A stretch of 64,000 bases of DNA from an uncultured virus (IMG/VR IMGVR_UViG_3300042868_008532). Its lineage: Duplodnaviria; Heunggongvirae; Uroviricota; Caudoviricetes. The DNA is taken from the IMG/VR virus record IMGVR_UViG_3300042868_008532, positions 1 through 64,000 of that record, one strand, 5' to 3'. The position numbers were made by a program, and so were the translations under genes. The notes under the pieces are model-generated. The model was not told the origin of the DNA. It did no database searches and saw only the letters and a program-made list of their open reading frames with translations. This document shows positions 1 to 64,000 of the stretch, piece by piece. The first letter of the stretch is position 1; every line of letters starts with the position of its first letter.

Positions 1-87
1 TACTACATTATCAACATCAGGGGTAAAGATTATATTAGCAATCTCCCCGTCGTAATTTATACTATTAATTGTTATTGATTGTGACAT
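1..87 (-). CDS. Partial CDS running off the window start (MSQSITINSINYDGEIANIIFTPDVDNVV...), probable virion protein
   Basis: ATG at 87-85 on the minus strand, open to the window edge, directly downstream of the 105..2330 gene. Confidence 0.6.
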   Translation of the reverse strand, partial: MSQSITINSINYDGEIANIIFTPDVDNVV

Positions 88-104
88 ATTAAATTACTTA
101 TTGA

Positions 105-2330
105 TTATATTATTGTTGTTGTAACAGGAATTGTCGTTGTTGTTGTGGTTGAAATATTCCCTATTGTGTATGTGAAATCATCCGGAGGACAAATTTCAGT
201 ACTACAATCAGGACAATCAGGGTTAAACATTCTAAACGTATTTTTCAATATATTAAAATTGTGTTTAACTTCCGGAGCCGATAATGGTGTTACATACATT
301 CTAAATTGAGAAATACCCCCTTCAAATGTTCCTGCGAAATTTTGTTCAATAACAATATTTGTATTCATTCCATTAAATGTAGTTCCCGTTAAATCATTAA
401 CAGGAAAACATTCAGGGTCTTGTTGATATGGTCCATAAGGTAATGTACAAGATGAAAATGTTAAATTTTCTCTCAATCCTTGAGTCCCTCCACCCCATGA
501 TATATTAAATGGAACACCAACTTGTTTTTCTTTATCCGTACTTAAAGCTCTTGGAATAATTTCTTCAAAATCTTCAATCGTGTAAAATATTTTACCATTG
601 ATATAAATTTTTAATCTTCCTCTTCTATATTTTTTTTCATCTAACCATCTTTCGTTTAAATTAACTAATTCAATTTTTGATGGTTCAATACCGTCAGGTT
701 GTGTATAAGGTACTGTAATTAATGATATTGAATTATGTGCCAATGACTCCAAATATTTCTCTTGAGTTATAATCCCCAAACCACCACGATACCATAAATC
801 GCAATCATCTAACCAAGTGTATCTTTCCCATACAGCATCTAATTGAAACCAGTGTTCTTCTTCTAACCAAGCCGGGTTATCAACTAAACAAGTTGGGTAA
901 ATTCCACCAGGAGAACAATATTCTGTTACCGTATACCCTGTAGTATATGTAATTCCACTAGTTGAACAACTTCCACTAGTTTCACACCCTCCTGTAAATC
1001 TTAAAACTTTAACACCTATCTGAGGATTTTTAGGGTCTCCACATAATTTAAACGATAATGCGTTTGACATCGCATCATATAATGGATTTGTCTCACACGT
1101 ATACTCTATTGACGTAAACCCTGTTGGTTTACAGGTTAAACAATTTCCAAAATCATAACATGTTGAACAACTATAACAAGTGTTAGTACACACAGGCGTT
1201 ACAGAGTCACAATTTGTTGGTGTTGATGTTGGACTCGGAGTAGGTGTAGGTGTAGGTTCTATAATTGAACCACAAGTATGAGTTTGACATTCCCAACCAC
1301 AAGTTTCACATGGACCTAAATTACAATCACAACCACAGGTTATTTTTTGTTGAGGGTTACCGTTACACTCATCACAACCATAATTAACGTGTGGGTCATG
1401 AATATTATCTAAAGACCTTGGCGGATATACGTAGATACATCGACTATTAGTTATTGTTCTATTACAACACGCACAAGTTTGAATACAATTATATAAATCT
1501 GAAGTTACACGAGTATATCCTGTAAAACAATTAGGGTGACCATCGGCATGATGATAAAATTTATTTTCAGCTCTTGCCCCTAAATAAAAAAATATGTTTT
1601 TATTCTGAGGATAAATCTCGTTTAATGTTGTTTCATCTGATGATGGTGCGTATTCGTTGTATAATCTTGGTTTTAATAACATTTCAACAGACCATCCTCT
1701 GTTCATTCTTTCGGGAAATATTTCATAGTCATACCCAAATAACTTATAGAAACCTTGATAAAAACCTCCATATAATTCATGGTATCTACCTTCATAAGGA
1801 CTATACTTACTTACAACTTCATATAAAACAGTTTTATTAAATCCTGAAAATCTAACATTAGGTGATTGAGTATTACCTGTAACTTGGAATAATTTTAATC
1901 TTCTATCAAAATGTAATCTATCAAATTTTAAATAATCTGAAAATATTCCTTCTGTAAAAGTTATAGTTTCTCCGGTCATTTTGGTCACTAAACCATTATC
2001 AATTCCTGTTAACCCTATATCACAAGATGTGTGAGAATTAAAACAAGTTATATCCAATTCTTTAGGGTTATAATAATTTTGAGAAACAAAAATATTGTTT
2101 TGATTATAACTTTTATAATTTAATGTTAAATCTTGAACACAAGAAGGGTTATCAATGTCAAAATAAAATGGTAATCTATTACCATAGGTCTGAGCAATCA
2201 AATATGGGGAGAACACAACCTCTTGATTGTAGTCTCTTTCATCGGATGTTATAGACATATCATAGGATTCTAAAGCAAAATTTAGACCCCAATTTGGATA
2301 GACGTATTGATTTATATTTTGTTGTGCCAT
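105..2330 (-). CDS. Large putative virion/tail protein with Cys-rich region, Pro-Thr linker and C-terminal LamG/concanavalin-like domain
   Basis: 741 aa; many CxxC/CxC motifs; PTPTPTPSPT linker; C-terminal FEGGISQFRMYVTPLSAPEVKHNF resembles LamG-like jelly-roll ends. Confidence 0.55.
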   Translation of the reverse strand: MAQQNINQYVYPNWGLNFALESYDMSITSDERDYNQEVVFSPYLIAQTYGNRLPFYFDIDNPSCVQDLTLNYKSYNQNNIFVSQNYYNPKELDITCFNSHTSCDIGLTGIDNGLVTKMTGETITFTEGIFSDYLKFDRLHFDRRLKLFQVTGNTQSPNVRFSGFNKTVLYEVVSKYSPYEGRYHELYGGFYQGFYKLFGYDYEIFPERMNRGWSVEMLLKPRLYNEYAPSSDETTLNEIYPQNKNIFFYLGARAENKFYHHADGHPNCFTGYTRVTSDLYNCIQTCACCNRTITNSRCIYVYPPRSLDNIHDPHVNYGCDECNGNPQQKITCGCDCNLGPCETCGWECQTHTCGSIIEPTPTPTPSPTSTPTNCDSVTPVCTNTCYSCSTCYDFGNCLTCKPTGFTSIEYTCETNPLYDAMSNALSFKLCGDPKNPQIGVKVLRFTGGCETSGSCSTSGITYTTGYTVTEYCSPGGIYPTCLVDNPAWLEEEHWFQLDAVWERYTWLDDCDLWYRGGLGIITQEKYLESLAHNSISLITVPYTQPDGIEPSKIELVNLNERWLDEKKYRRGRLKIYINGKIFYTIEDFEEIIPRALSTDKEKQVGVPFNISWGGGTQGLRENLTFSSCTLPYGPYQQDPECFPVNDLTGTTFNGMNTNIVIEQNFAGTFEGGISQFRMYVTPLSAPEVKHNFNILKNTFRMFNPDCPDCSTEICPPDDFTYTIGNISTTTTTTIPVTTTII

Positions 2331-2380
2331 CTTTTTTATGATAAATACATTAAAACGAAGTATTTATATGAAAAAGTTAT

Positions 2381-3238
2381 ATGATAAATTTTAATACAGA
2401 GTACTATAGTAATAATTATTACTTCTTTTTAAAAGAAAGAGAGGACAAAATATCCTTATATTATTCTATTGCGGATACTTTAACTGAATCTAGAAAGAAT
2501 GATGAGAGAATTGATTTCGATAAAAAAGATTCTAAAAAAATTAAAAATATTGTTGGGAATGTTTTAAAATCTAAAACAAAAGTTTCTAAAAACGCGTTAA
2601 CTAAAAAGTTAAAAAGTATTAAACCTAAAAAAGAAATTGATGAATTAGTTGATTCTGATGGCTCAATGTTAAGTTCAAAAATACCATTTCTTAATCAAAC
2701 ATTAACACCTCATAAAACTACCGACCAAACAGTTGCAATGGCAAGAATTACAAATGACCCTGTTACTAGAGGTTATAGAGTTTATTATGGTGAGAGTAAA
2801 GAAAAGTCTGATGAAGTTATTAATGAGGTAGATTATTCGGAAGCGTTTGGATATGAGGAAACAAAAGATATGGATTTTGATGATACCGTTAAAACTCTTG
2901 AAGAGATGGGTGTGGAAAACGCTATTGAACGAGCAAAACAATTTGGAAAGTTACCAAAAGAAGAAATTGAAAATGGTGAACTAAGACAGAGATTATCAGA
3001 AAAGGATAGTATTGAGGAACAACAAAAACAAAAAATGATTAAAATGGTTGAGGATATGTTAACCAAAAAATCTAAATCATCTGATGTTGTTAACAAGTCT
3101 TCAGGAAATTCTGACGTTATTAAAAATAAAGGTGTAAGTAAAATATTATTAAAAAATATTGAGTCAATTAAAAAAATTGCAGATAAAGAAGGAATTAGTA
3201 TTAATATGTTAATCAAAGCTTTGAAATCTAATGAATAA
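2381..3238 (+). CDS. Hypothetical phage protein
   Basis: 285-aa ORF preceded by TATTTATA motif at 2361. Confidence 0.7.
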   Translation: MINFNTEYYSNNYYFFLKEREDKISLYYSIADTLTESRKNDERIDFDKKDSKKIKNIVGNVLKSKTKVSKNALTKKLKSIKPKKEIDELVDSDGSMLSSKIPFLNQTLTPHKTTDQTVAMARITNDPVTRGYRVYYGESKEKSDEVINEVDYSEAFGYEETKDMDFDDTVKTLEEMGVENAIERAKQFGKLPKEEIENGELRQRLSEKDSIEEQQKQKMIKMVEDMLTKKSKSSDVVNKSSGNSDVIKNKGVSKILLKNIESIKKIADKEGISINMLIKALKSNE

Positions 3239-3701
3239 AGATTTATACGGAAATACCGTTCAACTACCTGAAGATGTTGTAGAATATTTACAACAATGTT
3301 TTGATTCCGCAAATACGGATGACACAACCATTGAAGGTCACAAAAGAAATCAAGAATTAAGAGATAGTCGTGAAGTTACTTACCAACAATTAAAACGAAT
3401 GAAAAATTGGTTTGATAATTTTAATGGACTTGAGAACGATTTACCATTTATCTTAAACGGTGGTCATTATGTTAAGAATTGGGTTAACGATACTTTAGGG
3501 GGGATGAGAGACAATGTTTATCTTGGTAAGAAAGCAAAAGCAGAAGTATTACCAAATCAATTCATACAAACACACACGAAAGATAATTTAAATAATATGA
3601 ATAGGTCAAGTAAAAACCATAATTCAACTGTTGGAGATATTAATAAAAATATCACAGAAAATTTAAAAAGAATAAACGAATTAATAAAAAAAATAATTTA
3701 A
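3231..3701 (+). CDS. Hypothetical phage protein
   Basis: 156-aa ORF overlapping the upstream gene. Confidence 0.7.
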   Translation: MNKDLYGNTVQLPEDVVEYLQQCFDSANTDDTTIEGHKRNQELRDSREVTYQQLKRMKNWFDNFNGLENDLPFILNGGHYVKNWVNDTLGGMRDNVYLGKKAKAEVLPNQFIQTHTKDNLNNMNRSSKNHNSTVGDINKNITENLKRINELIKKII

Positions 3702-3702
3702 C

Positions 3703-3996
3703 ATGGCAAATTTAGAACCTTTAGATTTCGCACAACCTGAAAACGAATTATCTGCAATTGCGGATATGCAAAGAAAAATGTTATTTCCTAAAAATGACTT
3801 TAAAATTACTAATCAATACTCATCCGTTAATCCTGATGCTTTAGCAGATGGAGATACTCAAGGTAAAGGTACAGGAGGGTTTTTAGATGTTTACAATCAA
3901 AATGCGGGAGCAATTCAAGACATTATGGAAAGAAAGTCTGAACTAGTTGTTAACGAATACAAAGAAGACAAACCATACACGACACCAAGTGCATAA
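3703..3996 (+). CDS. Hypothetical phage protein
   Basis: 97-aa ORF in tight operon; TAATG overlap with the next gene. Confidence 0.7.
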   Translation: MANLEPLDFAQPENELSAIADMQRKMLFPKNDFKITNQYSSVNPDALADGDTQGKGTGGFLDVYNQNAGAIQDIMERKSELVVNEYKEDKPYTTPSA

Positions 3997-4679
3997 TGAA
4001 ACTTTACAACACATTTAAATCACTTATTTTAGAAATAGCGTCTGTTGACTCTATAGTCGACGCTATAAAAAAACGAGATAAGATTATAATTTACTATGAT
4101 GGTGATGAACCAGGTGGTCGAGGATTACGTTTAATCGAGCCCGTTTGTTTTGGTTATTCAAAAGCGGATAACCCTGTTGTTAGAGCATGGGACTCACAAG
4201 GAGCTTCACACACTGCGTATTTAGGTGAACAACCATTACCAGGATGGAGACTTTTTAGAGCCGATAAAATATTTTCTTTCAAACCAACAGGAGAAACATT
4301 TAACGAGGCAAAACCAAACTATAATCCTAATGGGGATAAAAGTATGAATCGAGTTATTATTAACGCAGATTTTTCTGAAGTAACCCCACAAACACCGGAA
4401 ACGCCAGCCCCTGAAACAGAAACTGAAGTTGCGGTCGATGATGTAATTAACGATGTAATTATTACTACCGTTAATGATATGATTAATAGTATTATAGAAA
4501 AAGATGGTGTTGATTCGTTAGAGGGTGTTGATTTATCAAAAGCCGCTGAATCATATAAAAGAATATATTCAGGCATTGAGGGTAAAATTCGTAGAAACTT
4601 ATCCAATCAAGAAAAGAATGATTTAAGACCAAAAGTTTCAGAACTAATAAAACAATCTCAAAGTTTAATTAAAAAATAA
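3996..4679 (+). CDS. WYL-like domain protein
   Basis: R.IEP..G.......VRAW.......WRLFR.DKI pattern typical of the WYL fold; no HTH seen. Confidence 0.6.
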   Translation: MKLYNTFKSLILEIASVDSIVDAIKKRDKIIIYYDGDEPGGRGLRLIEPVCFGYSKADNPVVRAWDSQGASHTAYLGEQPLPGWRLFRADKIFSFKPTGETFNEAKPNYNPNGDKSMNRVIINADFSEVTPQTPETPAPETETEVAVDDVINDVIITTVNDMINSIIEKDGVDSLEGVDLSKAAESYKRIYSGIEGKIRRNLSNQEKNDLRPKVSELIKQSQSLIKK

Positions 4680-4680
4680 T

Positions 4681-5274
4681 ATGACAAACGAAAATGATTT
4701 AATTCAAAAACTTATGATTTCCAAACAGATAATGGAAAAACATAATCAAACACCAAGAGGTGGTATGCCATCGATGGATTCGTATAACACTCCAGAAGTC
4801 GCAACTTATAACGCTCCTCCCGCAACATATAATTTACCTCAAGATATGTTACAAGAAGCTTCGGTACCTGTACAACAAGTTAATCAACCAATGACTCAAG
4901 ATAGAGTTATGGCATCAAAATTACCGGATGAAATTAAAAGATTAATGATTGAACATCCAATTTCACAACCTGCTGGTATGGGAGGTCCAACATTATCTAA
5001 TGATTTAATCGATAAAGCGGCAAGATTAATGAATACTGATGCTCGAGGTAATCAAGTTAATCAGGTAAAACAAAAAGTTCAAGAACAATCACAACCACAA
5101 CCTAGTTTTAATAATAAACAATTAAGAGACATGTTAAAAGAAGTTGTTGAGGAAGTTTTGCAAGAAAATGGTATTTTAGCCGAATCAACACAAAAATCAA
5201 ATGAAGTGTTTTCTTTTAAAGTTGGAAAACATGTGTTTGAAGGTAAAGTAACCAAAATAAAAAAAATGTCTTAA
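4681..5274 (+). CDS. Hypothetical phage protein
   Basis: 197-aa ORF followed by a terminator. Confidence 0.7.
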   Translation: MTNENDLIQKLMISKQIMEKHNQTPRGGMPSMDSYNTPEVATYNAPPATYNLPQDMLQEASVPVQQVNQPMTQDRVMASKLPDEIKRLMIEHPISQPAGMGGPTLSNDLIDKAARLMNTDARGNQVNQVKQKVQEQSQPQPSFNNKQLRDMLKEVVEEVLQENGILAESTQKSNEVFSFKVGKHVFEGKVTKIKKMS

Positions 5275-5295
5275 ACTTTATTTACTTTAAAATTT

Positions 5296-5326
5296 AAACC
5301 CCCTAAGGAAACTTAAGGGGTTTTTT
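5296..5326 (+). terminator. Rho-independent terminator
   Basis: AAACCCC..TAAG GAAA CTTA..GGGGTTTTTT hairpin plus U tract. Confidence 0.75.
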
Positions 5327-5387
5327 ATTTCTTAATTCTTGATATTATGATACTATTTAATTATATTTTCTGTGATAATATTAAACT

Positions 5388-6608
5388 ATGAAAGAAAAAA
5401 TAAATGTTTTAGTTCTCGCGTCAGATAAAACAGGCGTAGGGAAATTCAGGTCTTTAGACCCACATATTAAGTTACAAAATCTATATCCTGACGATTTCCA
5501 CGTTGATATTGATTATGAACCAAGAATAAATGATATAAAGTATTGGGATAAATACCAAATAATCCATGTGCATCGAAATATTGGTAGTCACTATGACCAA
5601 ACACCATCAATTGTTAAATATTTAAAATCAATTGGTAAAGTGGTTGTTATTGATATTGATGATTATTGGTTACCAACTATTGACCATCCAATACATAGTA
5701 TTATTGTTCAAAATAAAATTCACGAGAAAATTGTCGCAAACTTAAAAGAAGCTGATTGGGTTACAACCACAACTGACATATTCGCCAATGAAATTCGTAA
5801 AATCAATAAAAATGTTTTGGTATTACCAAACGCTATTGACCCTAATGAACAACAATTTAATCAACCAACACCACCGTCAGATAAAATCAGAATTGGTTGG
5901 TTAGGAGGGTCTTCACATTTACACGATTTAAATTTATTAGGTGATTTCGTTCAAAAGAATCAAGACATTAATGATAAATTACAATATGTAATTTGTGGGT
6001 TCGACACAAGAGGTTCTGTAACTGAAATTAATCCACAAACAGGTGAACAAAAGAAAAGAGATATTCTTCCACACGAAACTGTATGGGTTAATTATGAGGG
6101 TATCTTTACAAATAATTACAAAACATTAGATGAAAATTACATTAAATTCTTAAAGGAATTTAAAGAGAATGAATATATTTCAGATAAAGAATTACCATAC
6201 GTTAGAGTTTGGACAAAACCGGTTAATTCTTACGCTATGAATTATTCAAAATTTGATATATCTTTGGCACCGATTAAAAATCACATCTTTAATAGAATGA
6301 AATCTCAATTAAAAGTAATTGAGGCAGGATTCTATAAGAAAGCATTAATTGCGTCTGAAATTGGACCATATACTATAGATTTAAAACATTGTTTAAAAAA
6401 TGGGGTATTCACCGACGAAGGAAATGCGATTTTAATCCCTGAAAGTAGGAACCATAGTGATTGGTCTAAATCAATTAAAAAATTAGTTCAGAATCCTGAA
6501 ATGATAACTGAGTTAGGAGAGAGATTATATAATACCGTAAAAGACAAATATGACCTTAATAAAGTAACGGTTACAAGAGCGGAGTTTTACAAAAGTTTAA
6601 TCAAATAA
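5388..6608 (+). CDS. Glycosyltransferase, GT-B (GT4-like)
   Basis: DIDDYW, IGWLGGSSH, DISLAP..FN..KS.LKVIEAG motifs. Confidence 0.8.
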   Translation: MKEKINVLVLASDKTGVGKFRSLDPHIKLQNLYPDDFHVDIDYEPRINDIKYWDKYQIIHVHRNIGSHYDQTPSIVKYLKSIGKVVVIDIDDYWLPTIDHPIHSIIVQNKIHEKIVANLKEADWVTTTTDIFANEIRKINKNVLVLPNAIDPNEQQFNQPTPPSDKIRIGWLGGSSHLHDLNLLGDFVQKNQDINDKLQYVICGFDTRGSVTEINPQTGEQKKRDILPHETVWVNYEGIFTNNYKTLDENYIKFLKEFKENEYISDKELPYVRVWTKPVNSYAMNYSKFDISLAPIKNHIFNRMKSQLKVIEAGFYKKALIASEIGPYTIDLKHCLKNGVFTDEGNAILIPESRNHSDWSKSIKKLVQNPEMITELGERLYNTVKDKYDLNKVTVTRAEFYKSLIK

Positions 6609-6618
6609 AAAACAAAAA

Positions 6619-7329
6619 ATGATAAAAATACCTTTAACTAAAATATTATTTTTAGATATAGAAACTGTTGGAATTGAAAAAGATTATGACACTTGTTTAG
6701 AAAAGAGACCTGAACTCGCTAAACAATTTGACAAATATTACGATTGGTTTTTAAAACGATTTCCTGAAGATAAGGAAATTGAAGTTAACCAAAAAAATAC
6801 AGTGTTTGCAACAAGAACAGCTTTAGTTCCTGAATTTGCAAAAATTGTTTGTATGAGTGTTGCGTTTGTAATGGATAATGGAGATATAAAAAAAACAACC
6901 TTTTCCGGAGACAACGAAAAAGAGGTATTAAAAGAATGTCAAAAATTATTAGACCGTTGTGGTAAATTAGATTTTTTTCTATGTGGACATAATTTAAAAA
7001 ACTTTGACATTCCAATGACAGCTAAAAGAATGATTATTAATGGATTATTACCCCCATCAATTCTACCTTCTTACGATACAAAGCCGTGGGAAATCAAAGC
7101 TATTGATACTAGAGAAATTTGGCAATATGGTGCTTATACAGCGATTGGGTCATTAGACTTGATGTGTACTTCAATGGAAGTTCCATCACCAAAAGAGGGT
7201 GAAGTTACCGGAGATAAAGTACACGACGCATATTGGAACAAAGATATGTTAGAAGAAATATCTGCATATTGTGAACGTGACGTATTAGTCTTAATTGACA
7301 TAATAAAAAAATTAAAAGAATTAGAATAA
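6619..7329 (+). CDS. 3'-5' exonuclease, DnaQ/PolB-exo-like
   Basis: ExoI FLDIET, ExoII GHNLKNFDIP, ExoIII YCERDV. Confidence 0.85.
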   Translation: MIKIPLTKILFLDIETVGIEKDYDTCLEKRPELAKQFDKYYDWFLKRFPEDKEIEVNQKNTVFATRTALVPEFAKIVCMSVAFVMDNGDIKKTTFSGDNEKEVLKECQKLLDRCGKLDFFLCGHNLKNFDIPMTAKRMIINGLLPPSILPSYDTKPWEIKAIDTREIWQYGAYTAIGSLDLMCTSMEVPSPKEGEVTGDKVHDAYWNKDMLEEISAYCERDVLVLIDIIKKLKELE

Positions 7330-8009
7330 TGTTTAACGAAGATTTAGATTTTTTAAAAAACAAAGCGGAAGAATTAAAAAAATTAGCGAATATTGATTTA
7401 GATGATTTAAGTTATGATGATATAATGAGTGAATTTGGTTTGGATTTAAAACAACTTGAAGAAGATATGTTAAATTCAAAAACAAGATTACCATTAGGAT
7501 TTGTAAAAATTCATCCCGACGCAATAACCCCGAAATATAATTATGATAGTGATTCAGGTTTTGACCTACATTCTGTTGAAGATGTTACCATAGAAGCTTT
7601 CGGTCGAGCGTTAGTTCCTAGCGGACTATCCTTTGATATTAAAGATGGATATGAGATTCAAGTTAGGACTAAAAGTGGTTTAGCCATTAATCAGGGTCTT
7701 ATGGTTTTAAACTCACCTGGAACTGTGGATTGTTTTTCAGAAGATATGAAAATACTAACAATTAAGGGTGAAAAAACGATAAATGAATTAAATCTTAATG
7801 ATGTTATCTTTTCATTTAATGAAAAGACATTAGAAATTGAAAAAGATATTATTACCAACATTTTTAACACGGAAGAACAGGAAATAATTGTTTTTGAAAC
7901 TGACAATGGAATATTAGAGGTTACACCTAATAGTGAAGTTTATACTAAAAGAGGGTTATTGTTGGCTAAAGATGTGAAAGAAAATGATGAGATTATTGTT
8001 TTTTATTAA
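7329..8009 (+). CDS. dut: dUTPase N-terminal part fused to the N-half of a split intein (IntN 7731-8006)
   Basis: dUTPase motifs SGFDL, RTKSGLA, NSPGTVD, then intein block A CFSEDMKILT and block B EVTPNSEVYT..G; ORF ends after 92 intein residues. Confidence 0.9.
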   Translation: MFNEDLDFLKNKAEELKKLANIDLDDLSYDDIMSEFGLDLKQLEEDMLNSKTRLPLGFVKIHPDAITPKYNYDSDSGFDLHSVEDVTIEAFGRALVPSGLSFDIKDGYEIQVRTKSGLAINQGLMVLNSPGTVDCFSEDMKILTIKGEKTINELNLNDVIFSFNEKTLEIEKDIITNIFNTEEQEIIVFETDNGILEVTPNSEVYTKRGLLLAKDVKENDEIIVFY

Positions 8010-8045
8010 CCTGTGTAATATTTATCAATAAAGATAAAGGGTATA

Positions 8046-8930
8046 ATGGTAAAATGTTTAATTTGTGGGGTAGAAAAAAAATGTTCAATTGTTGAACATT
8101 TAAAATTTGTACATCAATTAAAATCTGATGAGTATAAAAAAATGTTCTTTGGTTCAAAAGTTAAATCAGATGACGAACTATTAAAAATGTCGGATAGAGC
8201 CAAAAAAAATTGGAGTAGTCCTGAGTATAAAGAATCTCAAATTAAAATTAGAAAAATTACACATCAAGACCCAATTTTTAAAGAAAAGATGTCTGAAACT
8301 TTAAAGAAAAAACATAAAGAAAATCCGGAGTTATTCACAGGATTTACTCAATGGTCTAAAACTGAGAAATATAAAGAATGGGTTATATCAAAAGAACGAA
8401 CAGATAAAATATCTAAAACTAGTAAAAAAAGATGGGAGAATGACGAATATCGAGAAAAAACCATCAATTCTATTAAGAAATCATTAAATGATGGAAGGTG
8501 TGATAAATCGTTAGAGTTTAGAGAAAAAATGTCAATAATTATTTCAAAATTATATGCAAATGGTACAATATCTAACGAATCAAATAAATATAAAACAGGT
8601 AAATATAATTCAAAAACAAATGAGGTATTTTTATATTCCTCATCATATGAATTGGAATCTATGGTATTATTTGATGATTCCAACAATATAAAAAGTTGGA
8701 CTAATAAACATGGAATTAGAATTAAATATTTTTATAATAATTTAAATAGAAATTATGTTCCCGATTTTTTAGTTGAGTTTATAAATGGAGTTACTTATAT
8801 TATTGAAATGAAAGGATGGAACACTGAAGAGGTTGATATTAAAGAATATTACACAAAAAAAACATACCCTAACTATAAAATATTCTATAGTGTTAACGAA
8901 TTAAAACAATTTATAAATGAAAACAACTAA
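8046..8930 (+). CDS. Free-standing putative homing endonuclease (C2H2 finger, NUMOD3-like repeats, TnsA-like PD-(D/E)XK nuclease)
   Basis: CLIC...HLKFVH; repeated K..MS helical motifs; YSSSYE...YVPDFLVEF...IIEMKG; lies between the two intein halves. Confidence 0.75.
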   Translation: MVKCLICGVEKKCSIVEHLKFVHQLKSDEYKKMFFGSKVKSDDELLKMSDRAKKNWSSPEYKESQIKIRKITHQDPIFKEKMSETLKKKHKENPELFTGFTQWSKTEKYKEWVISKERTDKISKTSKKRWENDEYREKTINSIKKSLNDGRCDKSLEFREKMSIIISKLYANGTISNESNKYKTGKYNSKTNEVFLYSSSYELESMVLFDDSNNIKSWTNKHGIRIKYFYNNLNRNYVPDFLVEFINGVTYIIEMKGWNTEEVDIKEYYTKKTYPNYKIFYSVNELKQFINENN

Positions 8931-9222
8931 AATACTTAAAATTTCAAAAACAAGAAAACAAACTTATGATATTACCGTTGAAAATAATCATAATTTTTTC
9001 TGTAACAATCATTTAATTCATAATTGTGGTTATACCGGAGAAGTTAAAGGAATTATATTTAACACCAATAATCATCCTGTAACAATAACTAAAGGAATGA
9101 AATTTGGTCAAGCGGTGTTGTGTCCCGTTGTAAATGGGGGTTGGGTTCATTTGGACCAAAGAGACAAAGTTACAGATAAAGAAAGAGGTGATAATGGGTT
9201 TGGCTCAACAGGATTAATATGA
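8917..9222 (+). CDS. dut: Split intein C-half (36 aa, 8917-9024) fused to dUTPase C-terminal part
   Basis: Blocks F/G TYDITVENNHNFFCNNHLIHN, then Cys+1; CGYTGEVK, GQAVL and ERGDNGFGSTG complete dUTPase motifs 3-5. Confidence 0.9.
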   Translation: MKTTKILKISKTRKQTYDITVENNHNFFCNNHLIHNCGYTGEVKGIIFNTNNHPVTITKGMKFGQAVLCPVVNGGWVHLDQRDKVTDKERGDNGFGSTGLI

Positions 9223-10727
9223 TAACAGTAATATACTCAACACATAAAGATGAACAATATAATAACAAATTTAAACAACATTTGTTACAAACCGTTGGTT
9301 TAAAAGACGTTCAAATTTTAGAATACAAAAACAATAATGAATTTAGTTTGGCTGAGATTTACAATAAAGGTATTTCTCAATCAATTTTTGATATTGTAAT
9401 TTGTTGTCATAACGATATCAAATTAGAAAATGGTTGGGGAAAAAAATTATTAAAAGATTTTTCAAATAACCCTGATTATGGGATTATTGGAAAAGCCGGT
9501 TCTTGTTATTTTCCTGAATCAGGGGTGTACTGGGAACGTATGCAACAAACAATGGTGGGACAAGTTTATCACCATCCCGATGGTCAAAATAAATGGTTAA
9601 GTAAATATTCTTTAAAATTACCATATTTAATTCCAGTAGTAACTATTGATGGGTTATTTATATCATTTGATAAAACAAAAATTAATCATCAATTTGATGA
9701 AACAATTGGAAGATTCCATTTTTACGACCATTTATTCTGTATTCCTAATTATATAGATGGTATTAAAATTGGTGTAACATCTTCTTTTGAAATTACACAT
9801 CAGTCCGTTGGGAGACCGAATCAAGAATTTTGGGAAAGTAAAGATAAATTTATTGAAAAGTGGGGAAGTAATTTGCCATTAGATTTAAAACCTGAAAAAA
9901 TTTACATTCCTGAAATAAAAGAAAAACCAATTAAGAATATTGGTAGAGTTGCGGTTATAATCCCAACCAAAGGAAATGTTGAAATGTTAAAAGAATGTGT
10001 TGATTCATTTTACAATTATTGTAATTCTGAGTTATTTGATATTTTTATTGCGGACACCGGTTCTACGGATGATGAAAAAGAAATATTAAAAAACAATATA
10101 AAAAATTATAACAACATAAAACTAATTGAGTACGATTACTATAATTTTTCAAAAATTAATAATGATGTTGTAAAAAATCACGTAACAAATAAACACGAAT
10201 TTTTATTATTCTGTAATAATGATATTAAATTATTAAATAATGTTATTTATGGAATGTTAAATATTTTTAAAACAACACCCAAAGTTGGTACCGTTGGGTG
10301 TCGACTTCATTTTGAAGATAATACTATTCAACACAACGGTGTTATTTTAGCTATAAATTCAAATAATATTTTTAATATTGGTCATGAAAATTTTAGTTGT
10401 TACTATAATTATATAATAAATAAAACAGAGGTTATTGGAAATACTGCAGCACTGATGATGATTAAAACAAATATATTTAAAGATAATGGTATGTTTAATG
10501 AGAATTATCTTGAGTGTTTTGAAGATGTAGAATTAAATTTTAAATGTGTAATAAGTGGATATAAAAATTATATGTGTGGTGATTTAGTTGGTTATCATTA
10601 TGAAAGTAAAACTAGAAATAACGATAACAATAAATTAACAAAACAAAACGAAGATTACTTAAAAAGATTATTACCATTTTTAAATAAAAATTATCTTAAA
10701 CTATTAAAACTAATTAAAAAAAATTAA
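9219..10727 (+). CDS. Two-domain GT2-family glycosyltransferase
   Basis: N-domain CCHNDI/FHFYD; C-domain VIIPT, DTGSTD, FCNND, FEDVE. Confidence 0.8.
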   Translation: MITVIYSTHKDEQYNNKFKQHLLQTVGLKDVQILEYKNNNEFSLAEIYNKGISQSIFDIVICCHNDIKLENGWGKKLLKDFSNNPDYGIIGKAGSCYFPESGVYWERMQQTMVGQVYHHPDGQNKWLSKYSLKLPYLIPVVTIDGLFISFDKTKINHQFDETIGRFHFYDHLFCIPNYIDGIKIGVTSSFEITHQSVGRPNQEFWESKDKFIEKWGSNLPLDLKPEKIYIPEIKEKPIKNIGRVAVIIPTKGNVEMLKECVDSFYNYCNSELFDIFIADTGSTDDEKEILKNNIKNYNNIKLIEYDYYNFSKINNDVVKNHVTNKHEFLLFCNNDIKLLNNVIYGMLNIFKTTPKVGTVGCRLHFEDNTIQHNGVILAINSNNIFNIGHENFSCYYNYIINKTEVIGNTAALMMIKTNIFKDNGMFNENYLECFEDVELNFKCVISGYKNYMCGDLVGYHYESKTRNNDNNKLTKQNEDYLKRLLPFLNKNYLKLLKLIKKN

Positions 10728-11287
10728 TGATAACGTTTTTAGCAACAGCATATAAAGAGACAACAGATTCTTATCAATTTATAAGTTCTTTAATATTACA
10801 ACAAAACCCAAATTGGGAGTGTATAATTCATTGTGATGAAAAAAATGAATATCTTGAAAAGTGTGTTAATTTTTTTAATTCGGATAAAATAAAAGTGATA
10901 TATAATGAAACACCAACGTCTTATTGGGGACATTTTAACCGAAAAAATACATTAGAATTAGTGAGTACTGAGTTTGTAATTCAAACGTCTATTCAGGACT
11001 ATTATACACCTAACACCGTAAGTGAATTATTGTCAAATTTGACTGATTGTGATATGGTTATGTATAATTGTATCCATAACCATTTTAATTATAATGTGTT
11101 AGACTCTACACCTATTAGATGTAGAATTGATTGGGGTTCATTTGTCATAAGAACAGACATAGCCAAAAAAGTGGGGATTAATCATCCTGAATCACCATTT
11201 TGCGATGGTATTTTTGTTGAAGAATGTTTAAAACATCCAAATATAAGAACGAAAAAAATAAATAAAATATTAACTGTACATAATTAA
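10727..11287 (+). CDS. GT2-like glycosyltransferase
   Basis: Q.NPNWECII, IDWGSFVIRT, DGIFVE, terminal VHN. Confidence 0.65.
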   Translation: MITFLATAYKETTDSYQFISSLILQQNPNWECIIHCDEKNEYLEKCVNFFNSDKIKVIYNETPTSYWGHFNRKNTLELVSTEFVIQTSIQDYYTPNTVSELLSNLTDCDMVMYNCIHNHFNYNVLDSTPIRCRIDWGSFVIRTDIAKKVGINHPESPFCDGIFVEECLKHPNIRTKKINKILTVHN

Positions 11288-12277
11288 ATGAAGATATCGA
11301 TTATTGGAACAGGGTGGGTTGGATGTCATTTGTCTAATGTGTTAAAAAACGAACACGATGTCACGCTATATGAAAAAAATGACAAAATATTTAATGGCAC
11401 TTCTTACTATAATCAAAATAGATTACATTATGGTTATCATTATGCGAGAAACTACGAAACCAGAAATTTGTGTAAAACAACTTTTTATAGGTTTATAAAC
11501 GACTATGGGTTTTGCGTGACCGATATTGATAAAAACTTTTATTGCGTACCTAAAAAATTATCTTTAATTGATTTAAACACATATTTAAAAATTTTTGATG
11601 AGTATCCGTCTGAATTAACTTCCCATAATTTTAGTAATACTGAAGGATGTATTTTAACAAATGAAAAACATATTAATTTTAAAAAAGTTAAAAATTATTT
11701 TCAAAAAGAATTAGATGGGTTAATAAAATATGAAACAATAGATAATGTAAAATTAGAACAACTATCTAAAAACTCGGATTTAGTTATTGATGCGACAAAT
11801 AATTTTATGGGATTAATAAATACTGATTTTTTTTATGAGTTAACCATAACATTAATTTATGATAAAATTAAATCAACTAATTTCGATTCTGTGACATTTG
11901 TTGATGGTGAACTATTTTCTATCTACCCTTATAAAGATAATAAGTTTACATTAACCGATGTTAAATTAACACCATTAAAAAAGTTTTCATCAGTTAATGA
12001 AATCGATGAATATAAAAAATTAATAAATGATGAATTTATTTTAAATAAAATTAAAGAATTTGAAAATCGAGTTATGACATTTATGCCGGAATTCAACGAA
12101 TACTTTAAATATGACTCTTATTTTTTATCAATAAAAAGTAAAGTAAATGATGAGTCGGATAGTCGATATCCAGTAATAAAACAAACAAACAATATAATTT
12201 CATGTTTTACCGGAAAAATACAAGGAATTTATATTATTGAGGATTATATTTTAAACATAATTAATAATGACAAATGA
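11288..12277 (+). CDS. FAD-dependent oxidoreductase
   Basis: IIGTGWVG Rossmann motif; TS..NQNRLHYGYHY; FTGKI. Confidence 0.8.
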   Translation: MKISIIGTGWVGCHLSNVLKNEHDVTLYEKNDKIFNGTSYYNQNRLHYGYHYARNYETRNLCKTTFYRFINDYGFCVTDIDKNFYCVPKKLSLIDLNTYLKIFDEYPSELTSHNFSNTEGCILTNEKHINFKKVKNYFQKELDGLIKYETIDNVKLEQLSKNSDLVIDATNNFMGLINTDFFYELTITLIYDKIKSTNFDSVTFVDGELFSIYPYKDNKFTLTDVKLTPLKKFSSVNEIDEYKKLINDEFILNKIKEFENRVMTFMPEFNEYFKYDSYFLSIKSKVNDESDSRYPVIKQTNNIISCFTGKIQGIYIIEDYILNIINNDK

Positions 12278-13313
12278 AGAATTATCGTTTCTATTTAACA
12301 AATACTTGAATAGAAATTTTACAAACCATGAACTAATTGTTCATGGTAAAAAAACAGTAAGTTTTTTAGAAAATGAAATATTAAATTGTAACGAATATTT
12401 AAAATTACCCACAAGAAATACTAACATAAATGATTTGAAAGTTGCCATTTTATTAAGTGGTCATATCAGAAAAAACTCAATATTAAAAGGGATAAATCAA
12501 TTTTGTAATAATGAAAATTTTCATGTTTTTATACATACATGGGATAATATAGGATTGAAAGGTAGTGAAACCTTATTAAACGATTTATCCGCCGAAACTT
12601 CCGTGATTTCTGAAATAAACAAATTCACTAATATGAAAAACCATGAAATAGATAATAATAAATATTGGATTGAATCTCAAGAAATTAAAGATAACTATTT
12701 TAATTTTTCATCTCCAGAAATTTTTATTAAATCTCAATTATATTCTATTAATAAATCATATAAATTAATGGAACAATATTCAAAAGAAAATAATATTGAA
12801 TATGATGTGGTTTTAAAAATAAGATTTGATTGTGATATGACAGAATTTAATTTAACAGATAAAATAATCTCAGACATAAAAACTCATGATATTATTTTTA
12901 CCCCTAATATTGATAATCAACATACTCACATGGACTATGGTACATCTTGTTGGGCATGTGACAGTTTATATTATAAACATAATAGAAAAATGGTTCATAT
13001 TTTTGACCACACAAATGTTATATGTGATTTATTTGCGTATGGGAGTAAAGATTCAATGAAACAATATTGTGATTTATATAATAATTATGATGAACTAAAC
13101 AAATCTTTTTTTGATAAAAATCTAAAGCAATTTAAAAGAGTCCCTAAAAATATTGTTCATGAAGGTGGTAATTATAACTTAAAAGGTCATGAAGGTCACG
13201 TAGATTCATTATATTATTACTATTGCTCATATCCGGAAAGATTACTACAATTTCAATTAAAAGATTATATGTTAGTTCAATCAAAAGAAATTAAATTAAA
13301 CTTAGTTCGATGA
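12267..13313 (+). CDS. Putative glycosyltransferase-like protein
   Basis: KVAILLSGHIR, VFIHTW, YDVVLKIRFD, D.FAYG, PE..L pattern seen in phage/viral sugar-cluster proteins. Confidence 0.5.
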   Translation: MTNEELSFLFNKYLNRNFTNHELIVHGKKTVSFLENEILNCNEYLKLPTRNTNINDLKVAILLSGHIRKNSILKGINQFCNNENFHVFIHTWDNIGLKGSETLLNDLSAETSVISEINKFTNMKNHEIDNNKYWIESQEIKDNYFNFSSPEIFIKSQLYSINKSYKLMEQYSKENNIEYDVVLKIRFDCDMTEFNLTDKIISDIKTHDIIFTPNIDNQHTHMDYGTSCWACDSLYYKHNRKMVHIFDHTNVICDLFAYGSKDSMKQYCDLYNNYDELNKSFFDKNLKQFKRVPKNIVHEGGNYNLKGHEGHVDSLYYYYCSYPERLLQFQLKDYMLVQSKEIKLNLVR

Positions 13314-14071
13314 AAATATTAATAGGAAACACCGGTTTAGTAGGGCAAACTTTAAAAGAAAGTATAAATTTTGAATTTGAATATAATTCAAAATCAATTC
13401 ATAATTATTTACCACCTGATGGATGTGACTTGTATTTATCTTGTTTACCTTCAACAAAATGGTTAATTAATAAAGATACGAAGTCAGATATTGAAACTGT
13501 GGTAGACATTATTAAATTAATAGGCGATGTTAAATATAAAAATGTATATGTAATATCTACGATTGATGTATATGGGAATTCACCTGTAGGTGTTGACGAA
13601 GATTTTGAACCAATATTCAAAGATTTTTCTTATGGGTCGAATAGATATCTTTTTGAAAAAATGGTTGTAAAACACTTAAACTATGAGAATGTAAAGATTT
13701 TTAGATTACCAGCTTTATTTAGTAAAAATATTAAAAAAAACATATTATACGATTTATTGAATAATAATAACATTCATATGATTAATAAAAATTCATCATT
13801 CCAATGGTATAATTTAAATGATTTGGTGAGTGATATAAATTTGTATGGTAAAAATTACTCTAACGAAATAGTTTTTAATTTATTTACGGAACCATTGGAA
13901 AGTGAAGAAATCATTAATTTATTCCCGTCTCATAAAGAAAAAGTTATACATTCCGAAATTAAAATACAGTACGATTATACGACCAAATATTCGTCAACCG
14001 GATACATAAAACCTAAAGAGGTAATATTAAATGAAATTAAAAAATTGGTAAACGAAATTGCTCTTAAATAA
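13310..14071 (+). CDS. NAD-dependent epimerase/dehydratase-like protein
   Basis: LIGNTGLVG, ISTIDVY, YG.NR..FE, RLPALF. Confidence 0.75.
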   Translation: MKILIGNTGLVGQTLKESINFEFEYNSKSIHNYLPPDGCDLYLSCLPSTKWLINKDTKSDIETVVDIIKLIGDVKYKNVYVISTIDVYGNSPVGVDEDFEPIFKDFSYGSNRYLFEKMVVKHLNYENVKIFRLPALFSKNIKKNILYDLLNNNNIHMINKNSSFQWYNLNDLVSDINLYGKNYSNEIVFNLFTEPLESEEIINLFPSHKEKVIHSEIKIQYDYTTKYSSTGYIKPKEVILNEIKKLVNEIALK

Positions 14072-14073
14072 TA

Positions 14074-15219
14074 TTATAAAGTCATTCTATTTGAATGATT
14101 AGATTTTATTTTTTCCATTGAGATTTCAATTGGTAAACACTTGTCACTAAAATAATTTATTTGGTTAAACAATGTTTCATGGTTTTTAATCTTGTTAACA
14201 TAATTATTTGTATCTAATAGTTCTTCAGTTAATATTTCATCAACAATTTTTGAGTATTCTATATTGGAAATACCTTCCTTATTTGGTAAAACTAAACAAC
14301 TTTCTTTTAAATCAATATCTTTAGTGAATATTTTTTGGTATAATAACAATTCTTCTTCGGATAGTATTGGTACTATATTATAAGCAAAACACTGATAAAA
14401 AGATATTCTAGTTGGGGTATCCCCTCTTAACACAAACAAATATTTTGTTTTCATTAATTCCTCTTCTATATTTAACATACTACCAATATAAACTTCTGTT
14501 TTTAATTGTAGTATAAAACTTCTAATTCTATTAAGTAATGGTCTAGACTCTGAATGTAAAGAACCAATAAATGTTAGGTCATATTTTTTTTCACAACTTA
14601 TAATTTTTTTTATAGAAGGAAGTGAAAATAAACTATTACTATTCAACACATATGGAATCGTAATTATTCTGTCGTATGTACCCATTTTAAAAGTTGTGGT
14701 AGTATTAAAAAAAGATACCTCATCCTCATAGCTTAAAATAAAAATATCCTTGTCGATTGATTCAAAAGAAGTTTCAAATAAAACATAACTATATAAAATA
14801 AAATGCGGAATTTTTAAATTTGATTCTACGTTATTTTTAATAAAATTATCCCAATAAAATTTAATAAAATTTTCTTTATACCCAACACCAAACGTAGGTG
14901 GTTGAACTTTTGGGATTAAATCAGAATACTTGTCATAACTTTTTAAATGAATAAAAAGTTTGTTATGATTACTAGGGGTTATAGACCCATAAATCAATCT
15001 AATAAAGTCTATCGGTATGAAAGCAATATCAGATTCATTGATATCATCAACCACTTCATATTTTAATTTTAGTTTATCCAAAAATATATTGTATAAATCC
15101 ATTTCAGGTGGTAAGGACTCAAAAAATGACATAATTTTTTCTAATTCTTTGATATTATAAATAAAAATCTTCATACTTATTAAATATAAGTCTATATGTC
15201 TAATAATAAATGTTTTCAC
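14074..15219 (-). CDS. Exostosin-like (GT47) glycosyltransferase; true start probably ~15174
   Basis: DIAFIP, LTFIGS, LRGDTPTRISFYQCFAYNIVPI resembles the exostosin C-terminal motif. Confidence 0.6.
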   Translation of the reverse strand: MKTFIIRHIDLYLISMKIFIYNIKELEKIMSFFESLPPEMDLYNIFLDKLKLKYEVVDDINESDIAFIPIDFIRLIYGSITPSNHNKLFIHLKSYDKYSDLIPKVQPPTFGVGYKENFIKFYWDNFIKNNVESNLKIPHFILYSYVLFETSFESIDKDIFILSYEDEVSFFNTTTTFKMGTYDRIITIPYVLNSNSLFSLPSIKKIISCEKKYDLTFIGSLHSESRPLLNRIRSFILQLKTEVYIGSMLNIEEELMKTKYLFVLRGDTPTRISFYQCFAYNIVPILSEEELLLYQKIFTKDIDLKESCLVLPNKEGISNIEYSKIVDEILTEELLDTNNYVNKIKNHETLFNQINYFSDKCLPIEISMEKIKSNHSNRMTL

Positions 15220-16206
15220 ATATTAAATATTAATCCCGAATTTAATTCAGACTTATTACCAATACACATAAATGATAATGAAATAATTAATAATCATTTT
15301 ATTAAATTTGACGATTATAAATTTTTACGGTCACAATATTCTTTAGAGATAGTGTTACATAATATGTTTAGAGAACACAAAAATTTAATAAATAATTATG
15401 AAAATTCTGACATCGTATTCATCCCTATTTATTTATTTTGCACCGCATGGTCAAAGAAATATTTTTATGATGTTAATCAAATAATTAATAAAATAAATTT
15501 AATCTTACCGTTAATTAATAACTGTGTTAATGATGGTAAAAAAGTTATTATTACTTATTCAGATGTTATGTGGGAGGATAATAGATGTTTTTTAAATTAC
15601 TTTAATTTCCATGAAAACATTTATGTTATTTGTTATGAAGATGTGATAAGTACAAACAATCAAATCCCGGTACCATATTGTACTCATATTAAAAAAAACC
15701 CAAAAGATTATATTATACCTCAAAACATTAACAAAAAACACTTAATAAGTTATGCAGGTAGATATAGAAAAGAAATTGATTACTTTAATAATATTCAGGT
15801 ATTAAATACAAATACAGTAATCGATGATAAATGGATTAGCATTAATAATGTGGACACATACAATGAAATTGATGAGCTTTATTTAAATAGTCATTTTTCG
15901 TTACAACCACATGGGGATAAACAATCGAGAAAAGGGTTCTATCATAGTTTATTACTTGGATGTATACCCGTAATATTTGATGACAATTATGGTATATATG
16001 AAAAAGTGTTAAATGGCATTGTTAATATTGAAGATATTTCTGTAATATTAAACAAACATGAAAACAATTTTGAAGACGTATTGAATAAAGAATTAATAAA
16101 CATTAATTCAAAGATTGAAAATATTAATAAAATAAAACATTTATTATTGTACGATGAGAATGATTTATCAATTGTTGATTTTATTTTAAATAAAATTAAA
16201 TTTTAA
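15196..16206 (+). CDS. Exostosin-like (GT47) glycosyltransferase
   Basis: SDIVFIPIY; SHFSLQPHGDKQSRKGFYHSLLLGCIPVIF. Confidence 0.75.
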   Translation: MSNNKCFHILNINPEFNSDLLPIHINDNEIINNHFIKFDDYKFLRSQYSLEIVLHNMFREHKNLINNYENSDIVFIPIYLFCTAWSKKYFYDVNQIINKINLILPLINNCVNDGKKVIITYSDVMWEDNRCFLNYFNFHENIYVICYEDVISTNNQIPVPYCTHIKKNPKDYIIPQNINKKHLISYAGRYRKEIDYFNNIQVLNTNTVIDDKWISINNVDTYNEIDELYLNSHFSLQPHGDKQSRKGFYHSLLLGCIPVIFDDNYGIYEKVLNGIVNIEDISVILNKHENNFEDVLNKELININSKIENINKIKHLLLYDENDLSIVDFILNKIKF

Positions 16207-16228
16207 AATATACAAATATATTAAAAAT

Positions 16229-16987
16229 ATGAAATTATCATTAAGTAACTTAGCGTGGGATATCTCCGATAACGACCAAATCTTAACTATATTAAAGACT
16301 AAAAATATTCATAATATTGAAGGTGTTCTAACTAAAATTAATGAATGGGATAAATTATCTAACGATGTTTTAATAGAGTATAAAAAAAAGTTAGACTCTT
16401 ACAATATTAAAATGGAGTCAATTCAGTCAATATTTTATGATGTTAAATGTGATGGAATTAAAGATACGAAAATAGTTTATAAACATATTGACAGACTAAT
16501 TGAAATATGTAAAATATTAGGGGTTAAGGTTATGGTTTTTGGGTCTCCTACCATTAGAAATGGAATCGTTGATGATTCGTTATCTAAAATATTTAAAAGG
16601 ATTGATAATTCACTTAACAATACAGGTATTGCTCTAACTATTGAACCTAACTCTAAAGTTTATGGGGGGAATTATTTTTATAATATAGAAGAAATTGTTG
16701 ATTTTATTAAAAATAATAAATTTATTAATATTAAAACAATGATTGATACCCATAACTTAAAATTAGAAGGTTACGACCCAATTATTGAATTAAGTAAGTA
16801 TTATGACTATATTAATCATATACATATTTCGGAAATAAAATTGACACCAATTATAAATCCTGATATACATATAAATTTCTCAAATGAACTTAAAAAATTA
16901 GGATATAATCAAATAATCACATATGAGGTTTTAAAATGTGATAATATTGAATCTGAAATAAAAAAATTTGTTGAGATTTACAACTAA
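16229..16987 (+). CDS. Sugar-phosphate isomerase/epimerase (xylose-isomerase-like TIM barrel)
   Basis: SNLAW, VFGSP, IEPN..YG, DTHN, HIHISE, terminal E. Confidence 0.8.
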   Translation: MKLSLSNLAWDISDNDQILTILKTKNIHNIEGVLTKINEWDKLSNDVLIEYKKKLDSYNIKMESIQSIFYDVKCDGIKDTKIVYKHIDRLIEICKILGVKVMVFGSPTIRNGIVDDSLSKIFKRIDNSLNNTGIALTIEPNSKVYGGNYFYNIEEIVDFIKNNKFINIKTMIDTHNLKLEGYDPIIELSKYYDYINHIHISEIKLTPIINPDIHINFSNELKKLGYNQIITYEVLKCDNIESEIKKFVEIYN

Positions 16988-17004
16988 ACAATTAAAAAAA
17001 TAAA

Positions 17005-17748
17005 ATGGCTGAACAGCGAAAAAAGAAACCAACAACAACTCCGAACTCGGAAGTGACCGGTAAACCGGTAAGTAAAAAAGATTTAATTGCTCAAATTATT
17101 AAAAGAAAAACTAAAGAAAAGTTTTTAACTTTAAATCAAAAAAAATATTACGATACTTTAATTGACAGTGAAATCACAGTTTGTTCGGGACCAGCGGGTG
17201 TCGGTAAAAGTTATATAACAATGAAAGCTGCGATTGACTTACTTTCAGACCCAAAAACCCCTTACGAAAAAATAATAATTGTTAGACCAGCTGTTGAGGC
17301 TGAAGAAAAATTGGGTTCACTACCAGGTAATGTTGAAGAAAAGTTAGACCCATATATCTTCCCATCTTATTACCTATTAAATAAAATTATTGGTAAAGAA
17401 TGTCGAGAAAAACTTAAAGAGATTGAAGTTATTGAAGTGTTTGCGTTAGCGTTTATGAGAGGTATGAATATTGACAATTCAATATTAATATTTGAAGAGG
17501 GTCAAAATGCGTCCCCGAGTCAAATGAAACTTCTTTTAACAAGAATAGGTTATAATAGTAAATTTTTTATATCAGGAGATGTTGAACAGTCTGATAAATA
17601 TAAAAATAAAACATTAAGTGGGTTATGGGACGCAATTGAAAAATTTAGAGATGACGACTATGTTTCCACATTTGAGTTTAAAGATAAAAATGATATCGTT
17701 AGAAATCCATTAATAAGTAAAATATTAGAAAAATACGAAGATAAATAG
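17005..17748 (+). CDS. phoH: PhoH-like ATPase
   Basis: GPAGVGKS, RPAVE, LG.LPG, FMRG, EEGQN, LTRIG, GD.EQ.D, VRNPLI. Confidence 0.92.
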   Translation: MAEQRKKKPTTTPNSEVTGKPVSKKDLIAQIIKRKTKEKFLTLNQKKYYDTLIDSEITVCSGPAGVGKSYITMKAAIDLLSDPKTPYEKIIIVRPAVEAEEKLGSLPGNVEEKLDPYIFPSYYLLNKIIGKECREKLKEIEVIEVFALAFMRGMNIDNSILIFEEGQNASPSQMKLLLTRIGYNSKFFISGDVEQSDKYKNKTLSGLWDAIEKFRDDDYVSTFEFKDKNDIVRNPLISKILEKYEDK

Positions 17749-17831
17749 AATTAAAAACATTAATTTAATAGAGAAGATAAGTGACTATATTTTAGTTTAC
17801 TTATCTTTTTTTTTATATAACTTTTATTGAT

Positions 17832-18434
17832 ATGAGAATCGGTATAGAAATTAATGGAGTATTACGAAATACTTTGGGGAAAATTGAACAAACTTATCAA
17901 AAATTTTTAATTGATAAAACAGATGGTATAGAGAATGAAGACTCTTTTGAATATAAGATGACTTATCCGATAAACAGTTTAACGTTAAATGAACATTTCT
18001 CATTTCCGGATGAAGATGAATTATTTTCATTTTTATATGAAGAATTTGCTATGGAAATTTTTGGTCACGCACAGTCTTCAGAATATAACACTTTTACTGA
18101 TTTAAACGAGGTTTACGTCTCTTTAAGAGATAATAATGATTTACTGATAGTTTCTGATGAAATAGGTAAATCAAAACCTGCATCACTATTCTTTTTATCC
18201 AAATTTGGTTGCCAATTAGAAAAAGTAAAATTTTATAGTAATTCAACAATTAATTCAATGTGGGATGAAATTGATATTTTACTTACATCAAATCCCATCT
18301 TATTATTGGAATATCCCTCAGATAAAATATTAATAAAATACGACACTGAGTATAATGAGAATATTAACACAATCCATTCTATAAAATCAATAAAAGAATT
18401 GGAGGATAAATTAAAACAAATTTTAGAATGTTAA
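17832..18434 (+). CDS. HAD / 5'(3')-deoxyribonucleotidase-like protein with degenerate motif I
   Basis: MRIGIEINGVLRN aligns with the usual IGIDIDGVL start but lacks both Asp. Confidence 0.5.
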   Translation: MRIGIEINGVLRNTLGKIEQTYQKFLIDKTDGIENEDSFEYKMTYPINSLTLNEHFSFPDEDELFSFLYEEFAMEIFGHAQSSEYNTFTDLNEVYVSLRDNNDLLIVSDEIGKSKPASLFFLSKFGCQLEKVKFYSNSTINSMWDEIDILLTSNPILLLEYPSDKILIKYDTEYNENINTIHSIKSIKELEDKLKQILEC

Positions 18435-18706
18435 AAGTATTAGGAGAAAACTATTATGTAGATTTGGATAAAATAGATGACTATGTCCAAATAAAACCAA
18501 AAAAAAATATCACATCAGGTGATACTGAAGGTACCGCCATTAGTATAATTAAATATGAAACTATCAAGTTAATGTTAGAAATAATTATGGATGAGCCTGA
18601 AGAGATTGACGAACAATTAGGGGCTAAAGGAACTAACAATTTATCTATACCCTTTAAATTAGCGTTTAATACTCTATTATATAAAAAATTACTAAATAAA
18701 ATATAA
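18428..18706 (+). CDS. Hypothetical phage protein
   Basis: 92-aa ORF overlapping the upstream gene. Confidence 0.65.
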   Translation: MLKVLGENYYVDLDKIDDYVQIKPKKNITSGDTEGTAISIIKYETIKLMLEIIMDEPEEIDEQLGAKGTNNLSIPFKLAFNTLLYKKLLNKI

Positions 18707-18711
18707 TTAAT

Positions 18712-19776
18712 ATGACACAAGAACAAATTACAAAGCTAGAACAGTCAATTCAAAACATGAAAGATAAAAAATCGAGAATTTATCTTTTAGTACAAGACAC
18801 TAAAGGTAATGCAAAAGCCTCTGTTGCTTACATATACGATTTAGGTATGACATTACTAAAAATTGGATATAATCCAATTATCTTACACGAAACACCGGAT
18901 TATACTGGTGTTGGAGAATGGTTAGGTGAAGAATACATGACATCATTACCTCATAAAACTATTGAGGGTCAAAATTTGGAAATTGCTCCTGAAGATTTAA
19001 TTGTTATTCCTGAATTATATGGGTTTGTTATGAGTCAAATTGCAAAGTTACCTTGTGGTAAAATTGTATTATCTCAAGCTCACGACCATATTTTGGAAAC
19101 TCTACAACCAGGTCAGACATGGTCGCAATTAGGGTTTTATAAATGTATAACAACATCTGAAACTCAAAAAGAATATATTGAAAATCTTATGAGAGGCATT
19201 TCAATTGATGTGTTAAAACCATTTATTTCAGATAAATTTAAACCTAATCCATTACCAGCAAAACCAATTATAGCGATTCACGCTAGAGAACAAAGAGAAG
19301 CTGTTAATATGATTAAAAGTTTTTACATTAAATTTCCACAATACAGATGGATAACTTTTAGAGATATGAGAGGATTAACTATTGACGAATTCGCAACAGC
19401 GATGAAAGATTGTTTCTTATCTGTTTGGATTGATGAGACAAGCTCTTACGGTACATTCCCATTAGAATCGATGAAATGTAAAATACCGGTAGTTGGTTTA
19501 GCACCAAATTTGGTACCTGAATGGATGAATGAAGATAACGGTATTTGGGTAAACAATAAAACTCAAATGGTTGATTATGTTGCCGACTTTTTACAAAATT
19601 GGTTAGAAGATAGTATTAATGAAAATTTAGAACAAGAAATAATTAAAACATCTGAAAATTTAAGTACTAAAGAAGATTTTGAAAAAATAGCGACAAATTT
19701 ATTTGAAGGATATCTAACAAAAAGATTAGAATCATTTGAAGAACAATTAAATAAACTACAAACAATAGAAGAATAA
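18712..19776 (+). CDS. Glycosyltransferase-like protein (GT-B)
   Basis: DLIVIPE; SSYGTFPLESMKCKIPVVG resembles the GT4 E..G....EAM..G.PVV motif. Confidence 0.6.
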   Translation: MTQEQITKLEQSIQNMKDKKSRIYLLVQDTKGNAKASVAYIYDLGMTLLKIGYNPIILHETPDYTGVGEWLGEEYMTSLPHKTIEGQNLEIAPEDLIVIPELYGFVMSQIAKLPCGKIVLSQAHDHILETLQPGQTWSQLGFYKCITTSETQKEYIENLMRGISIDVLKPFISDKFKPNPLPAKPIIAIHAREQREAVNMIKSFYIKFPQYRWITFRDMRGLTIDEFATAMKDCFLSVWIDETSSYGTFPLESMKCKIPVVGLAPNLVPEWMNEDNGIWVNNKTQMVDYVADFLQNWLEDSINENLEQEIIKTSENLSTKEDFEKIATNLFEGYLTKRLESFEEQLNKLQTIEE

Positions 19777-19777
19777 T

Positions 19778-20584
19778 ATGGAAAATTACTTTGACGTATC
19801 AGTTATATTACCGATTAAATCGGCAACCGTACCATTTTTTGAGGATTACTTTAAAAAATGTATCGAATCATTAAATAATCAAAAATTAAGAATTAATGAA
19901 TTAGTCATTGTTCATACAAATGAAACACCATTAGTAGAACTTATTAAAGATTATGATTTTGGTGATTTAAATGTTGTTAAATTAGAATGGGATAAAGACC
20001 CTAATTATGCCGCACAAGTTAATCATGGTGTTAGAAATTCTAAATCTGAATGGATTTCATTATTTGAATTTGACGATGAGTACTCAAATATATGGTTTAA
20101 AAATGTTAACGTTTATGCAAACGCATATCCTAATATCGACGCATTTTTACCAATAGTTGTTGATACAGACCAAAAAGGTAAATTTGCTGGATTTACTAAT
20201 GAAGCTACTTTCGCGGCAAACTTTACACCTGAAATGGGTATTTTAACACATGATACTTTATTAGATTATCAAAATTTCCAATCATCAGGAATGGTAATTA
20301 AAAAATCAAAATTTGTTGATTATGGATTATTTAAACCATCGTTTAAATTAACGTTTGGATATGAATTATTCTTACGATTAACACATAATTCCATTAACAT
20401 AATGTCTATACCGAGAATTGGTTATAAACATACAAATTTAAGAGATGGTTCAATCTTTTGGAATTACAAAAATGGTAGAGATATTTTAACTCCGGAAGAA
20501 GTTAAATTTTGGATTGAATCCGCAAAAAAAGAATATTTTTTCATTAATGACAGAGCAATAAAATTTGAATCTCAAGAATCTTAA
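19778..20584 (+). CDS. GT2-like glycosyltransferase
   Basis: VSVILPI, N.GV...SEWISLFEFDD. Confidence 0.65.
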   Translation: MENYFDVSVILPIKSATVPFFEDYFKKCIESLNNQKLRINELVIVHTNETPLVELIKDYDFGDLNVVKLEWDKDPNYAAQVNHGVRNSKSEWISLFEFDDEYSNIWFKNVNVYANAYPNIDAFLPIVVDTDQKGKFAGFTNEATFAANFTPEMGILTHDTLLDYQNFQSSGMVIKKSKFVDYGLFKPSFKLTFGYELFLRLTHNSINIMSIPRIGYKHTNLRDGSIFWNYKNGRDILTPEEVKFWIESAKKEYFFINDRAIKFESQES

Positions 20585-21333
20585 TGAATGAAAATATTAA
20601 TTTAACAGGAGATACAAATGTTGAGTTAAAAAAGAAAGGTAGAAAACCAACACAAGCAAATTATTTTGATGTTAGAGAAGAATTAGCTGTAGTCAGATTT
20701 TTAGAATCATCCTCGTATGAAGAAAAAAATAAGATTTACAACGAATTTTTAAAAAAACCTTTAGACAAGATGATATCTTCAATTATTAGAAGATACAAAT
20801 TATATAGAAAAGACATGGATTTCACTGATATACATGTAGACACTCACTCGTTTTTAATGACTAAAATAGATAAGTTTAAACCTTCTCGTGAAAAGAAGGC
20901 TTATTCTTATTTTGGTACAATATGTAAAAACTATTTAATGGGTCAAATCATTAAAGACCAAAAAGAAACCAATAGAAAAATATCGTATGAAGATATTTCA
21001 TCAAATTTAGAAAATAATGAAAACTTCGCGTATTATATTGAGAATGATAGTTTAGATTCTGAAAAAGTTATTAAACACTTTTTAATTGAATTAGAGAGAT
21101 TTATCAAGGAAGAAAATTTATCGGAAAATGAGATTAAACTAGGTCACGCTCTTTATGATATTTTTGAAAATTACGATTCAATATTTATTGGAAATGATAA
21201 TAACAAATTTAATAAAAATATTATTTTATTGTCTTTAAGAGAGATGACTAATCTTTCAACAAAAGAAATTAGAGGGTCAATGAGAAAATACAAAAATATG
21301 TATTACACATTGATTCAAAATATGGTTAATTAA
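20584..21333 (+). CDS. Phage sigma factor, T4 gp55-like (late transcription)
   Basis: KIDKFKPS..KAYSYFGTICKNYL matches sigma region 2 of gp55-like proteins; N-terminal NYF motif. Confidence 0.65.
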   Translation: MNENINLTGDTNVELKKKGRKPTQANYFDVREELAVVRFLESSSYEEKNKIYNEFLKKPLDKMISSIIRRYKLYRKDMDFTDIHVDTHSFLMTKIDKFKPSREKKAYSYFGTICKNYLMGQIIKDQKETNRKISYEDISSNLENNENFAYYIENDSLDSEKVIKHFLIELERFIKEENLSENEIKLGHALYDIFENYDSIFIGNDNNKFNKNIILLSLREMTNLSTKEIRGSMRKYKNMYYTLIQNMVN

Positions 21334-21360
21334 AAAACAATAAATTAAATATTTATCATT

Positions 21361-21738
21361 ATGGCAAGACCGACAAAAAAAGAAATTAATCTAAGTAAAG
21401 AATCAATGTTATCATTGATGCAAGAAATCTATAATGAACTTGTAGAACAAAGAAGCACTGCGATTAGAATTCAAAATAAAATGTTAACAATGATGAAAAA
21501 CCCTGAGGACATGACTTTAATCGGTCCCGTTATTGAAAAACAACAAAAAATAATTAACGATTGTGTTGAAAAAAAATTAACCCTTTCAAAACTACAAGCA
21601 GGAATGTGGGAAAAATCAAATACAGGTACGAGTGAAAGTTTTTCAATTTCAGATTTAGGTGTTGATGATGAGATGTTAAAAACTTTAATTGAAAAAGACG
21701 CATCCAAAACTGAAGGTTCCTATAAAATGAAAAAATAA
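21361..21738 (+). CDS. Hypothetical phage protein
   Basis: 125-aa ORF after TATTTAT motif. Confidence 0.7.
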   Translation: MARPTKKEINLSKESMLSLMQEIYNELVEQRSTAIRIQNKMLTMMKNPEDMTLIGPVIEKQQKIINDCVEKKLTLSKLQAGMWEKSNTGTSESFSISDLGVDDEMLKTLIEKDASKTEGSYKMKK

Positions 21739-21744
21739 TTTGTT

Positions 21745-23658
21745 ATGGCGTCATTAGATTTAGGATTTGATTATAAAAAAATACAAGACAAAATTACCGC
21801 AACTAGAAATTATAACGAGTTAAAATCTCAATATGATGATACTAGAAAACAAGCCGGAGATGCGTTTGAACAAAAAAAATCTGCAGTTACCGGTCAACTT
21901 GGAAAAATTAAAGAACAAACTAAACGTTATCAAAAAGAAATTAAAAATCAATTTGAACAACTTTTAGATATTAATAATACAACCGGTGGTAAAGGAAGTA
22001 ATTCAACTAAATACATTAAAAAATTATTAATTACCGCAATTAAGAATGTTGAACCAAGACTTTCTGAAATTGTTATGGAAGAATCACTAAACGCTGTTGG
22101 TTGTGACCAACAACAAGCTTATAATGGGGGTGCAACATATTATATAAAAGTGAAATCTATCGACCTTTTAAATATACTAACTTTAGACCCTAAAACTGAA
22201 GGTAAACCTCTATACGAAAAATCTCCAATATTAGTTCAGGATTATCCTTTTTCAATGAATAAGGAATTATATCAATTAATACAAACGGGTCAACCATACT
22301 CAACAGATAATGGACAAAATTACATTGGTCAATCTGGACAAGATTTATTTAATATTCAATATGTTGATACAAATCTTCAAGGTGAAACAGGCCCTTGGTT
22401 TAAAGTTGATTTATCAAATAGAGTTAATGGTGTTAATAAAGTTGGGACTTTTTTAGTGGACTACTATAAAACAATTAAAGTTTCGGAACCAACTAACATT
22501 ATGGCTTCAATAATGGAATCATTAAGTGGTGTTGTTTCTATGAGTGCAAGTGCTGGTGTTGGACAAGTCGAAGACCAAAGTAAATTCGACCTTTTAGTTC
22601 AAAGAATTCTTGGGTTATGTTTTGACAATAGAAGTGAAATTGATGTTAGTGGTATTGCTAAAGTACCTGAACTTGATGGTGTTGATGAAACTTTTTTTGA
22701 ATTTACTGAGATTGATTTAAGAAAAATAGAACAAAGAATAACTAACATTAAAAATAAAGTGATTGAGTTAGAAGATTGTGATGGAATATTATTACCCGTA
22801 GATTATCCGGCGGTAATTAACCAAATAAATAATTTAAATTTAATCGAGAATAATAGTGATTTTATTAATGCTGCCGATAATTTAACTCAAGTCTTAGCAG
22901 ATAATCCTCAATGGGGTGCCGGTATTCAAACCAACGCACAAGCGGCTTTAAATTTAAATTTTATAAAATTAATCGCTCAAGGTATTGCAAGTGCTTTTTT
23001 AACACCTAAAATATTGTTACCAATATATGTAATGTTAAAAGCCATCGGTCAAGAAACTACGGACTCAATAAAAGGATTAGTTGATTTTACTAAACAATTC
23101 AAAAAATTCGCAATAAATTTTATTTCCAAAATAGGGGCAATATTTGTTCAAGAATTATTTGAATTAATAAAAAAAGATATTTTAGCATTGATTCAAAGAG
23201 TTATTACAGATATTGTTAAAGAAAAAATTGATAAAAGAATATCAATGATTTTAAAACTCATTCAATTATTATTAATTGTTGCGTCTTTTATTAGTGATTG
23301 GCGAAAATGTAAAAGTGTTGTAGATGAATTATTAGCTTTATTAGATTTGATAACTAGTAGTCTCGGTTTTGGTAGTCAAATACCTTTACCATTATTATTC
23401 GCTTCACAACTATTAGATGGTTACTCAGAATCAAGAGCCTTTGTTGGAGCTATTGAAGAACTACAAAAAATTGGTATCCCAACAGGTCCTTTACCGGATG
23501 GTAGCCCTAATTTAGATATTTTAGGTAAATTTGGTCAAATGAAAGCAATGGCAAAAGAAGATTCGGATAATAATAAATTACAAATTGCTATTGGACCATT
23601 AACAATGACACCCGCAGGTTTAACAGTACCAGCAAGTGCTTTCGGTAAAAAAATATAA
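21745..23658 (+). CDS. Hypothetical, probable structural protein
   Basis: 637-aa ORF upstream of the gp5-like gene; amphipathic/hydrophobic C-terminal helices. Confidence 0.6.
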   Translation: MASLDLGFDYKKIQDKITATRNYNELKSQYDDTRKQAGDAFEQKKSAVTGQLGKIKEQTKRYQKEIKNQFEQLLDINNTTGGKGSNSTKYIKKLLITAIKNVEPRLSEIVMEESLNAVGCDQQQAYNGGATYYIKVKSIDLLNILTLDPKTEGKPLYEKSPILVQDYPFSMNKELYQLIQTGQPYSTDNGQNYIGQSGQDLFNIQYVDTNLQGETGPWFKVDLSNRVNGVNKVGTFLVDYYKTIKVSEPTNIMASIMESLSGVVSMSASAGVGQVEDQSKFDLLVQRILGLCFDNRSEIDVSGIAKVPELDGVDETFFEFTEIDLRKIEQRITNIKNKVIELEDCDGILLPVDYPAVINQINNLNLIENNSDFINAADNLTQVLADNPQWGAGIQTNAQAALNLNFIKLIAQGIASAFLTPKILLPIYVMLKAIGQETTDSIKGLVDFTKQFKKFAINFISKIGAIFVQELFELIKKDILALIQRVITDIVKEKIDKRISMILKLIQLLLIVASFISDWRKCKSVVDELLALLDLITSSLGFGSQIPLPLLFASQLLDGYSESRAFVGAIEELQKIGIPTGPLPDGSPNLDILGKFGQMKAMAKEDSDNNKLQIAIGPLTMTPAGLTVPASAFGKKI

Positions 23659-23660
23659 TA

Positions 23661-23882
23661 ATGAATATCCAAGAAAAATCTGAAAAAGCTAAAAATATTA
23701 TTAAAGAATATAAAAATTCATCAAATAAAGATTTATCATTTGTTATGGATTTTATTCAGGAAGATTTTGTTTTAACTAAAGAATCGTTAATTAAATTAAC
23801 GCACCATTTAGATAAATTAGAATTAACTTATAATACAATATTAAAAGAATATAACTCAAGAACAAAGAAAAATGGTAACTAA
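23661..23882 (+). CDS. Small coiled-coil hypothetical protein
   Basis: 73-aa ORF in operon. Confidence 0.6.
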
Positions 23883-25443
23883 TCAAATAATTTTTCCAGG
23901 AATAGTACTTAACAATGAAGACCCTATGATGTTAGGAAGACTTCGTGTTATACCTGAAACAAAAAATTATCAAGATATTATAGCAGCAATTCCAAATTGG
24001 AATGAGGAAACGGACCCCTGGACTTCAAAAGACCCTTTAATTTGTTTATCGTTATTACCGTTTTATGTAAGTCAAGTACCTCTTAAAGATGAGTATGTTC
24101 ATATAATATACTCAAATAAAGATTTCCCATTCACAAATCAATTTTATATTCAAGGACCATTTTCATCACCAATGATTAGTCCTTTTGAAAATTTTCAAGG
24201 AGCAAAAAAATTCTTAGCATCAGGTGACAGAATTGCTCAGGGAATTTCAATTAAAAATCAAGTAGGTGCCTATAGAAATCAAGAGAGTAAAGGAGTGTTT
24301 CCTGAACCCGGTGATAATGCGTTATTAGGAAGAGGAACTGCCGATGTGATTGTTAAGGAAAATGAAGTATTAATTAGAGCGGGTAAAACTAAAAGATTGG
24401 TGAAAGACCAATTACCATTAGGAAATGTTAATAGAGCCTTCATTCAATTATCTAATTTTTCCCAACAAAAGACAACTAAAGACCCTGAGGGGATTACTCG
24501 ATTAATTGAACAAGTTAAAGTTGTGAAAAAAATGATTATTTGGAATATTGATAATTTAGAGAACTTATCAATACCGGGAGCATTTAACGGTTCTGTAGGG
24601 TTATATAATGTAGTTCCAAGTGTAGCAGTAAACTCAAAAAACTTTAAATCTGATACAATAACAACTTTATCTGTTGGGACAAATTATGGCTCTCCATTAG
24701 AAGAAATTAAATTTACTGCGAAATCATTTGATGATGCGTCCGCTATTATAAATAATTTCATACAGGGAGTGTTTAGCGGATTTATAAACATATCAGGTTA
24801 TACTGTAAACAATCCTCAAAATTTTGCACCTAACGTAACATTCCCATTAGTTATCACACCATCAAAATTAACTTATACCACCGGAAATAAATTTTCACCA
24901 AATGACCTTATAACTGAAGTCGCGGAATATGTTAATTATGTAAGATTTTATGATAAAATAACATTAAACCCTGCTAGTAAAAAATTTAAAGGATGGTTTT
25001 TAGTTTGGGAAAACAAATCGGGTAAACCAATTCTTGGTCCTCAAGCCGATTTAAAAGAAGAAGTAGTGATACCTACCGAATTTATTCCGGCAGATATTAG
25101 TTATAGTATTATGGGTTCTCAAAGAATGTATTTCTTATCTCAAGATTCTGCAGGTCCAAAAGGAAAAATTAGTTTAAGTCAAACTTTATATGGGATTCCT
25201 CAGGATAAATTTATTGGAGATGAGAATAGTATTCTTAATAAAACATACCCTGTTGTGAGGGGTGATGAATTAATGGGATTACTTAGAAAAATTTTCTCAT
25301 TTGTTACAGGACACGTTCATCCGGTTGCAACAATGGCTCCTGTTCCGGTTGCCGCGGGTAATGGGCAAACAACCTCAGAAATCAACGCAATCCTCGCAGA
25401 TGCAGAAAATACAATATTAAATCAAAATATTAGAATTAATTGA
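23872..25443 (+). CDS. Baseplate central spike / hub, gp5-like
   Basis: N-terminal [17 protein letters not shown] (gp5 OB-fold start); C-terminal HVHP spike-tip motif. Confidence 0.75.
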
Positions 25444-25465
25444 TATTTATATATAAAACATTTAT

Positions 25466-26944
25466 ATGTCAATTATTAATTCATATTTCAGTAAGAACAA
25501 TACACTTATTTCAAATAGTTTTACCAACACAGGTAGAAATCCTGTTATGGAACTATTCTATGGTAATGTGGCAACAACTCAATACCCAAACAATTATAGC
25601 CGTTTCATTTTTGATATAGACTTAACATTATTAAAAGAGAAAATTTTTGATGGTACTATAACCACTGGATGTACAGATACTATTACACATACATTAAGAA
25701 TGACAAACACTTCAACATTTGATGTGGAATTGTTAAATACTCTAACATCTCAAATGAGGATGAGAGCAACGTCATTTGATTTAATTTTATTTAGAATCCC
25801 TTATTTAAATAATGACCCATCAACACCCCAACTTTGGGATGAAGGTGTTGGTTATGATTTTGCGGATTTAGTTTACAAATATAGTGAATCAGATAGAAGC
25901 TTTTCTGATAGACCATCAAATTGGTTTCAAACAACAACCATTGGTGTTTGGCAACAACCCGGAATTTATAATAACAAAAATTTAGGACCGGTTCCTTTTA
26001 GCGGAATCACTATAGTTGACACTCAACATTTTGAATTTGGTAATGAAAACATTGCTTTTGATATGACAAATGAAATTAATGGTATGTTAAATGGGACAAT
26101 ACCAAATGTGTCAGGATGGGGAATAGCGTATAAACCTCAAGTTGAAAATCTTACAGGTCTTACAAATAACTATGAAGTGCAATTTTTCACTCAACACACT
26201 CAAACATTCTATGAACCATATCTTGAAACAAATTATAATGACTTAATTGAAGATGATAGAAATCAATTTACGTTAGGTAGAGTTAATAAATTGTATTTAT
26301 ACTTATTTGATAATGGTAACCCAATCAATTTAGATTACCCACCTAAAGTGGATATATTAGATATGATGGGGGATGTTATTCCGGGACTATCAGGGTTAAC
26401 AACATGTCAAAGAACTCGAGGAGTTTATGAAGTTGTTATACCACCTCTTATGGGATATAAAACACCGTGTATGTTTTCTGATAGATGGTACAATATTAGT
26501 TACAATAACTTCCCATTACCTCAAGTGTTAAATGATTTCACATTACAACCATTAAAAAATGCTATTCAAATGGGTGTGGTGTCTGCAAATCCTTTATTAT
26601 ATGGATTTGATTTTTACGGTTTAAAACAAAATGAAGAAATTGTGAATACCGATACACGTAAAGTTGGTGTCATAATTAAACAAGCATATACCACCCAAAA
26701 TTTATTATTAAATGTTGATGCTTCATATAGAATATATGTTAAAGAAGGGACGACAGAAGTACAAGTTCAAGGATGGACAAAAATTAATAGAACCCCTAAC
26801 GAATACTATTTTATATTTGACACTAGAGACAAAATACCTAACGAATATTTTATTGACATACAAGTAATTAGTAGTGGTGAAATAAACACATATAAACGAC
26901 AAATTAAATTTCAAGTAGTAAATACAAAGTATTTGAAATTGTAA
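25466..26944 (+). CDS. Hypothetical virion protein
   Basis: 492-aa beta-rich ORF after the spike gene, with TATTTATA motif. Confidence 0.55.
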   Translation: MSIINSYFSKNNTLISNSFTNTGRNPVMELFYGNVATTQYPNNYSRFIFDIDLTLLKEKIFDGTITTGCTDTITHTLRMTNTSTFDVELLNTLTSQMRMRATSFDLILFRIPYLNNDPSTPQLWDEGVGYDFADLVYKYSESDRSFSDRPSNWFQTTTIGVWQQPGIYNNKNLGPVPFSGITIVDTQHFEFGNENIAFDMTNEINGMLNGTIPNVSGWGIAYKPQVENLTGLTNNYEVQFFTQHTQTFYEPYLETNYNDLIEDDRNQFTLGRVNKLYLYLFDNGNPINLDYPPKVDILDMMGDVIPGLSGLTTCQRTRGVYEVVIPPLMGYKTPCMFSDRWYNISYNNFPLPQVLNDFTLQPLKNAIQMGVVSANPLLYGFDFYGLKQNEEIVNTDTRKVGVIIKQAYTTQNLLLNVDASYRIYVKEGTTEVQVQGWTKINRTPNEYYFIFDTRDKIPNEYFIDIQVISSGEINTYKRQIKFQVVNTKYLKL

Positions 26945-26964
26945 TATATTTATAAATAAAAAAT

Positions 26965-27345
26965 ATGGAAGAATTAAATATTATAGTAACGGCAACAACT
27001 TGTGGTGAAGAATCAATACAAGTTATTATTTTACCAATAAATGGAACTGACTTTAGTAAAGTTTATCAGTTACCAACAGGATATTGTGTAACATTAACTT
27101 CGGGTGAAACAACAACACAATTCGCTAATTCAATGTTAAGTTATGGACCATTTGATACTTGTGACGAATGTATTGTACCATTTAGTGCAAACACAGGTGG
27201 TAATAATGGTTTAATTTGTGAAGATGACTGTAATGGTGGTAATTTATTAATTAACCCACCACGTCCTGTTTATACAAATGGACAAAATAAAGCAATTGTA
27301 CAATTAAATGCGGTCACAATTGGCGGAAATGGATTAAACTCATAA
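26965..27345 (+). CDS. Cys-containing hypothetical protein
   Basis: 126-aa ORF. Confidence 0.6.
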   Translation: MEELNIIVTATTCGEESIQVIILPINGTDFSKVYQLPTGYCVTLTSGETTTQFANSMLSYGPFDTCDECIVPFSANTGGNNGLICEDDCNGGNLLINPPRPVYTNGQNKAIVQLNAVTIGGNGLNS

Positions 27346-27349
27346 TCAT

Positions 27350-27847
27350 ATGAAAAAAGTAATTAAACTATCTGAATCAAAACTTACTGAATTAGTTAAA
27401 CGAATCATGTCTGAACAAGATAATGAAAGATATATGTTTTTCAGTAATTTAGAACAAATTCATAGACAAACAGGTTTGTTATTGGAATTAAATAAAAATA
27501 CCGTTGAAGGTGTTTTAGATGGGGGTCATGATTGGGCTCAAGACCATTTATCAACCGCAAAAGAAAATATTGACCAAGTTTTTGATTTCATGATGAATGA
27601 AACTAAAAATGAAGACAATATGAATGTTTTAGAACAGGACTACTCGACTGACGTTGAAAGACCCACAAGTGATAGAGAACGTCAAGCAAAATCTTTATTT
27701 GGTGACAAATATGGTGCATATATACCTAATGATGTTATTAGGTACATAAGAAAAAATCCTGCACAATTCTTTAAACGACTCTACCAAATGTATGGGGACA
27801 AAGCTTATGAATATTTAGATAAATCAAAAAATAAAGGGGAAAATTAA
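27350..27847 (+). CDS. Hypothetical protein with KVIKLSE..L..LVKRIMSEQ leader
   Basis: Leader shared with the 46354..47373 product. Confidence 0.65.
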   Translation: MKKVIKLSESKLTELVKRIMSEQDNERYMFFSNLEQIHRQTGLLLELNKNTVEGVLDGGHDWAQDHLSTAKENIDQVFDFMMNETKNEDNMNVLEQDYSTDVERPTSDRERQAKSLFGDKYGAYIPNDVIRYIRKNPAQFFKRLYQMYGDKAYEYLDKSKNKGEN

Positions 27848-27897
27848 ATTTCTCCTTTTTTTTTATAAAAATATTTTTTATTCTCAAAAAATATAAT

Positions 27898-27905
27898 TAC
27901 ATTTG
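27898..27905 (+). promoter_or_regulatory. Bacteroidota -7 promoter element TACATTTG
   Basis: TAnnTTTG 24 nt upstream of the 27930 ORF. Confidence 0.6.
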
Positions 27906-27929
27906 TACTATAAATAAATCAAGTACATA

Positions 27930-28373
27930 ATGAAAAAAATATTTAAATTTTTTAAAAGATTGGTGATAAGACGTATTGTTAAATCAAGAAGTCAATTTGA
28001 TTATCAAGACTCGGGACTATTAGGCGATGTACATATCTGCAAATCAATATGTCGTAAGTTAATAACTAGTGAGGGGTCTAAATTTTTAATTGCCCCCCTT
28101 TCATCACAAAGATATATTAAACATTCCGAATTAGGAATATTTATTATTCTTGATGATAAAAAAATTAGTGTAATCAATCACGAGTACTACTACAGTAATA
28201 TTTTAATGTCTAACAGAGATTGGGAAAAATTAACTAAAATGTACGATACTAAAGTAGAACGTATTAGACAAGAACTTAAAAATGAAATGAAGTCTCAAAT
28301 CAAATATTCTTTAAAAAGTATTTTAGATAGAGTGGATAGTTCCAAAAAAATAAAAACCCCTACTGTAGAGTAA
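27930..28373 (+). CDS. Hypothetical phage protein
   Basis: 147-aa ORF with its own promoter and a terminator-like hairpin at its end. Confidence 0.65.
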   Translation: MKKIFKFFKRLVIRRIVKSRSQFDYQDSGLLGDVHICKSICRKLITSEGSKFLIAPLSSQRYIKHSELGIFIILDDKKISVINHEYYYSNILMSNRDWEKLTKMYDTKVERIRQELKNEMKSQIKYSLKSILDRVDSSKKIKTPTVE

Positions 28374-28385
28374 GGGTTTCTTTAT

Positions 28386-29393
28386 TTAAAACATATCTTC
28401 TAATTTATCTAAATGTTTTCTAACAATATCCAAATCACTTATATCAGTATAGGTCATTCCTTGTTTTTTTAACATTTTAACATGGTTATGTAATTGTGTC
28501 ATCATTTGTCTAATCATTCCGGACATTGTTGGGTAATTTTCAATCATCTTATCTAAAAAATAAACTTGTTCAGGTAAGTTTAGAACATTACCAATTTTTT
28601 TAACCCATTCTTTTCCATATTTATCAGCATCCATTTCCATATCCCAATAAATTTTGTAAAACTCCTCAAAGTCTTCAATATCTCCCATGTAAGAATCTTT
28701 CAAATTAAATTCCGACATTTGTTGTTCATGTTTCAATTCGTGAAATAAAACATATACAAATGATGCAAAATTTGAGAATGACTCAGGTGAACATATAATA
28801 ATCGCCTTACTTGTTCGAACTCCTTGAAATCCTGTGTTACAGGCATTCAATACTTTTATTGTATACCCCCTATCTTGAACATAATCTTTTATTTTACTAA
28901 CGATTAAATCAAACGCTTTATATTTGTCTTCAGGAATGTCTTTTCTAAATTTATCAATAACCCTTTCATAATTTGAGGTAGTTTTTAGACCGTTTGGGAT
29001 GATATCTTCTAAAATCGTATCTTTGGTTATCTCAAACCATTCCGTTACAATAGGGACTATCTTTTTCTTCCCACCGGGTGTTTGATTTAACACACCGCCT
29101 TCTTCATCATTGTCTTCAGGATGTTTTTTCACATATTTAGAAATTTTTCTAGACTCTTTTTCTATTTTTGCAATTTTATTCTTTGGTGTACTCATTTTAC
29201 CATCATAACTATCAAACGCTAATTCTGCACTATCATACTTTGATGTTGGAACAATAAAGGGTTGTAATTGCTCTTTATTGAAAAGCCTAACACCAGGACT
29301 CATCGGAACTCTAAATGAACCCGAACCACCAGTACCTGTAGCTTCTTTAATTTGTTTTTTGTTATTTTTATCCATATACTTATAAATATACAA
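28386..29393 (-). CDS. Putative zincin-like metallopeptidase domain protein (start probably ~29375)
   Basis: HELKH (HExxH) followed by E.DAD. Confidence 0.55.
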   Translation of the reverse strand: MYIYKYMDKNNKKQIKEATGTGGSGSFRVPMSPGVRLFNKEQLQPFIVPTSKYDSAELAFDSYDGKMSTPKNKIAKIEKESRKISKYVKKHPEDNDEEGGVLNQTPGGKKKIVPIVTEWFEITKDTILEDIIPNGLKTTSNYERVIDKFRKDIPEDKYKAFDLIVSKIKDYVQDRGYTIKVLNACNTGFQGVRTSKAIIICSPESFSNFASFVYVLFHELKHEQQMSEFNLKDSYMGDIEDFEEFYKIYWDMEMDADKYGKEWVKKIGNVLNLPEQVYFLDKMIENYPTMSGMIRQMMTQLHNHVKMLKKQGMTYTDISDLDIVRKHLDKLEDMF

Positions 29394-29403
29394 AATTTTA
29401 ATT

Positions 29404-29637
29404 ATGGAACAACAACAACAAGAACTATTCGGAAAATTATTTAATACTATCCCATTATATAATGAAGACCATTTAGACGTACTACTATCAACAATGGATA
29501 AAGAACAATCAATCTATATTCTAACTCAAGCCGTTAGTTTTGCATTTCACTCAGGCGTGTTTTCATTGGGGGAATCAGAAATTATTTCAAAATCAATAAG
29601 AACATTAAATAAAATTGAAAAAAATGTTGTGGGATAA
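29404..29637 (+). CDS. Hypothetical phage protein
   Basis: 77-aa ORF. Confidence 0.6.
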   Translation: MEQQQQELFGKLFNTIPLYNEDHLDVLLSTMDKEQSIYILTQAVSFAFHSGVFSLGESEIISKSIRTLNKIEKNVVG

Positions 29638-29677
29638 ATAATTTATATTTACATTTGTAAAATAAAATACAAACACT

Positions 29678-29950
29678 ATGAAAAAAATATTCTTATCACT
29701 TTTACTTATTGTAAGTCTATCCTCATTCTCTCAAGATAACCCAAAACCAAAAAACATTGATAAAGGTATCAATGTTTTGTTAGATTCGTTATCCAATGTT
29801 TATCGTGTTAAAGTAGGTGCGGTCATTGTTAATGATTACCCAAACTTAAGAACAACAACAATCGTTTATGTTAAAAATGGTGAATTAGTTAAAAAAATTA
29901 TTAAAACTGAAAAAAATCCACCAAAACGAGATATATTAAGTAAAAATTAA
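29678..29950 (+). CDS. Secreted protein with Sec signal peptide
   Basis: MKKIFLSLLLIVSLSSFS|Q Bacteroidota-style signal; TACATTTG promoter at 29650. Confidence 0.65.
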   Translation: MKKIFLSLLLIVSLSSFSQDNPKPKNIDKGINVLLDSLSNVYRVKVGAVIVNDYPNLRTTTIVYVKNGELVKKIIKTEKNPPKRDILSKN

Positions 29951-31128
29951 ATTGTTTTATTACACAGTGCGGTAACACTATATCCGGTTTTAATTGTATC
30001 AGTACCAATTGGTGAATAAACTCTAACAATTGATTCTCCTGATGAACTATTGAAATTTATTTTAATAGGTGCCTCTCCTATTGTATAAATAACAAATTCT
30101 TTAACACCTTTATTACAAAGTTTTTGAAGGTCTTTTAAAGCATATTCTACTTCAATTCCACCTCTTTTAAATGTTTTTGATTTGGATGGGTCAACTAAAA
30201 GTTGTTCCAATAACTCTTGATAATTATTTGCTGTTATTTTTACAAGTTTATCACCACTAACTGACACATTATTTCTTGAATTTATAAGAGTTAATTGATA
30301 AACATATAATGGGACCCATTTAAAATCAACATATTTATGTGGTCTAGTCGTCACATAACCAGTGTCTTGAATCACCTCTTCCCCCTTATTAAGAACAACT
30401 AATCTATCGGGAATGGTTCCGGTATCAAAAGTTACAACACCATTACCATATAATTTTTCATTAGTTAATACATAATTAAGACTTGCATCTCCTTGACCCG
30501 CCTCAATTTTTACACCAACCCAATTACAAATATCTTTGGAATCTTTATCTTTAACTTCCCCCGTTCCTTTAATATCGAAATTAACAAACTGTTCTTGTTT
30601 GTATAATTTAATTTTTTCAGGGTTTTTATTATCACCTTTAGTCTTATCATACGGAGTTTTACCTAATGTAACTTGATTAACATCTGTTGGAACTTGGATA
30701 GTTAAAACACCATTCTTGATTAAATCAGGAAATATCTCCTGAAAATATTTTTTAACCGAATTTGCTCTTGCCAATGCCAAACTTCCCTTTGTCTCATATC
30801 CTTTAGGATTCGTCACATTTGATTCTCCAGATGTTATATTAACTATAAATGTCTTACCACCATTGTCTTTAATAAATTTTTCAATCTGAGGTTTTAATGC
30901 GATAATATCGTTTTTAACGGTTGGGGAATCAATCTGACCAAACCCAAATTTATCTCCAATACTTTGTATTGGGAATTCTGTGTTAATCAACGATTGTTTT
31001 GTAGAAACTTGTTCCAGGTTTAAATATTGTCGTTTTGTCGCGCCTTCGTGAAGATTCATTATTCTATTTCTTTCCTCACTAGATATCTCAAATAAATTAT
31101 TCATATTTTTCTTTTTATATAAATACAT
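29947..31128 (-). CDS. Protein with OmpA-like peptidoglycan-binding domain (start probably ~31104)
   Basis: F.FG...; GES.VTN; SLALARANSVKKY. Confidence 0.5.
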   Translation of the reverse strand: MYLYKKKNMNNLFEISSEERNRIMNLHEGATKRQYLNLEQVSTKQSLINTEFPIQSIGDKFGFGQIDSPTVKNDIIALKPQIEKFIKDNGGKTFIVNITSGESNVTNPKGYETKGSLALARANSVKKYFQEIFPDLIKNGVLTIQVPTDVNQVTLGKTPYDKTKGDNKNPEKIKLYKQEQFVNFDIKGTGEVKDKDSKDICNWVGVKIEAGQGDASLNYVLTNEKLYGNGVVTFDTGTIPDRLVVLNKGEEVIQDTGYVTTRPHKYVDFKWVPLYVYQLTLINSRNNVSVSGDKLVKITANNYQELLEQLLVDPSKSKTFKRGGIEVEYALKDLQKLCNKGVKEFVIYTIGEAPIKINFNSSSGESIVRVYSPIGTDTIKTGYSVTALCNKTI

Positions 31129-31159
31129 TATTATTTATTTAAACTTAATATTTGTGCAT

Positions 31160-31188
31160 AAAAAAAAGGGACATATAGTCCCTTTTTA
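31160..31188. terminator. Terminator downstream of the major capsid gene
   Basis: AAAAAAAGGGAC ATATA GTCCCTTTTT inverted repeat flanked by A/T tracts. Confidence 0.8.
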
Positions 31189-31209
31189 TTAAATATTTTA
31201 AGATTTTGA

Positions 31210-33066
31210 TTATCTCAATTCTCTTAAATCGAATGTTCTAACACCATCTACAGTAATTCTTCCGTAAAATCTGTTGTTCACCATTTTTTTCGCGTAACGA
31301 GTCATTATACCTTTAATCGGTGTAAAGTTGAATGGGTTGTACATTGTTGGTGTTAATTGTAATGGTACATACGGTGCGTAGATGTATCCTGTGTCTAACA
31401 ATGATGTTCCTTTGTGTCCAATTAACACTTGGTTAGCTGGGAAGTAAGGGTCACGGTAAACTTGGTAACGTCCTGCTAATGTTCCAACTCTTTCAATACC
31501 CATGTTATATTGGTCTTGTTCAGGAGAAGCATTAGATACGTGGAAGTACTCTAAATCATCAAAGATAGCAGAAACCTCAGAAGATACAACAATCCAGTTT
31601 GCTCCACCTCTTAAAGTAGATTTGTGGATTTGTGCAGACAATTGGTTAATTGCTGTAATTAATGTTTGGTTCCAATCTTTTTGAGTGTAAGAAGTTACTT
31701 GAGAAATTCTTCTCCAACCATTGTAATCCCATCTCAAGTTCCATGCAGCACCTTTACGTAAATCTCTTAAGATTTCACGGTCAATTTCTGCCGCAACTTG
31801 CTCAGATAATAAAGCTGTTAATTCAGCTTCAGCATCGATGTTGTGGAAAGCTGCAACGTCTTGAGCTAACTCAGGAGACCATTGTGCTCTTAATTTTCTT
31901 TCTGTAACTGATACAGTAACTGAATCTAAATCGAAAGAAACCTCACCGATTTTATCTTCAAATTCTAATTCTTCATAACGTCTGAAAACAGCTTTAAATG
32001 AAGTTGTTGCTAATGCTTCAGAAATAGTTGTACCTGTGTAACCATCTAACGATGAAGAATCACAATCAGCACATACTGGACAAGATAAATCAACTTCTAA
32101 CCAAATACAACCATCAACGTCACATACATTTTTGAATGAACCACCGTTACCAGTAGATGCAAATGTTGTTTGAGTTGTGTTACCATATTTCACAATACCT
32201 CTACCATAGATTTGAGTTACAACTCTAAATAATAAAGCTCCTGTAGATACAGCACATGGTGAACTAGCGTCAACTGTTAAACCAGCTCCTGTATAGATAA
32301 TTAAATCAGATAAGAATGATTCAGTATCCATTTCGTTACCATCAGGTCCGATTAATTTTCCTGCACCTGTGTCAGCAAAACCACACATTTTAATGATAAC
32401 TTTTCTTGTGTTACCTGAAGCAATTACTGCTGCTCCATCAGTTGTTCCTGAAATAACTGCATCAACTAAAACTCCACCTGTCCATTTTTGGATAGTTGTT
32501 GTTGCTGTGATAGCTGACCAACGACCTTTAGAATAATCAAATAATCCTGGTGGGTCTAAACTTGGTTCGTTACCTTCATAGAATAAATCATAAAGATTTT
32601 TTTCATATACTGGGTTGTTTGAGCCTGAACCTGCTGTGTAACCTTCACTTGGAGAACCTGGATAATTTCCTGGAGACCCGATTGGTGCGTAGTGCTCACC
32701 TGAATACTGACCGTCAATACCGTCTTTGTATCCTTGAATTTTTGGTACAAAATAGAATAATTTACCGATTGGTAAGTTCATTGCTTGTACAGAAACGATA
32801 TCATTCGCTAATAATTTAGAGAATACTCTTCTTACGATAGGAAATACAACAGTTTCAAATGAACCTGAAGACCCGTCAGAAGTTGCTTCGTTTATTAAGA
32901 AAGACGCTTGGTTCTCATATAATTGAGCTACGTTTTCTCTTAAGTGACCTTTAAGACCTTCAAGAAATCCTAATTTGTCCCATTTGTTGATTGTGTCTTC
33001 TTTAATAACTTTAAGGTGTTTTAACCCGATGTTACCAACTAGACCTGATTCTAATAATGCTCCCAT
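31210..33066 (-). CDS. Major capsid protein, T4 gp23-like
   Basis: VQAM..P.G..F, RKLRAQWSPELAQD..AFHNIDAEAEL, EIDREIL, YAPYVPL, GIMTRY. Confidence 0.97.
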   Translation of the reverse strand: MGALLESGLVGNIGLKHLKVIKEDTINKWDKLGFLEGLKGHLRENVAQLYENQASFLINEATSDGSSGSFETVVFPIVRRVFSKLLANDIVSVQAMNLPIGKLFYFVPKIQGYKDGIDGQYSGEHYAPIGSPGNYPGSPSEGYTAGSGSNNPVYEKNLYDLFYEGNEPSLDPPGLFDYSKGRWSAITATTTIQKWTGGVLVDAVISGTTDGAAVIASGNTRKVIIKMCGFADTGAGKLIGPDGNEMDTESFLSDLIIYTGAGLTVDASSPCAVSTGALLFRVVTQIYGRGIVKYGNTTQTTFASTGNGGSFKNVCDVDGCIWLEVDLSCPVCADCDSSSLDGYTGTTISEALATTSFKAVFRRYEELEFEDKIGEVSFDLDSVTVSVTERKLRAQWSPELAQDVAAFHNIDAEAELTALLSEQVAAEIDREILRDLRKGAAWNLRWDYNGWRRISQVTSYTQKDWNQTLITAINQLSAQIHKSTLRGGANWIVVSSEVSAIFDDLEYFHVSNASPEQDQYNMGIERVGTLAGRYQVYRDPYFPANQVLIGHKGTSLLDTGYIYAPYVPLQLTPTMYNPFNFTPIKGIMTRYAKKMVNNRFYGRITVDGVRTFDLRELR

Positions 33067-33098
33067 TTTTTTTGGTTTTTATTAATTTTTATTTATTT

Positions 33099-34649
33099 TT
33101 ATTTTAATTTTGACATTAAGTCTTTCATTCTTAAGAACTGTGGATTCTCATATGTTTTAGATTCAATTAGATTAATTGCTGAACCTGTTGAAGGTGCTTT
33201 AGCAATTGTTCTTTCTAATGACTCATTCATAGGTTGAGAAGAAGTCCCTGTAAGTTCATCCTTAATGACTTTGTATAAGTTTTTAGATTCTTTAATGTTT
33301 TCAACACCGTCAAATCTTCTTAAGATATTTATTTTTTCTTGTTTTGATGTTGAATGTTCTGTAAACAAACGAGTAGCGTAAGCTAAGTTTGAATTAAACA
33401 CTGCAACCTCATTCAATTTATTTCTAAATACGTTAAGAGCTTTTCTGTATTCTTCATTTTTTTCTCTAAGAACTGTTAACTCAGTTGTATTAGTATTCTC
33501 TTTAATTGCGGTATTAAAAGATGAGTGTGCTCTTGGTTTTGGCAAACCACCTTTTCTGAAATTACTTCCATTACCTAATGTGCGAGAAGCCTCTTTTGTT
33601 TCAGCTTTTTTAGTTGTGTTAGCAACTTGCTCTTTTGTTTCTGTTTTTTTAACAGTTTTCATTTTACCTTCAAGATTTTCACCATCTTTGTAATCAAATT
33701 TTGCTTTTCCTGTACCCATAGTTACATTAGCAGATTTTTTTACAGTTTTGAAACCACCATTTTGATTAGGTTTAGTATCATATTTAAATTTACTAGGATT
33801 CCCTAATCCGGTTCCTTTAGGTTTTACAGTCATTTTAGATTCTACTACTGTATCATCATCCATGTCCATATCATCTTGTTCATCTAACTCTGTGTCGTCT
33901 TCGTCATCAAAAGAAATTTCATAAACGATTTCTTCATCGTCCATATCTTCTTCTTCGTCAAATTCTGATTCAAAATCTTTGAAGTGTCCATCAACATCTC
34001 CAATTTTATGACCATTACGTCTTTTAAAATCGTGTTTGTTTCCTCCAAACGCTTCACCCATTTCTGAATCTTCGTCGTCATTATCAAATACTCTAGATAT
34101 GATATCTTCGATACCTTCAGAATCATCGTCTTCATCTTCGTCTTCAAATTCGAATTCGTCTTCGTCTTCGTCTTCGTCGTTAAATTGTTCAAACATTTCT
34201 TCATCTTCGCTCTCACCAACAATCATGTATTCTTTATTGTTCTCGTTGTCTTTTAAACTGATGTTACCAGAATCATCTTTAGTAACTACAATATTATCCT
34301 CAGGTCCCATTAATTGAAATACACGTAAGATTTCTTCATCGTCATCTACGTCAGTAAGGTCTATGGTTTCTTCGTCATCATCCATATCTACATTATCAGT
34401 ATCCATGTCGTCTTCCATATCTACATCAACATCCATGTCATCCATGTCTGTATCCATATCCATGTCATCCATGTCAACTTCAGTGTCAATCTCTTCTTCT
34501 TCTTGTTCTGTAAGAGATTCTTTTACTAGTTCTTTGATTTCTTGCGACATTGTCGAAGCAAGTATTCCTTTTGCATTTTCAGCTACCGCTTCTTCCAAAT
34601 TTTTCATTTGGATGATAGCTTCTTCAACTAAAGATTTTTCTTTTGCCAT
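33099..34649 (-). CDS. Prohead core/scaffolding protein
   Basis: Very acidic, coiled-coil, immediately upstream of MCP; C-terminal LNEV..FNSNLAY. Confidence 0.75.
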   Translation of the reverse strand: MAKEKSLVEEAIIQMKNLEEAVAENAKGILASTMSQEIKELVKESLTEQEEEEIDTEVDMDDMDMDTDMDDMDVDVDMEDDMDTDNVDMDDDEETIDLTDVDDDEEILRVFQLMGPEDNIVVTKDDSGNISLKDNENNKEYMIVGESEDEEMFEQFNDEDEDEDEFEFEDEDEDDDSEGIEDIISRVFDNDDEDSEMGEAFGGNKHDFKRRNGHKIGDVDGHFKDFESEFDEEEDMDDEEIVYEISFDDEDDTELDEQDDMDMDDDTVVESKMTVKPKGTGLGNPSKFKYDTKPNQNGGFKTVKKSANVTMGTGKAKFDYKDGENLEGKMKTVKKTETKEQVANTTKKAETKEASRTLGNGSNFRKGGLPKPRAHSSFNTAIKENTNTTELTVLREKNEEYRKALNVFRNKLNEVAVFNSNLAYATRLFTEHSTSKQEKINILRRFDGVENIKESKNLYKVIKDELTGTSSQPMNESLERTIAKAPSTGSAINLIESKTYENPQFLRMKDLMSKLK

Positions 34650-34766
34650 TTGTGTTTAAGTTATTTTAATATATAAATATCTCCCATTATTAAAAAATCA
34701 TTATTTTTAATAATTTGGTGTTGAGTTTTTTTATAACTATAAATATTACCAAAAAAATAAAAGCAT

Positions 34767-34794
34767 AAAAAAAGGAGACATTTCTGTCTCCTTT
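34767..34794. terminator. Terminator hairpin
   Basis: AAAAAAAGGAGACA TTTC TGTCTCCTTT. Confidence 0.75.
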
Positions 34795-34816
34795 ATTAAT
34801 TATTGAATATAAATTC

Positions 34817-35026
34817 TTATTCTATCACTTCATCAATTTTGCTTTCAACAATTGCTGTGATTCTCCATTCCATTGTATAATGCTCAAAAACTTTCGTAAC
34901 TTTCGCTTCTACATCAGTTGGGTTATAACCACTAACTAATTTTTCTTCTCTTAATTTTTTAATCTTTCCTGATGCCTCATCAACTGAGTCTAAGGTAATT
35001 TTTGCAATGAAATACTTCTCGTCCAT
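34817..35026 (-). CDS. Small protein, possibly DUF4494-like
   Basis: G.IKK.REE.LV.....T.VEAKV pattern. Confidence 0.45.
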   Translation of the reverse strand: MDEKYFIAKITLDSVDEASGKIKKLREEKLVSGYNPTDVEAKVTKVFEHYTMEWRITAIVESKIDEVIE

Positions 35027-35043
35027 AATTTTTTTTATTTAGT

Positions 35044-35769
35044 TTAATGACCTAAATAATCGTTTAATTTTTTCATTAAGTCAAGTGATTTATTACCTGA
35101 ATTACCAACATGTCTTTCAACACTCATTCTTTTCTCTTCATCTAAGTTTTCATCATACAAACTTTTATCCTCTTTATTTAAAAATAGGTATGCTCCCGGT
35201 GTTGAAGGTGAAGACACTAAGTCAAAACAAATTAATTCAAAATCATCTTGTACTTCGTTTTGGTCACCAATTTTTTTAAGTGACCCAACACCCCTTGATG
35301 ATATACCTAAAGTAACTCCTTGTCTTAAGTAATTTGCAGCTAAATCTCCTTTAGTTGAACAGATACCTCTTTCATGGTAACCCGGTGATGTCAATAATTT
35401 AATCTTTCCCATTAAGACGTTACCTTCCCACCATACTTCAGTGATTGCATGAGAAACTCTATCTAAATCAATTAGTGATGATTCCGGGTGATTTAACTCT
35501 GATAGAGCAGTACCCTTTTTAATCATTTTTTTATAATTCTCAGATTCTCTTTTTAATATACGTTCAGGGTATAATCTACCATTTCTATTTGGGGTGTCAT
35601 ATTTTTGTAATACGGCATAAAATTCAAATGGTTTTGAGTGGTCCAACATCTCGCTAGATTCTCTAATTAAAGTTTCGTTACGATTATCCTTTGGGTTAAT
35701 ATAACCCGCATCGTATTCAACTAATATACCTTTTCCTGATTCATTCGGTTGTAATATTTTTAAACTCAT
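35044..35769 (-). CDS. Prohead core protease, T4 gp21-like
   Basis: NRNGRLYP, ELNHP, VSH.I, GISSRGVGSL, DLVSSPSTPGA. Confidence 0.95.
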   Translation of the reverse strand: MSLKILQPNESGKGILVEYDAGYINPKDNRNETLIRESSEMLDHSKPFEFYAVLQKYDTPNRNGRLYPERILKRESENYKKMIKKGTALSELNHPESSLIDLDRVSHAITEVWWEGNVLMGKIKLLTSPGYHERGICSTKGDLAANYLRQGVTLGISSRGVGSLKKIGDQNEVQDDFELICFDLVSSPSTPGAYLFLNKEDKSLYDENLDEEKRMSVERHVGNSGNKSLDLMKKLNDYLGH

Positions 35770-35792
35770 TTTAAATGTTTTAATAATAAATA

Positions 35793-36263
35793 TTAAACAT
35801 TTTCGGTTTGTGACGGATATTCAACGGATTTGATTTTTTTAGTTAGATAAAAGTTAAAATAATTATTTTTATAAAAGTTATCATTAAAGATTTGATTTGT
35901 TATTTTAATTAATGAATCTTTAATTTGTTTTGATTTAAAATCGAAGTTTTCCTCAATAATAAAAAAGTTAATTTCAATATTCATAAATGATTTTTTCCCC
36001 AAATTTAAACCGCTTGACCTTAAATCTAAATCAACGATAAATTTTGTATCAAAAATTTTATTATTTAAAGAGTCATAAACTGAGTGTTTTACTCCCCTAC
36101 TTAGGTTTAAAACTGTTCGATTCCAATTATCACAATCATAGAATGGTTCGACCCATGTTTGTATATTTAAGTAAAGTGATTTTAAGTTGACAGAATCAAC
36201 TGTTCCATAAACAACTTTTGCAGTTTTAAAACCGTTTAGTTGAGAGGTTTTCCCCTTTTTCAT
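35793..36263 (-). CDS. Hypothetical phage protein
   Basis: 156-aa ORF in the head module. Confidence 0.65.
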   Translation of the reverse strand: MKKGKTSQLNGFKTAKVVYGTVDSVNLKSLYLNIQTWVEPFYDCDNWNRTVLNLSRGVKHSVYDSLNNKIFDTKFIVDLDLRSSGLNLGKKSFMNIEINFFIIEENFDFKSKQIKDSLIKITNQIFNDNFYKNNYFNFYLTKKIKSVEYPSQTENV

Positions 36264-36355
36264 TAATTTTCATATTTTTCCTTTTATTTTTAAAAAAGAT
36301 AGGTAAAAATAGGTGTTAGGTCAAATTTTTTGTTAATTTGGAATATATGTATAAT

Positions 36356-36550
36356 ATGTTAATAATTAAATTAGATAAAAATACATCAATAGAGAAAGCG
36401 TTAAAACTCTATAAAAGTAAAGTTATTAAGACACGTCAAAGCTCTGAACTTAATAAAAGAAAAGAATTTATTAAACCTTCCGTAAAAAAAAGAAACGTGT
36501 TAGCAAAAGCTAAACACGTTCAATTAAAATATTATTCGGATAATAATTAA
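36356..36550 (+). CDS. rpsU: Ribosomal protein bS21
   Basis: MLIIKLDKNTSIEKALKLYKSKV.KT....EL.KRKEFIKPSVKKR: bS21 signature with Bacteroidota-like MLII start; ATG at 36356 preferred over 36338. Confidence 0.9.
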   Translation: MLIIKLDKNTSIEKALKLYKSKVIKTRQSSELNKRKEFIKPSVKKRNVLAKAKHVQLKYYSDNN

Positions 36551-37290
36551 AGATTTTCTTTTAAACTTTTAAGTTTAAAATAAGTCAACTTGTCGTATTT
36601 CTCAGATATCACTTTTGTAAGTGTTTCATCAATCCTACCTTTCACTGAATTATCTTCAGATGACTCTTTCATTGCATTTAATTTATCAACCACACTTTCT
36701 TTAAGAGTGTTAAATTTAATTGATAATTCTTTATCATCTTCAGACAACAATTTAACAATTTCTTTTTTATCAGACTCACTTAAACCATCAATATAATTTT
36801 TAATGGTTTTGTTTGCAACACTAACCATAGTTGATAATGGAAGTTCAATACCTTTAGTTTGTATAACCGGTATTTTTTTTAAATTTTCTAAAATTAAATT
36901 TTTACTTTTAAGTCTTGATTCAATAGTTAAAACATCTGTTGAAAATAGGTTGTCAATGTTTTCATATGAATTATTTGATTTCGTATTTTTAACCCATGTA
37001 TTTAATTTTTTTAAATCTGCCGGTAAAATTTTATTAACAGCATTTTCATATAGAGTAATACATTCATGGATGTATTCTCTTGAATATGAATCATTCAAAC
37101 CTTTTCTAGTGTTTAATTCATCATACATGTAGAAAATTTTACTAACATTTTTATTTTCTAATACAAGTTTTTTAAATGTTTTTAATTCGTCTTTAAATGT
37201 ATCGTTTTTATACGATTCAAGTAATACGTTTTCTATCTTCGATTTTAATATTCCAAACTTTGTCATTTTCTTTTTAATTATAAATATCAA
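36547..37290 (-). CDS. Hypothetical head-module protein (start probably 37266)
   Basis: ORF downstream of the portal gene with TATTTATA just upstream of MTKF. Confidence 0.65.
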   Translation of the reverse strand: MIFIIKKKMTKFGILKSKIENVLLESYKNDTFKDELKTFKKLVLENKNVSKIFYMYDELNTRKGLNDSYSREYIHECITLYENAVNKILPADLKKLNTWVKNTKSNNSYENIDNLFSTDVLTIESRLKSKNLILENLKKIPVIQTKGIELPLSTMVSVANKTIKNYIDGLSESDKKEIVKLLSEDDKELSIKFNTLKESVVDKLNAMKESSEDNSVKGRIDETLTKVISEKYDKLTYFKLKSLKENL

Positions 37291-39143
37291 TCATTTAAGA
37301 TTTTATCCAATTCTTTCTCGATATCACCTAAAGAATTTCTTGCTCGAGATAAATCAATATACGAATCATCTTCAGTTAAACTACGGCTTTCCAATAAAAT
37401 GTTCATATTCTCCCGTGTTTTTGATTCAGGTGTTAATTCTGCTTCACCACCAGCTTCAGGCGCTCCACCCGGTTCAGGTGCTCCACCCGGTTCAGGTGCT
37501 CCACCTAATTCAGACTCAAGACCACCTAAGGCACCTCCTCCACCAGCAGGTGGTGGTGCAGGAACAGCTCCACCAACAGCGGTTGTTCCGGATTTACTTG
37601 CGTATAATTTATCAATAGTATCAAATACTCCTGTATGAGTGATAATTGTTGCGGTATTAGTTAACTCAGCACCAACGGCTTTTTCAATACGTTGTTGTTG
37701 TAAATCTAATTTAATTTCTTCATCAGAGAATCCTAACACATGTTTTTTAGCCCATGTTACCGATACCGGAGCAATACCTTCGATAGCAGCCACTGCGTCT
37801 TTATACAATAAAATTTTCTCTTTCCAAATATCGATTTTTAATAAATCGGCTTGTGAAGATGGGTTAGTTAATGCCAATGTAAAGTTTGATAATTCATCCT
37901 CAAACCCTAATAAAAATAAATGAATAATTGCGATTTTGTTTAATTCTGCAATCATCGATTTTTGTATTCTATTAATTGTTCTTGCGAAACGAATATCCAT
38001 TAATGATAGATTTTTACCATCACCAGTAACTTCTTCAAAACCTAAGAATGCTTTAGGTACACGAAGAGCGGTTAACAATTTCTTTTGGATGTATTCAATA
38101 TCCGCAATCTCAGCTAAGTTTTGTGCTCCCGGTAATGTATCAATTGGGTTTGGTGCCGCAGGGTCACGAACAGGAATAAAGTAATCTTGGTCAACAGCCA
38201 TTTGATTGAATCTCATATCAACATTACCTGTTTGAGAATCCACAACTTGACTTCTTTTAAATTTATTAGCAACACGTTGTACATACGGTTCAACATCTTT
38301 ATCATCCATGTTACCAACATAAACTTTAAAAACACGTCTTTCAGGTGCTCTTGATGTTCTATAAATTAACATCGCATCTTCAGACAATAATAATTGTTTC
38401 CATATACGTCTTGCTTTCTCTAACATAGAAGTACCATAAGGAAGTTTTCTATCATCACCTAGTAATCTAAAGTGAGCTATCTCCCATGAATTAAACTCCA
38501 TGTCTTTAACTTTCCATTTGAAACGTAAACCCCTATTTTCAAGTGGTTCATCAACATTTGCCGCCTTCGCAGCCATACCACGTTCCAAACGTTCAATTTC
38601 AATGTTTGGTAATTGCATACATCCAACAATACCTTTTTCAGCATCCAATTTTAGATACACAAAATTATCCCCATATTTACAAGTGTTTCTTGTCCACATA
38701 GGTAAGTTAGTATTTAAATCTAAAACATTGTTAAATAAATCCGTTAAGATACTTTTTATTCTTTTTGATTCAGAATAAATTTGTAACATATAACCATTTT
38801 GGTCAACAGTTGTTGATTCCTCACCATAGATATCTAATGCCGCAGAAATTTCAGGAGTGTACTCCATAGATTCATAATCATAAAATGACGCTAAACGAGT
38901 TGGTTCATAATATACCGCTTGGGTATATAAGTTACTCTCAATTTTAGTCCATTGGTTGGCTAAGTAATAAGTTTGTTGTGCCTGTAATTTTTCTCTCTCG
39001 TATTCGGCTTTAGATGTGGTTTTTAATAATTCCTTCTTATCTAACTTATATACGGGATAATCTTGGTTCAATAACGAGTTCGGTCCAAATGCTTTGGATA
39101 ATCTTTGCCAAACTGTTAAATCATTATTTTGATTGTTTTCCAT
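37287..39143 (-). CDS. Portal protein, T4 gp20-like
   Basis: PEISAALDI, YGTSMLE.ARR.W.QL.L.EDAMLIYR.SRAPERRVF.V.VGNM, IDTLPG.QNL. Confidence 0.96.
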   Translation of the reverse strand: MENNQNNDLTVWQRLSKAFGPNSLLNQDYPVYKLDKKELLKTTSKAEYEREKLQAQQTYYLANQWTKIESNLYTQAVYYEPTRLASFYDYESMEYTPEISAALDIYGEESTTVDQNGYMLQIYSESKRIKSILTDLFNNVLDLNTNLPMWTRNTCKYGDNFVYLKLDAEKGIVGCMQLPNIEIERLERGMAAKAANVDEPLENRGLRFKWKVKDMEFNSWEIAHFRLLGDDRKLPYGTSMLEKARRIWKQLLLSEDAMLIYRTSRAPERRVFKVYVGNMDDKDVEPYVQRVANKFKRSQVVDSQTGNVDMRFNQMAVDQDYFIPVRDPAAPNPIDTLPGAQNLAEIADIEYIQKKLLTALRVPKAFLGFEEVTGDGKNLSLMDIRFARTINRIQKSMIAELNKIAIIHLFLLGFEDELSNFTLALTNPSSQADLLKIDIWKEKILLYKDAVAAIEGIAPVSVTWAKKHVLGFSDEEIKLDLQQQRIEKAVGAELTNTATIITHTGVFDTIDKLYASKSGTTAVGGAVPAPPPAGGGGALGGLESELGGAPEPGGAPEPGGAPEAGGEAELTPESKTRENMNILLESRSLTEDDSYIDLSRARNSLGDIEKELDKILND

Positions 39144-39200
39144 ATGAAAAATTTAAATATTTTTTTATTTTAATAAATAGTTGAGATTAATCAATTATTA

Positions 39201-39884
39201 TCATGGGATGGTTGGTGTGGGGGTTGGCATAGGATAATTTGCTGGTGGTGTTGGTATAGGGAATGGGTGACATTCAACAATTAAATTGTCATCATTTTCC
39301 GCAGTAATTCTAATATAATCCTCAGTTGCCAAGTAACAAATTTCAACAATTGGTGACGGAGTCATAGTAGGTGTTGGTGTAGGCGTTGGAGTACTTGTTG
39401 GTGGTGGTGTCGGTGTTGGTGTCGGTGTTGGTTCAGGAGTAGGTGTTGGAGGAAGAGCTCCACTAAACACATCAATTGTTTTAGGTTTTTTGAATTCCGG
39501 TGCAAATACTTTAACACTTAAAATGTCTTGACCCGGTACAACCATTCTAGAACCTGCAAAAATATTTCCAGATTTTTTTCTATTTTCAAAACTACCACCT
39601 TTTGTGGTACTTTTGTTCAATGCGGTATAGATAATAGATTCTGACGCAAAATTAAGTCCGCCACCACTAGGTTTAAAAATTGACTCAACTCTATAACTTA
39701 AAATGTTTTGTCCCGGAACAACCATTGTCGAACCAGCGATAGCATTACCTGATTTTTTCCTATTCTCAAATCCACCTGATTTACCAACACCAGTATTAAG
39801 TAAACCATTCGAGTACAAATCTGCATTTGCGTCAAAGGTTATACTATTATTTAATGATGAGGTCTTTCTATCGGTGGTACCCAT
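39201..39884 (-). CDS. Hypothetical protein with duplicated domain and Pro-Thr tract
   Basis: Two copies of FENRKKSGN..AGS.MVVPGQ.ILS; long PT repeat. Confidence 0.7.
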   Translation of the reverse strand: MGTTDRKTSSLNNSITFDANADLYSNGLLNTGVGKSGGFENRKKSGNAIAGSTMVVPGQNILSYRVESIFKPSGGGLNFASESIIYTALNKSTTKGGSFENRKKSGNIFAGSRMVVPGQDILSVKVFAPEFKKPKTIDVFSGALPPTPTPEPTPTPTPTPPPTSTPTPTPTPTMTPSPIVEICYLATEDYIRITAENDDNLIVECHPFPIPTPPANYPMPTPTPTIP

Positions 39885-39904
39885 TTATGTTTATTTGATA
39901 AATA

Positions 39905-41674
39905 TTATCTATTCCCAAATAACCAGCCGTATTTTAGATAATCGTCTTTACTTATATTACCATTACTGAATTGACCAACTCTTTCATTGGTGTTAGGAAT
40001 TACAGGGTTAAACGATATGGCTTCTCTAACATTATCATTATTACTAATCGACCAAGAATCAATCATCGCTTTGGTATGTTCAGTCACTTTTGTTAATTTA
40101 CTGAATGAAGATTCTGCAACATATGTCGCCATAGCAATCGACATAATTAAATCGTCGTGATGACCCTTTTGATGGTCAGGTCGACCATTCATATAGATAA
40201 ATGTATTCATTTCGTTATATAGTCTTGAACTATATATCCTGAACCCGTGTCTCATAACTTCTTCATAAGACGCTATAATTTGTACCCTCTTATTGTTAAA
40301 GTTAATACCAGGTATTTTTTCAGCAGCTTTTGGGTCGTACTTCCATTTGTTCGCGGAATCAACACCATCAATGTATAAATCTTTGAAATTCATTTCCTGT
40401 AACTTTCTCGCTGTCGATACTCCCATTCCACCTGTAATATCAATAACGACAAAACAAGAATATAATGTTGCCCATTTGTGACAAATTTCCGCCATCGTAT
40501 CGGGGGGTAATTTTCCAACATATTCAGCAACTTGTTCCATAGTGTCAAAATCAACAATTTGAAAAGAACTAAAATCTTCTGAATCTCCACGAGAAACGTC
40601 AACACCCATGATATATTTATGTCCAACAATAGGGTCTTTCCAAATCCAAAGAGCGTTACCCATTCTTTTACTTATTGGTTCTAAAATCATGTTTTCACGA
40701 ATCTTATTCATCATAATAGAATCAAATACGTTATCACCCGAACCTAAAAAGTTACATTCTAACTCCTGAGATACTTTACGTTTATCGTATTTTAATTTTT
40801 TAACCATCGCCTCAAACCAAGAAGAACAAGGTTTAAAACCGGCATCCATAATAATTCTTAATTCTTTGTAATTTCTATCCTCATATGGTATTTTAGCCCA
40901 ATCAATAATGTCGTCCGGTTTGTAATCTTCTTTATTTAATAAATAATGAATAACATCCTCAGTTTTAACTAAATATAAATCTTTAGTATAACGTGGGTCA
41001 CGATACCAAAACATTTCTGTAATTTTGAAATCATTCATATTACGTAATGCTTGGTCATATATCTCATAATAAATCGCGTCATAACCATTAGGTGTGGAGA
41101 CAACAATTACTTTACCACCCGTAGATAGAGAAGCCATACAGGCAGCCCAAAAGTCACTATCAGCCTCAATAAAGGCTGCCTCATCAAATATAAGTATGGT
41201 TGGTGTAAATCCACGTAAGGCATCCTTAGATGTCGCAACGGCTTTAACCTCACACCCATTTGTTAATTTATAATGTTTTTGAGAATTTTTTGTTTTGTCA
41301 AAGTCAACACCTGTCCAAGAAGGCCATTGACCAACAAACGCTTTTATTTTATTAGCCATCTCTAATGAGGTGTCTAATTTATTGGCGATAATTAGAATTT
41401 TTTCAGGGGTTTCTTTTCTTGCGAATACAAGTTTTCGTGACATCCAAGCCGCAGTAACTGTTGATACTCCGGCTTGTCTATACTTCAATGCAATGTTTTC
41501 ATTGTATTCTTCGTAATCTTGGAGTAAGGATAATTGGTCAGGAAAAAGTTCCAATGGAACATATTTTTTAACTGTATTATCGTATGTTTCTAAATACGTT
41601 TTGAGTGCGTACTCAACATCTCTACTACATTTTACGTATTCTATTAATACTTGTTCTTTAGTTAAATTTGACAT
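39905..41674 (-). CDS. Terminase large subunit, gp17-like
   Basis: KYRQAGVST, IFDEAAF, STPNG, QELEC.F, GVDVSRG...D.S, HDDLIM. Confidence 0.95.
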   Translation of the reverse strand: MSNLTKEQVLIEYVKCSRDVEYALKTYLETYDNTVKKYVPLELFPDQLSLLQDYEEYNENIALKYRQAGVSTVTAAWMSRKLVFARKETPEKILIIANKLDTSLEMANKIKAFVGQWPSWTGVDFDKTKNSQKHYKLTNGCEVKAVATSKDALRGFTPTILIFDEAAFIEADSDFWAACMASLSTGGKVIVVSTPNGYDAIYYEIYDQALRNMNDFKITEMFWYRDPRYTKDLYLVKTEDVIHYLLNKEDYKPDDIIDWAKIPYEDRNYKELRIIMDAGFKPCSSWFEAMVKKLKYDKRKVSQELECNFLGSGDNVFDSIMMNKIRENMILEPISKRMGNALWIWKDPIVGHKYIMGVDVSRGDSEDFSSFQIVDFDTMEQVAEYVGKLPPDTMAEICHKWATLYSCFVVIDITGGMGVSTARKLQEMNFKDLYIDGVDSANKWKYDPKAAEKIPGINFNNKRVQIIASYEEVMRHGFRIYSSRLYNEMNTFIYMNGRPDHQKGHHDDLIMSIAMATYVAESSFSKLTKVTEHTKAMIDSWSISNNDNVREAISFNPVIPNTNERVGQFSNGNISKDDYLKYGWLFGNR

Positions 41675-41689
41675 AAGTCAACTTGGTTA

Positions 41690-43057
41690 TTAGAATCCAA
41701 GAGATGATAAGTCAATATCGTCTAAATCATCAAAATCATCATTATAGTCATCATCATCACTATCTTCATCAGACATTTTTGATTCGTACTCATGTTTTTT
41801 AAGGATTTCTACAATCTCATTAACCATTCTATCAATCATCTTTTTAGCTTCCGGTTTATCTGCCATAATAGCTTTCGCTAATGTTATAAAATCTTTTGCT
41901 TCTAATTGAGACAATTTCATAAATAAATATTGTTGAAGATGTCTTTGGTCCTCTTCATATAATTTGTCAGGCCAAACATTTCTAAATTTTTCCCAAAATA
42001 TTGGTCCTAACCTTGAATCCCATATTTCAGCTGGTAATGTATCTTCAGCACCAACAACCATACTTCTTTGAACAGGGTCGTTCGGTAAGCCTTGGTCACC
42101 ATATAATGAGTAAATACCTTTTACAATTTCGTGAACTAATAATGGAAAGGTAAAAGCTTTTGCTTTAATTGTTGGTGGGTCAGTTTCAGGGTCTGCTTCA
42201 GATTGTCCCATTTGACCACTACCACCACCTGCCATTCCTTCCATATCAGGATATAACCAATATAAGTGTTCCATTAATGATTGTGTTACACCATATAAAT
42301 TTAGTAGCTCAGGATTCAATCTATTTATTTCATCACTAACTAATGTATACATATGACCACCTTTAAATGCCGCTCCTTGAACTAATGAATTAATCATTCT
42401 TCTTTTCGCTTTTTCTAAATTAAATTTTTCCATAGAATCCATAAAGTCTTCTATTTCTTCTTGGTGTTCTTCACTTTCTTTAAATGCTTCTTCTACGTCT
42501 TCTTCATCCGGTTCTTCAGCTTTATTTTGCATTCCCTCAGAGGCTCCCATAGAACCACTAACTAATTCAACATCAAATTGTAATTGTCCTTCAGGAATAC
42601 CTAATTCTTTTTTAACTAAATTAACCGCTAAATTTTCAAGATATTCTTTATGTTGACCTTCAACTTGTTTAATTTGTTGTAAACTACGCATAACAGAACT
42701 CATTAAACCCATCATAGGGTTATTTCCTTGAATTGGTGTAGTATCACCTAAAAACCTTCTTACTTTATCAACGGAGTCTTTAAATCGTTGAGAAGAAATT
42801 AATTCAACAAAGTCGTTATCACCATCTTGTGGTAATGCAGGGTGTTCGGCGTATGGGGTTTTTCTTTGAGTAATTTGTCTTTCAATACCCGGTTCCATTC
42901 TTTCAGGTCCTTCATAACCAACAGGAGCCTCATTTAAAAGACGATTAATTTTTGTTAATCTAGTTTGTTGACTATTAGTCAATCCTTCATTAATCAATTT
43001 CCTATCTAAATCACTTTTGATTTTTAATATTTTTTCCATTTCTAAATTTACGCTCAT
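41690..43057 (-). CDS. Hypothetical phage protein
   Basis: 455-aa ORF in the head/packaging operon. Confidence 0.7.
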   Translation of the reverse strand: MSVNLEMEKILKIKSDLDRKLINEGLTNSQQTRLTKINRLLNEAPVGYEGPERMEPGIERQITQRKTPYAEHPALPQDGDNDFVELISSQRFKDSVDKVRRFLGDTTPIQGNNPMMGLMSSVMRSLQQIKQVEGQHKEYLENLAVNLVKKELGIPEGQLQFDVELVSGSMGASEGMQNKAEEPDEEDVEEAFKESEEHQEEIEDFMDSMEKFNLEKAKRRMINSLVQGAAFKGGHMYTLVSDEINRLNPELLNLYGVTQSLMEHLYWLYPDMEGMAGGGSGQMGQSEADPETDPPTIKAKAFTFPLLVHEIVKGIYSLYGDQGLPNDPVQRSMVVGAEDTLPAEIWDSRLGPIFWEKFRNVWPDKLYEEDQRHLQQYLFMKLSQLEAKDFITLAKAIMADKPEAKKMIDRMVNEIVEILKKHEYESKMSDEDSDDDDYNDDFDDLDDIDLSSLGF

Positions 43058-43059
43058 AA

Positions 43060-44070
43060 TTATTTTGTTTTTAACCCTAATTGATTAAATTTTAAAAAAC
43101 TTGGTAATTCTTTTTTTATTGCCTTAGGAGCACCTTGTTTACTAGGGTCCGGAGCAAAAGGATGTTTTGGTTTAACACCAGGGCTAACTTTTGGTTTTGC
43201 TGGTGCTGTTTTAGTGTCCTCATCCATTTCATGTTTTTTTGCTTTAGGAGCTCCTTTTTTATTAGGGTCCGGTTGAAATGGGTGTTTTGGTTTAACACCA
43301 GGACTAACTTTTGGTTTTGCGGGAGCAGTTTTAGTATCTCCTTCAATTAATTTTAAAAAATCTTGTTTAGACATTTTAGGTGTTATATGTTTTTCAACTA
43401 ATCTCATGATGTGTTTTTCTATTTTGTTTTCACCAATAGTAACACTTGGAGATATTTTTGTCAAATTTTTTTTAAATCCTCCGGAGACAGCTGCCTCTAA
43501 TTTCTTATCATAATCTTTAAAGTTAAAATCTTCTTTTGTTTCTTTTTTCTTTTCAGGTAATTTGTTAAATTTAGTGTTTTGGGCAAATTCATCAGCCATT
43601 CTACACCATTTATCTCTAACTTTTTTAGATTGAGATTTATCGTTACATCTTGCAAAAAAATATTTTTGTTGACTTTTAGATTCAAATTTTTCTTGAAGTT
43701 GACTGTCAGAATCATCATCCATACCATCAGGTCCTTGAACCTGTACAGGAGATTGACTTACCTCACCTTTATCAATATCATTATTATCTACATTACTATC
43801 TTCAGTAAATTCTACTTTACCATCAGGTAACATTTTAGCCATCGTCTTTCCTTGAGTAGATACACCTTTTTTAATTTCATCCGGTGTCGCAATAACTTTA
43901 GTTGATGTAACTGTTTGAACTTCTTTAGGTTCTTTCTTACTTTCCAATAAACGAGTAAACAATGAATTAACTTGTTTTTCTGATAAATATTGTAGTGTTG
44001 AGGCTTTAAATCCTTCTTTAATAAGTTTTAATTTTTTTTGATTAGTGTTCATATACAACTTTTTTTTCAA
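43060..44070 (-). CDS. Hypothetical protein with tandem Pro/Lys-rich repeat (start probably ~44052)
   Basis: DTKTAPAKPKVSPGVKPKHPF.PDP.K.GAPKA repeated twice. Confidence 0.7.
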   Translation of the reverse strand: MKKKLYMNTNQKKLKLIKEGFKASTLQYLSEKQVNSLFTRLLESKKEPKEVQTVTSTKVIATPDEIKKGVSTQGKTMAKMLPDGKVEFTEDSNVDNNDIDKGEVSQSPVQVQGPDGMDDDSDSQLQEKFESKSQQKYFFARCNDKSQSKKVRDKWCRMADEFAQNTKFNKLPEKKKETKEDFNFKDYDKKLEAAVSGGFKKNLTKISPSVTIGENKIEKHIMRLVEKHITPKMSKQDFLKLIEGDTKTAPAKPKVSPGVKPKHPFQPDPNKKGAPKAKKHEMDEDTKTAPAKPKVSPGVKPKHPFAPDPSKQGAPKAIKKELPSFLKFNQLGLKTK

Positions 44071-44452
44071 ATTCTAAAACGATATCTCGTTCATATAATT
44101 TATTTTTTACTGATTCTTCTGTTTCTCCAAACGAGAAAACTAGTCTAGTTTGTCTATCAAAATCAACATCATCACTTTCATTTTCATACCCTAAGGCTAT
44201 TATACCATCCATAGAATCAATCATTGAAAAATAATCAGAGTTTTGAATTACTGACATGGTTACCATATCATTCTTCAAAACTCCTACTTTTTTTATGTGT
44301 TCTAAATCAGGTGGGAGAGGATATCTATTGGACGGTTTTGAGTCCCAGTTTTCCCCCCAAATGTTTTCCGAACTATCTGAGAAAATAAATTCATATATGT
44401 TATCTCCTTTATAGTTTGGACCTAATTCATTAACATATATTAAATAACTCAT
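44042..44452 (-). CDS. Hypothetical phage protein
   Basis: 136-aa ORF, ATGA overlap with the upstream gene. Confidence 0.7.
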   Translation of the reverse strand: MSYLIYVNELGPNYKGDNIYEFIFSDSSENIWGENWDSKPSNRYPLPPDLEHIKKVGVLKNDMVTMSVIQNSDYFSMIDSMDGIIALGYENESDDVDFDRQTRLVFSFGETEESVKNKLYERDIVLEFEKKVVYEH

Positions 44453-45762
44453 AGTACTTCACCTTTAGTGTTTACTCTAAGTTGTTTATTATTCATTTCA
44501 AATACCAAATTATTTTTATTTGTTTTACCAACTAATTTTGCGTTTGGATATTTTATTACTAATTTAGTAGAAGCGACTTCTTGAGAAATACTTTCAGAAA
44601 TTTGTTTGATTTTAGAAATTTTATTTTTTCTTTCTTCTTTAATCAAATTAGTTTTTTGTGTTTTATTTTCTAATAATTGTTTTTCTTTTTGGTCAATTTT
44701 AAAATAACCTCTTAATACTTCATCAACTTTTGATTCTGTAAACATACCTTCAAACATATCTTCTAAATGATTTGCGTGGTCGTCTTTCATTGTGTGAGGA
44801 TTTAATCTTCTATGTCTTGGGTGAGAAGGTAATTCATCTTCTTCAAAATCAAGTTCAAAGTCATTATCCATAAACCCTTCAGCCATTTCAGGTTCTACAT
44901 CCATATCTGCTTGGATATCTTCAACTTCAGTATCATCGGTAAAATCTTCACCATCCATATCATCTTCTTGACCAAATTCATTAGCTTCATCTTCTTCAAA
45001 TTTATTCATGATTTCCTCTTTATCTTCTTCATCTAAAGATTCTAAATCTAACGCTGATAAGATTGAGTTTATAACGTATTTAACATCTTTAGATGTCATT
45101 GGTTCGTCTTCTTGAGCATCTTCAAAGGCTCTTAATTTTTGAGCCAATTTACCTGTTAGTTTTTGGATTACTTTTAAAGTAACAATTTCATCATCTTCAG
45201 GTTCCATTTCATCGTCACCTAAATCAATTTCTTCTTCGTCATCAATATCAAATTCATCTTCAGGTGCCGGAGCTGGAGCAGGTGCCGGAGCAGGTGCCGG
45301 AGCTGGAGCAGGTGCCGGAGCAGGAGCAGGTGCCGGAGCCGGTGCAGATTGTTCATCAGTTTCCCCACCTTTCATTTTTAAGATATATTTTGTTGCGTCG
45401 TTTTCGTAAAATAAATTAACATTGGTTTCTTGACCTTCGTTAACATTAACTTCTTTTGCGATTAAATTAAGTCTTTTAAAAGCTTGAGAATAAGAAGAAT
45501 AATATTTTCTATTTTTCATTGGCTCTAAATAATCTACTTCACCAGCAGATTCTGTTAAACTTCTTTTAATAACATAACCATTTTTTTCTTTGATAATTTG
45601 ATAATTTCTACCATCAGCTAATGTTTTAGTATAATCAACTGAAGTACTCTCATTTATCGGTGTAGGTTTGTTTTCATTATATTTTGCGATTTCCATGATA
45701 CGTTGAATCTTCTCCATACCTTGTAATTTTTCGCTACCAATCGGTCTTAAATTATTTCCCAT
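44449..45762 (-). CDS. Acidic protein with Ala-Pro repeat, probable prohead/internal protein
   Basis: (AP)n tract, D/E-rich segments. Confidence 0.6.
   Translation of the reverse strand: MGNNLRPIGSEKLQGMEKIQRIMEIAKYNENKPTPINESTSVDYTKTLADGRNYQIIKEKNGYVIKRSLTESAGEVDYLEPMKNRKYYSSYSQAFKRLNLIAKEVNVNEGQETNVNLFYENDATKYILKMKGGETDEQSAPAPAPAPAPAPAPAPAPAPAPAPAPAPEDEFDIDDEEEIDLGDDEMEPEDDEIVTLKVIQKLTGKLAQKLRAFEDAQEDEPMTSKDVKYVINSILSALDLESLDEEDKEEIMNKFEEDEANEFGQEDDMDGEDFTDDTEVEDIQADMDVEPEMAEGFMDNDFELDFEEDELPSHPRHRRLNPHTMKDDHANHLEDMFEGMFTESKVDEVLRGYFKIDQKEKQLLENKTQKTNLIKEERKNKISKIKQISESISQEVASTKLVIKYPNAKLVGKTNKNNLVFEMNNKQLRVNTKGEVL
45262..45346 (-). repeat. Coding 6-bp-unit repeat encoding (Ala-Pro)n
   Basis: gcaggtgccggagc-type tandem units; APAPAP in the protein. 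Confidence 0.85.
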
Positions 45763-45937
45763 TTGTTAATTTTTTATAAAATTATTTTATTTATAAATAT
45801 ATTCAGAATTAAGAATGTTAAGATTCTGGTATATTTTTATGGTTTAGTAAAAACTTTTTTAAATTATTTATCTATAAATAGTTGGGAATTAAAAAAAAAA
45901 TGTTATTTTTGTATCAAACATTAAAACATTTACTGAT

Positions 45938-46321
45938 ATGAAAAAACTAATCACCATCATCCTTTTTATTTTTATCTCAAATTTATCCTTCTCCCAAATA
46001 AAAAGGGCGGGTAGTTTTTATGAATTAACTGATTTATGGAAAAAAGATTCTGTATCGGTTAAACAATTAATTACCAAGTTTGATTTAAATATTACCAAAT
46101 TAGATACGGTACAATTCTTTAAACAATTTAACTTAAATAAAGATTTACACACTAATTACTCATACGAATGTTATGTGTATAAATTAGATAAGAAGACTAA
46201 CACTATTTCAATGAAAGAATATTTTCGTCAAAGTCTAAAACCAAAATTAAACAAATATGTTATGATTTTCTGTTTTGATAATGATAATGGTGAAAAAATA
46301 ATTAACATCAAAATATTTTAA
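45938..46321 (+). CDS. Secreted protein with signal peptide
   Basis: MKKLITIILFIFISNLSFS|Q; TATTTTTG promoter element at 45904. Confidence 0.65.
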   Translation: MKKLITIILFIFISNLSFSQIKRAGSFYELTDLWKKDSVSVKQLITKFDLNITKLDTVQFFKQFNLNKDLHTNYSYECYVYKLDKKTNTISMKEYFRQSLKPKLNKYVMIFCFDNDNGEKIINIKIF

Positions 46322-46355
46322 AAAAAAAGGGGTCTCGTTAAAGACCCTTTTTTTT
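46322..46355. terminator. Bidirectional terminator between convergent genes
   Basis: A-tract GGGTCT CGTTAA AGACCC T-tract. Confidence 0.8.
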
Positions 46356-47373
46356 ATTTCATTATTGTTGGAAGTTTAATTATTAATCTTCGATTAGGTG
46401 CGGTTTCATTTTGATTTGTTACCTCCGGGAATTTTTTACCGGGTGCGAATTGGTCTGTTTCACCAATACCTTTAGGAATAAAATTTAACTTAATTCCTGG
46501 TAAACTAGATTTAAGAGTTGTTGCAATTTTCTGAGCTCTTTTTTTAGATAAATCCATATCATAATCTTTTCTTTTTTGACCTGATGCAACTTTACCTTCA
46601 GGGTTTCCATCTATAGATGATGAACAAATTACCTCAACATCTCCTTGAACATTAGAATAATTTGATTTAATAGATTGTACAAAATCATTAAATTCTTTTT
46701 GAGCCTCATTTGTTAGTTCAACACTATCAAAATTAAAAGGGCTTGTTATGTTTAATTCAAATGGTTTGTCTACCGGTACTTCTTCCGGTTTATTTGAATT
46801 AAATGATGTATTGTATTGACCAGGATAGAAATTTATAAGATATGCTTTTCCTCGACTTCTATAATATGTTTTAGCTGAGATTATACCATCTTTTGATTCT
46901 TGATATCTAGAGTTATTTTTAAAATAATCCCCCGGAAATTCTTGAATACTCGCACCATAAACTATTGGAACACCAATAGGTGATTTTTTAGAAGGGGCAT
47001 CTTGAGGTACTACAGCTATAAACGCAAAATCAAGATTTTTAGTTTGAATAGGTGCCGCATTAGAATTTACAATTCCTTGCCAATTTTCTGTGGTAAGTTC
47101 AATATTAGTTCTAAAATTTTCATCTACAACTTCTTGAGTTTTAACATTATATTTAAAATCGTATAAATTACCATTTAATGGTTGAGTCGGTTTAACTTCC
47201 CCATCTTCATCTACAGATACTTCATATAATTCCCCATCGATTATTTTAATATTAATTCCAGTCGCTCCAATACTATAATAAGAGTTATCATCAGAACTAT
47301 TTTGTTCACTCATAACTCTTTTAACAATTTTATAAAATTCAGACTCAGTTAGTCTAATAATTTTTTTTCCCAT
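46354..47373 (-). CDS. OmpA-family C-terminal domain protein without signal peptide
   Basis: FNFDSVEL, DLSKKRAQKIA..L, GIGET, NRRLII. Confidence 0.75.
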   Translation of the reverse strand: MGKKIIRLTESEFYKIVKRVMSEQNSSDDNSYYSIGATGINIKIIDGELYEVSVDEDGEVKPTQPLNGNLYDFKYNVKTQEVVDENFRTNIELTTENWQGIVNSNAAPIQTKNLDFAFIAVVPQDAPSKKSPIGVPIVYGASIQEFPGDYFKNNSRYQESKDGIISAKTYYRSRGKAYLINFYPGQYNTSFNSNKPEEVPVDKPFELNITSPFNFDSVELTNEAQKEFNDFVQSIKSNYSNVQGDVEVICSSSIDGNPEGKVASGQKRKDYDMDLSKKRAQKIATTLKSSLPGIKLNFIPKGIGETDQFAPGKKFPEVTNQNETAPNRRLIIKLPTIMK

Positions 47374-47378
47374 AATTT

Positions 47379-48134
47379 TTATTTTTTAAATAAACACCTT
47401 TCTTTTAAAGAAAGGGTTTTGTCGGTGTAGTTTGTTTGAAAGTCAAACAATTTTTGTATATAACCATTTCTTCTTAATGTTTTAAATACCAAATTTTCGT
47501 TTGAATACTCACCCCCATCTTCAAGACCTCTAGTTCTATATTTTTTAAGTTTATCTTTAAATTTATTAATAATATTATTTGAACTTTCTAATGAAGATTC
47601 ATCTTCCGCATCGGTAATAACATCGTCAATCATTTTCATCCATTCTTGGGACTTATTTTTGATTAATGTTGTATCAATTTCAACATCTTCTTTTTTTGGT
47701 TTGGTTATCCATTCATTCAATAACACTGAGTACTCACCACTACTAGTGTGAGGTTCAGTTGTGTTTTGAACATATAATTCAACATCATAACCAAAAATTG
47801 TAATATTATGTTTATCGTTAAATAATGTTTTTTTTAATCGAAACAATTCCTCATATAAAGGTAATTCTTTTTCAGAAAATTGTTTAAAGTCTACAAGAAT
47901 ATGTAAATCAACATCGGAATACTGTGACCAATTATAATTAGATAAAGACCCGGTCATAACAACATCGTCAACAATCATATCAACACCAATGAAATCAATA
48001 AATTCGTAAGCTATTTGCAACAAACGTTCCCTAACCTTTGGGGACATCTCATCGGATGATTTCCAAATTTTAGGGTTTAACTCATCTTGTAGATGAAAGC
48101 TAGACAATATACTTTTTAAGTTACTCATTATCAA
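47379..48134 (-). CDS. Nucleotidyltransferase, Pol-beta superfamily
   Basis: TGSLSNYNWSQYSDVDLH (GS...DxD) plus third acidic residue in DVELYVQ. Confidence 0.75.
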   Translation of the reverse strand: MIMSNLKSILSSFHLQDELNPKIWKSSDEMSPKVRERLLQIAYEFIDFIGVDMIVDDVVMTGSLSNYNWSQYSDVDLHILVDFKQFSEKELPLYEELFRLKKTLFNDKHNITIFGYDVELYVQNTTEPHTSSGEYSVLLNEWITKPKKEDVEIDTTLIKNKSQEWMKMIDDVITDAEDESSLESSNNIINKFKDKLKKYRTRGLEDGGEYSNENLVFKTLRRNGYIQKLFDFQTNYTDKTLSLKERCLFKK

Positions 48135-48158
48135 TAAATACTTAAAAATGTATAATTG

Positions 48159-48401
48159 TTAAACTTTTTTGTATTTGAATTTTTTAGATATATCTGTAGT
48201 AAAGTATTTCCCTTGAGAATCAGCTAATCTAAATTTGGTATAAACATTATGAGGTACATCTTCATATTCATATTTCGTCCCATTTTTAAATTCCGCAATC
48301 ATTTTTTTAGTTGATGTATCGTACTCAGTTCTTACGATGTTTGTTGACTCAATCTCATTAATGATTTTAGTCCCGTTTATTATTTCTCTTTTTACTGCCA
48401 T
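48159..48401 (-). CDS. KTSC domain protein
   Basis: STNI....YD.....L/M..EFKNG..YEY.DVP..VY..F..ADS.GKYF. Confidence 0.85.
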   Translation of the reverse strand: MAVKREIINGTKIINEIESTNIVRTEYDTSTKKMIAEFKNGTKYEYEDVPHNVYTKFRLADSQGKYFTTDISKKFKYKKV

Positions 48402-48699
48402 TTCCTAAAGGTGTTTTTAAGTCGATTATTTTTAGTTTATCCATAAGATAATCATTAAACTCATTAAGGTCAACATCACCGAAAAAACTTCTTATTTCAG
48501 AAAATATTCTATCTTTCGACCTTGAAAATTTTTGGAAATTACCCATAATATCGGTTGGGTAATATGGGGGACTTTTTAAATCATCATCGCTCCACCCCTC
48601 TCGTTGGAATGCCTTACGTAAATTGTAGTAAGTATCAATTAGTTCATTATCAACACCTAATGTATCAATATACTTCATCCAATGTTTTTTATGTGTCAT
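48367..48699 (-). CDS. Hypothetical phage protein
   Basis: 110-aa ORF with TATTTATA upstream. Confidence 0.6.
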   Translation of the reverse strand: MTHKKHWMKYIDTLGVDNELIDTYYNLRKAFQREGWSDDDLKSPPYYPTDIMGNFQKFSRSKDRIFSEIRSFFGDVDLNEFNDYLMDKLKIIDLKTPLGNGSKKRNNKRD

Positions 48700-48724
48700 G
48701 TTTATAAATATAATTCAAATTTGT

Positions 48725-48755
48725 TTTGTACACTCAATATTTTACATTACTTTTG
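48725..48755 (+). promoter_or_regulatory. Bacteroidota sigma-ABfr-type promoter of clpC
   Basis: TTTG (48725) - 19 nt - TACTTTTG (48748). Confidence 0.75.
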
Positions 48756-48810
48756 TGGAATCATTTGAGAAAATGAATTTAATACTTATACTTAATTAAA
48801 ACAATAAATT

Positions 48811-50859
48811 ATGACAGAACCTATGGATGGTGGAAGTAACGGTGGAAATAATAAATCAGTTAAGACTGATTCATCAACACCTGTATTAGACAATTTTAGT
48901 AGAGACCTTATTAAATTAGCCGAACAAGGAAAACTTGACCCGGTAATTGGTAGAGAAAGGGAAATCACTAGAATTGCTCAGATTCTTTCACGTAGAAAGA
49001 AAAATAACCCAATCATTATTGGTGAACCTGGTTGTGGTAAAACAGCAATCGTTGAAGGTCTTGCCATTATGATTTATAATGGGGAATGTCCAAGAAACTT
49101 AATGGACAAACGTATCGTATCATTAGATATGACATCAATTGTTGCCGGAACCAAATATCGTGGACAATTTGAGGAAAGAATGAAAGTTATCATTGAAGAA
49201 CTTCAAAACGAACCTAACATTATCGTATTCATTGACGAAATCCACACAATAGTTGGTGCAGGAAATTCATCAGGTTCAATGGATGCGTCTAACATCTTTA
49301 AACCAGCACTTGCTCGTGGTGAGATTCAATGTGTTGGAGCAACAACCTTAGACGAATATCGAAAAAACTTTGAGAAAGACGGAGCGTTAGAAAGACGTTT
49401 TCAAAAAGTTGTTGTGGATTCAGCAACCAAAGAAGAAACTTTGGAAATCCTTAAAAACGTAAAAGACAAATACGAGAACTTCCATAAGGTAACTTATACG
49501 GATGAAGTATTGTCTGTATGTGTTGATTTGGCTGACCGTTATATCACTGACAGAGAATTCCCGGATAAAGGTTTTGATATCATTGATGAAGTGGGAGCAA
49601 GAAGTCAAGTTGATATTAAGATGCCGGATTCAATTGAGAAATTGAAACAACAAGCGTCTGATATCAAACAAGAAAAGATTGATGTTGTAAAACAACAACG
49701 ATATGAAGAAGCTGCGAACTTACGTGATAAAGAAAAACGTATCTTAACCAAACTTGAGACTGAAAAGAAAAAGTTTGAAGAAGAACTTCTTACTCACAAA
49801 AAAGAAATCACATTAGATTTAGTTTATGAGGTTGTGTCTAACATGACCAAAATTCCGGTAACCAAATTAAATGCTGATGAGACCAAACTATTATCTGAGA
49901 TGGAGGCAAACCTATCTGATAAAGTTATTGGACAATCTGAAGCCGTTTCAAAGATTGCTAAGTCAATCCGTAGAAACAGAATTGGTATTAAGGACCCGAA
50001 CAAACCAATCGGTTCATTTATCTTCTTAGGTTCAACAGGTGTTGGTAAAACATACTTGGCGAAACAACTAGCAAAACAAATGTTTGGTAGTGAAGATAAT
50101 ATGATTCGTGTGGATATGTCTGAATACCAAGAAAAACACACCATCTCAAGATTAATTGGAGCACCTCCGGGATACGTTGGATACGATGAAGGGGGACAAT
50201 TAACCGAACAAGTGAAAAACAAACCTTATTCTGTAATTCTATTTGATGAGATTGAGAAAGCTAACAAAGATATCTTCTCAACACTTCTTCAAGTATTAGA
50301 CGACGGTCACCTTACCGATGGTATGGGGAGAAAGATTAACTTCAAAAATTGTGTCATCATTATGACCTCTAATGTTGGAGCTAAAAAATTACAAGATTTT
50401 GGTTCAGGAGTTGGTTTTAAAACCGGAACAAGCACTTATGCTGATGAAGAATACAAACGTGATGTTCTTAAAAAAGAACTTAAGAAATTCTTCACACCGG
50501 AATTCTTAAACAGAATTGATGAGGTTGTTATCTTTAACACCCTAATTAAAGATGATGTTAAGAAAATTGTGAAATTGGAATTAGACAAACTATCTAAAAG
50601 ATTAGTTGGTTTGAAATACGATATTACATTTGATGATACCATTTTAGACCTAATCTCTGAAGTTGGATTTGATGAGACCTACGGGGCTAGACCAATCAAA
50701 AGAGCAATCCAAGATAAAATTGAGGATTTTGTGTCCGAAGAAATTATCAAAGGAAATATGGTGGAGGGTGTTCCATACACCCTTATATCCGTAGAGAAAG
50801 AAGTGGTAGTTAAACCGGAAGTTGTTAAAAAGACAAGAAAGAAAAAAGAGGACATATAG
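48811..50859 (+). CDS. clpC: ClpC-like AAA+ ATPase lacking the N-terminal domain
   Basis: Two AAA modules ([16 protein letters not shown]), UVR/M-domain [14 protein letters not shown] ClpP-docking loop; starts directly at [11 protein letters not shown]. Confidence 0.9.
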
Positions 50860-50872
50860 TCCTCTTTTTTTT
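50843..50872. terminator. Bidirectional terminator
   Basis: AAAAAAGAGGAC ATATA GTCCTCTTTTTT; same loop as the capsid terminator. Confidence 0.8.
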
Positions 50873-50873
50873 A

Positions 50874-51695
50874 TTAAAATGATTTAAAATACTTACTGTC
50901 AACTTTAAACGGGTACTTTTTATATCCCAACCCCTCAATCATCTTTTTACCTGTCTCTATTCCACTATAAACATCTTCAACAACAACATACTCATTTGGG
51001 GTGTGATAGTTGTAATAACCTATCGCAAAATTGATACAGGAGAAATCAAAGATATTCTTTAATGCGTAAACATCAGTATATGGATGTGATTGATAATCAT
51101 GTCTCCCATTAAATCCTTCATTCAATGCAACATCACAAATATTAAAGAATTCACCACCTCTTTCAAACAGTTGTGTCCCCATACAATATTCGCTTACCAT
51201 AACATTTCCCGGAGCGTCAAACTGAATACCGTATCCAACATTTAAAAAGAAATTTGGGTCGGCTTTTTTGGACCCATGACATCCGGTTTCTTCTGATACA
51301 AAGAAAGCGGCTTTTAAATTTGGTAATTCTTTCAATAGTTCCAAACAAGCAAAAACTCCACATTTATCGTCTCCCCCAATACCAGTTGGGTGTCCGAAAT
51401 GATTATAAGCCTTTAACGATGGTTTAGGTATTTTTTGTTCATTTGGTAATATTTCCTCACGAATAATAATATTGTCTAAAGAGTGAACAGTATCTGTATG
51501 TGCAATAACACAAGGAAAGTAATCAATAAATTCGTCCGTTTGTTTAACAGCGTAAATATTTTTATGTTCGTCCACATTGAAGGGAATCCCATTTTGTTCT
51601 AACCAATTGATTAGAAATTCTACCATAAGGTCTTCTTGATAAGTTTTTGTCGGGACCGACAAGACTTGTTTTAATAATTCATAATCTTTTTCCAT
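50874..51695 (-). CDS. M20/M28-family zinc peptidase-like hydrolase
   Basis: AHTDTVH, GGDDKCG, SEETG, QFD, YHT..E. Confidence 0.8.
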   Translation of the reverse strand: MEKDYELLKQVLSVPTKTYQEDLMVEFLINWLEQNGIPFNVDEHKNIYAVKQTDEFIDYFPCVIAHTDTVHSLDNIIIREEILPNEQKIPKPSLKAYNHFGHPTGIGGDDKCGVFACLELLKELPNLKAAFFVSEETGCHGSKKADPNFFLNVGYGIQFDAPGNVMVSEYCMGTQLFERGGEFFNICDVALNEGFNGRHDYQSHPYTDVYALKNIFDFSCINFAIGYYNYHTPNEYVVVEDVYSGIETGKKMIEGLGYKKYPFKVDSKYFKSF

Positions 51696-51737
51696 AACGC
51701 AAATATAGGGAAAATAATTAAAAATTTAAAGATAACA

Positions 51738-53102
51738 TTAATTTATTCTAATAAATCCTTCAAATAATTCAGGAGAAACTAAAAAATTATTAAATTCTTC
51801 TTCAGTGTAACTTCTATCTTCCATACCACCATCTTTTTTAAAAACTTGAACAATTATTTTATTTGTTGCCGGGTCAATTTTTCTAATAAAAAACTCTCTA
51901 CCTGATTTAGTTTTATATCTATTATTCATTTTATAATTTTGAGCAATTCGGTTATATAATTCTGAATATCCATGAATATCGGCAAACTCATCAGAATCCT
52001 CTATTTTTTCAAATATTTTATCTAATTGTTTTTCAACGACATTATTATAATATACCTCATCAAAGTCTTCACAATATATCTCCCATCTATTTTCGTCCCA
52101 TCCACCAATATTACTATCTCTGTGTCCAATATCTTTAAGTAAATCATATAAACTTAATGTTTTATCCCCAACACTATTATATATTGATAATAATATACCT
52201 ACTGTGGTATAATATTCTCTAAAACAATTTTGTCTAATTAATCCATAATTTGAAAAATAATCACAAACATCTCCTTCTATCCATTTTTCAGCCCCTTTAT
52301 TTTTACAAGCATTTTCTTCATTAACCCAATCACTAAGTATATAATCGATTTCGTTCGGAAACATACTTTCAACCGTTTTTGATGCCGCCGATTTTACTTC
52401 ATCATTTTCCAAATTAGCCACACCTGGACTAATAAGTTTTAGTATTTGTTTAAATTTAATAAGATTTTCGTCGGAAAAAGAATGTATTAAATAACCTTCA
52501 TCCCATTCATTCGATGCGTGGTCGTAATCAACAAAATCAAACATCCCATAATCAGAATAGACTGATTCCGCAAACGAAATATCGTATTCATCAAGTTCAA
52601 ATAATTTTAAGTAATCTTCCATTTCATCAAAAGAAAGTTTAACCATACTTTTATTTGGATTTTTTTCGTTATATATAAATTTCCAAATAAGACTATCAGC
52701 CCTTTCCATTTGATTAGTAGTCACTTTTTCACCGTTTTTAACCGCTAACAATAATTTGTACACATCTGATTGTCCAACAATATTATCAATAACTGATTTA
52801 ACCTCATCCGGTAAATCTGACTCAAATTCATGACGATTCATTTCTCTATGTCTACGAACTTCACTACCATAATATTCTATTTTATTATCTTGTGTTTTAT
52901 GAATAACTGATGTTTGGATTGGCTCCTTATCTTTATCTATAATAAAGTAAGTGTCCCCCTCTCTATACTTATTCCACTCAGATTTATAGTTTTCCGGAGC
53001 GTAATATACAAAGGAATCGTAATCCAATGGGTCTACGACCATCCAATCTTCATTATCTAATAGTATGTTTTTTGTTCCGTTAAAGTCCTTCGTATCAGGC
53101 AT
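51738..53102 (-). CDS. Hypothetical acidic phage protein
   Basis: 454-aa ORF. Confidence 0.7.
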   Translation of the reverse strand: MPDTKDFNGTKNILLDNEDWMVVDPLDYDSFVYYAPENYKSEWNKYREGDTYFIIDKDKEPIQTSVIHKTQDNKIEYYGSEVRRHREMNRHEFESDLPDEVKSVIDNIVGQSDVYKLLLAVKNGEKVTTNQMERADSLIWKFIYNEKNPNKSMVKLSFDEMEDYLKLFELDEYDISFAESVYSDYGMFDFVDYDHASNEWDEGYLIHSFSDENLIKFKQILKLISPGVANLENDEVKSAASKTVESMFPNEIDYILSDWVNEENACKNKGAEKWIEGDVCDYFSNYGLIRQNCFREYYTTVGILLSIYNSVGDKTLSLYDLLKDIGHRDSNIGGWDENRWEIYCEDFDEVYYNNVVEKQLDKIFEKIEDSDEFADIHGYSELYNRIAQNYKMNNRYKTKSGREFFIRKIDPATNKIIVQVFKKDGGMEDRSYTEEEFNNFLVSPELFEGFIRIN

Positions 53103-53134
53103 TGATATTTATTTTAATAATAAATATAATTTTA

Positions 53135-53165
53135 TTTGGATTTATCCAAAAATGTATTATCTTTG
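53135..53165 (+). promoter_or_regulatory. Bacteroidota-type promoter of tmRNA
   Basis: TTTG (53135) - 19 nt - TATCTTTG (53158). Confidence 0.8.
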
Positions 53166-53179
53166 TGGTATCAAAATAT

Positions 53180-53573
53180 GGGAGTGACACGGAATTGACT
53201 ATTCGTAATAGTTATTCGGGGCACGTAGTGAGATGTTCTCTATCACTTAAATCTATGGGTACAACAATTTAGACGGAAACGTTTTAAACAAAATGGCTCT
53301 AGTAGGTCTTGTACGTCAAGATGAGCTTGTGAACGTAGCGTAAGCAAACACACATTGGGGTCGGTGGACATATAACCCAGCAACAGGAGTCCTTAAAAAG
53401 GTGTGGTACCTATCCGAAAAGGTACAAGTGGAGGATTAGTTCTCAGTAAACCGAACCACTCTAAAAATAAGGGAATTGTGAAATTTTGGATTGTTAGCTT
53501 AAACAATATCCTAAACGTGTAGTCCTTAATAGGTAATACAAGTAACACCGGAGTTCGAGTCTCCGCACTTCCA
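53180..53573 (+). ncRNA. ssrA: tmRNA; tag ORF 53275-53343 (A)GNVLNKMALVGLVRQDELVNVA*
   Basis: 5' GGGAGTGACACGGAATTGAC; 3' T-arm CGGAG TTCGAGT CTCCG and CACTTCC-A; acceptor stem with G3.U Ala determinant; UA at -5/-4 of the GGA resume codon; smpB nearby. Confidence 0.92.
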
Positions 53574-53580
53574 CAAAAAG

Positions 53581-53609
53581 AAAAACCCATCATACGATGG
53601 GTTTTTTTG
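53581..53609. terminator. Terminator after tmRNA
   Basis: AAAACCCATC ATAC GATGGGTTTTTTT. Confidence 0.85.
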
Positions 53610-53632
53610 TTATCAGTTCAAATGTTTATTTT

Positions 53633-53992
53633 TTAATCTTGTAATAAATCCTTTGTTACCGGATTTAATTTAGTTACTAATTTATCTAATCTTGAATCAA
53701 TAGTTCTATATACCTCATCAAGACCTTTGTTTGTATCCTCAGCTCTAGCATTTATATATCTATTGGTCTCAGCATACAATTCGTCGGTTCGTTTAATCTC
53801 ACCATCTATACGACGATGTAGGTCATCACCTGTTCTATTTATTTCTGTGAAGATGTGTCCTTGTACTTGTTCCAATTGGGAACATTTATTTTTTAATCTT
53901 TTAATCTGAATGTACATCATAACCACAACTCCAACTCCCAGTACCCCGAGAACCAAAACTATACCCATAATGAACGATGTTAAATCTACCAT
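53633..53992 (-). CDS. Single-TM coiled-coil membrane protein
   Basis: Hydrophobic N-terminal helix then heptad repeats. Confidence 0.65.
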   Translation of the reverse strand: MVDLTSFIMGIVLVLGVLGVGVVVMMYIQIKRLKNKCSQLEQVQGHIFTEINRTGDDLHRRIDGEIKRTDELYAETNRYINARAEDTNKGLDEVYRTIDSRLDKLVTKLNPVTKDLLQD

Positions 53993-54032
53993 AATTTCTT
54001 TTTTTTTATTTGTTTATTATTGAACTGATAAT

Positions 54033-54413
54033 TTATTGTTTAACTCCTCCCCACAAATAACCATCACCATATGAAGTACATATTTCTTCACCGGGTTGGA
54101 TTGTTTGTAAAGAGTAAAATTGAAATGCTCGTTTAGTTGGGTGATTTCTCCACATTGCGTTATTAGTATCTGAATGATTATATATACATCCATACCCTAA
54201 TGGTATCACATATTCAGTCCAATTTGGTCCTTGAGGATAACAAAATCTATAATCATCAAGTAATCTTGATTGTTCCCATTTTTTTGTTGGTAAAGTCACT
54301 AAATGACATTCTTCAATCAACTCATCTTTTTCAATGACATCAATTGCAAATACCCCCATTCCTTTTCCTGGAGAGGGTTTAATCTCTATTTTGGTCGGTA
54401 TTAATAAATTCAT
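54033..54413 (-). CDS. SET-domain protein (putative lysine methyltransferase)
   Basis: GKGMGVFA, YNHS..NN, I.PGEEICTSYG. Confidence 0.88.
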   Translation of the reverse strand: MNLLIPTKIEIKPSPGKGMGVFAIDVIEKDELIEECHLVTLPTKKWEQSRLLDDYRFCYPQGPNWTEYVIPLGYGCIYNHSDTNNAMWRNHPTKRAFQFYSLQTIQPGEEICTSYGDGYLWGGVKQ

Positions 54414-54438
54414 AAGTAAATTATAATAAAAAAAGAGA

Positions 54439-54876
54439 CTATTTCAAGTCTCTTTTCATATCTCTTTCAATGTCCCGAGATTTAATACTGTCTCGTTTAT
54501 CGTATGTCTTCTTTCCTTTGGCAAGAGCAATCTCCATCTTAACTAACCCGGTATCATTTATGAATACACGATAAGGAACGATGGTGGTTCCGTTGATTAG
54601 TTCGTTCTCCAATTTATTAAGTTCTTTTCGTTTAAGTAATAGTTTTCTATCCTTTACGGTCTCGTGAAAGGACCCGAACCCATAATCAGAGATATTCATT
54701 CCCTTTATAAACAACTCACCATTGTTGAAGTAACAAAACCCCTCAGATATGGAGACCTTTCCCTGACGGATGGACTTTACCTCTGAACCAACTAGTTTGA
54801 TTCCCACGATTAGTGTCTGTAGGAATGAATACTCAAACTTGGCTTTCTTATTGACTATGTTAATTGATTTTTTCAT
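54439..54876 (-). CDS. smpB: SsrA-binding protein SmpB
   Basis: NKKAKFEY, GI.L.GSEVKSIR.G, RKLLL...E, LAKGKK.YDKR; TATCTTTG promoter element at 54881-54888. Confidence 0.95.
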   Translation of the reverse strand: MKKSINIVNKKAKFEYSFLQTLIVGIKLVGSEVKSIRQGKVSISEGFCYFNNGELFIKGMNISDYGFGSFHETVKDRKLLLKRKELNKLENELINGTTIVPYRVFINDTGLVKMEIALAKGKKTYDKRDSIKSRDIERDMKRDLK

Positions 54877-54953
54877 ACGACAAAGATAATGATTTTTTTT
54901 CTAATAATTATGACTTTTTATACTTTTTGAGATATTTATAATAAAGAGATATT

Positions 54954-55106
54954 ATGAACCCAAGAAAAAAAGAAGAAGATAAAAAAGTAAAATTTGGAAT
55001 CTGTGTTGACCCGGTAATATACCAAAAAATGGAAGATGAGATGATTAACAAATCTCGCCTGATTGAAACACTATTGAAAGAACATTATGGAAAAAAAAGT
55101 TTGTAG
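54954..55106 (+). CDS. Small ribbon-helix-helix-like protein (absent from ORF track)
   Basis: MNPRKKEEDKKVKFGICVDPVIYQKMEDEMINKSRLIETLLKEHYGKKSL; overlaps the HNH start; TATTTATA at 54933. Confidence 0.65.
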   Translation: MNPRKKEEDKKVKFGICVDPVIYQKMEDEMINKSRLIETLLKEHYGKKSL

Positions 55107-55707
55107 TAAGTGTAAAGAAGAAAAAGAGGTTTGCGAGTTTGGGAAACGAAAAGATTCCAAAGATGGTCTGCGAAGTGAATGTAAAAGTTGTGCTAAAGAA
55201 TGGAGATTAAAGAATCGAGAACATTTATTAAAATATAATAAAAATTGGAAAAATTCTAATTCAGAACACGTTTATCATTATCATAAAAAATATAAAGAAG
55301 AAAATGATGAAGAATTAAAGAAATATCAAAAAGAATGGTATCTACAAAATAAAAATATTCTTAATGAAAAAATAAAACTAAAAAAATTAACAAACCCAAT
55401 ATTTTTAGTTTCGTGTTCAGTTAGAAAAAGAATGTCCGAGTATATTAAAAAAAATAATATATTGAAAAAAAATAAAACTTTTAAAGTTGTTGGATTGAAC
55501 CCTATTGAATTATCTCATTACTTGGAAACTCAATTTACAGAAGGAATGTCTTGGAATAACTATGGAAAGTATGGGTGGCATATTGACCATATAATTCCGT
55601 TATCTTCAGCAAAAAATGAAAATGAACTTTATAAGTTATGTCATTATACTAATCTCCAACCACTATGGGCAGAAGACAATCTAAAAAAATCAAATAAACT
55701 ATTATAA
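55087..55707 (+). CDS. HNH homing endonuclease with N-terminal Cys4 zinc motif
   Basis: CSKC...CKSC; WHIDHIIPLS...HYTNLQPLWAEDNLKKSN. Confidence 0.85.
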   Translation: MEKKVCSKCKEEKEVCEFGKRKDSKDGLRSECKSCAKEWRLKNREHLLKYNKNWKNSNSEHVYHYHKKYKEENDEELKKYQKEWYLQNKNILNEKIKLKKLTNPIFLVSCSVRKRMSEYIKKNNILKKNKTFKVVGLNPIELSHYLETQFTEGMSWNNYGKYGWHIDHIIPLSSAKNENELYKLCHYTNLQPLWAEDNLKKSNKLL

Positions 55708-55710
55708 ACA

Positions 55711-55745
55711 AAAAAAGGTGTCACAAATTAATGTAACACCTTTTT
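55711..55745. terminator. Bidirectional terminator between HNH gene and giant ncRNA
   Basis: AAAAAAGGTGT.ACA...TGT.ACACCTTTTT. Confidence 0.75.
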
Positions 55746-55746
55746 G

Positions 55747-56592
55747 GCTTAATACGATGAGAATACTCGTCTTATTGAGAATCTTCGGAAGGATTATTGT
55801 TTCCCTTCTTTTCCACCATCTTTTGAATGGTAATCCTCATTGCCGATTGGTTAGACCAATCACTCCTTAAGATATCATTTACTCTCTCATTATTCAACTC
55901 TCTTTAACCTTGCGAGCTAACTCCGGATTCGACTCCGTAGAGGTTTTTGGCGAGAATACATTCAGACTTGCGGTCATCCTGTGCAACGAACAGCTCGTTA
56001 CTATGTAGGCAACTTGTCAATGATACCTGACAGACACTTTTGCTTTTTTCTGTTTAGTTTTTCACCATATTGAAAATAGTTATTGTGTTGTGGATGTGTC
56101 CAAGTAGAGGTCTGTCTTAGGCTTCATCATCTTTTGGACGAAGAAATACCAACCTACTCGGTAGAGCGTCCCCACTCTCATATTTTAAGAATTCTTCGAA
56201 TCAAAATCTTGGTAGATGTTTGATAAGGATAATGACAGCACCACCTGTTACTTATCTTGTCTTTCGACTTTAAGATTTCTCTCATATTGGAACCCGTAAT
56301 AATTAAGTTGGATAACCTAACTTCTTACTTGATTCCTATCACTTATTCCTATTGGAGTTCCCCCCTCAACCGAAAGACCCACATCTCCCGGTCACCTAAC
56401 CACTTTCTCTAAAGCGTTGCCCTCAATACTGAAGGTCAGATGGTATGTGACTTGTATACTCGAGTCCCATTTCTGAGACCGCAAACCTGTTAACACAACA
56501 GATTCACTTTAGCCCGGTTTCCCGGTTTATTTAAGGATGATATACCACCCATTATCGTTTTTTACTCCACCGAAGTGGGTAAAGGATAATCT
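55747..56592 (-). ncRNA. Giant structured ncRNA, GOLLD-like (~850 nt)
   Basis: ORF-free, higher GC, many GNRA/UUCG-capped hairpins on the minus strand, own promoter (56635-56665) and terminator, next to tRNA-like genes. Confidence 0.65.
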
Positions 56593-56634
56593 AAAATTTC
56601 TAAGAACGTCTTGAGGTTTCCCTCATTTGTTTTA

Positions 56635-56665
56635 CAAAGGTAAGTGATTTTTTTCATTTGTCAAA
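56635..56665 (-). promoter_or_regulatory. Bacteroidota-type promoter for the giant ncRNA
   Basis: TTTG - 19 nt - TACCTTTG on the minus strand. Confidence 0.75.
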
Positions 56666-56697
56666 CACTTTTGTAATTTTTTTTTATTTTTTTTTAA

Positions 56698-56927
56698 TCT
56701 GTGATAAGACCTTAAGATTTACTCATTCGTAGGTCACCCATTCTGTACTACCTAAAACTCGCCTTTAACATCCGTTCTACCCAAACCATCGTTTATTTCT
56801 TGTTAACCTCACGGTTATCTTTGAGTACCTCCTCAACTGTAATCTGATAGGGACTCCATATTGCTCGTCATTTCTGACTCCCTATGGGGTTCTGCTGTAA
56901 TAGGTCTATCTGCTATCTTATCACAGA
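56698..56927 (-). ncRNA. Candidate structured ncRNA (230 nt)
   Basis: Perfect 12-bp terminal inverted repeat TCTGTGATAAGA/TCTTATCACAGA, internal hairpins, no ORF in the track. Confidence 0.5.
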
Positions 56928-57075
56928 ATAAAATTTGTAAACCCTTGAGAAGGAATCTGTGGGCGTGTATAGGATTACTTGTCTACCTTCTATCCATCCG
57001 GGTCTCTCACCCGACGAAACTTTACTACAAATAAATTCGTAGTTCCATCCCCCACCAAATTATGGTTTACTTTTG

Positions 57076-57165
57076 TGGTATCAGATGGGCTCGAACCACC
57101 GGCACAGAGTCTTTCGTTACTCCTGCTCTACCAAAGGAGATAAATCTCCACTGAGCTATAATACC
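57076..57165 (-). tRNA. Atypical tRNA-like gene (hairpin inserted in D-loop, 8-nt non-canonical anticodon loop)
   Basis: Acceptor GGTATTA/TGATACC, D-stem GCTC/GAGC, T-arm GGTGG TTCGAGC CCATC; anticodon not assignable. Confidence 0.6.
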
Positions 57166-57175
57166 ATATATTTTA

Positions 57176-57248
57176 GTGGACGTATGCTCTACCATCTGAG
57201 CTACGGGGTTAAGACCGGAGGGATTTGAATCCTCGACACAACGTCCAC
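57176..57248 (-). ncRNA. Circularly permuted tRNA-like RNA (T arm, closed acceptor, D arm)
   Basis: GTGGACGT..GAGGA TTCAAAT CCCTC CGG(8)CCG TA GCTC AGATGGTA GAGC..ACGTCCAC. Confidence 0.6.
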
Positions 57249-57286
57249 CTATTTTTTCAATAATTTTAAGAACTTTATTTCTTCTA

Positions 57287-57318
57287 CAAAGATAATACTT
57301 TTATTTTAATATATCAAA
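57287..57318 (-). promoter_or_regulatory. Bacteroidota-type promoter upstream of the permuted tRNA-like RNA
   Basis: TTTG - 20 nt - TATCTTTG. Confidence 0.7.
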
Positions 57319-57477
57319 TTATTTTAAAAATAATTCTAACAATTTTGTAATACCTAAACCAAAACACATTCCGGCAACAAAATAACTGAATGCGGGATTT
57401 CTACCTTTTTCTTTTTGAATTTTTGCACCGTATAGATTTATAACCGTCAATCCGAATTGTATTAATACTATTTCCAT
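57319..57477 (-). CDS. Small membrane protein (52 aa)
   Basis: MEIVLIQFGLTVINLYGAKIQKEKGRNPAFSYFVAGMCFGLGITKLLELFLK; own promoter at 57504-57534. Confidence 0.55.
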   Translation of the reverse strand: MEIVLIQFGLTVINLYGAKIQKEKGRNPAFSYFVAGMCFGLGITKLLELFLK

Positions 57478-57521
57478 AATTTGTTTCTTTTTTAATTAGA
57501 GTACAAAGATAATACTATTTT

Positions 57522-57674
57522 TTAATCTACCAAATCTTTTTTTGAATTTTCATCAATTTTTTTTAATTCACTAATAAGTTGGTTACCGTACCACTCTAAC
57601 CATTCAATATGGGTAAACTTTGAATCCGGATTATCCGACATAAAGTTTTTGTATTGTGTTTCTAATGTTGCCAT
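57522..57674 (-). CDS. Small hypothetical protein (50 aa)
   Basis: MATLETQYKNFMSDNPDSKFTHIEWLEWYGNQLISELKKIDENSKKDLVD. Confidence 0.55.
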   Translation of the reverse strand: MATLETQYKNFMSDNPDSKFTHIEWLEWYGNQLISELKKIDENSKKDLVD

Positions 57675-57689
57675 ATAATTTAATTTTAG

Positions 57690-57766
57690 TAGTCAGAACA
57701 GGATTCGAACCTGTGTGTCCACATAAGGGGTTTCCTTACCGTGCATCTCCAATGTGCTACCTGACT
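57690..57766 (-). tRNA. tRNA-like repeat unit 3 (no valid anticodon arm)
   Basis: AGTCAGG...ACAGG TTCGAAT CCTGT TCTGACT A. Confidence 0.55.
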
Positions 57767-58008
57767 AAATTGTGAATCAAAAAATTTCAGCCTTAGCTCA
57801 AAAATATCATCACACGATAAGACTTCTTTGTATGGTTCAGGTATCTAAACAACCTAGGTCATTCTGAATCTTCATATCATTAAAGCAATACCTTTTTTAA
57901 GGTTCAAATCCGAACTGTAACTCATTTATTCCTTAACTTACCTAAATAAGTCTCTATGTTTATTCATAGCCCCTGTAGATACTACAGGTAGTTGACATCG
58001 TCGATTTG

Positions 58009-58153
58009 TAGTCAGGACAGGATTCGAACCTGTAAGGTATAACCACTAAAATCGTGGAGATGGAGGTCAATTCCTCTTTTACAATACCAACCTGTGAGCG
58101 TCTACCATCAGGAATTAGCTTTATCAGTGCTACCCTTGTTCCGCCACCTGACT
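58009..58153 (-). tRNA. tRNA-like repeat unit 2 (145 nt; D-loop insertion, expanded centre)
   Basis: AGTCAGG TG GCGGAA[~30 nt]TGGTAGACGC...ACAGG TTCGAAT CCTGT CCTGACT A. Confidence 0.55.
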
Positions 58154-58158
58154 ATTTA

Positions 58159-58321
58159 AAAACTAATGGTGTGTTGTTACACCAAGATACGAGGTTCGTT
58201 ACCACCTACGTGTGACACCCAATAACGATTTCCCTGGATGTTGACTTTTTGTCCGTACACTCCCACAAGGGGACAACTCCTTAGAAGATGGATACTATCA
58301 ATCCCACTTCCCATTAGTTTT
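58159..58321 (-). ncRNA. Candidate structured ncRNA between tRNA-like units 1 and 2
   Basis: 11-bp terminal stem AAAACTAATGG/CCATTAGTTTT spans almost the whole spacer. Confidence 0.5.
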
Positions 58322-58322
58322 G

Positions 58323-58424
58323 TAGTCAGGACAGGATTCGAACCTGTTCCGTCTTTGCCATAAAGAGTCGGCCTTACCGTTACTCAACCTTGGGGAGGTG
58401 ATACCAACCAATGGTCTCCTAACT
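58323..58424 (-). tRNA. tRNA-like repeat unit 1 (102 nt)
   Basis: AGTTAGG...ACAGG TTCGAAT CCTGT CCTGACT A. Confidence 0.55.
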
Positions 58425-58438
58425 ATTTTATTATGGTA

Positions 58439-58469
58439 CAAAGATAATACTTTATTTTAATTTACCAAA
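58439..58469 (-). promoter_or_regulatory. Bacteroidota-type promoter driving the tRNA-like array
   Basis: TTTG - 19 nt - TATCTTTG, ending 14 nt before unit 1. Confidence 0.75.
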
Positions 58470-58543
58470 TTTATTTTATAAAAATCTGATAAAAATCCGT
58501 CTTTTAATATTTTTCCGGATATTTATATATAAATAACATTATA

Positions 58544-58696
58544 ATGGGTAGACCTAAATTAAAAGAAGACGATAAAAAAGGTAAATTAGGTATAACAATA
58601 TCTAAAGAACTTATCAATAAAATAAACAAAATTACAAATAATAAATCATTATTTATTGAAGAATTAATTATTAAATATTTCAAGAATGGAGAATAA
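58544..58696 (+). CDS. Small ribbon-helix-helix-like protein (absent from ORF track)
   Basis: MGRPKLKEDDKKGKLGITISKELINKINKITNNKSLFIEELIIKYFKNGE; similar to 54954..55106. Confidence 0.65.
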   Translation: MGRPKLKEDDKKGKLGITISKELINKINKITNNKSLFIEELIIKYFKNGE

Positions 58697-59306
58697 AATA
58701 TGTTCTAAATGTAAAGTTGAAAAACTATTATGTGATTTTCATAATAATAAAAAAGAGAAGAGTGGTAAAAACTGTCAATGTAAAAGTTGTGTAAAACTTT
58801 GTTATAAATATATTAAAAAAATACCCATTATAAATTTAGAAGAATCTATTAAAAAAGAAAATTTAAGAAAATTAAAAAAAAGTGTGTATAATAAAAAGTA
58901 TCGTGAAGAAAATCGTGAAATATTAAAGAAGAAAAAAAATATTTATAAACAAATTAGGATAAATGAAAATCCTTTAGTTAAACTACGTTTTAGGATTTCC
59001 AATAACATAACTGTTTCGTTAAAACGAAATGGTGGTAAAAAATTAAGTAAAACTACTAATATTTTAGGGTGTTCTTTTGATGATTTTAAGAAACATATTG
59101 AATTATTATGGGAATCTTGGATGAGTTGGGAAAATTATGGTAACCCAAAAGATGGTATTTATCAACCAAATAAAACTTGGGATTTAGACCATATAACTCC
59201 ATCCTCAAAGGCAACATCTGAAGAAGAAATACTTAAATTAAATCATTATAGTAACTTTCAACCATTATGTTCTTATAATAACAGATTCATAAAAAAAGGT
59301 GACTAA
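58686..59306 (+). CDS. HNH homing endonuclease with N-terminal Cys4 zinc motif
   Basis: CSKC...CKSC; WDLDHITPSS...HYSNFQPLCSYNN; paralogue of 55087..55707. Confidence 0.85.
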   Translation: MENKICSKCKVEKLLCDFHNNKKEKSGKNCQCKSCVKLCYKYIKKIPIINLEESIKKENLRKLKKSVYNKKYREENREILKKKKNIYKQIRINENPLVKLRFRISNNITVSLKRNGGKKLSKTTNILGCSFDDFKKHIELLWESWMSWENYGNPKDGIYQPNKTWDLDHITPSSKATSEEEILKLNHYSNFQPLCSYNNRFIKKGD

Positions 59307-59319
59307 TGTCACCTTTTTT
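59292..59319. terminator. Bidirectional terminator
   Basis: AAAAAAGGTGAC TAAT GTCACCTTTTTT. Confidence 0.8.
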
Positions 59320-59467
59320 ATAATTTTAACAAAAAACTATGTCAATCCACCAAAACTGTTAAAATCTCCTACTTACCTATATGGGCTCGGCCATCCCGTT
59401 GTCATATTGATTTACCTGAAACTTCTTTGGGTTGTTGATTGACCACTCCCACTTACTCAAGTAGTTT

Positions 59468-59722
59468 TTACATACTCATCATCCAACCCATTCGGTTTTG
59501 TTCTTGATACTGAGAATAAGTACATTTTCTCATTGTCTTATAATCCGGTCTCAACTTAACGTGAGTTGGGTATTTTTTTTCGTGTTCTTTGTGTTCTCTC
59601 ACCACTTTAGCGTAAGCCTCTCTTTTACTTGGTGCCCACACGTCATTAAATCCTCCACCTATCCAATTGAATAAATATAAATACTCCCCGTTAACACTTC
59701 TATATAATTTCTCTTTAGTCAT
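59468..59722 (-). CDS. Hypothetical phage protein
   Basis: 84-aa ORF. Confidence 0.65.
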   Translation of the reverse strand: MTKEKLYRSVNGEYLYLFNWIGGGFNDVWAPSKREAYAKVVREHKEHEKKYPTHVKLRPDYKTMRKCTYSQYQEQNRMGWMMSM

Positions 59723-59725
59723 AAT

Positions 59726-59896
59726 TTATCCGTGATTTTCTTTATGTAGTAAGGTTCCAAAAGCATTTGAACCAATTGAAATTAGTAAATATCCAAACCA
59801 AATACCGTTTGTTTTAATAGTTAATCCAACAACCACAAATCCAATTATAACCAATAGACTTAATAAAGATAATGTGTGTTTTGATAATTTTGTCAT
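59726..59896 (-). CDS. Small two-TM membrane protein (56 aa)
   Basis: MTKLSKHTLSLLSLLVIIGFVVVGLTIKTNGIWFGYLLISIGSNAFGTLLHKENHG; promoter at 59920-59950. Confidence 0.55.
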   Translation of the reverse strand: MTKLSKHTLSLLSLLVIIGFVVVGLTIKTNGIWFGYLLISIGSNAFGTLLHKENHG

Positions 59897-59950
59897 AATA
59901 ATTAGTTTTAAATTCGGTACAAAGATAATACTTATTTTTAATCCACCAAA

Positions 59951-60172
59951 TTATTTTTCATAAATTAAATCAGTTTTTTCACAACCATCTTTTAATTCAA
60001 GTAAACCATTTCTACATTGTCTTTTGATAATGTCTAAAATAACTGATAATTCGTCCGATTTTTTTCTATTTATTTTCCCCCAATCTAATGAACCCCATTT
60101 AAAAGTGGATTCTATCGTTTTTAGTTCTAAAATAAACTCCTTTTTTTCAGTATTAGTTTGCCAATTACTCAT
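59951..60172 (-). CDS. Hypothetical phage protein
   Basis: 73-aa ORF; TTTG-19-TATCTTTG promoter at 60197-60227. Confidence 0.6.
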   Translation of the reverse strand: MSNWQTNTEKKEFILELKTIESTFKWGSLDWGKINRKKSDELSVILDIIKRQCRNGLLELKDGCEKTDLIYEK

Positions 60173-60360
60173 AATTTTATATTTTTAAATCCGGTACAAA
60201 GATAAGCATTAAATCGACATCTCCAAATATTATTTTAATTTTTTTCAAAAAAATTTTTTACGATAACGATTACGTAAATTAATTTGGCATAAAACTTGAT
60301 ATTACGGATTTGTTAACCTATTTATTTAACGAAATTAAACATTATTTAAAACAAATTATT

Positions 60361-60525
60361 ATGAAAAAAGTATTTTTAGCCCTTGCAGTTATTGCAACGT
60401 TATCTTTAACATCTTGTAAACACGAAGTGAAACAAGACGAAGCAACTGAAGTTGTTGATGATTCAACACAAGTAGATTCCACATCAGTTGATACCACTCA
60501 AGTAGATACTACTCAAGTGAAGTAA
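60361..60525 (+). CDS. Small lipoprotein
   Basis: MKKVFLALAVIATLSLTS|C lipobox; VDST/VDTT repeats. Confidence 0.75.
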   Translation: MKKVFLALAVIATLSLTSCKHEVKQDEATEVVDDSTQVDSTSVDTTQVDTTQVK

Positions 60526-60557
60526 AACAAAAAACCCCTCTTAACGGAGGGGTTATT

Positions 60558-61160
60558 TTATTTAAGTAAGTTTCTAATTTTACCTATTTCTTTATTTACT
60601 CTATGTTCTTTTAATCCTAAAGCCGTCCCAAATGCTGCTCCGATTTGTGAGTTCATAATATCACTAGCAGTACTATCGGCATCACCACCAGGTGGGATTG
60701 TTGTTGTTGTTGTTGTTGAACCATCAGCCGCTGGAGCGATTTGTTCTTTATTTGAAACATGTACATGGTTATAATGGTCATCCATTTGCCATAAAACAGA
60801 TTTTGTATTACCACCTTCACTATTTCTTTTATATCCAAGTTGTTCTAACTGAATTACAAAACTATCAACATTTCTTTTGTTAGATGGGTCTTTAACGGCA
60901 ACACCATTAACTTTACTTATATCTACAGCACTTCCGGTTGAGTGTCTACTAACAGCTCCTGAATCTGTTGTTTCACTATGGTCAGACACCGCAGATGTTA
61001 TATTCACGTTAACATTAGCGTTTTTAGATGCGGTACAAATATCTTTTAATAATGCGTCGTTTACTAAATCTAATCCAATATCAGAATCCACGCTTATATA
61101 AGAACATCCTGATGAATTTAGTTTAATATTTGCTTCTAATAATTGTATTAATTTTTTCAT
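60558..61160 (-). CDS. Peptidase M15-like (Hedgehog/DD-peptidase fold) peptidoglycan hydrolase
   Basis: SRHSTGSAVDI ... HYNHVHVS zinc ligands. Confidence 0.7.
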   Translation of the reverse strand: MKKLIQLLEANIKLNSSGCSYISVDSDIGLDLVNDALLKDICTASKNANVNVNITSAVSDHSETTDSGAVSRHSTGSAVDISKVNGVAVKDPSNKRNVDSFVIQLEQLGYKRNSEGGNTKSVLWQMDDHYNHVHVSNKEQIAPAADGSTTTTTTIPPGGDADSTASDIMNSQIGAAFGTALGLKEHRVNKEIGKIRNLLK

Positions 61161-61161
61161 A

Positions 61162-61767
61162 TTATTGTTGTAAATGTGTCATTAAAACACCTCCTATTGA
61201 TGCCGAATGTTGTAGTAAATGATTTATTGATTCAATGTCCAATTTAGATTTTCTTTTTGTATAATCTAACCCTAATGTCCCGATGAATTTACCTTCAATA
61301 GTTTTTATTGCAAATAAATATCCGGATTTACAACCAGTATCTTCAGCAATATATTTTAAACCAAAAGTCGCAATAGTTTCATCTTTATAATCGGAAATTT
61401 CAATCACATCGGTTTCTAATAACTGATTTATTGAACGGCTGAATAAATTAACTGGAATATTATGAAAATTTGATTGAACTGATGTTATTCCCGGACCAAC
61501 AACTTCATACATAATACTGAATTTTGCTATAGATTTTCCTGTTGGATAAAAGTTACCCCCATTATGGAATTGTGTTATCCAAACTCTATCTGATTTAAAT
61601 TCGTCTTTAATATGTTCCAATTTTGTCATCACAAGTTCACTAACTTTTAGTGTTTCCAACACCATATCAGGCTTTTCAGTTTTTTTATCCAATTTATTCT
61701 TAATGAATAATAATAGGAGAGGTCCCAATACCCCCGTGATAAACGCCACTATTATAGATACACTCAT
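61162..61767 (-). CDS. TM-anchored GAF-like protein, possibly T4 gpT-type holin
   Basis: One N-terminal TM helix; DRVWITQFHNGG...SGYLFAI....FIGTLGLDY GAF-like pattern. Confidence 0.5.
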   Translation of the reverse strand: MSVSIIVAFITGVLGPLLLLFIKNKLDKKTEKPDMVLETLKVSELVMTKLEHIKDEFKSDRVWITQFHNGGNFYPTGKSIAKFSIMYEVVGPGITSVQSNFHNIPVNLFSRSINQLLETDVIEISDYKDETIATFGLKYIAEDTGCKSGYLFAIKTIEGKFIGTLGLDYTKRKSKLDIESINHLLQHSASIGGVLMTHLQQ

Positions 61768-61810
61768 AATTTTAACTTAATATTTTATAACTTATAAATA
61801 GTAAAAAAAC

Positions 61811-61840
61811 AAAAAAAGTGGGATATTACTCCCACTTTTT
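61811..61840. terminator. Terminator hairpin
   Basis: AAAAAAAGTGGGA TTATTAC TCCCACTTTT. Confidence 0.75.
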
Positions 61841-62865
61841 TACAACTTTTTAAATTCCGGTCTTATTAGATTCCATATGATTTCAGAGTAATTTTTCTTA
61901 TCAAACATTCTAAACAGAATCCCTGACATATGTTTAGGTTGAGTGAATACCCACTCAGCAAACTCTTTTCTATCTTCTATGGGTTCTTTATCGTTATATT
62001 TACCATACATCATACCATCAAACTTTTTACCAGCATCCTCAGATATTTGGAAATGACTATATCTTAAATCTCTAACATAAGATTTAATTTTATTGTAAAA
62101 TTCGTCTGGAACATCTTTTAATATTTCCATAACATCCTCACCATTTTTCAAATACTCCCAAACTCCGGTTGTGGTAACATTGGTCATAATTTTGTGAAGA
62201 CGAAGATACTCAACACCTTTAACTTTAACTCTATCCCCATTGGAGAACTTCACCACAAACCCTTCTTGGTCGTTTTTAACCATTTCTTTGAGTTGTTTGT
62301 AGTCGTTTATACCATCGTATTTTTTAACCACATCAAACCCGTATTCTCTCCACATTTCCACATCATATTCTTTACCATTCTTATCAAAGGTTCCCAATAG
62401 GACTAACCCTTCATAATCACCGTAATCTACTACCACGCGATTCTGAGGAAATAAAATTTCAAAACAAAAAGTCAGATGTCTGAACATTATATCGGTGTTG
62501 TATTTTTTAAGTAATTCTCTACCCTTAATTGCTTGGTCTGAACCAAATGACCCACGAGTCGCTAATATCCATTGTCCTTCGTACCAAAAAACTATTAAAA
62601 GTGAGCCATCCATTTTTTCATACACCTCAAAGTTTTCAGTTGGTTCAAATTTTCCTTCCTCTATGTTGAAGAATTTATCAAAAGGTTTTGCTACGATATC
62701 TCCGGTGTGGTCGGTAACTAAACCTCTACACATCAAAAGAGTTTCGTCCCACAAATTTTCATACTGGACTTTTTCGCTATAGTTCCATATAGTTAATGGG
62801 AGGTATGGATGTACTTGTTTGTAAAGTAATCCGTCTTCGTAATATTTGTTTAGTTTTTCTATCAT
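61840..62865 (-). CDS. RNA ligase, T4 Rnl1-like
   Basis: CRGLV, F.KFFN, EKMDGSL, ATRGSF, EGFVV, RVKVKG.EY..LH. Confidence 0.9.
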   Translation of the reverse strand: MIEKLNKYYEDGLLYKQVHPYLPLTIWNYSEKVQYENLWDETLLMCRGLVTDHTGDIVAKPFDKFFNIEEGKFEPTENFEVYEKMDGSLLIVFWYEGQWILATRGSFGSDQAIKGRELLKKYNTDIMFRHLTFCFEILFPQNRVVVDYGDYEGLVLLGTFDKNGKEYDVEMWREYGFDVVKKYDGINDYKQLKEMVKNDQEGFVVKFSNGDRVKVKGVEYLRLHKIMTNVTTTGVWEYLKNGEDVMEILKDVPDEFYNKIKSYVRDLRYSHFQISEDAGKKFDGMMYGKYNDKEPIEDRKEFAEWVFTQPKHMSGILFRMFDKKNYSEIIWNLIRPEFKKL

Positions 62866-62866
62866 T

Positions 62867-63193
62867 TTATTCTATTTTTTTTAAATTCTCTTCTAATCTA
62901 CTTAAGAATGATTCTTCACCATCATCACCTGATAACAACCAATCCACTCGTTGAGCGTATTCTTGAGCAATTTTAAGAGCTTTAACTGCATCTTTCATCT
63001 TCTCAATAACCTCATCCGGATATTTGTAATGGAATAAGTCCTCAGGGTATTTTTTATACCAATCAGGGTCAATCCAATGTTCTTTAAGTTCTTCCGGTGT
63101 TTTTTCTAAACCATTCTTCACAATAACCTCATCTATTTGGTCTGCGATGTAACCAATCTTATATTGGTTATAATCGAAATGCCCACCACTAAT
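62867..63193 (-). CDS. Hypothetical phage protein; frame is open from ATT at 63193 (ISGGHFDYNQYKI...), GTG at 63121 is the first standard start
   Basis: In-frame 24-codon extension upstream of the ORF-track call. Confidence 0.55.
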   Translation of the reverse strand: MSGGHFDYNQYKIGYIADQIDEVIVKNGLEKTPEELKEHWIDPDWYKKYPEDLFHYKYPDEVIEKMKDAVKALKIAQEYAQRVDWLLSGDDGEESFLSRLEENLKKIE

Positions 63194-63929
63194 GACTCAC
63201 TCTCCCATCTTTATTTATATTCATAGTTTTAATATAATTTTCGTTATTTATAATTTTACTAATATGTGATTGGTTAACACCATACATTTGAGCAATTTTT
63301 GTTTGACTTACCCCCTCTTTGTTCAATTTTTTTATCTCATTATAATCACATTCCTCTAACTTAACATATTGTTTTTTTCTTAAAGACAAATCTAAATCTG
63401 TTGCAATAGTTTTATATCTTTTCTCAATCAAAATCAAACCAATTGTTCTCCTACTTACAGAATATAAATCACTAATTTCTTTTTGAGTTAATTTATTTTC
63501 AATTAACAACAATTTTATCTCTCGAACTTGTTCCGGTGTTAACTTTTTTAAGGATGACTCATAATGTCCGTGAATTTTACCAACGTTAACACTTTTGTTT
63601 GAGGAGCCTATCTTATCTTTTGTGTCTTGTGACATATACACATAACCTTCCATTGATTTAGGTAAACGACAATTTAAACCTATTTTATTATCTAAACATT
63701 CATAAAATGTACCATAAAATAACTCCCGTTCTAAAAGAATTTCAATATCACATTCTTCAATAACTTCAAAAATGTGATTATCAACACCATATTTTACTAA
63801 CGAGTTATATAATTTAGTTTGACTATTACATCTTAATTTTTTATACCACTTCCAACGAGTATCAACATCTTTTGATGAACCGATATATACAAGACCTTTT
63901 GGACTTGTTATTTTATAAACTCCAATCAT
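63189..63929 (-). CDS. GIY-YIG homing endonuclease with C-terminal HTH repeats
   Basis: GVYKI...YIGSS..V..R; E.FY...N; NUMOD3-like MSQDTKDKIG; two HTH motifs. Confidence 0.88.
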   Translation of the reverse strand: MIGVYKITSPKGLVYIGSSKDVDTRWKWYKKLRCNSQTKLYNSLVKYGVDNHIFEVIEECDIEILLERELFYGTFYECLDNKIGLNCRLPKSMEGYVYMSQDTKDKIGSSNKSVNVGKIHGHYESSLKKLTPEQVREIKLLLIENKLTQKEISDLYSVSRRTIGLILIEKRYKTIATDLDLSLRKKQYVKLEECDYNEIKKLNKEGVSQTKIAQMYGVNQSHISKIINNENYIKTMNINKDGRVSH

Positions 63930-64000
63930 ATTTTAAACTTTATTTATAAATATATTAGAATCAAATAAAAGTCCCCCCACTCATATCAATTCAAATTTTG

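Follow-up and report, generated by a model that had tools for sequence, protein, structure and literature searches.

In the window analysed here, 64,000 nucleotides of DNA from a large uncultured phage of lake origin, the dUTPase gene is divided into two half-genes with a nuclease gene between them. On the evidence of the sequence, this locus is probably a mobile fractured gene of the kind described by Dassa, London, Stoddard, Schueler-Furman and Pietrokovski in 2009, with a naturally split intein and a free-standing endonuclease (PMC2677866), and would restore a 199-aa dUTPase by trans-splicing. The cassette of about 1.3 kb comprises an N-intein, a stop codon, a spacer, the endonuclease gene and a C-intein, and lies directly after the catalytic Asp of dUTPase motif III (Table 1). 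This five-part layout is shared by identical copies and by some 15 diverged viral lineages, and 38 contigs on record encode an identical ORF1 protein. An initial annotation, made from the letters of the window, had already classed the locus as a fractured gene. Its ORF boundaries, the Cys codon at 7731, the HN end and Cys+1 at 9025 are all present, and the classification holds: the enzyme is broken, the split-intein halves have their own stop and start, and the endonuclease lies between them. Beyond that annotation, the analysis adds the absence of the block B histidine, a large mobile family with alleles free of intein or endonuclease, and a nuclease type unlike those of the described fractured genes.

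Table 1. Parts of the split dUTPase locus in the window.
Feature	Coordinates	Strand	Length	Description
ORF1	7329-8009	+	226 aa	dUTPase motifs I-III, then the 92-aa N-intein
N-extein	7329-7730	+	134 aa	dUTPase residues 1-134, motifs I-III; ends NSPGTVD, with the motif III Asp at -1
N-intein	7731-8009	+	92 aa	Cys1 (CFSEDMKILT...) to TAA stop; family profile matches DnaB/DnaX mini-inteins
Spacer	8010-8045	+	36 nt	promoter-like TATTTAT at 8019-8025 within ...ATATTTATCAATAAAGATA...
Endonuclease gene	8046-8930	+	294 aa	N-terminal C2H2-type zinc finger, helical repeats, C-terminal TnsA-like PD-(D/E)XK domain
ORF3	8917-9222	+	101 aa	36-aa C-intein, Cys+1, dUTPase motifs IV-V
C-intein	8917-9024	+	36 aa	MKTTKILKIS...NNHLIHN; start overlaps the nuclease gene end by 14 nt; matches Intein_splicing and gp41-1
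C-extein	9025-9222	+	65 aa	Cys+1 (9025-9027), second half of motif III, motifs IV and V (GYTGE...RGDNGFGSTG), stop

ORF1 and ORF3 encode complementary halves of one dUTPase, since the positions they match adjoin in both PF00692 (profile positions 3-64 of 129 in ORF1, 71-129 in ORF3) and PHROG phrog_135 (130-226 and 228-290). Both halves score above the PF00692 cut-off (28.9 and 35.2 bits versus 22). The N-extein aligns to dUTPase structure 8hrv with an E-value of 1.3e-23, in an alignment that runs through NSPGTVD, and the C-extein matches solved dUTPase structures at 7e-8; a weak Pfam DCD match (E 0.014) also falls on the C-half. By Pfam and by alignment to solved dUTPases, all five motifs of a trimeric dUTPase are intact across the two halves. 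The extein lengths and the junction after the motif III Asp agree with the predicted 199-aa product (134 + 65) and with a join inside that catalytic motif, both as first annotated. There is no second dUTPase in the record. At the DNA level, a search of phages in GenBank found no match beyond 89 bases shared with two Bacteroides phages. The corresponding ORF1 protein search returned 307 ordinary dUTPases, none of them more than 60% identical and none covering 80% of the query, and thus no cultured phage in the GenBank phage collection has this arrangement.

Family profiles match both intein halves to known inteins. A profile of 16 family members for the N-intein matches the DnaB and DnaX mini-inteins (E 1e-7 to 4e-7) and, weakly, gp41-1 (E 0.17-0.29), and the C-intein profile matches gp41-1 (6qaz) over its whole length at 2.6e-7. 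The Pfam intein models fall below their cut-offs on both halves, including Intein_splicing on the C-intein (positions 122-155 of 155, E 4.5e-5). The expected acidic and basic halves are present, the N-intein having a net charge of -11 and the C-intein one of +4. Across 16 of 16 aligned lineages, with N-intein identities as low as 42%, Cys1, the terminal HN and Cys+1 do not vary, so that the block A Cys1 and the block G His-Asn plus Cys+1 of class 1 inteins are all in place. Also invariant in the aligned lineages are C-intein residues D18, H25, H35 and N36, the first two being the block F Asp and His. The family is large: clustering of the N-halves gives at least 122 groups at 90% identity and 51 at 50%. 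No further intein was found in the 77.9-kb record, in which the Pfam intein model matches only the dUTPase locus. Nor was a contiguous dUTPase intein found: none of the 120 N-intein relatives listed exceeds 241 aa, and the 18 longer proteins checked among the best 150 of 4,310 hits belong to other hosts or are multi-Hint proteins.

The dUTPase-type N-intein departs from class 1 inteins at block B, where the T-x-x-H signature is absent. In the window this block reads T-P-N-S, and the N-intein has no histidine anywhere. Among the aligned lineages the block B Thr is invariant and the His position is Ser or Thr, aligned to T-A-N-H in DnaB and T-G-N-H in DnaX. The histidine is missing from 50 of 51 dUTPase-type N-intein representatives and kept in 183 of 219 related intein domains of other hosts. 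It has been described as the most conserved of all intein residues, and one that many inteins cannot do without (PMC6333167). The same source reports a small natural group that lacks it, the Tko CDC21-1 orthologues, as active by way of a compensating residue; these are archaeal, contiguous and in another host protein, with a reported Leu at -1, whereas the -1 residue in the dUTPase-site split inteins is always the enzyme's own catalytic Asp. The available text of that paper holds no data on Asp at -1, and PMC6801210 does not carry the statement on the CDC21-1 histidine.

We infer that another residue compensates for the absent histidine in the dUTPase family as well. It is conceivable, if rather unlikely, that the dUTPase-site split inteins form a mechanistic subclass of class 1, in which the insertion site led to loss of the His, and Asp(-1) or a clade-specific residue (the His position is now Ser/Thr, Gln or Lys in different clades) activates the first acyl shift. 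If this were so, extein-assisted catalysis would have evolved naturally, and repeatedly, at one site, and the family would be a source of split inteins for which Asp at -1 is acceptable or even necessary. If the inteins are active, the family would show a second natural route around the block B His, which is thought to drive the first splicing step.

Between the halves, the assignment of the nuclease to the PD-(D/E)XK superfamily is borne out by its invariant motifs and TnsA-like fold. The catalytic signature E202 ... P239-D240 ... E254-x-K256 is complete, and its residues, together with C4, C7, H18 and H23, are invariant in 19 of 19 sequences. The AF2 model (pLDDT 87) has TnsA structures 1t0f and 1f1z as its top Foldseek matches (E 3e-4, probability 1.00, TM 0.29-0.38), and Pfam Tn7_TnsA-like_N and DUF1064 match below their cut-offs. 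No Pfam family for a Vsr-like (EDxHD) or GIY-YIG domain appears at E-values up to 1, and neither structure occurs among the Foldseek matches listed.

The TATTTAT motif noted earlier ahead of this gene is present, at a distance of 20 nt from the endonuclease start. Of the 13 other cassette lineages compared, 11 retain a CTATTTAT-type core (as CTATCTAT in L035), among them two of the four with nucleases about 30% identical; most of the nine nearer cassette lineages have a fuller CTATTTATCAATAAAGATA form, and the spacer is only 5 nt long in L105 and L113. As a bare heptamer TATTTAT shows no enrichment across the window (75 matches versus 63 +/- 8 expected; 10 of 100 shuffles reach 75). Its placement ahead of genes, however, is strongly favoured: it lies within 60 nt upstream, on the same strand, of 19 of 68 ORFs, versus about two expected from its density.

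The locus was compared with intein-free alleles, as the initial annotation had proposed. Close relatives with exteins 89-97% identical have an uninterrupted dUTPase. Homology with the syntenic intein-free L022, L025, L032 and L034 (84-88% DNA identity) stops at 7730 and resumes at 9027/9028, so that the breaks fall exactly on the intein boundaries. At the position of Cys+1 these close intein-free relatives have Asn, the L022-type site reading ...ACTGTTGAT AAT GGTTATACC...; more widely, the +1 residue is Asn or Ser in 26 of 26 distinct intein-free alleles and Cys in every intein-bearing one.

The cassette has moved laterally. In the two nearest pairs, WIN-L009 and WIN-L031, the cassettes are 81-100% identical versus 42-72% for the exteins, with lower dS in the cassette. 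The N-extein of the window falls inside a group of intein-free alleles (the five-row clade has an SH-aLRT of 94), and the extein tree needs five changes of intein state, of which the well-supported branches alone force only one. Identity in WIN-L009 climbs towards the junctions, a pattern suggestive of co-conversion that could instead reflect motif conservation. All cassette parts and the exteins are under purifying selection, with dN/dS of 0.08-0.23 for the N-intein, 0-0.18 for the C-intein, 0.11-0.30 for the nuclease and 0.06-0.46 for the exteins; of 24 extein comparisons attempted, 22 yielded a value, and 21 of these lie in that range. The exception is the N-extein of L106-L122, at 0.99 over 72 codons with saturated dS. 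In some lineages the nuclease is decaying or lost: the gene is broken in L107, and L110, L112 and L119 retain only its last 29 or so codons. Both intein halves are intact in these lineages (dN/dS 0.03-0.09), and both half-ORFs are open in all lineages examined.

Trans-splicing is the reading we favour because Cys1, HN and Cys+1 are invariant and dN/dS is low. The two half-proteins would be made separately, the acidic N-intein and basic C-intein would associate, and splicing through Cys1, the C-terminal His-Asn and Cys+1 would ligate the exteins into a dUTPase bearing Cys where intein-free alleles have Asn. The nuclease presumably cuts intein-free dUTPase alleles during co-infection, and repair would therefore copy the whole cassette in (homing). 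That the intein-free allele is its target is suggested by its placement between the dUTPase intein halves in 21 of 21 nuclease-bearing loci examined and by the presence/absence polymorphism with exact boundaries.

The intein halves might instead have ceased to splice and serve only to bring the two dUTPase fragments together by non-covalent association, as has been reported for a fragmented phage ribonucleotide reductase (PMC3045599). The opposite net charges and the near-universal absence of the block B His would suit such a role. Against it stand the invariance of all three splicing positions and the contrast at +1 between intein-bearing and intein-free alleles, which is hard to account for unless a +1 nucleophile is required. 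Moreover, the join falls within catalytic motif III, right behind its Asp, and two bulky intein halves retained there would be likely to block the active site. We therefore regard non-covalent association as improbable, and simple inactivation of the dUTPase by a selfish insertion, with the halves as decaying remnants, as considerably more so. Decay is indeed seen in some lineages, but in the nuclease gene; the half-ORFs stay open, the five dUTPase motifs are intact, the record holds no other dUTPase, and the dN/dS values (0-0.23 for the intein halves) are those of constrained sequence, also in all but one of the extein comparisons with a value.

The least probable explanation, and a scarcely credible one, is an artefact of assembly or sequencing in which a contiguous intein with a nested endonuclease appears broken, or else a read-through or frameshifted product. 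The window does have ORF1 and the nuclease ORF in one frame, but with two in-frame TAA codons between them, and the nuclease and C-intein frames differ across their overlap. Between lineages the nuclease frame relative to the N-intein varies (0, 1 or 2), and the halves retain separate stop and ATG codons throughout those compared. Positions 7300-9285 are covered by a single contig per run in four of four runs, with no gap and no differing letter; these runs may include the source of the window DNA. None of the 23 runs found is listed as RNA. The agreement without an indel speaks against the one continuous frame through the endonuclease that the initial annotation had named as its refutation, as does the size limit of 241 aa among the N-intein relatives listed. 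With the contigs of all four runs in agreement and the layout recurring in some 15 diverged lineages, an assembly error is most unlikely.

The layout of the locus matches that of published systems. As in the elements of Dassa et al. 2009 (PMC2677866), so far as described in the text available, the interrupted gene encodes an enzyme of DNA or nucleotide metabolism, the split falls at the position within the intein where endonucleases usually insert, and the gap holds an endonuclease gene that has a control element of its own and overlaps the downstream half. Those elements come mainly from phages in aquatic metagenomes, as does the window phage, and its intein halves of 92 and 36 aa fall within the reported ranges (88-105 and 33-54). 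The layout is thus already known. The host differs, being dUTPase here and gp41, IMPDH, DnaE, NrdA, NrdJ, ligase or terminase there, and so does the nuclease, a zinc-finger TnsA-like PD-(D/E)XK enzyme rather than a GIY-YIG or Vsr-like one; neither this host nor this nuclease type was found in the literature searched. For dUTPase this agrees with the initial annotation, as the word does not occur in the available text of Dassa et al. and no other paper was found. A further difference concerns the block B His (His82 in DnaE numbering): the inteins of that study are stated to have it along with the other four catalytic residues, and the dUTPase family lacks it.

The TnsA-like zinc-finger enzyme adds to the types of nuclease in the fractured-gene role. 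Taken across lineages, the loci display the whole life cycle of the element in one gene family, from empty site to invaded site, decaying nuclease and nuclease-free split intein, and lend support to the proposed role of fractured genes as an intermediate towards clean split inteins. Split inteins serve as tools in protein engineering, where dependence on the exteins and cross-reactivity limit their use; if active, this family would provide many diverged, probably fast-associating pairs to draw on.

Among solved structures, the best sequence matches are gp41-1 (PDB 6qaz, 6riz) and the DnaB/DnaX mini-inteins (1mi8, 4o1r, 7cfv). These share class 1 membership, Cys1 and the terminal HN with the window intein and differ at block B, which is T-x-x-H or S-x-x-H in them and T-x-x-S/T in the dUTPase family. 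An intein is also present in the dCTP deaminase of cyanophage vB_AphaS-CL131 (MG209611), a deoxynucleotide enzyme apparently related to dUTPase, and its self-excision has been demonstrated experimentally (PMC6293099). Whereas the window intein is split, that of vB_AphaS-CL131 is contiguous and carries an HNH-type domain. By our motif reading of MG209611 its insertion point, after GKSTYAR, lies some 15 residues upstream of the one in the window, and it retains block B as T-P-D-H.

The locus at 7329-9222 comprises three co-directed ORFs, and the dUTPase halves claimed in the initial annotation were recovered in ORF1 and ORF3 as complementary segments of the Pfam dUTPase and phrog_135 profiles. 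Solved dUTPases align with ORF1 up to ...MVLNSPGTVD and diverge after it (8hrv, E 1.3e-23), and with ORF3 over the stretch from GYTGEVK to RGDNGFGSTG. Between ORF1 and ORF2 lie 36 nt and two TAA codons in frame, and the end of ORF2 overlaps ORF3 by 14 nt in a different frame. Ligation of the two exteins would yield a dUTPase of 199 aa, the length originally proposed, and the described pairing of an acidic N-intein with a basic C-intein is borne out by net charges of -11 and +4.

Features of the window, with parts of the dUTPase locus
Feature	Coordinates	Strand	Length	Details
Glycosyltransferase-like gene run	5388-6608 and 9219-12277	+		surrounds fractured dUTPase
ORF	5388-6608	+		GT1, weak
3'-5' exonuclease gene	6619-7329			adjoins fractured dUTPase
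ORF1			226 aa	Pfam dUTPase 3-64 of 129; phrog_135 130-226
N-extein			134 aa
N-intein			92 aa	starts CFSEDMK
ORF2	8046-8930		294 aa	between dUTPase halves
ORF3			101 aa	Pfam dUTPase 71-129 of 129; phrog_135 228-290
C-intein			36 aa	ends NNHLIHN
C-extein			65 aa	first residue Cys
ORF	9219-10727	+		Glyco_tranf_2_5 and Glycos_transf_2
TATTTAT examples	39898-39904, 37280-37286, 35786-35792	-		upstream of ORFs
FtsH-like ATP-dependent protease gene	48811-50856	+	682 aa	phrog_4871, E 6e-241
tmRNA	53180-53576	+		Rfam RF00023, 65.7 bits (gathering score 47); no ARAGORN call
Homing-type endonuclease gene	55087-55704	+
GOLLD RNA, full-length	55754-56161	-		Rfam RF02032, 306 bits (gathering score 150)
tRNA gene	57075-57165			Thr, GGT
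tRNA gene	57690-57766
Homing-type endonuclease gene	58686-59303	+
Homing-type endonuclease gene	63192-63929	-

Single-sequence Pfam scores of the intein halves lie below the cut-offs (ORF1, PT-HINT 18.1 bits and Intein_splicing 10.4 bits; ORF3, Intein_splicing 23.7 bits), but profiles built for each half from 16 family members match known inteins clearly. The N-intein profile finds the mini-inteins Ssp DnaB (1mi8, E 1.1e-7), Spl DnaX (7cfv, 3.4e-7) and Npu DnaB (4o1r, 3.8e-7), and the C-intein profile matches gp41-1 (6qaz) across its whole length (E 2.6e-7). Unchanged in all 16 lineages are Asp(-1), Cys1, Phe2 and the block B Thr of the N-half, and D18, T20, N23-N30 (NNHNFFCN), H35, N36 and Cys+1 of the C-half. 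Both the initial observation and its reading as a fractured gene stand, with a split intein for which splicing is predicted.

A continuous frame disrupted by assembly error is ruled out: in each of four lake-water runs, which may include the source sample, one Logan contig (depth 13-80) spans 7300-9285, ungapped and without a single difference. Database entries of the exact ORF1 protein come from 38 contigs. Scanning IMG/VR with the three locus proteins gave 141 loci, which, after tblastn comparison of the five parts and de-duplication, came to 51 distinct stretches, four of them the window and its copies. Fractured loci make up 22 of the 51 (among them the window and identical copies, L009, L011, L014, L031, L033, L035, L040, L102 and L103, together with the distant L105, L106, L107, L113 and L122, which are 40-47% identical to the window in the N-intein, 26-31% in the nuclease and 56-72% in the C-intein); three more (L110, L112, L119) have both intein halves and no nuclease gene, and 26 are uninterrupted.

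The closest extein relatives of the window all belong to this last group (N-extein/C-extein identity 96/95% for L022, 92/89 for L025, 90/91 for L032 and 89/88 for L034), within syntenic flanks of 84-88% DNA identity. Homology to these intein-free alleles, a comparison proposed at the outset, ends exactly at base 7730 and restarts at 9027/9028, one AAT or AAC (Asn) codon replacing 7731-9027. The +1 residue is Cys in every intein-bearing allele, and Asn or Ser in every intein-free one. Against the window, two other fractured loci (L009 and L031) are 81-100% identical in the cassette, that is, everything between the exteins, versus 42-72% in the exteins, with dS correspondingly lower (0.06-0.73 versus 0.99-1.7). 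An N-extein tree of 37 rows (built without the window's copies, four duplicates and any row that matched <100 residues) places the window inside a clade with four intein-free alleles (SH-aLRT 94); intein state requires five changes on it, against a mean of 9.5 when shuffled and with none of 500 shuffles as low. Well-supported branches alone force only one change. The simplest reading of these observations is gain of the cassette by homing in the window's lineage; its precise loss in other lineages is possible.

The window's N-intein contains no histidine. Profile alignments place the family's T-P-N-S/T onto T-A-N-H of DnaB and T-G-N-H of DnaX, at block B. According to the available text of PMC6333167, no other intein residue is as highly conserved as the block B His, and one small natural group is named that lacks it, the Tko CDC21-1 orthologues. 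Unlike the window's N-intein, the split inteins described in the accessible part of Dassa 2009 (PMC2677866) have all five catalytic residues, this His among them. A profile search run without restriction over 1.84 billion representatives returned 4,310 matches at E <=0.001, of which the best 150, aligned to the family profile, gave 270 domains. Among these 150, 51 proteins are dUTPase-type (Asp(-1), Cys1, <=260 aa, N-intein at the protein's C-end), and 46 of the 51 also match an HMM of the family N-extein. Their block B reads T-x-x-T in 25, P-x-x-K in 15, T-x-x-S in four, T-x-x-Q in four, S-x-x-T in two and T-x-x-H in a single protein (P0293). The 99 other proteins, with 219 domains, have His in 183, a gap in 24 and another residue in 12, five of these 12 being short fragments that resemble truncated dUTPase-type N-inteins. 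Because dUTPase-type proteins nearly all lack the His and domains of other proteins mostly keep it, its loss is, within the best 150 of 4,310, specific to the dUTPase insertion site and nearly universal there.

The fractured layout itself is already established; new relative to searchable papers are the dUTPase host, the nuclease type and, above all, this site-specific loss. The claim that dUTPase is no known host holds: the available text of Dassa 2009 lists gp41, IMPDH, DnaE, NrdA, NrdJ, ligase and terminase and does not contain the word 'dUTPase' (PMC2677866), the accessible parts of PMC7886860, PMC3868849 and PMC3868846 describe no dUTPase intein, and none was found in the searchable literature, which covers few subscription journals and no intein registries, so that an unindexed mention is possible. 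In cyanophage CL131, dCTP deaminase has a contiguous intein whose self-excision was shown experimentally (PMC6293099, as far as available). In the gene sequence, that intein follows GKSTYAR, which, as the motifs are read here, puts it ~15 residues upstream of the site in the window, and has an HNH-type domain and an intact T-P-D-H, whereas the window's intein is split and lacks the block B His.

N-fragments of SAM synthetase, a UvsW-type helicase, ribonucleotide reductase and PolIII alpha also end in a related N-intein (P0346, P0291, P0331, P0269, P0309, P0327), and probably come from additional fractured or split genes. SAM synthetase may be unreported as an intein host.

Over 12 pairs, dN/dS is 0.08-0.23 for the N-intein, 0-0.18 for the C-intein (two undefined), 0.11-0.30 for the nuclease and 0.06-0.46 for the exteins (two undefined), with one outlier (N-extein of L106-L122, 0.99 over 72 codons with saturated dS). 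The nuclease gene of L107 is split into fragments that lie in different reading frames, and in L110 the halves are only 65 nt apart, those nucleotides still coding the last ~29 codons of the nuclease; the intein halves of both are intact (dN/dS 0.03-0.09). Nuclease-free split inteins thus derive from fractured loci through deletion, a course proposed in general terms by Dassa 2009 (PMC2677866, available text). Just upstream of dUTPase, a RecA-like gene ends an intein in L107 (74-805; ...GILSHN|T...) and its L110 homologue (2171-3355) has none, a second presence/absence polymorphism in neighbouring genes.

The nuclease ORF claimed between the halves was substantiated by its modelled structure and invariant residues. 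Its AF2 model (mean pLDDT 87) best matches TnsA of Tn7 (1t0f, 1f1z; E 3e-4, probability 1.00), with a TM of 0.29-0.38 for the C-terminal domain; neither the Pfam search nor the structural matches listed include Vsr or GIY-YIG. Invariant across 19 aligned sequences are E202, P239-D240 and E254-x-K256, as well as C4, C7, H18 and H23, a predicted C2H2-type zinc finger (Pfam ROS_MUCR match weak, E 0.026). All 79 family clusters at 90% identity are unnamed or 'hypothetical protein', one with a precomputed Phage_endo_I domain. In all 21 viral loci recovered with the nuclease, its gene lies between dUTPase intein halves. Two cultured Bacillus phages have distant relatives (26-35% identity) as free-standing 'endonuclease' genes, one annotated with NUMOD3.

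The TATTTAT motif ascribed to the nuclease ORF was corroborated. In 11 of 13 other lineages, including L106 and L122, whose nucleases are ~30% identical, the spacer upstream retains a CTATTTAT-type core, which reads CTATCTAT in L035; the fuller form CTATTTATCAATAAAGATA is retained in most of nine nearer lineages, and the spacer is only 5 nt in L105 and L113. Within 60 nt upstream, TATTTAT precedes 19 of 68 ORFs (~2 expected), ranking first of 21 same-composition heptamers. It extends roughly to ATATTTAT(A/C)(A/T)(A/T)TAAA, 4-30 nt ahead of the starts of these 19 ORFs, many of them virion genes (portal, head protease and several neighbours in that module), and probably serves this phage as a promoter-type motif of its own. 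Overlap between the end of the nuclease gene and the C-intein start (14-44 nt) is conserved, which suggests translational coupling.

The window (G+C 30%), part of an IMG/VR virus record of 77,856 bases with an estimated completeness of 26%, carries genes for a major head protein, portal, head protease, large terminase, PhoH and RNA ligase, and is therefore from a tailed phage. On a 318-kb contig the dUTPase locus recurs unchanged, which suggests a jumbo phage. The phage also encodes an FtsH-like protease and a tmRNA, and the ORF-poor stretch with the GOLLD RNA holds tRNA genes as well. Three more homing-type endonuclease genes occur in the window, two of them 206-aa paralogues (phrog_1035, endonuclease VII type) on either side of the GOLLD/tRNA region and the third of GIY-YIG type (phrog_7168/314).

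Follow-up and report, generated by a model that had tools for sequence, protein, structure and literature searches.

The locus and its neighbourhood

The window, by which we mean the whole 64,000-nt stretch of DNA that was analysed, is part of a 77,856-nt IMG/VR virus record with a CheckV completeness of 26%. The record encodes T4-type major capsid, portal, prohead protease, and terminase proteins, and the host of the GOLLD RNA gene described here is a T4-like jumbo phage from lake or fresh water. Of the words sampled from 55700-56700, 14 lake-water DNA runs each contain at least 86%, and six metatranscriptome runs contain 40 to 47%. The GOLLD gene has the following neighbours:

53180-53576, plus strand: phage tmRNA (Rfam RF00023, 65.7 bits against a gathering score of 47)
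54439-54876, minus strand: SmpB (Pfam PF01668, E 3.3e-48)
55087-55707, plus strand: ORF with a weak HNH match (17.6 bits, under the cut-off), between GOLLD and smpB
57075-57165, minus strand: tRNA-Thr(GGT) (ARAGORN; Rfam tRNA model, 36.7 bits)
57157-57261, minus strand: weak YrlA (Y-RNA-like) match (34.3 bits against a gathering score of 69, E 3e-5)
57690-57766, 58005-58153, and ~58310-58425, minus strand: three tRNA-like elements with a near-identical T-arm and acceptor 3' strand, CAGGTTCGAATCCTGTCCTGACTA
61840-62865, minus strand: Rnl1-type RNA ligase (T4 Rnl1; PF09511, E 2.5e-18), just past the RNA island
63189-63929, minus strand: GIY-YIG plus HTH protein, just past the RNA island

Genes for a SET-domain protein and a ClpB-like ATPase also lie near GOLLD. 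The tmRNA was not called by ARAGORN. The tRNA-Thr gene, with its 91 nt, a hairpin insert in the D-loop, and an 8-nt anticodon loop (Rfam alignment and MFE fold), may not be a standard decoder. The YrlA-like element has a permuted tRNA-like order, with the T-arm ahead of the D-arm, and no Ro/TROVE protein was found among the window ORFs scanned. The three tRNA-like elements vary widely in the size of their inserts (77, ~149, and ~116 nt); two of them score 32.6 and 26.6 bits with the Rfam tRNA model, and ARAGORN calls none of the three (57690-58425). The Rnl1-type ligase at 61840-62865 suggests tRNA repair.

Two paralogous 206-aa ORFs of low GC content, 55087-55707 and 58686-59306 (both plus strand; 35% identity, E 8e-28), bracket the RNA island on the strand opposite to the RNAs and are likely homing endonucleases. 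Between the tRNA-Thr gene and the GOLLD promoter, 56700-57070 is GC-rich and ORF-free. This stretch is cut by differing deletions in four relatives (L175, L151, L127, and L130) and is thus indel-rich among close relatives; we considered it as a second large RNA and dropped it on account of these deletions and of the lack of an Rfam match.

GOLLD identity and covariation

GOLLD is a giant, ornate phage RNA; its reference member, env-38, comes from a marine metagenome and was seen by cryo-EM as a protein-free, hollow cage of 14 subunits (Kretsch et al. 2025; PMC12286853). The gene in the window consists of the following parts, in the order of transcription (A2 is the alignment of relatives described below):

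56635-56665, minus strand: promoter, TTTG (-33)-19 nt-TACCTTTG (-7), by pattern match and conservation
56557-56628, minus strand: leader of ~70 nt with the hairpins GAGG-GAAA-CCUC and CCAC-UUCG-GUGG
56162 to ~56556, minus strand: GOLLD 5' domain (the cage cap in env-38), by homology to other GOLLDs and covarying helices
55754-56161, minus strand: GOLLD 3' domain (the cage ring in env-38), Rfam RF02032
56045-56100, minus strand: variable A/C-rich linker in the 3' domain, from poorly conserved A2 columns
55712-55745, minus strand: intrinsic terminator, a 14-bp hairpin followed by a T run

A preliminary description of the locus, made from the sequence alone, had proposed a GOLLD RNA on grounds of size, context, and style, and cmsearch bore this out: RF02032 matches 55754-56161 on the minus strand at 306.3 bits, against a gathering score of 150 (E 1e-86), and the match spans model positions 1 to 416 of 416 and is not truncated. 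RF02032 represents only the conserved 3' half of GOLLD, and the 5' half has no Rfam model. The other families that had been named for comparison, ROOL, OLE, group I and II introns, and RNase P, gave no match at E <= 1 on either strand of 52500-60000. The first coordinates, 55747-56592, were nearly exact, as the core runs from 55754 to ~56553-56556 and the unit from promoter to terminator from 55712 to ~56628. At ~800 nt (~56556 to 55754), the core places a large 5' domain ahead of the conserved 3' domain.

The simpler observations of the preliminary description also stand. The longest ORFs that overlap 55747-56592 have 51 aa (56257-56412, plus strand) and 50 aa (55718-55870, plus strand), and none reaches 60 aa. 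GC content is above that of the flanks, at 0.40 to 0.42 across 55750-56650 versus 0.23 to 0.31 in 55150-55900 and 0.34 in 56500-56800. All five hairpins that it had named are present on the minus strand, and 55712-56630 of this strand folds at -264.2 kcal/mol with a z score of -5.5 (20 shuffles), compared with -2.9 for the plus strand. The setting is that of a GOLLD as well, in a phage and near tRNA genes: the locus belongs to an IMG/VR virus record, a tRNA gene lies at 57075-57165, and the sequence recurs in lake-water metagenome runs, as had been claimed.

Homologues extend the assignment to the 5' half. Among 50,697 phage records, blastn matched two, both of them huge uncultured phages: LR756502 (642 kb) and LR745206 (635 kb). 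Their RNAs score 275 and 287 bits with the Rfam GOLLD model and align with the window in both halves. These two phages resemble the window copy in whole-RNA homology (66 to 70% blastn identity) and in encoding SmpB, and differ from it in that tRNA genes directly flank the RNA, smpB is 67 to 88 kb away, and the 5' domains carry extra hairpin insertions. Relatives in IMG/VR were gathered by two scans for 5'-domain motifs, and an nhmmer profile run on the 346 loci listed gave at least nine full-length copies (L156, L189, L127, L151, L175, L130, L298, L296, and L164; E <= 1e-142). L156 does not differ from the window at any position of the RNA (100% identity) and is therefore not independent, which leaves eight independent IMG/VR loci. 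Over its whole length, the 5' half (56162 to ~56553) thus has homologues in the GOLLDs of 10 further large phage records, namely L002, L003, and these eight loci, with L156 as an additional second copy of the window. Its motifs include a GAAA loop at 56518-56521, GAGGGCAAC, a GGAA loop, a GUC-GAAA-GAC hairpin, a GUGGUG loop, and UACCAAG. A pattern scan with the 3'-domain motif AAAAAGCAAAAGTNT was set aside; its at least 114 stretches are chance A-rich matches, because none of them matched the window RNA or the A1 profile in nhmmer.

The alignment A2 has 12 rows, 11 of them independent, from roughly three clades; four partial loci (L344, L335, L218, and L199) and L260, which is on the same contig as L127, were left out. 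RNAalifold predicted 190 pairs on these 12 rows, 120 of which show changes on both sides. When the two pairs between L20 and J13/15 (bridge B7, below) were added, 192 pairs were counted, with changes on both sides in 122. Paired cells amount to 98.6%, a figure inflated by the fact that the structure comes from the same alignment, versus 79.3% in shuffled alignments and 38 to 45% when partners were slid by one to three columns; the observed values were reached by none of 500 shuffles (A2, 12 rows, about three clades). Helices 2 to 20 fall within the 5' half, and 17 of these 19 contain double changes. Helix 1 of the RNAalifold structure (A2 columns 210-213 and 1104-1106) was discarded, with only three pairs that fall outside the published core.

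Promoter, possible processing, and RNA-library contigs

The pattern TTTG-N19-TANNTTTG, which matches the Bacteroidota promoter consensus, occurs seven times in the window versus 0.91 expected, a number that none of 100 shuffles reached. Two sites are on the plus strand (48725-48755 and 53135-53165, the latter 14 nt upstream of the tmRNA) and five on the minus strand (56635-56665, 57504-57534, 58439-58469, 59920-59950, and 60197-60227), and the motif stands upstream of GOLLD, the tmRNA, the ClpB-like gene, and tRNA-like genes. Several copies share a longer form, TTTGG-N-ATTAAAA-N-AGTATTATCTTTG. These seven motifs point to a Bacteroidota host and to a set of phage promoters. Generic sigma-70 promoters were dropped in favour of this motif, as a scan found seven sites in the window versus 8.7 expected and none at the GOLLD start.

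The promoter and the terminator claimed in the preliminary description are both supported by conservation. The TTG and TAnCTTTG blocks of the GOLLD promoter are kept in six of six aligned relatives, the divergent L164 included, and from its position a transcription start near 56628 may be predicted. The leader that would follow is partly conserved across relatives in the stretch GTTCTTAGAAATTTTAG and may be removed from the mature RNA. The close relatives L127, L151, L175, and L130 all retain the terminator (A2 columns 1107-1146), with altered positions in its stem. In distant relatives the GOLLD RNA has a tRNA immediately before or after it, and release there is therefore probably by tRNA processing.

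GOLLD positions 55766-56553 were covered by contigs of all four RNA libraries, which come from four lake or freshwater metatranscriptome studies; the region examined was 53000-59000, the runs had been chosen for GOLLD words, and the contigs show neither strand nor expression level. Some contigs have loose ends, presumably Illumina adapter sequence, and such adapter-tagged ends lie at 55757 (contig X19), at 55766 (X16), and 3 nt past 56553 (X16), the 5' end thus resting on a single contig of one run. Together they bound a core of ~800 nt (~56556 to 55757) that matches the span of the 833-nt env-38 construct. These ends, of which those at 55757 and 55766 lie upstream of the terminator, suggest that the ~70-nt leader and the terminator hairpin are trimmed.

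The surroundings of GOLLD are nearly empty in these libraries, with a contig depth of 0 to 4 over smpB, the SET gene, the HNH ORF, and the tRNA-like region and of 0 to 19 in the bin 56618-56818. This is a weak hint that the signal is RNA rather than contaminating DNA, as holes between contigs prove little in runs picked for GOLLD. The tmRNA, which played no part in the choice of runs, was covered by contigs from four of four libraries and has an adapter-tagged 3' end at 53575 (X19). Skip joints inside GOLLD were considered as splicing and rejected; they come from contigs of 90 to 95% identity, that is, from related strains with differing linkers.

Cage bridges, rival readings, and possible roles

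The comparison with env-38 was made by eye from the contact table (Supplementary Table 2) and the construct sequence given in PMC12286853. The 833-nt construct corresponds in this comparison to the window from ~56553 (start) to 55754 (end), and the 5' domain lines up with env-38 residues 1 to 420. Both RNAs have a two-domain layout, a variable internal linker, and a tRNA gene nearby. In some GOLLDs this linker holds a tRNA. The linker at 56045-56100 contains no tRNA that ARAGORN would call, and the equivalent env-38 linker (nt 497-538) lacks an ordered structure and points into the cage (PMC12286853). The window copy differs in having its own promoter, leader, and terminator, whereas env-38 lies downstream of a tRNA-Met; it also belongs to a freshwater T4-like jumbo phage and is known from sequence, whereas the env-38 cage is known from cryo-EM. 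The loops of the 3' domain that matter for the bridges between subunits are as follows:

56042-56043, minus strand: J13/15 dinucleotide GC, pairing with the L20 bases 55970-55971 (B7)
55968-55972, minus strand: L20 loop CGCAA, partner of J13/15
55910-55933, minus strand: L21a loop GUCGAA (palindromic CG, 55930-55931) and L21b loop CGCAA (GC, 55912-55913)

Loop motifs of nine of the ten env-38 bridges (B1 to B3 and B5 to B10) are kept in the window RNA. Relatives keep GAAA (B1), GAGGG.AAC (B2), GGAA (B3), GUGGUG with UACCAAG (B5), CAAAAG of L14 (B6), UCAAAAG (B10), and the conserved GAAA of L11a as well. The A-rich A-minor loops among them (L14, UCAAAAG, GAAA, GGAA, and L11a) are invariant or nearly so in the 12 rows, their mapping to env-38 being by eye.

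The contact between L20 and J13/15 was first predicted as a pseudoknot and later seen as the intermolecular bridge B7 of the env-38 cage (as reported in PMC12286853). In A2 (columns 799-800 and 873-874, helix 24) the two dinucleotides are complementary in every one of the 12 rows, with two-sided changes at both pairs: J13/15 over L20 reads GC/GC, UC/GA, or GG/CC. A fourth combination is that of env-38, UC/GA when read as L20 over J13/15, compared with GC/GC in the window. In env-38 the half-shells are held together by L21a and L21b, which are self-kissing loops (bridges B8 and B9; PMC12286853). L21a has UCGA in 11 of 12 rows, L164 having CGCAAG instead, and the GC of L21b is invariant in all 12. 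The L21a palindrome is CG in the window versus GC in env-38, and a GC/CG switch of this kind was what the structure's authors used as evidence for B8 (PMC12286853). The one bridge that is reduced is the B4 kissing loop, with a GG:CC core of ~2 to 3 pairs in all 12 rows versus 5 to 6 pairs in env-38, and the contacts of the cap may therefore differ.

Our results lead us to conclude that 55712 to ~56628 on the minus strand is very probably a complete GOLLD gene whose RNA would fold and multimerise like env-38. For multimerisation we rely on the kept loops of the bridges between subunits and on the covariation of B7 across relatives. The gene would be transcribed from its own promoter and ended at the hairpin terminator, the leader and the terminator hairpin would then be trimmed to give the ~800-nt core RNA, and this core could assemble into a homo-oligomeric RNA cage during infection.

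The alternative that deserves most weight is that the RNA is a true GOLLD homologue that makes no 14-mer cage and instead acts as a monomer, as another oligomer, or as a processed scaffold in a transcription island of tRNAs and tmRNA. The weakened B4 loop would fit this, as would the ~70-nt leader, which env-38 lacks, and the tRNAs that abut the RNA in distant relatives and suggest processing by tRNA-maturing enzymes. We nevertheless regard it as unlikely, given that nine of ten bridge motifs are kept, that the B7 covariation in 12 of 12 rows fits selection for a contact between subunits, and that the core boundaries match those of the construct that forms cages. Far less likely still is a decaying, non-functional remnant of GOLLD: the indels in the adjoining 56700-57070 among close relatives would be in keeping with decay, but the RNA itself matches the full-length model, is paired in 98.6% of cells with compensatory changes throughout, retains a conserved promoter, and is found in RNA-library contigs from four studies.

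We give almost no credence to two further readings. One, which the preliminary description had kept as a fallback, would make this giant structured RNA a new class with no relation to GOLLD; its sole support would be the missing Rfam model for the 5' half, and it is rejected by a full-length GOLLD model match that scores twice the gathering threshold and by a 5' half that lines up with env-38 along its length (by eye). The other is that the RNA belongs to another known family of large RNAs, as a group I or II intron, an RNase P RNA, ROOL, or OLE, since it is large, structured, and near tRNA genes, and ORFs resembling homing endonucleases flank the island. Against this, none of these families matched in the search of 52500-60000 on both strands, no interrupted host gene was seen around the RNA, and three close relatives (L127, L151, and L130) have the RNA but no counterpart of ORF 55087-55707, the GOLLD terminator directly adjoining smpB in them.

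If the window copy does form a cage, the cage might act on the translation apparatus during lytic growth, for example by holding tRNAs or ribosomes, a possibility that we put forward tentatively and consider less probable than not, because the gene sits in an island with tmRNA, SmpB, tRNA-like genes, and an RNA ligase. SmpB is encoded in all five of the large GOLLD-bearing records checked. The distance between GOLLD and smpB is 93 nt in the complete 308,574-nt relative G002, and it is 38 to 88 kb in the other four. The co-occurrence of GOLLD and SmpB is thus common, while adjacency is limited to one close clade, and this makes the link to translation a weak one. A more specific proposal, which we think rather improbable, is that GOLLD forms a module for translation rescue or takeover in this clade together with tmRNA and SmpB, the odd tRNA-like RNAs, and the Rnl1-type ligase, as GOLLD abuts smpB in close relatives and tmRNA was found in the same RNA libraries. 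The cage would then, for example, capture ribosomes or protect the tRNAs and tmRNA of the phage against host anticodon nucleases. For GOLLD cages in general, the authors of the structure propose tRNAs, ribosomes, or other cargo as contents (PMC12286853).

GOLLD has been described in other settings. In Mycobacterium it is expressed and belongs to a tRNA cluster that has moved by horizontal transfer and includes an HNH endonuclease gene (Behra et al. 2019; PMC6582537); the GOLLD passages of that paper do not link GOLLD and tmRNA. The window copy is similar in its nearby tRNA genes, HNH-like ORF, and RNA-library coverage, and differs in that the Mycobacterium copies are on bacterial chromosomes and have a pseudo-tRNA inside the RNA (PMC6582537), whereas the window copy has no internal tRNA. 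ROOL, another large RNA that phages carry near tRNAs, also forms a cage of RNA only, in this case of eight subunits (PMC12286853); its sequence and fold are unrelated to those of the window RNA. GOLLD was reported neither in jumbo phages nor next to smpB in the literature searched, the coverage of which was incomplete. Morgado et al. (2020) reportedly described GOLLD in Mycobacterium tRNA arrays.

As the family, its context of phages and tRNAs, and its lake origin are already known, the copy in the window adds a member to GOLLD and no new RNA class, and it leaves the definition of this rare natural RNA-only nanocage unchanged. What it does add is a clade of at least 11 independent full-length GOLLDs that come from jumbo and huge phages and can be aligned in the 5' domain with the solved structure. 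It also lends independent support, through covariation, to one bridge between subunits (B7) and supplies a defined Bacteroidota-type promoter and terminator. To this may be added the evidence from RNA libraries that GOLLD is made in lakes, with ends that match the construct that forms cages, and a recurrent neighbourhood with phage trans-translation genes that suggests a testable link to translation.

Elsewhere in the window, a dUTPase gene is seemingly split, with ORF 7329-8009 (plus strand) matching profile positions 3 to 64 and ORF 8917-9222 (plus strand) matching positions 71 to 129. A 294-aa ORF at 8046-8930 (plus strand), which has no Pfam match, lies between the two parts, and the split may reflect the insertion of an intron or a homing element.
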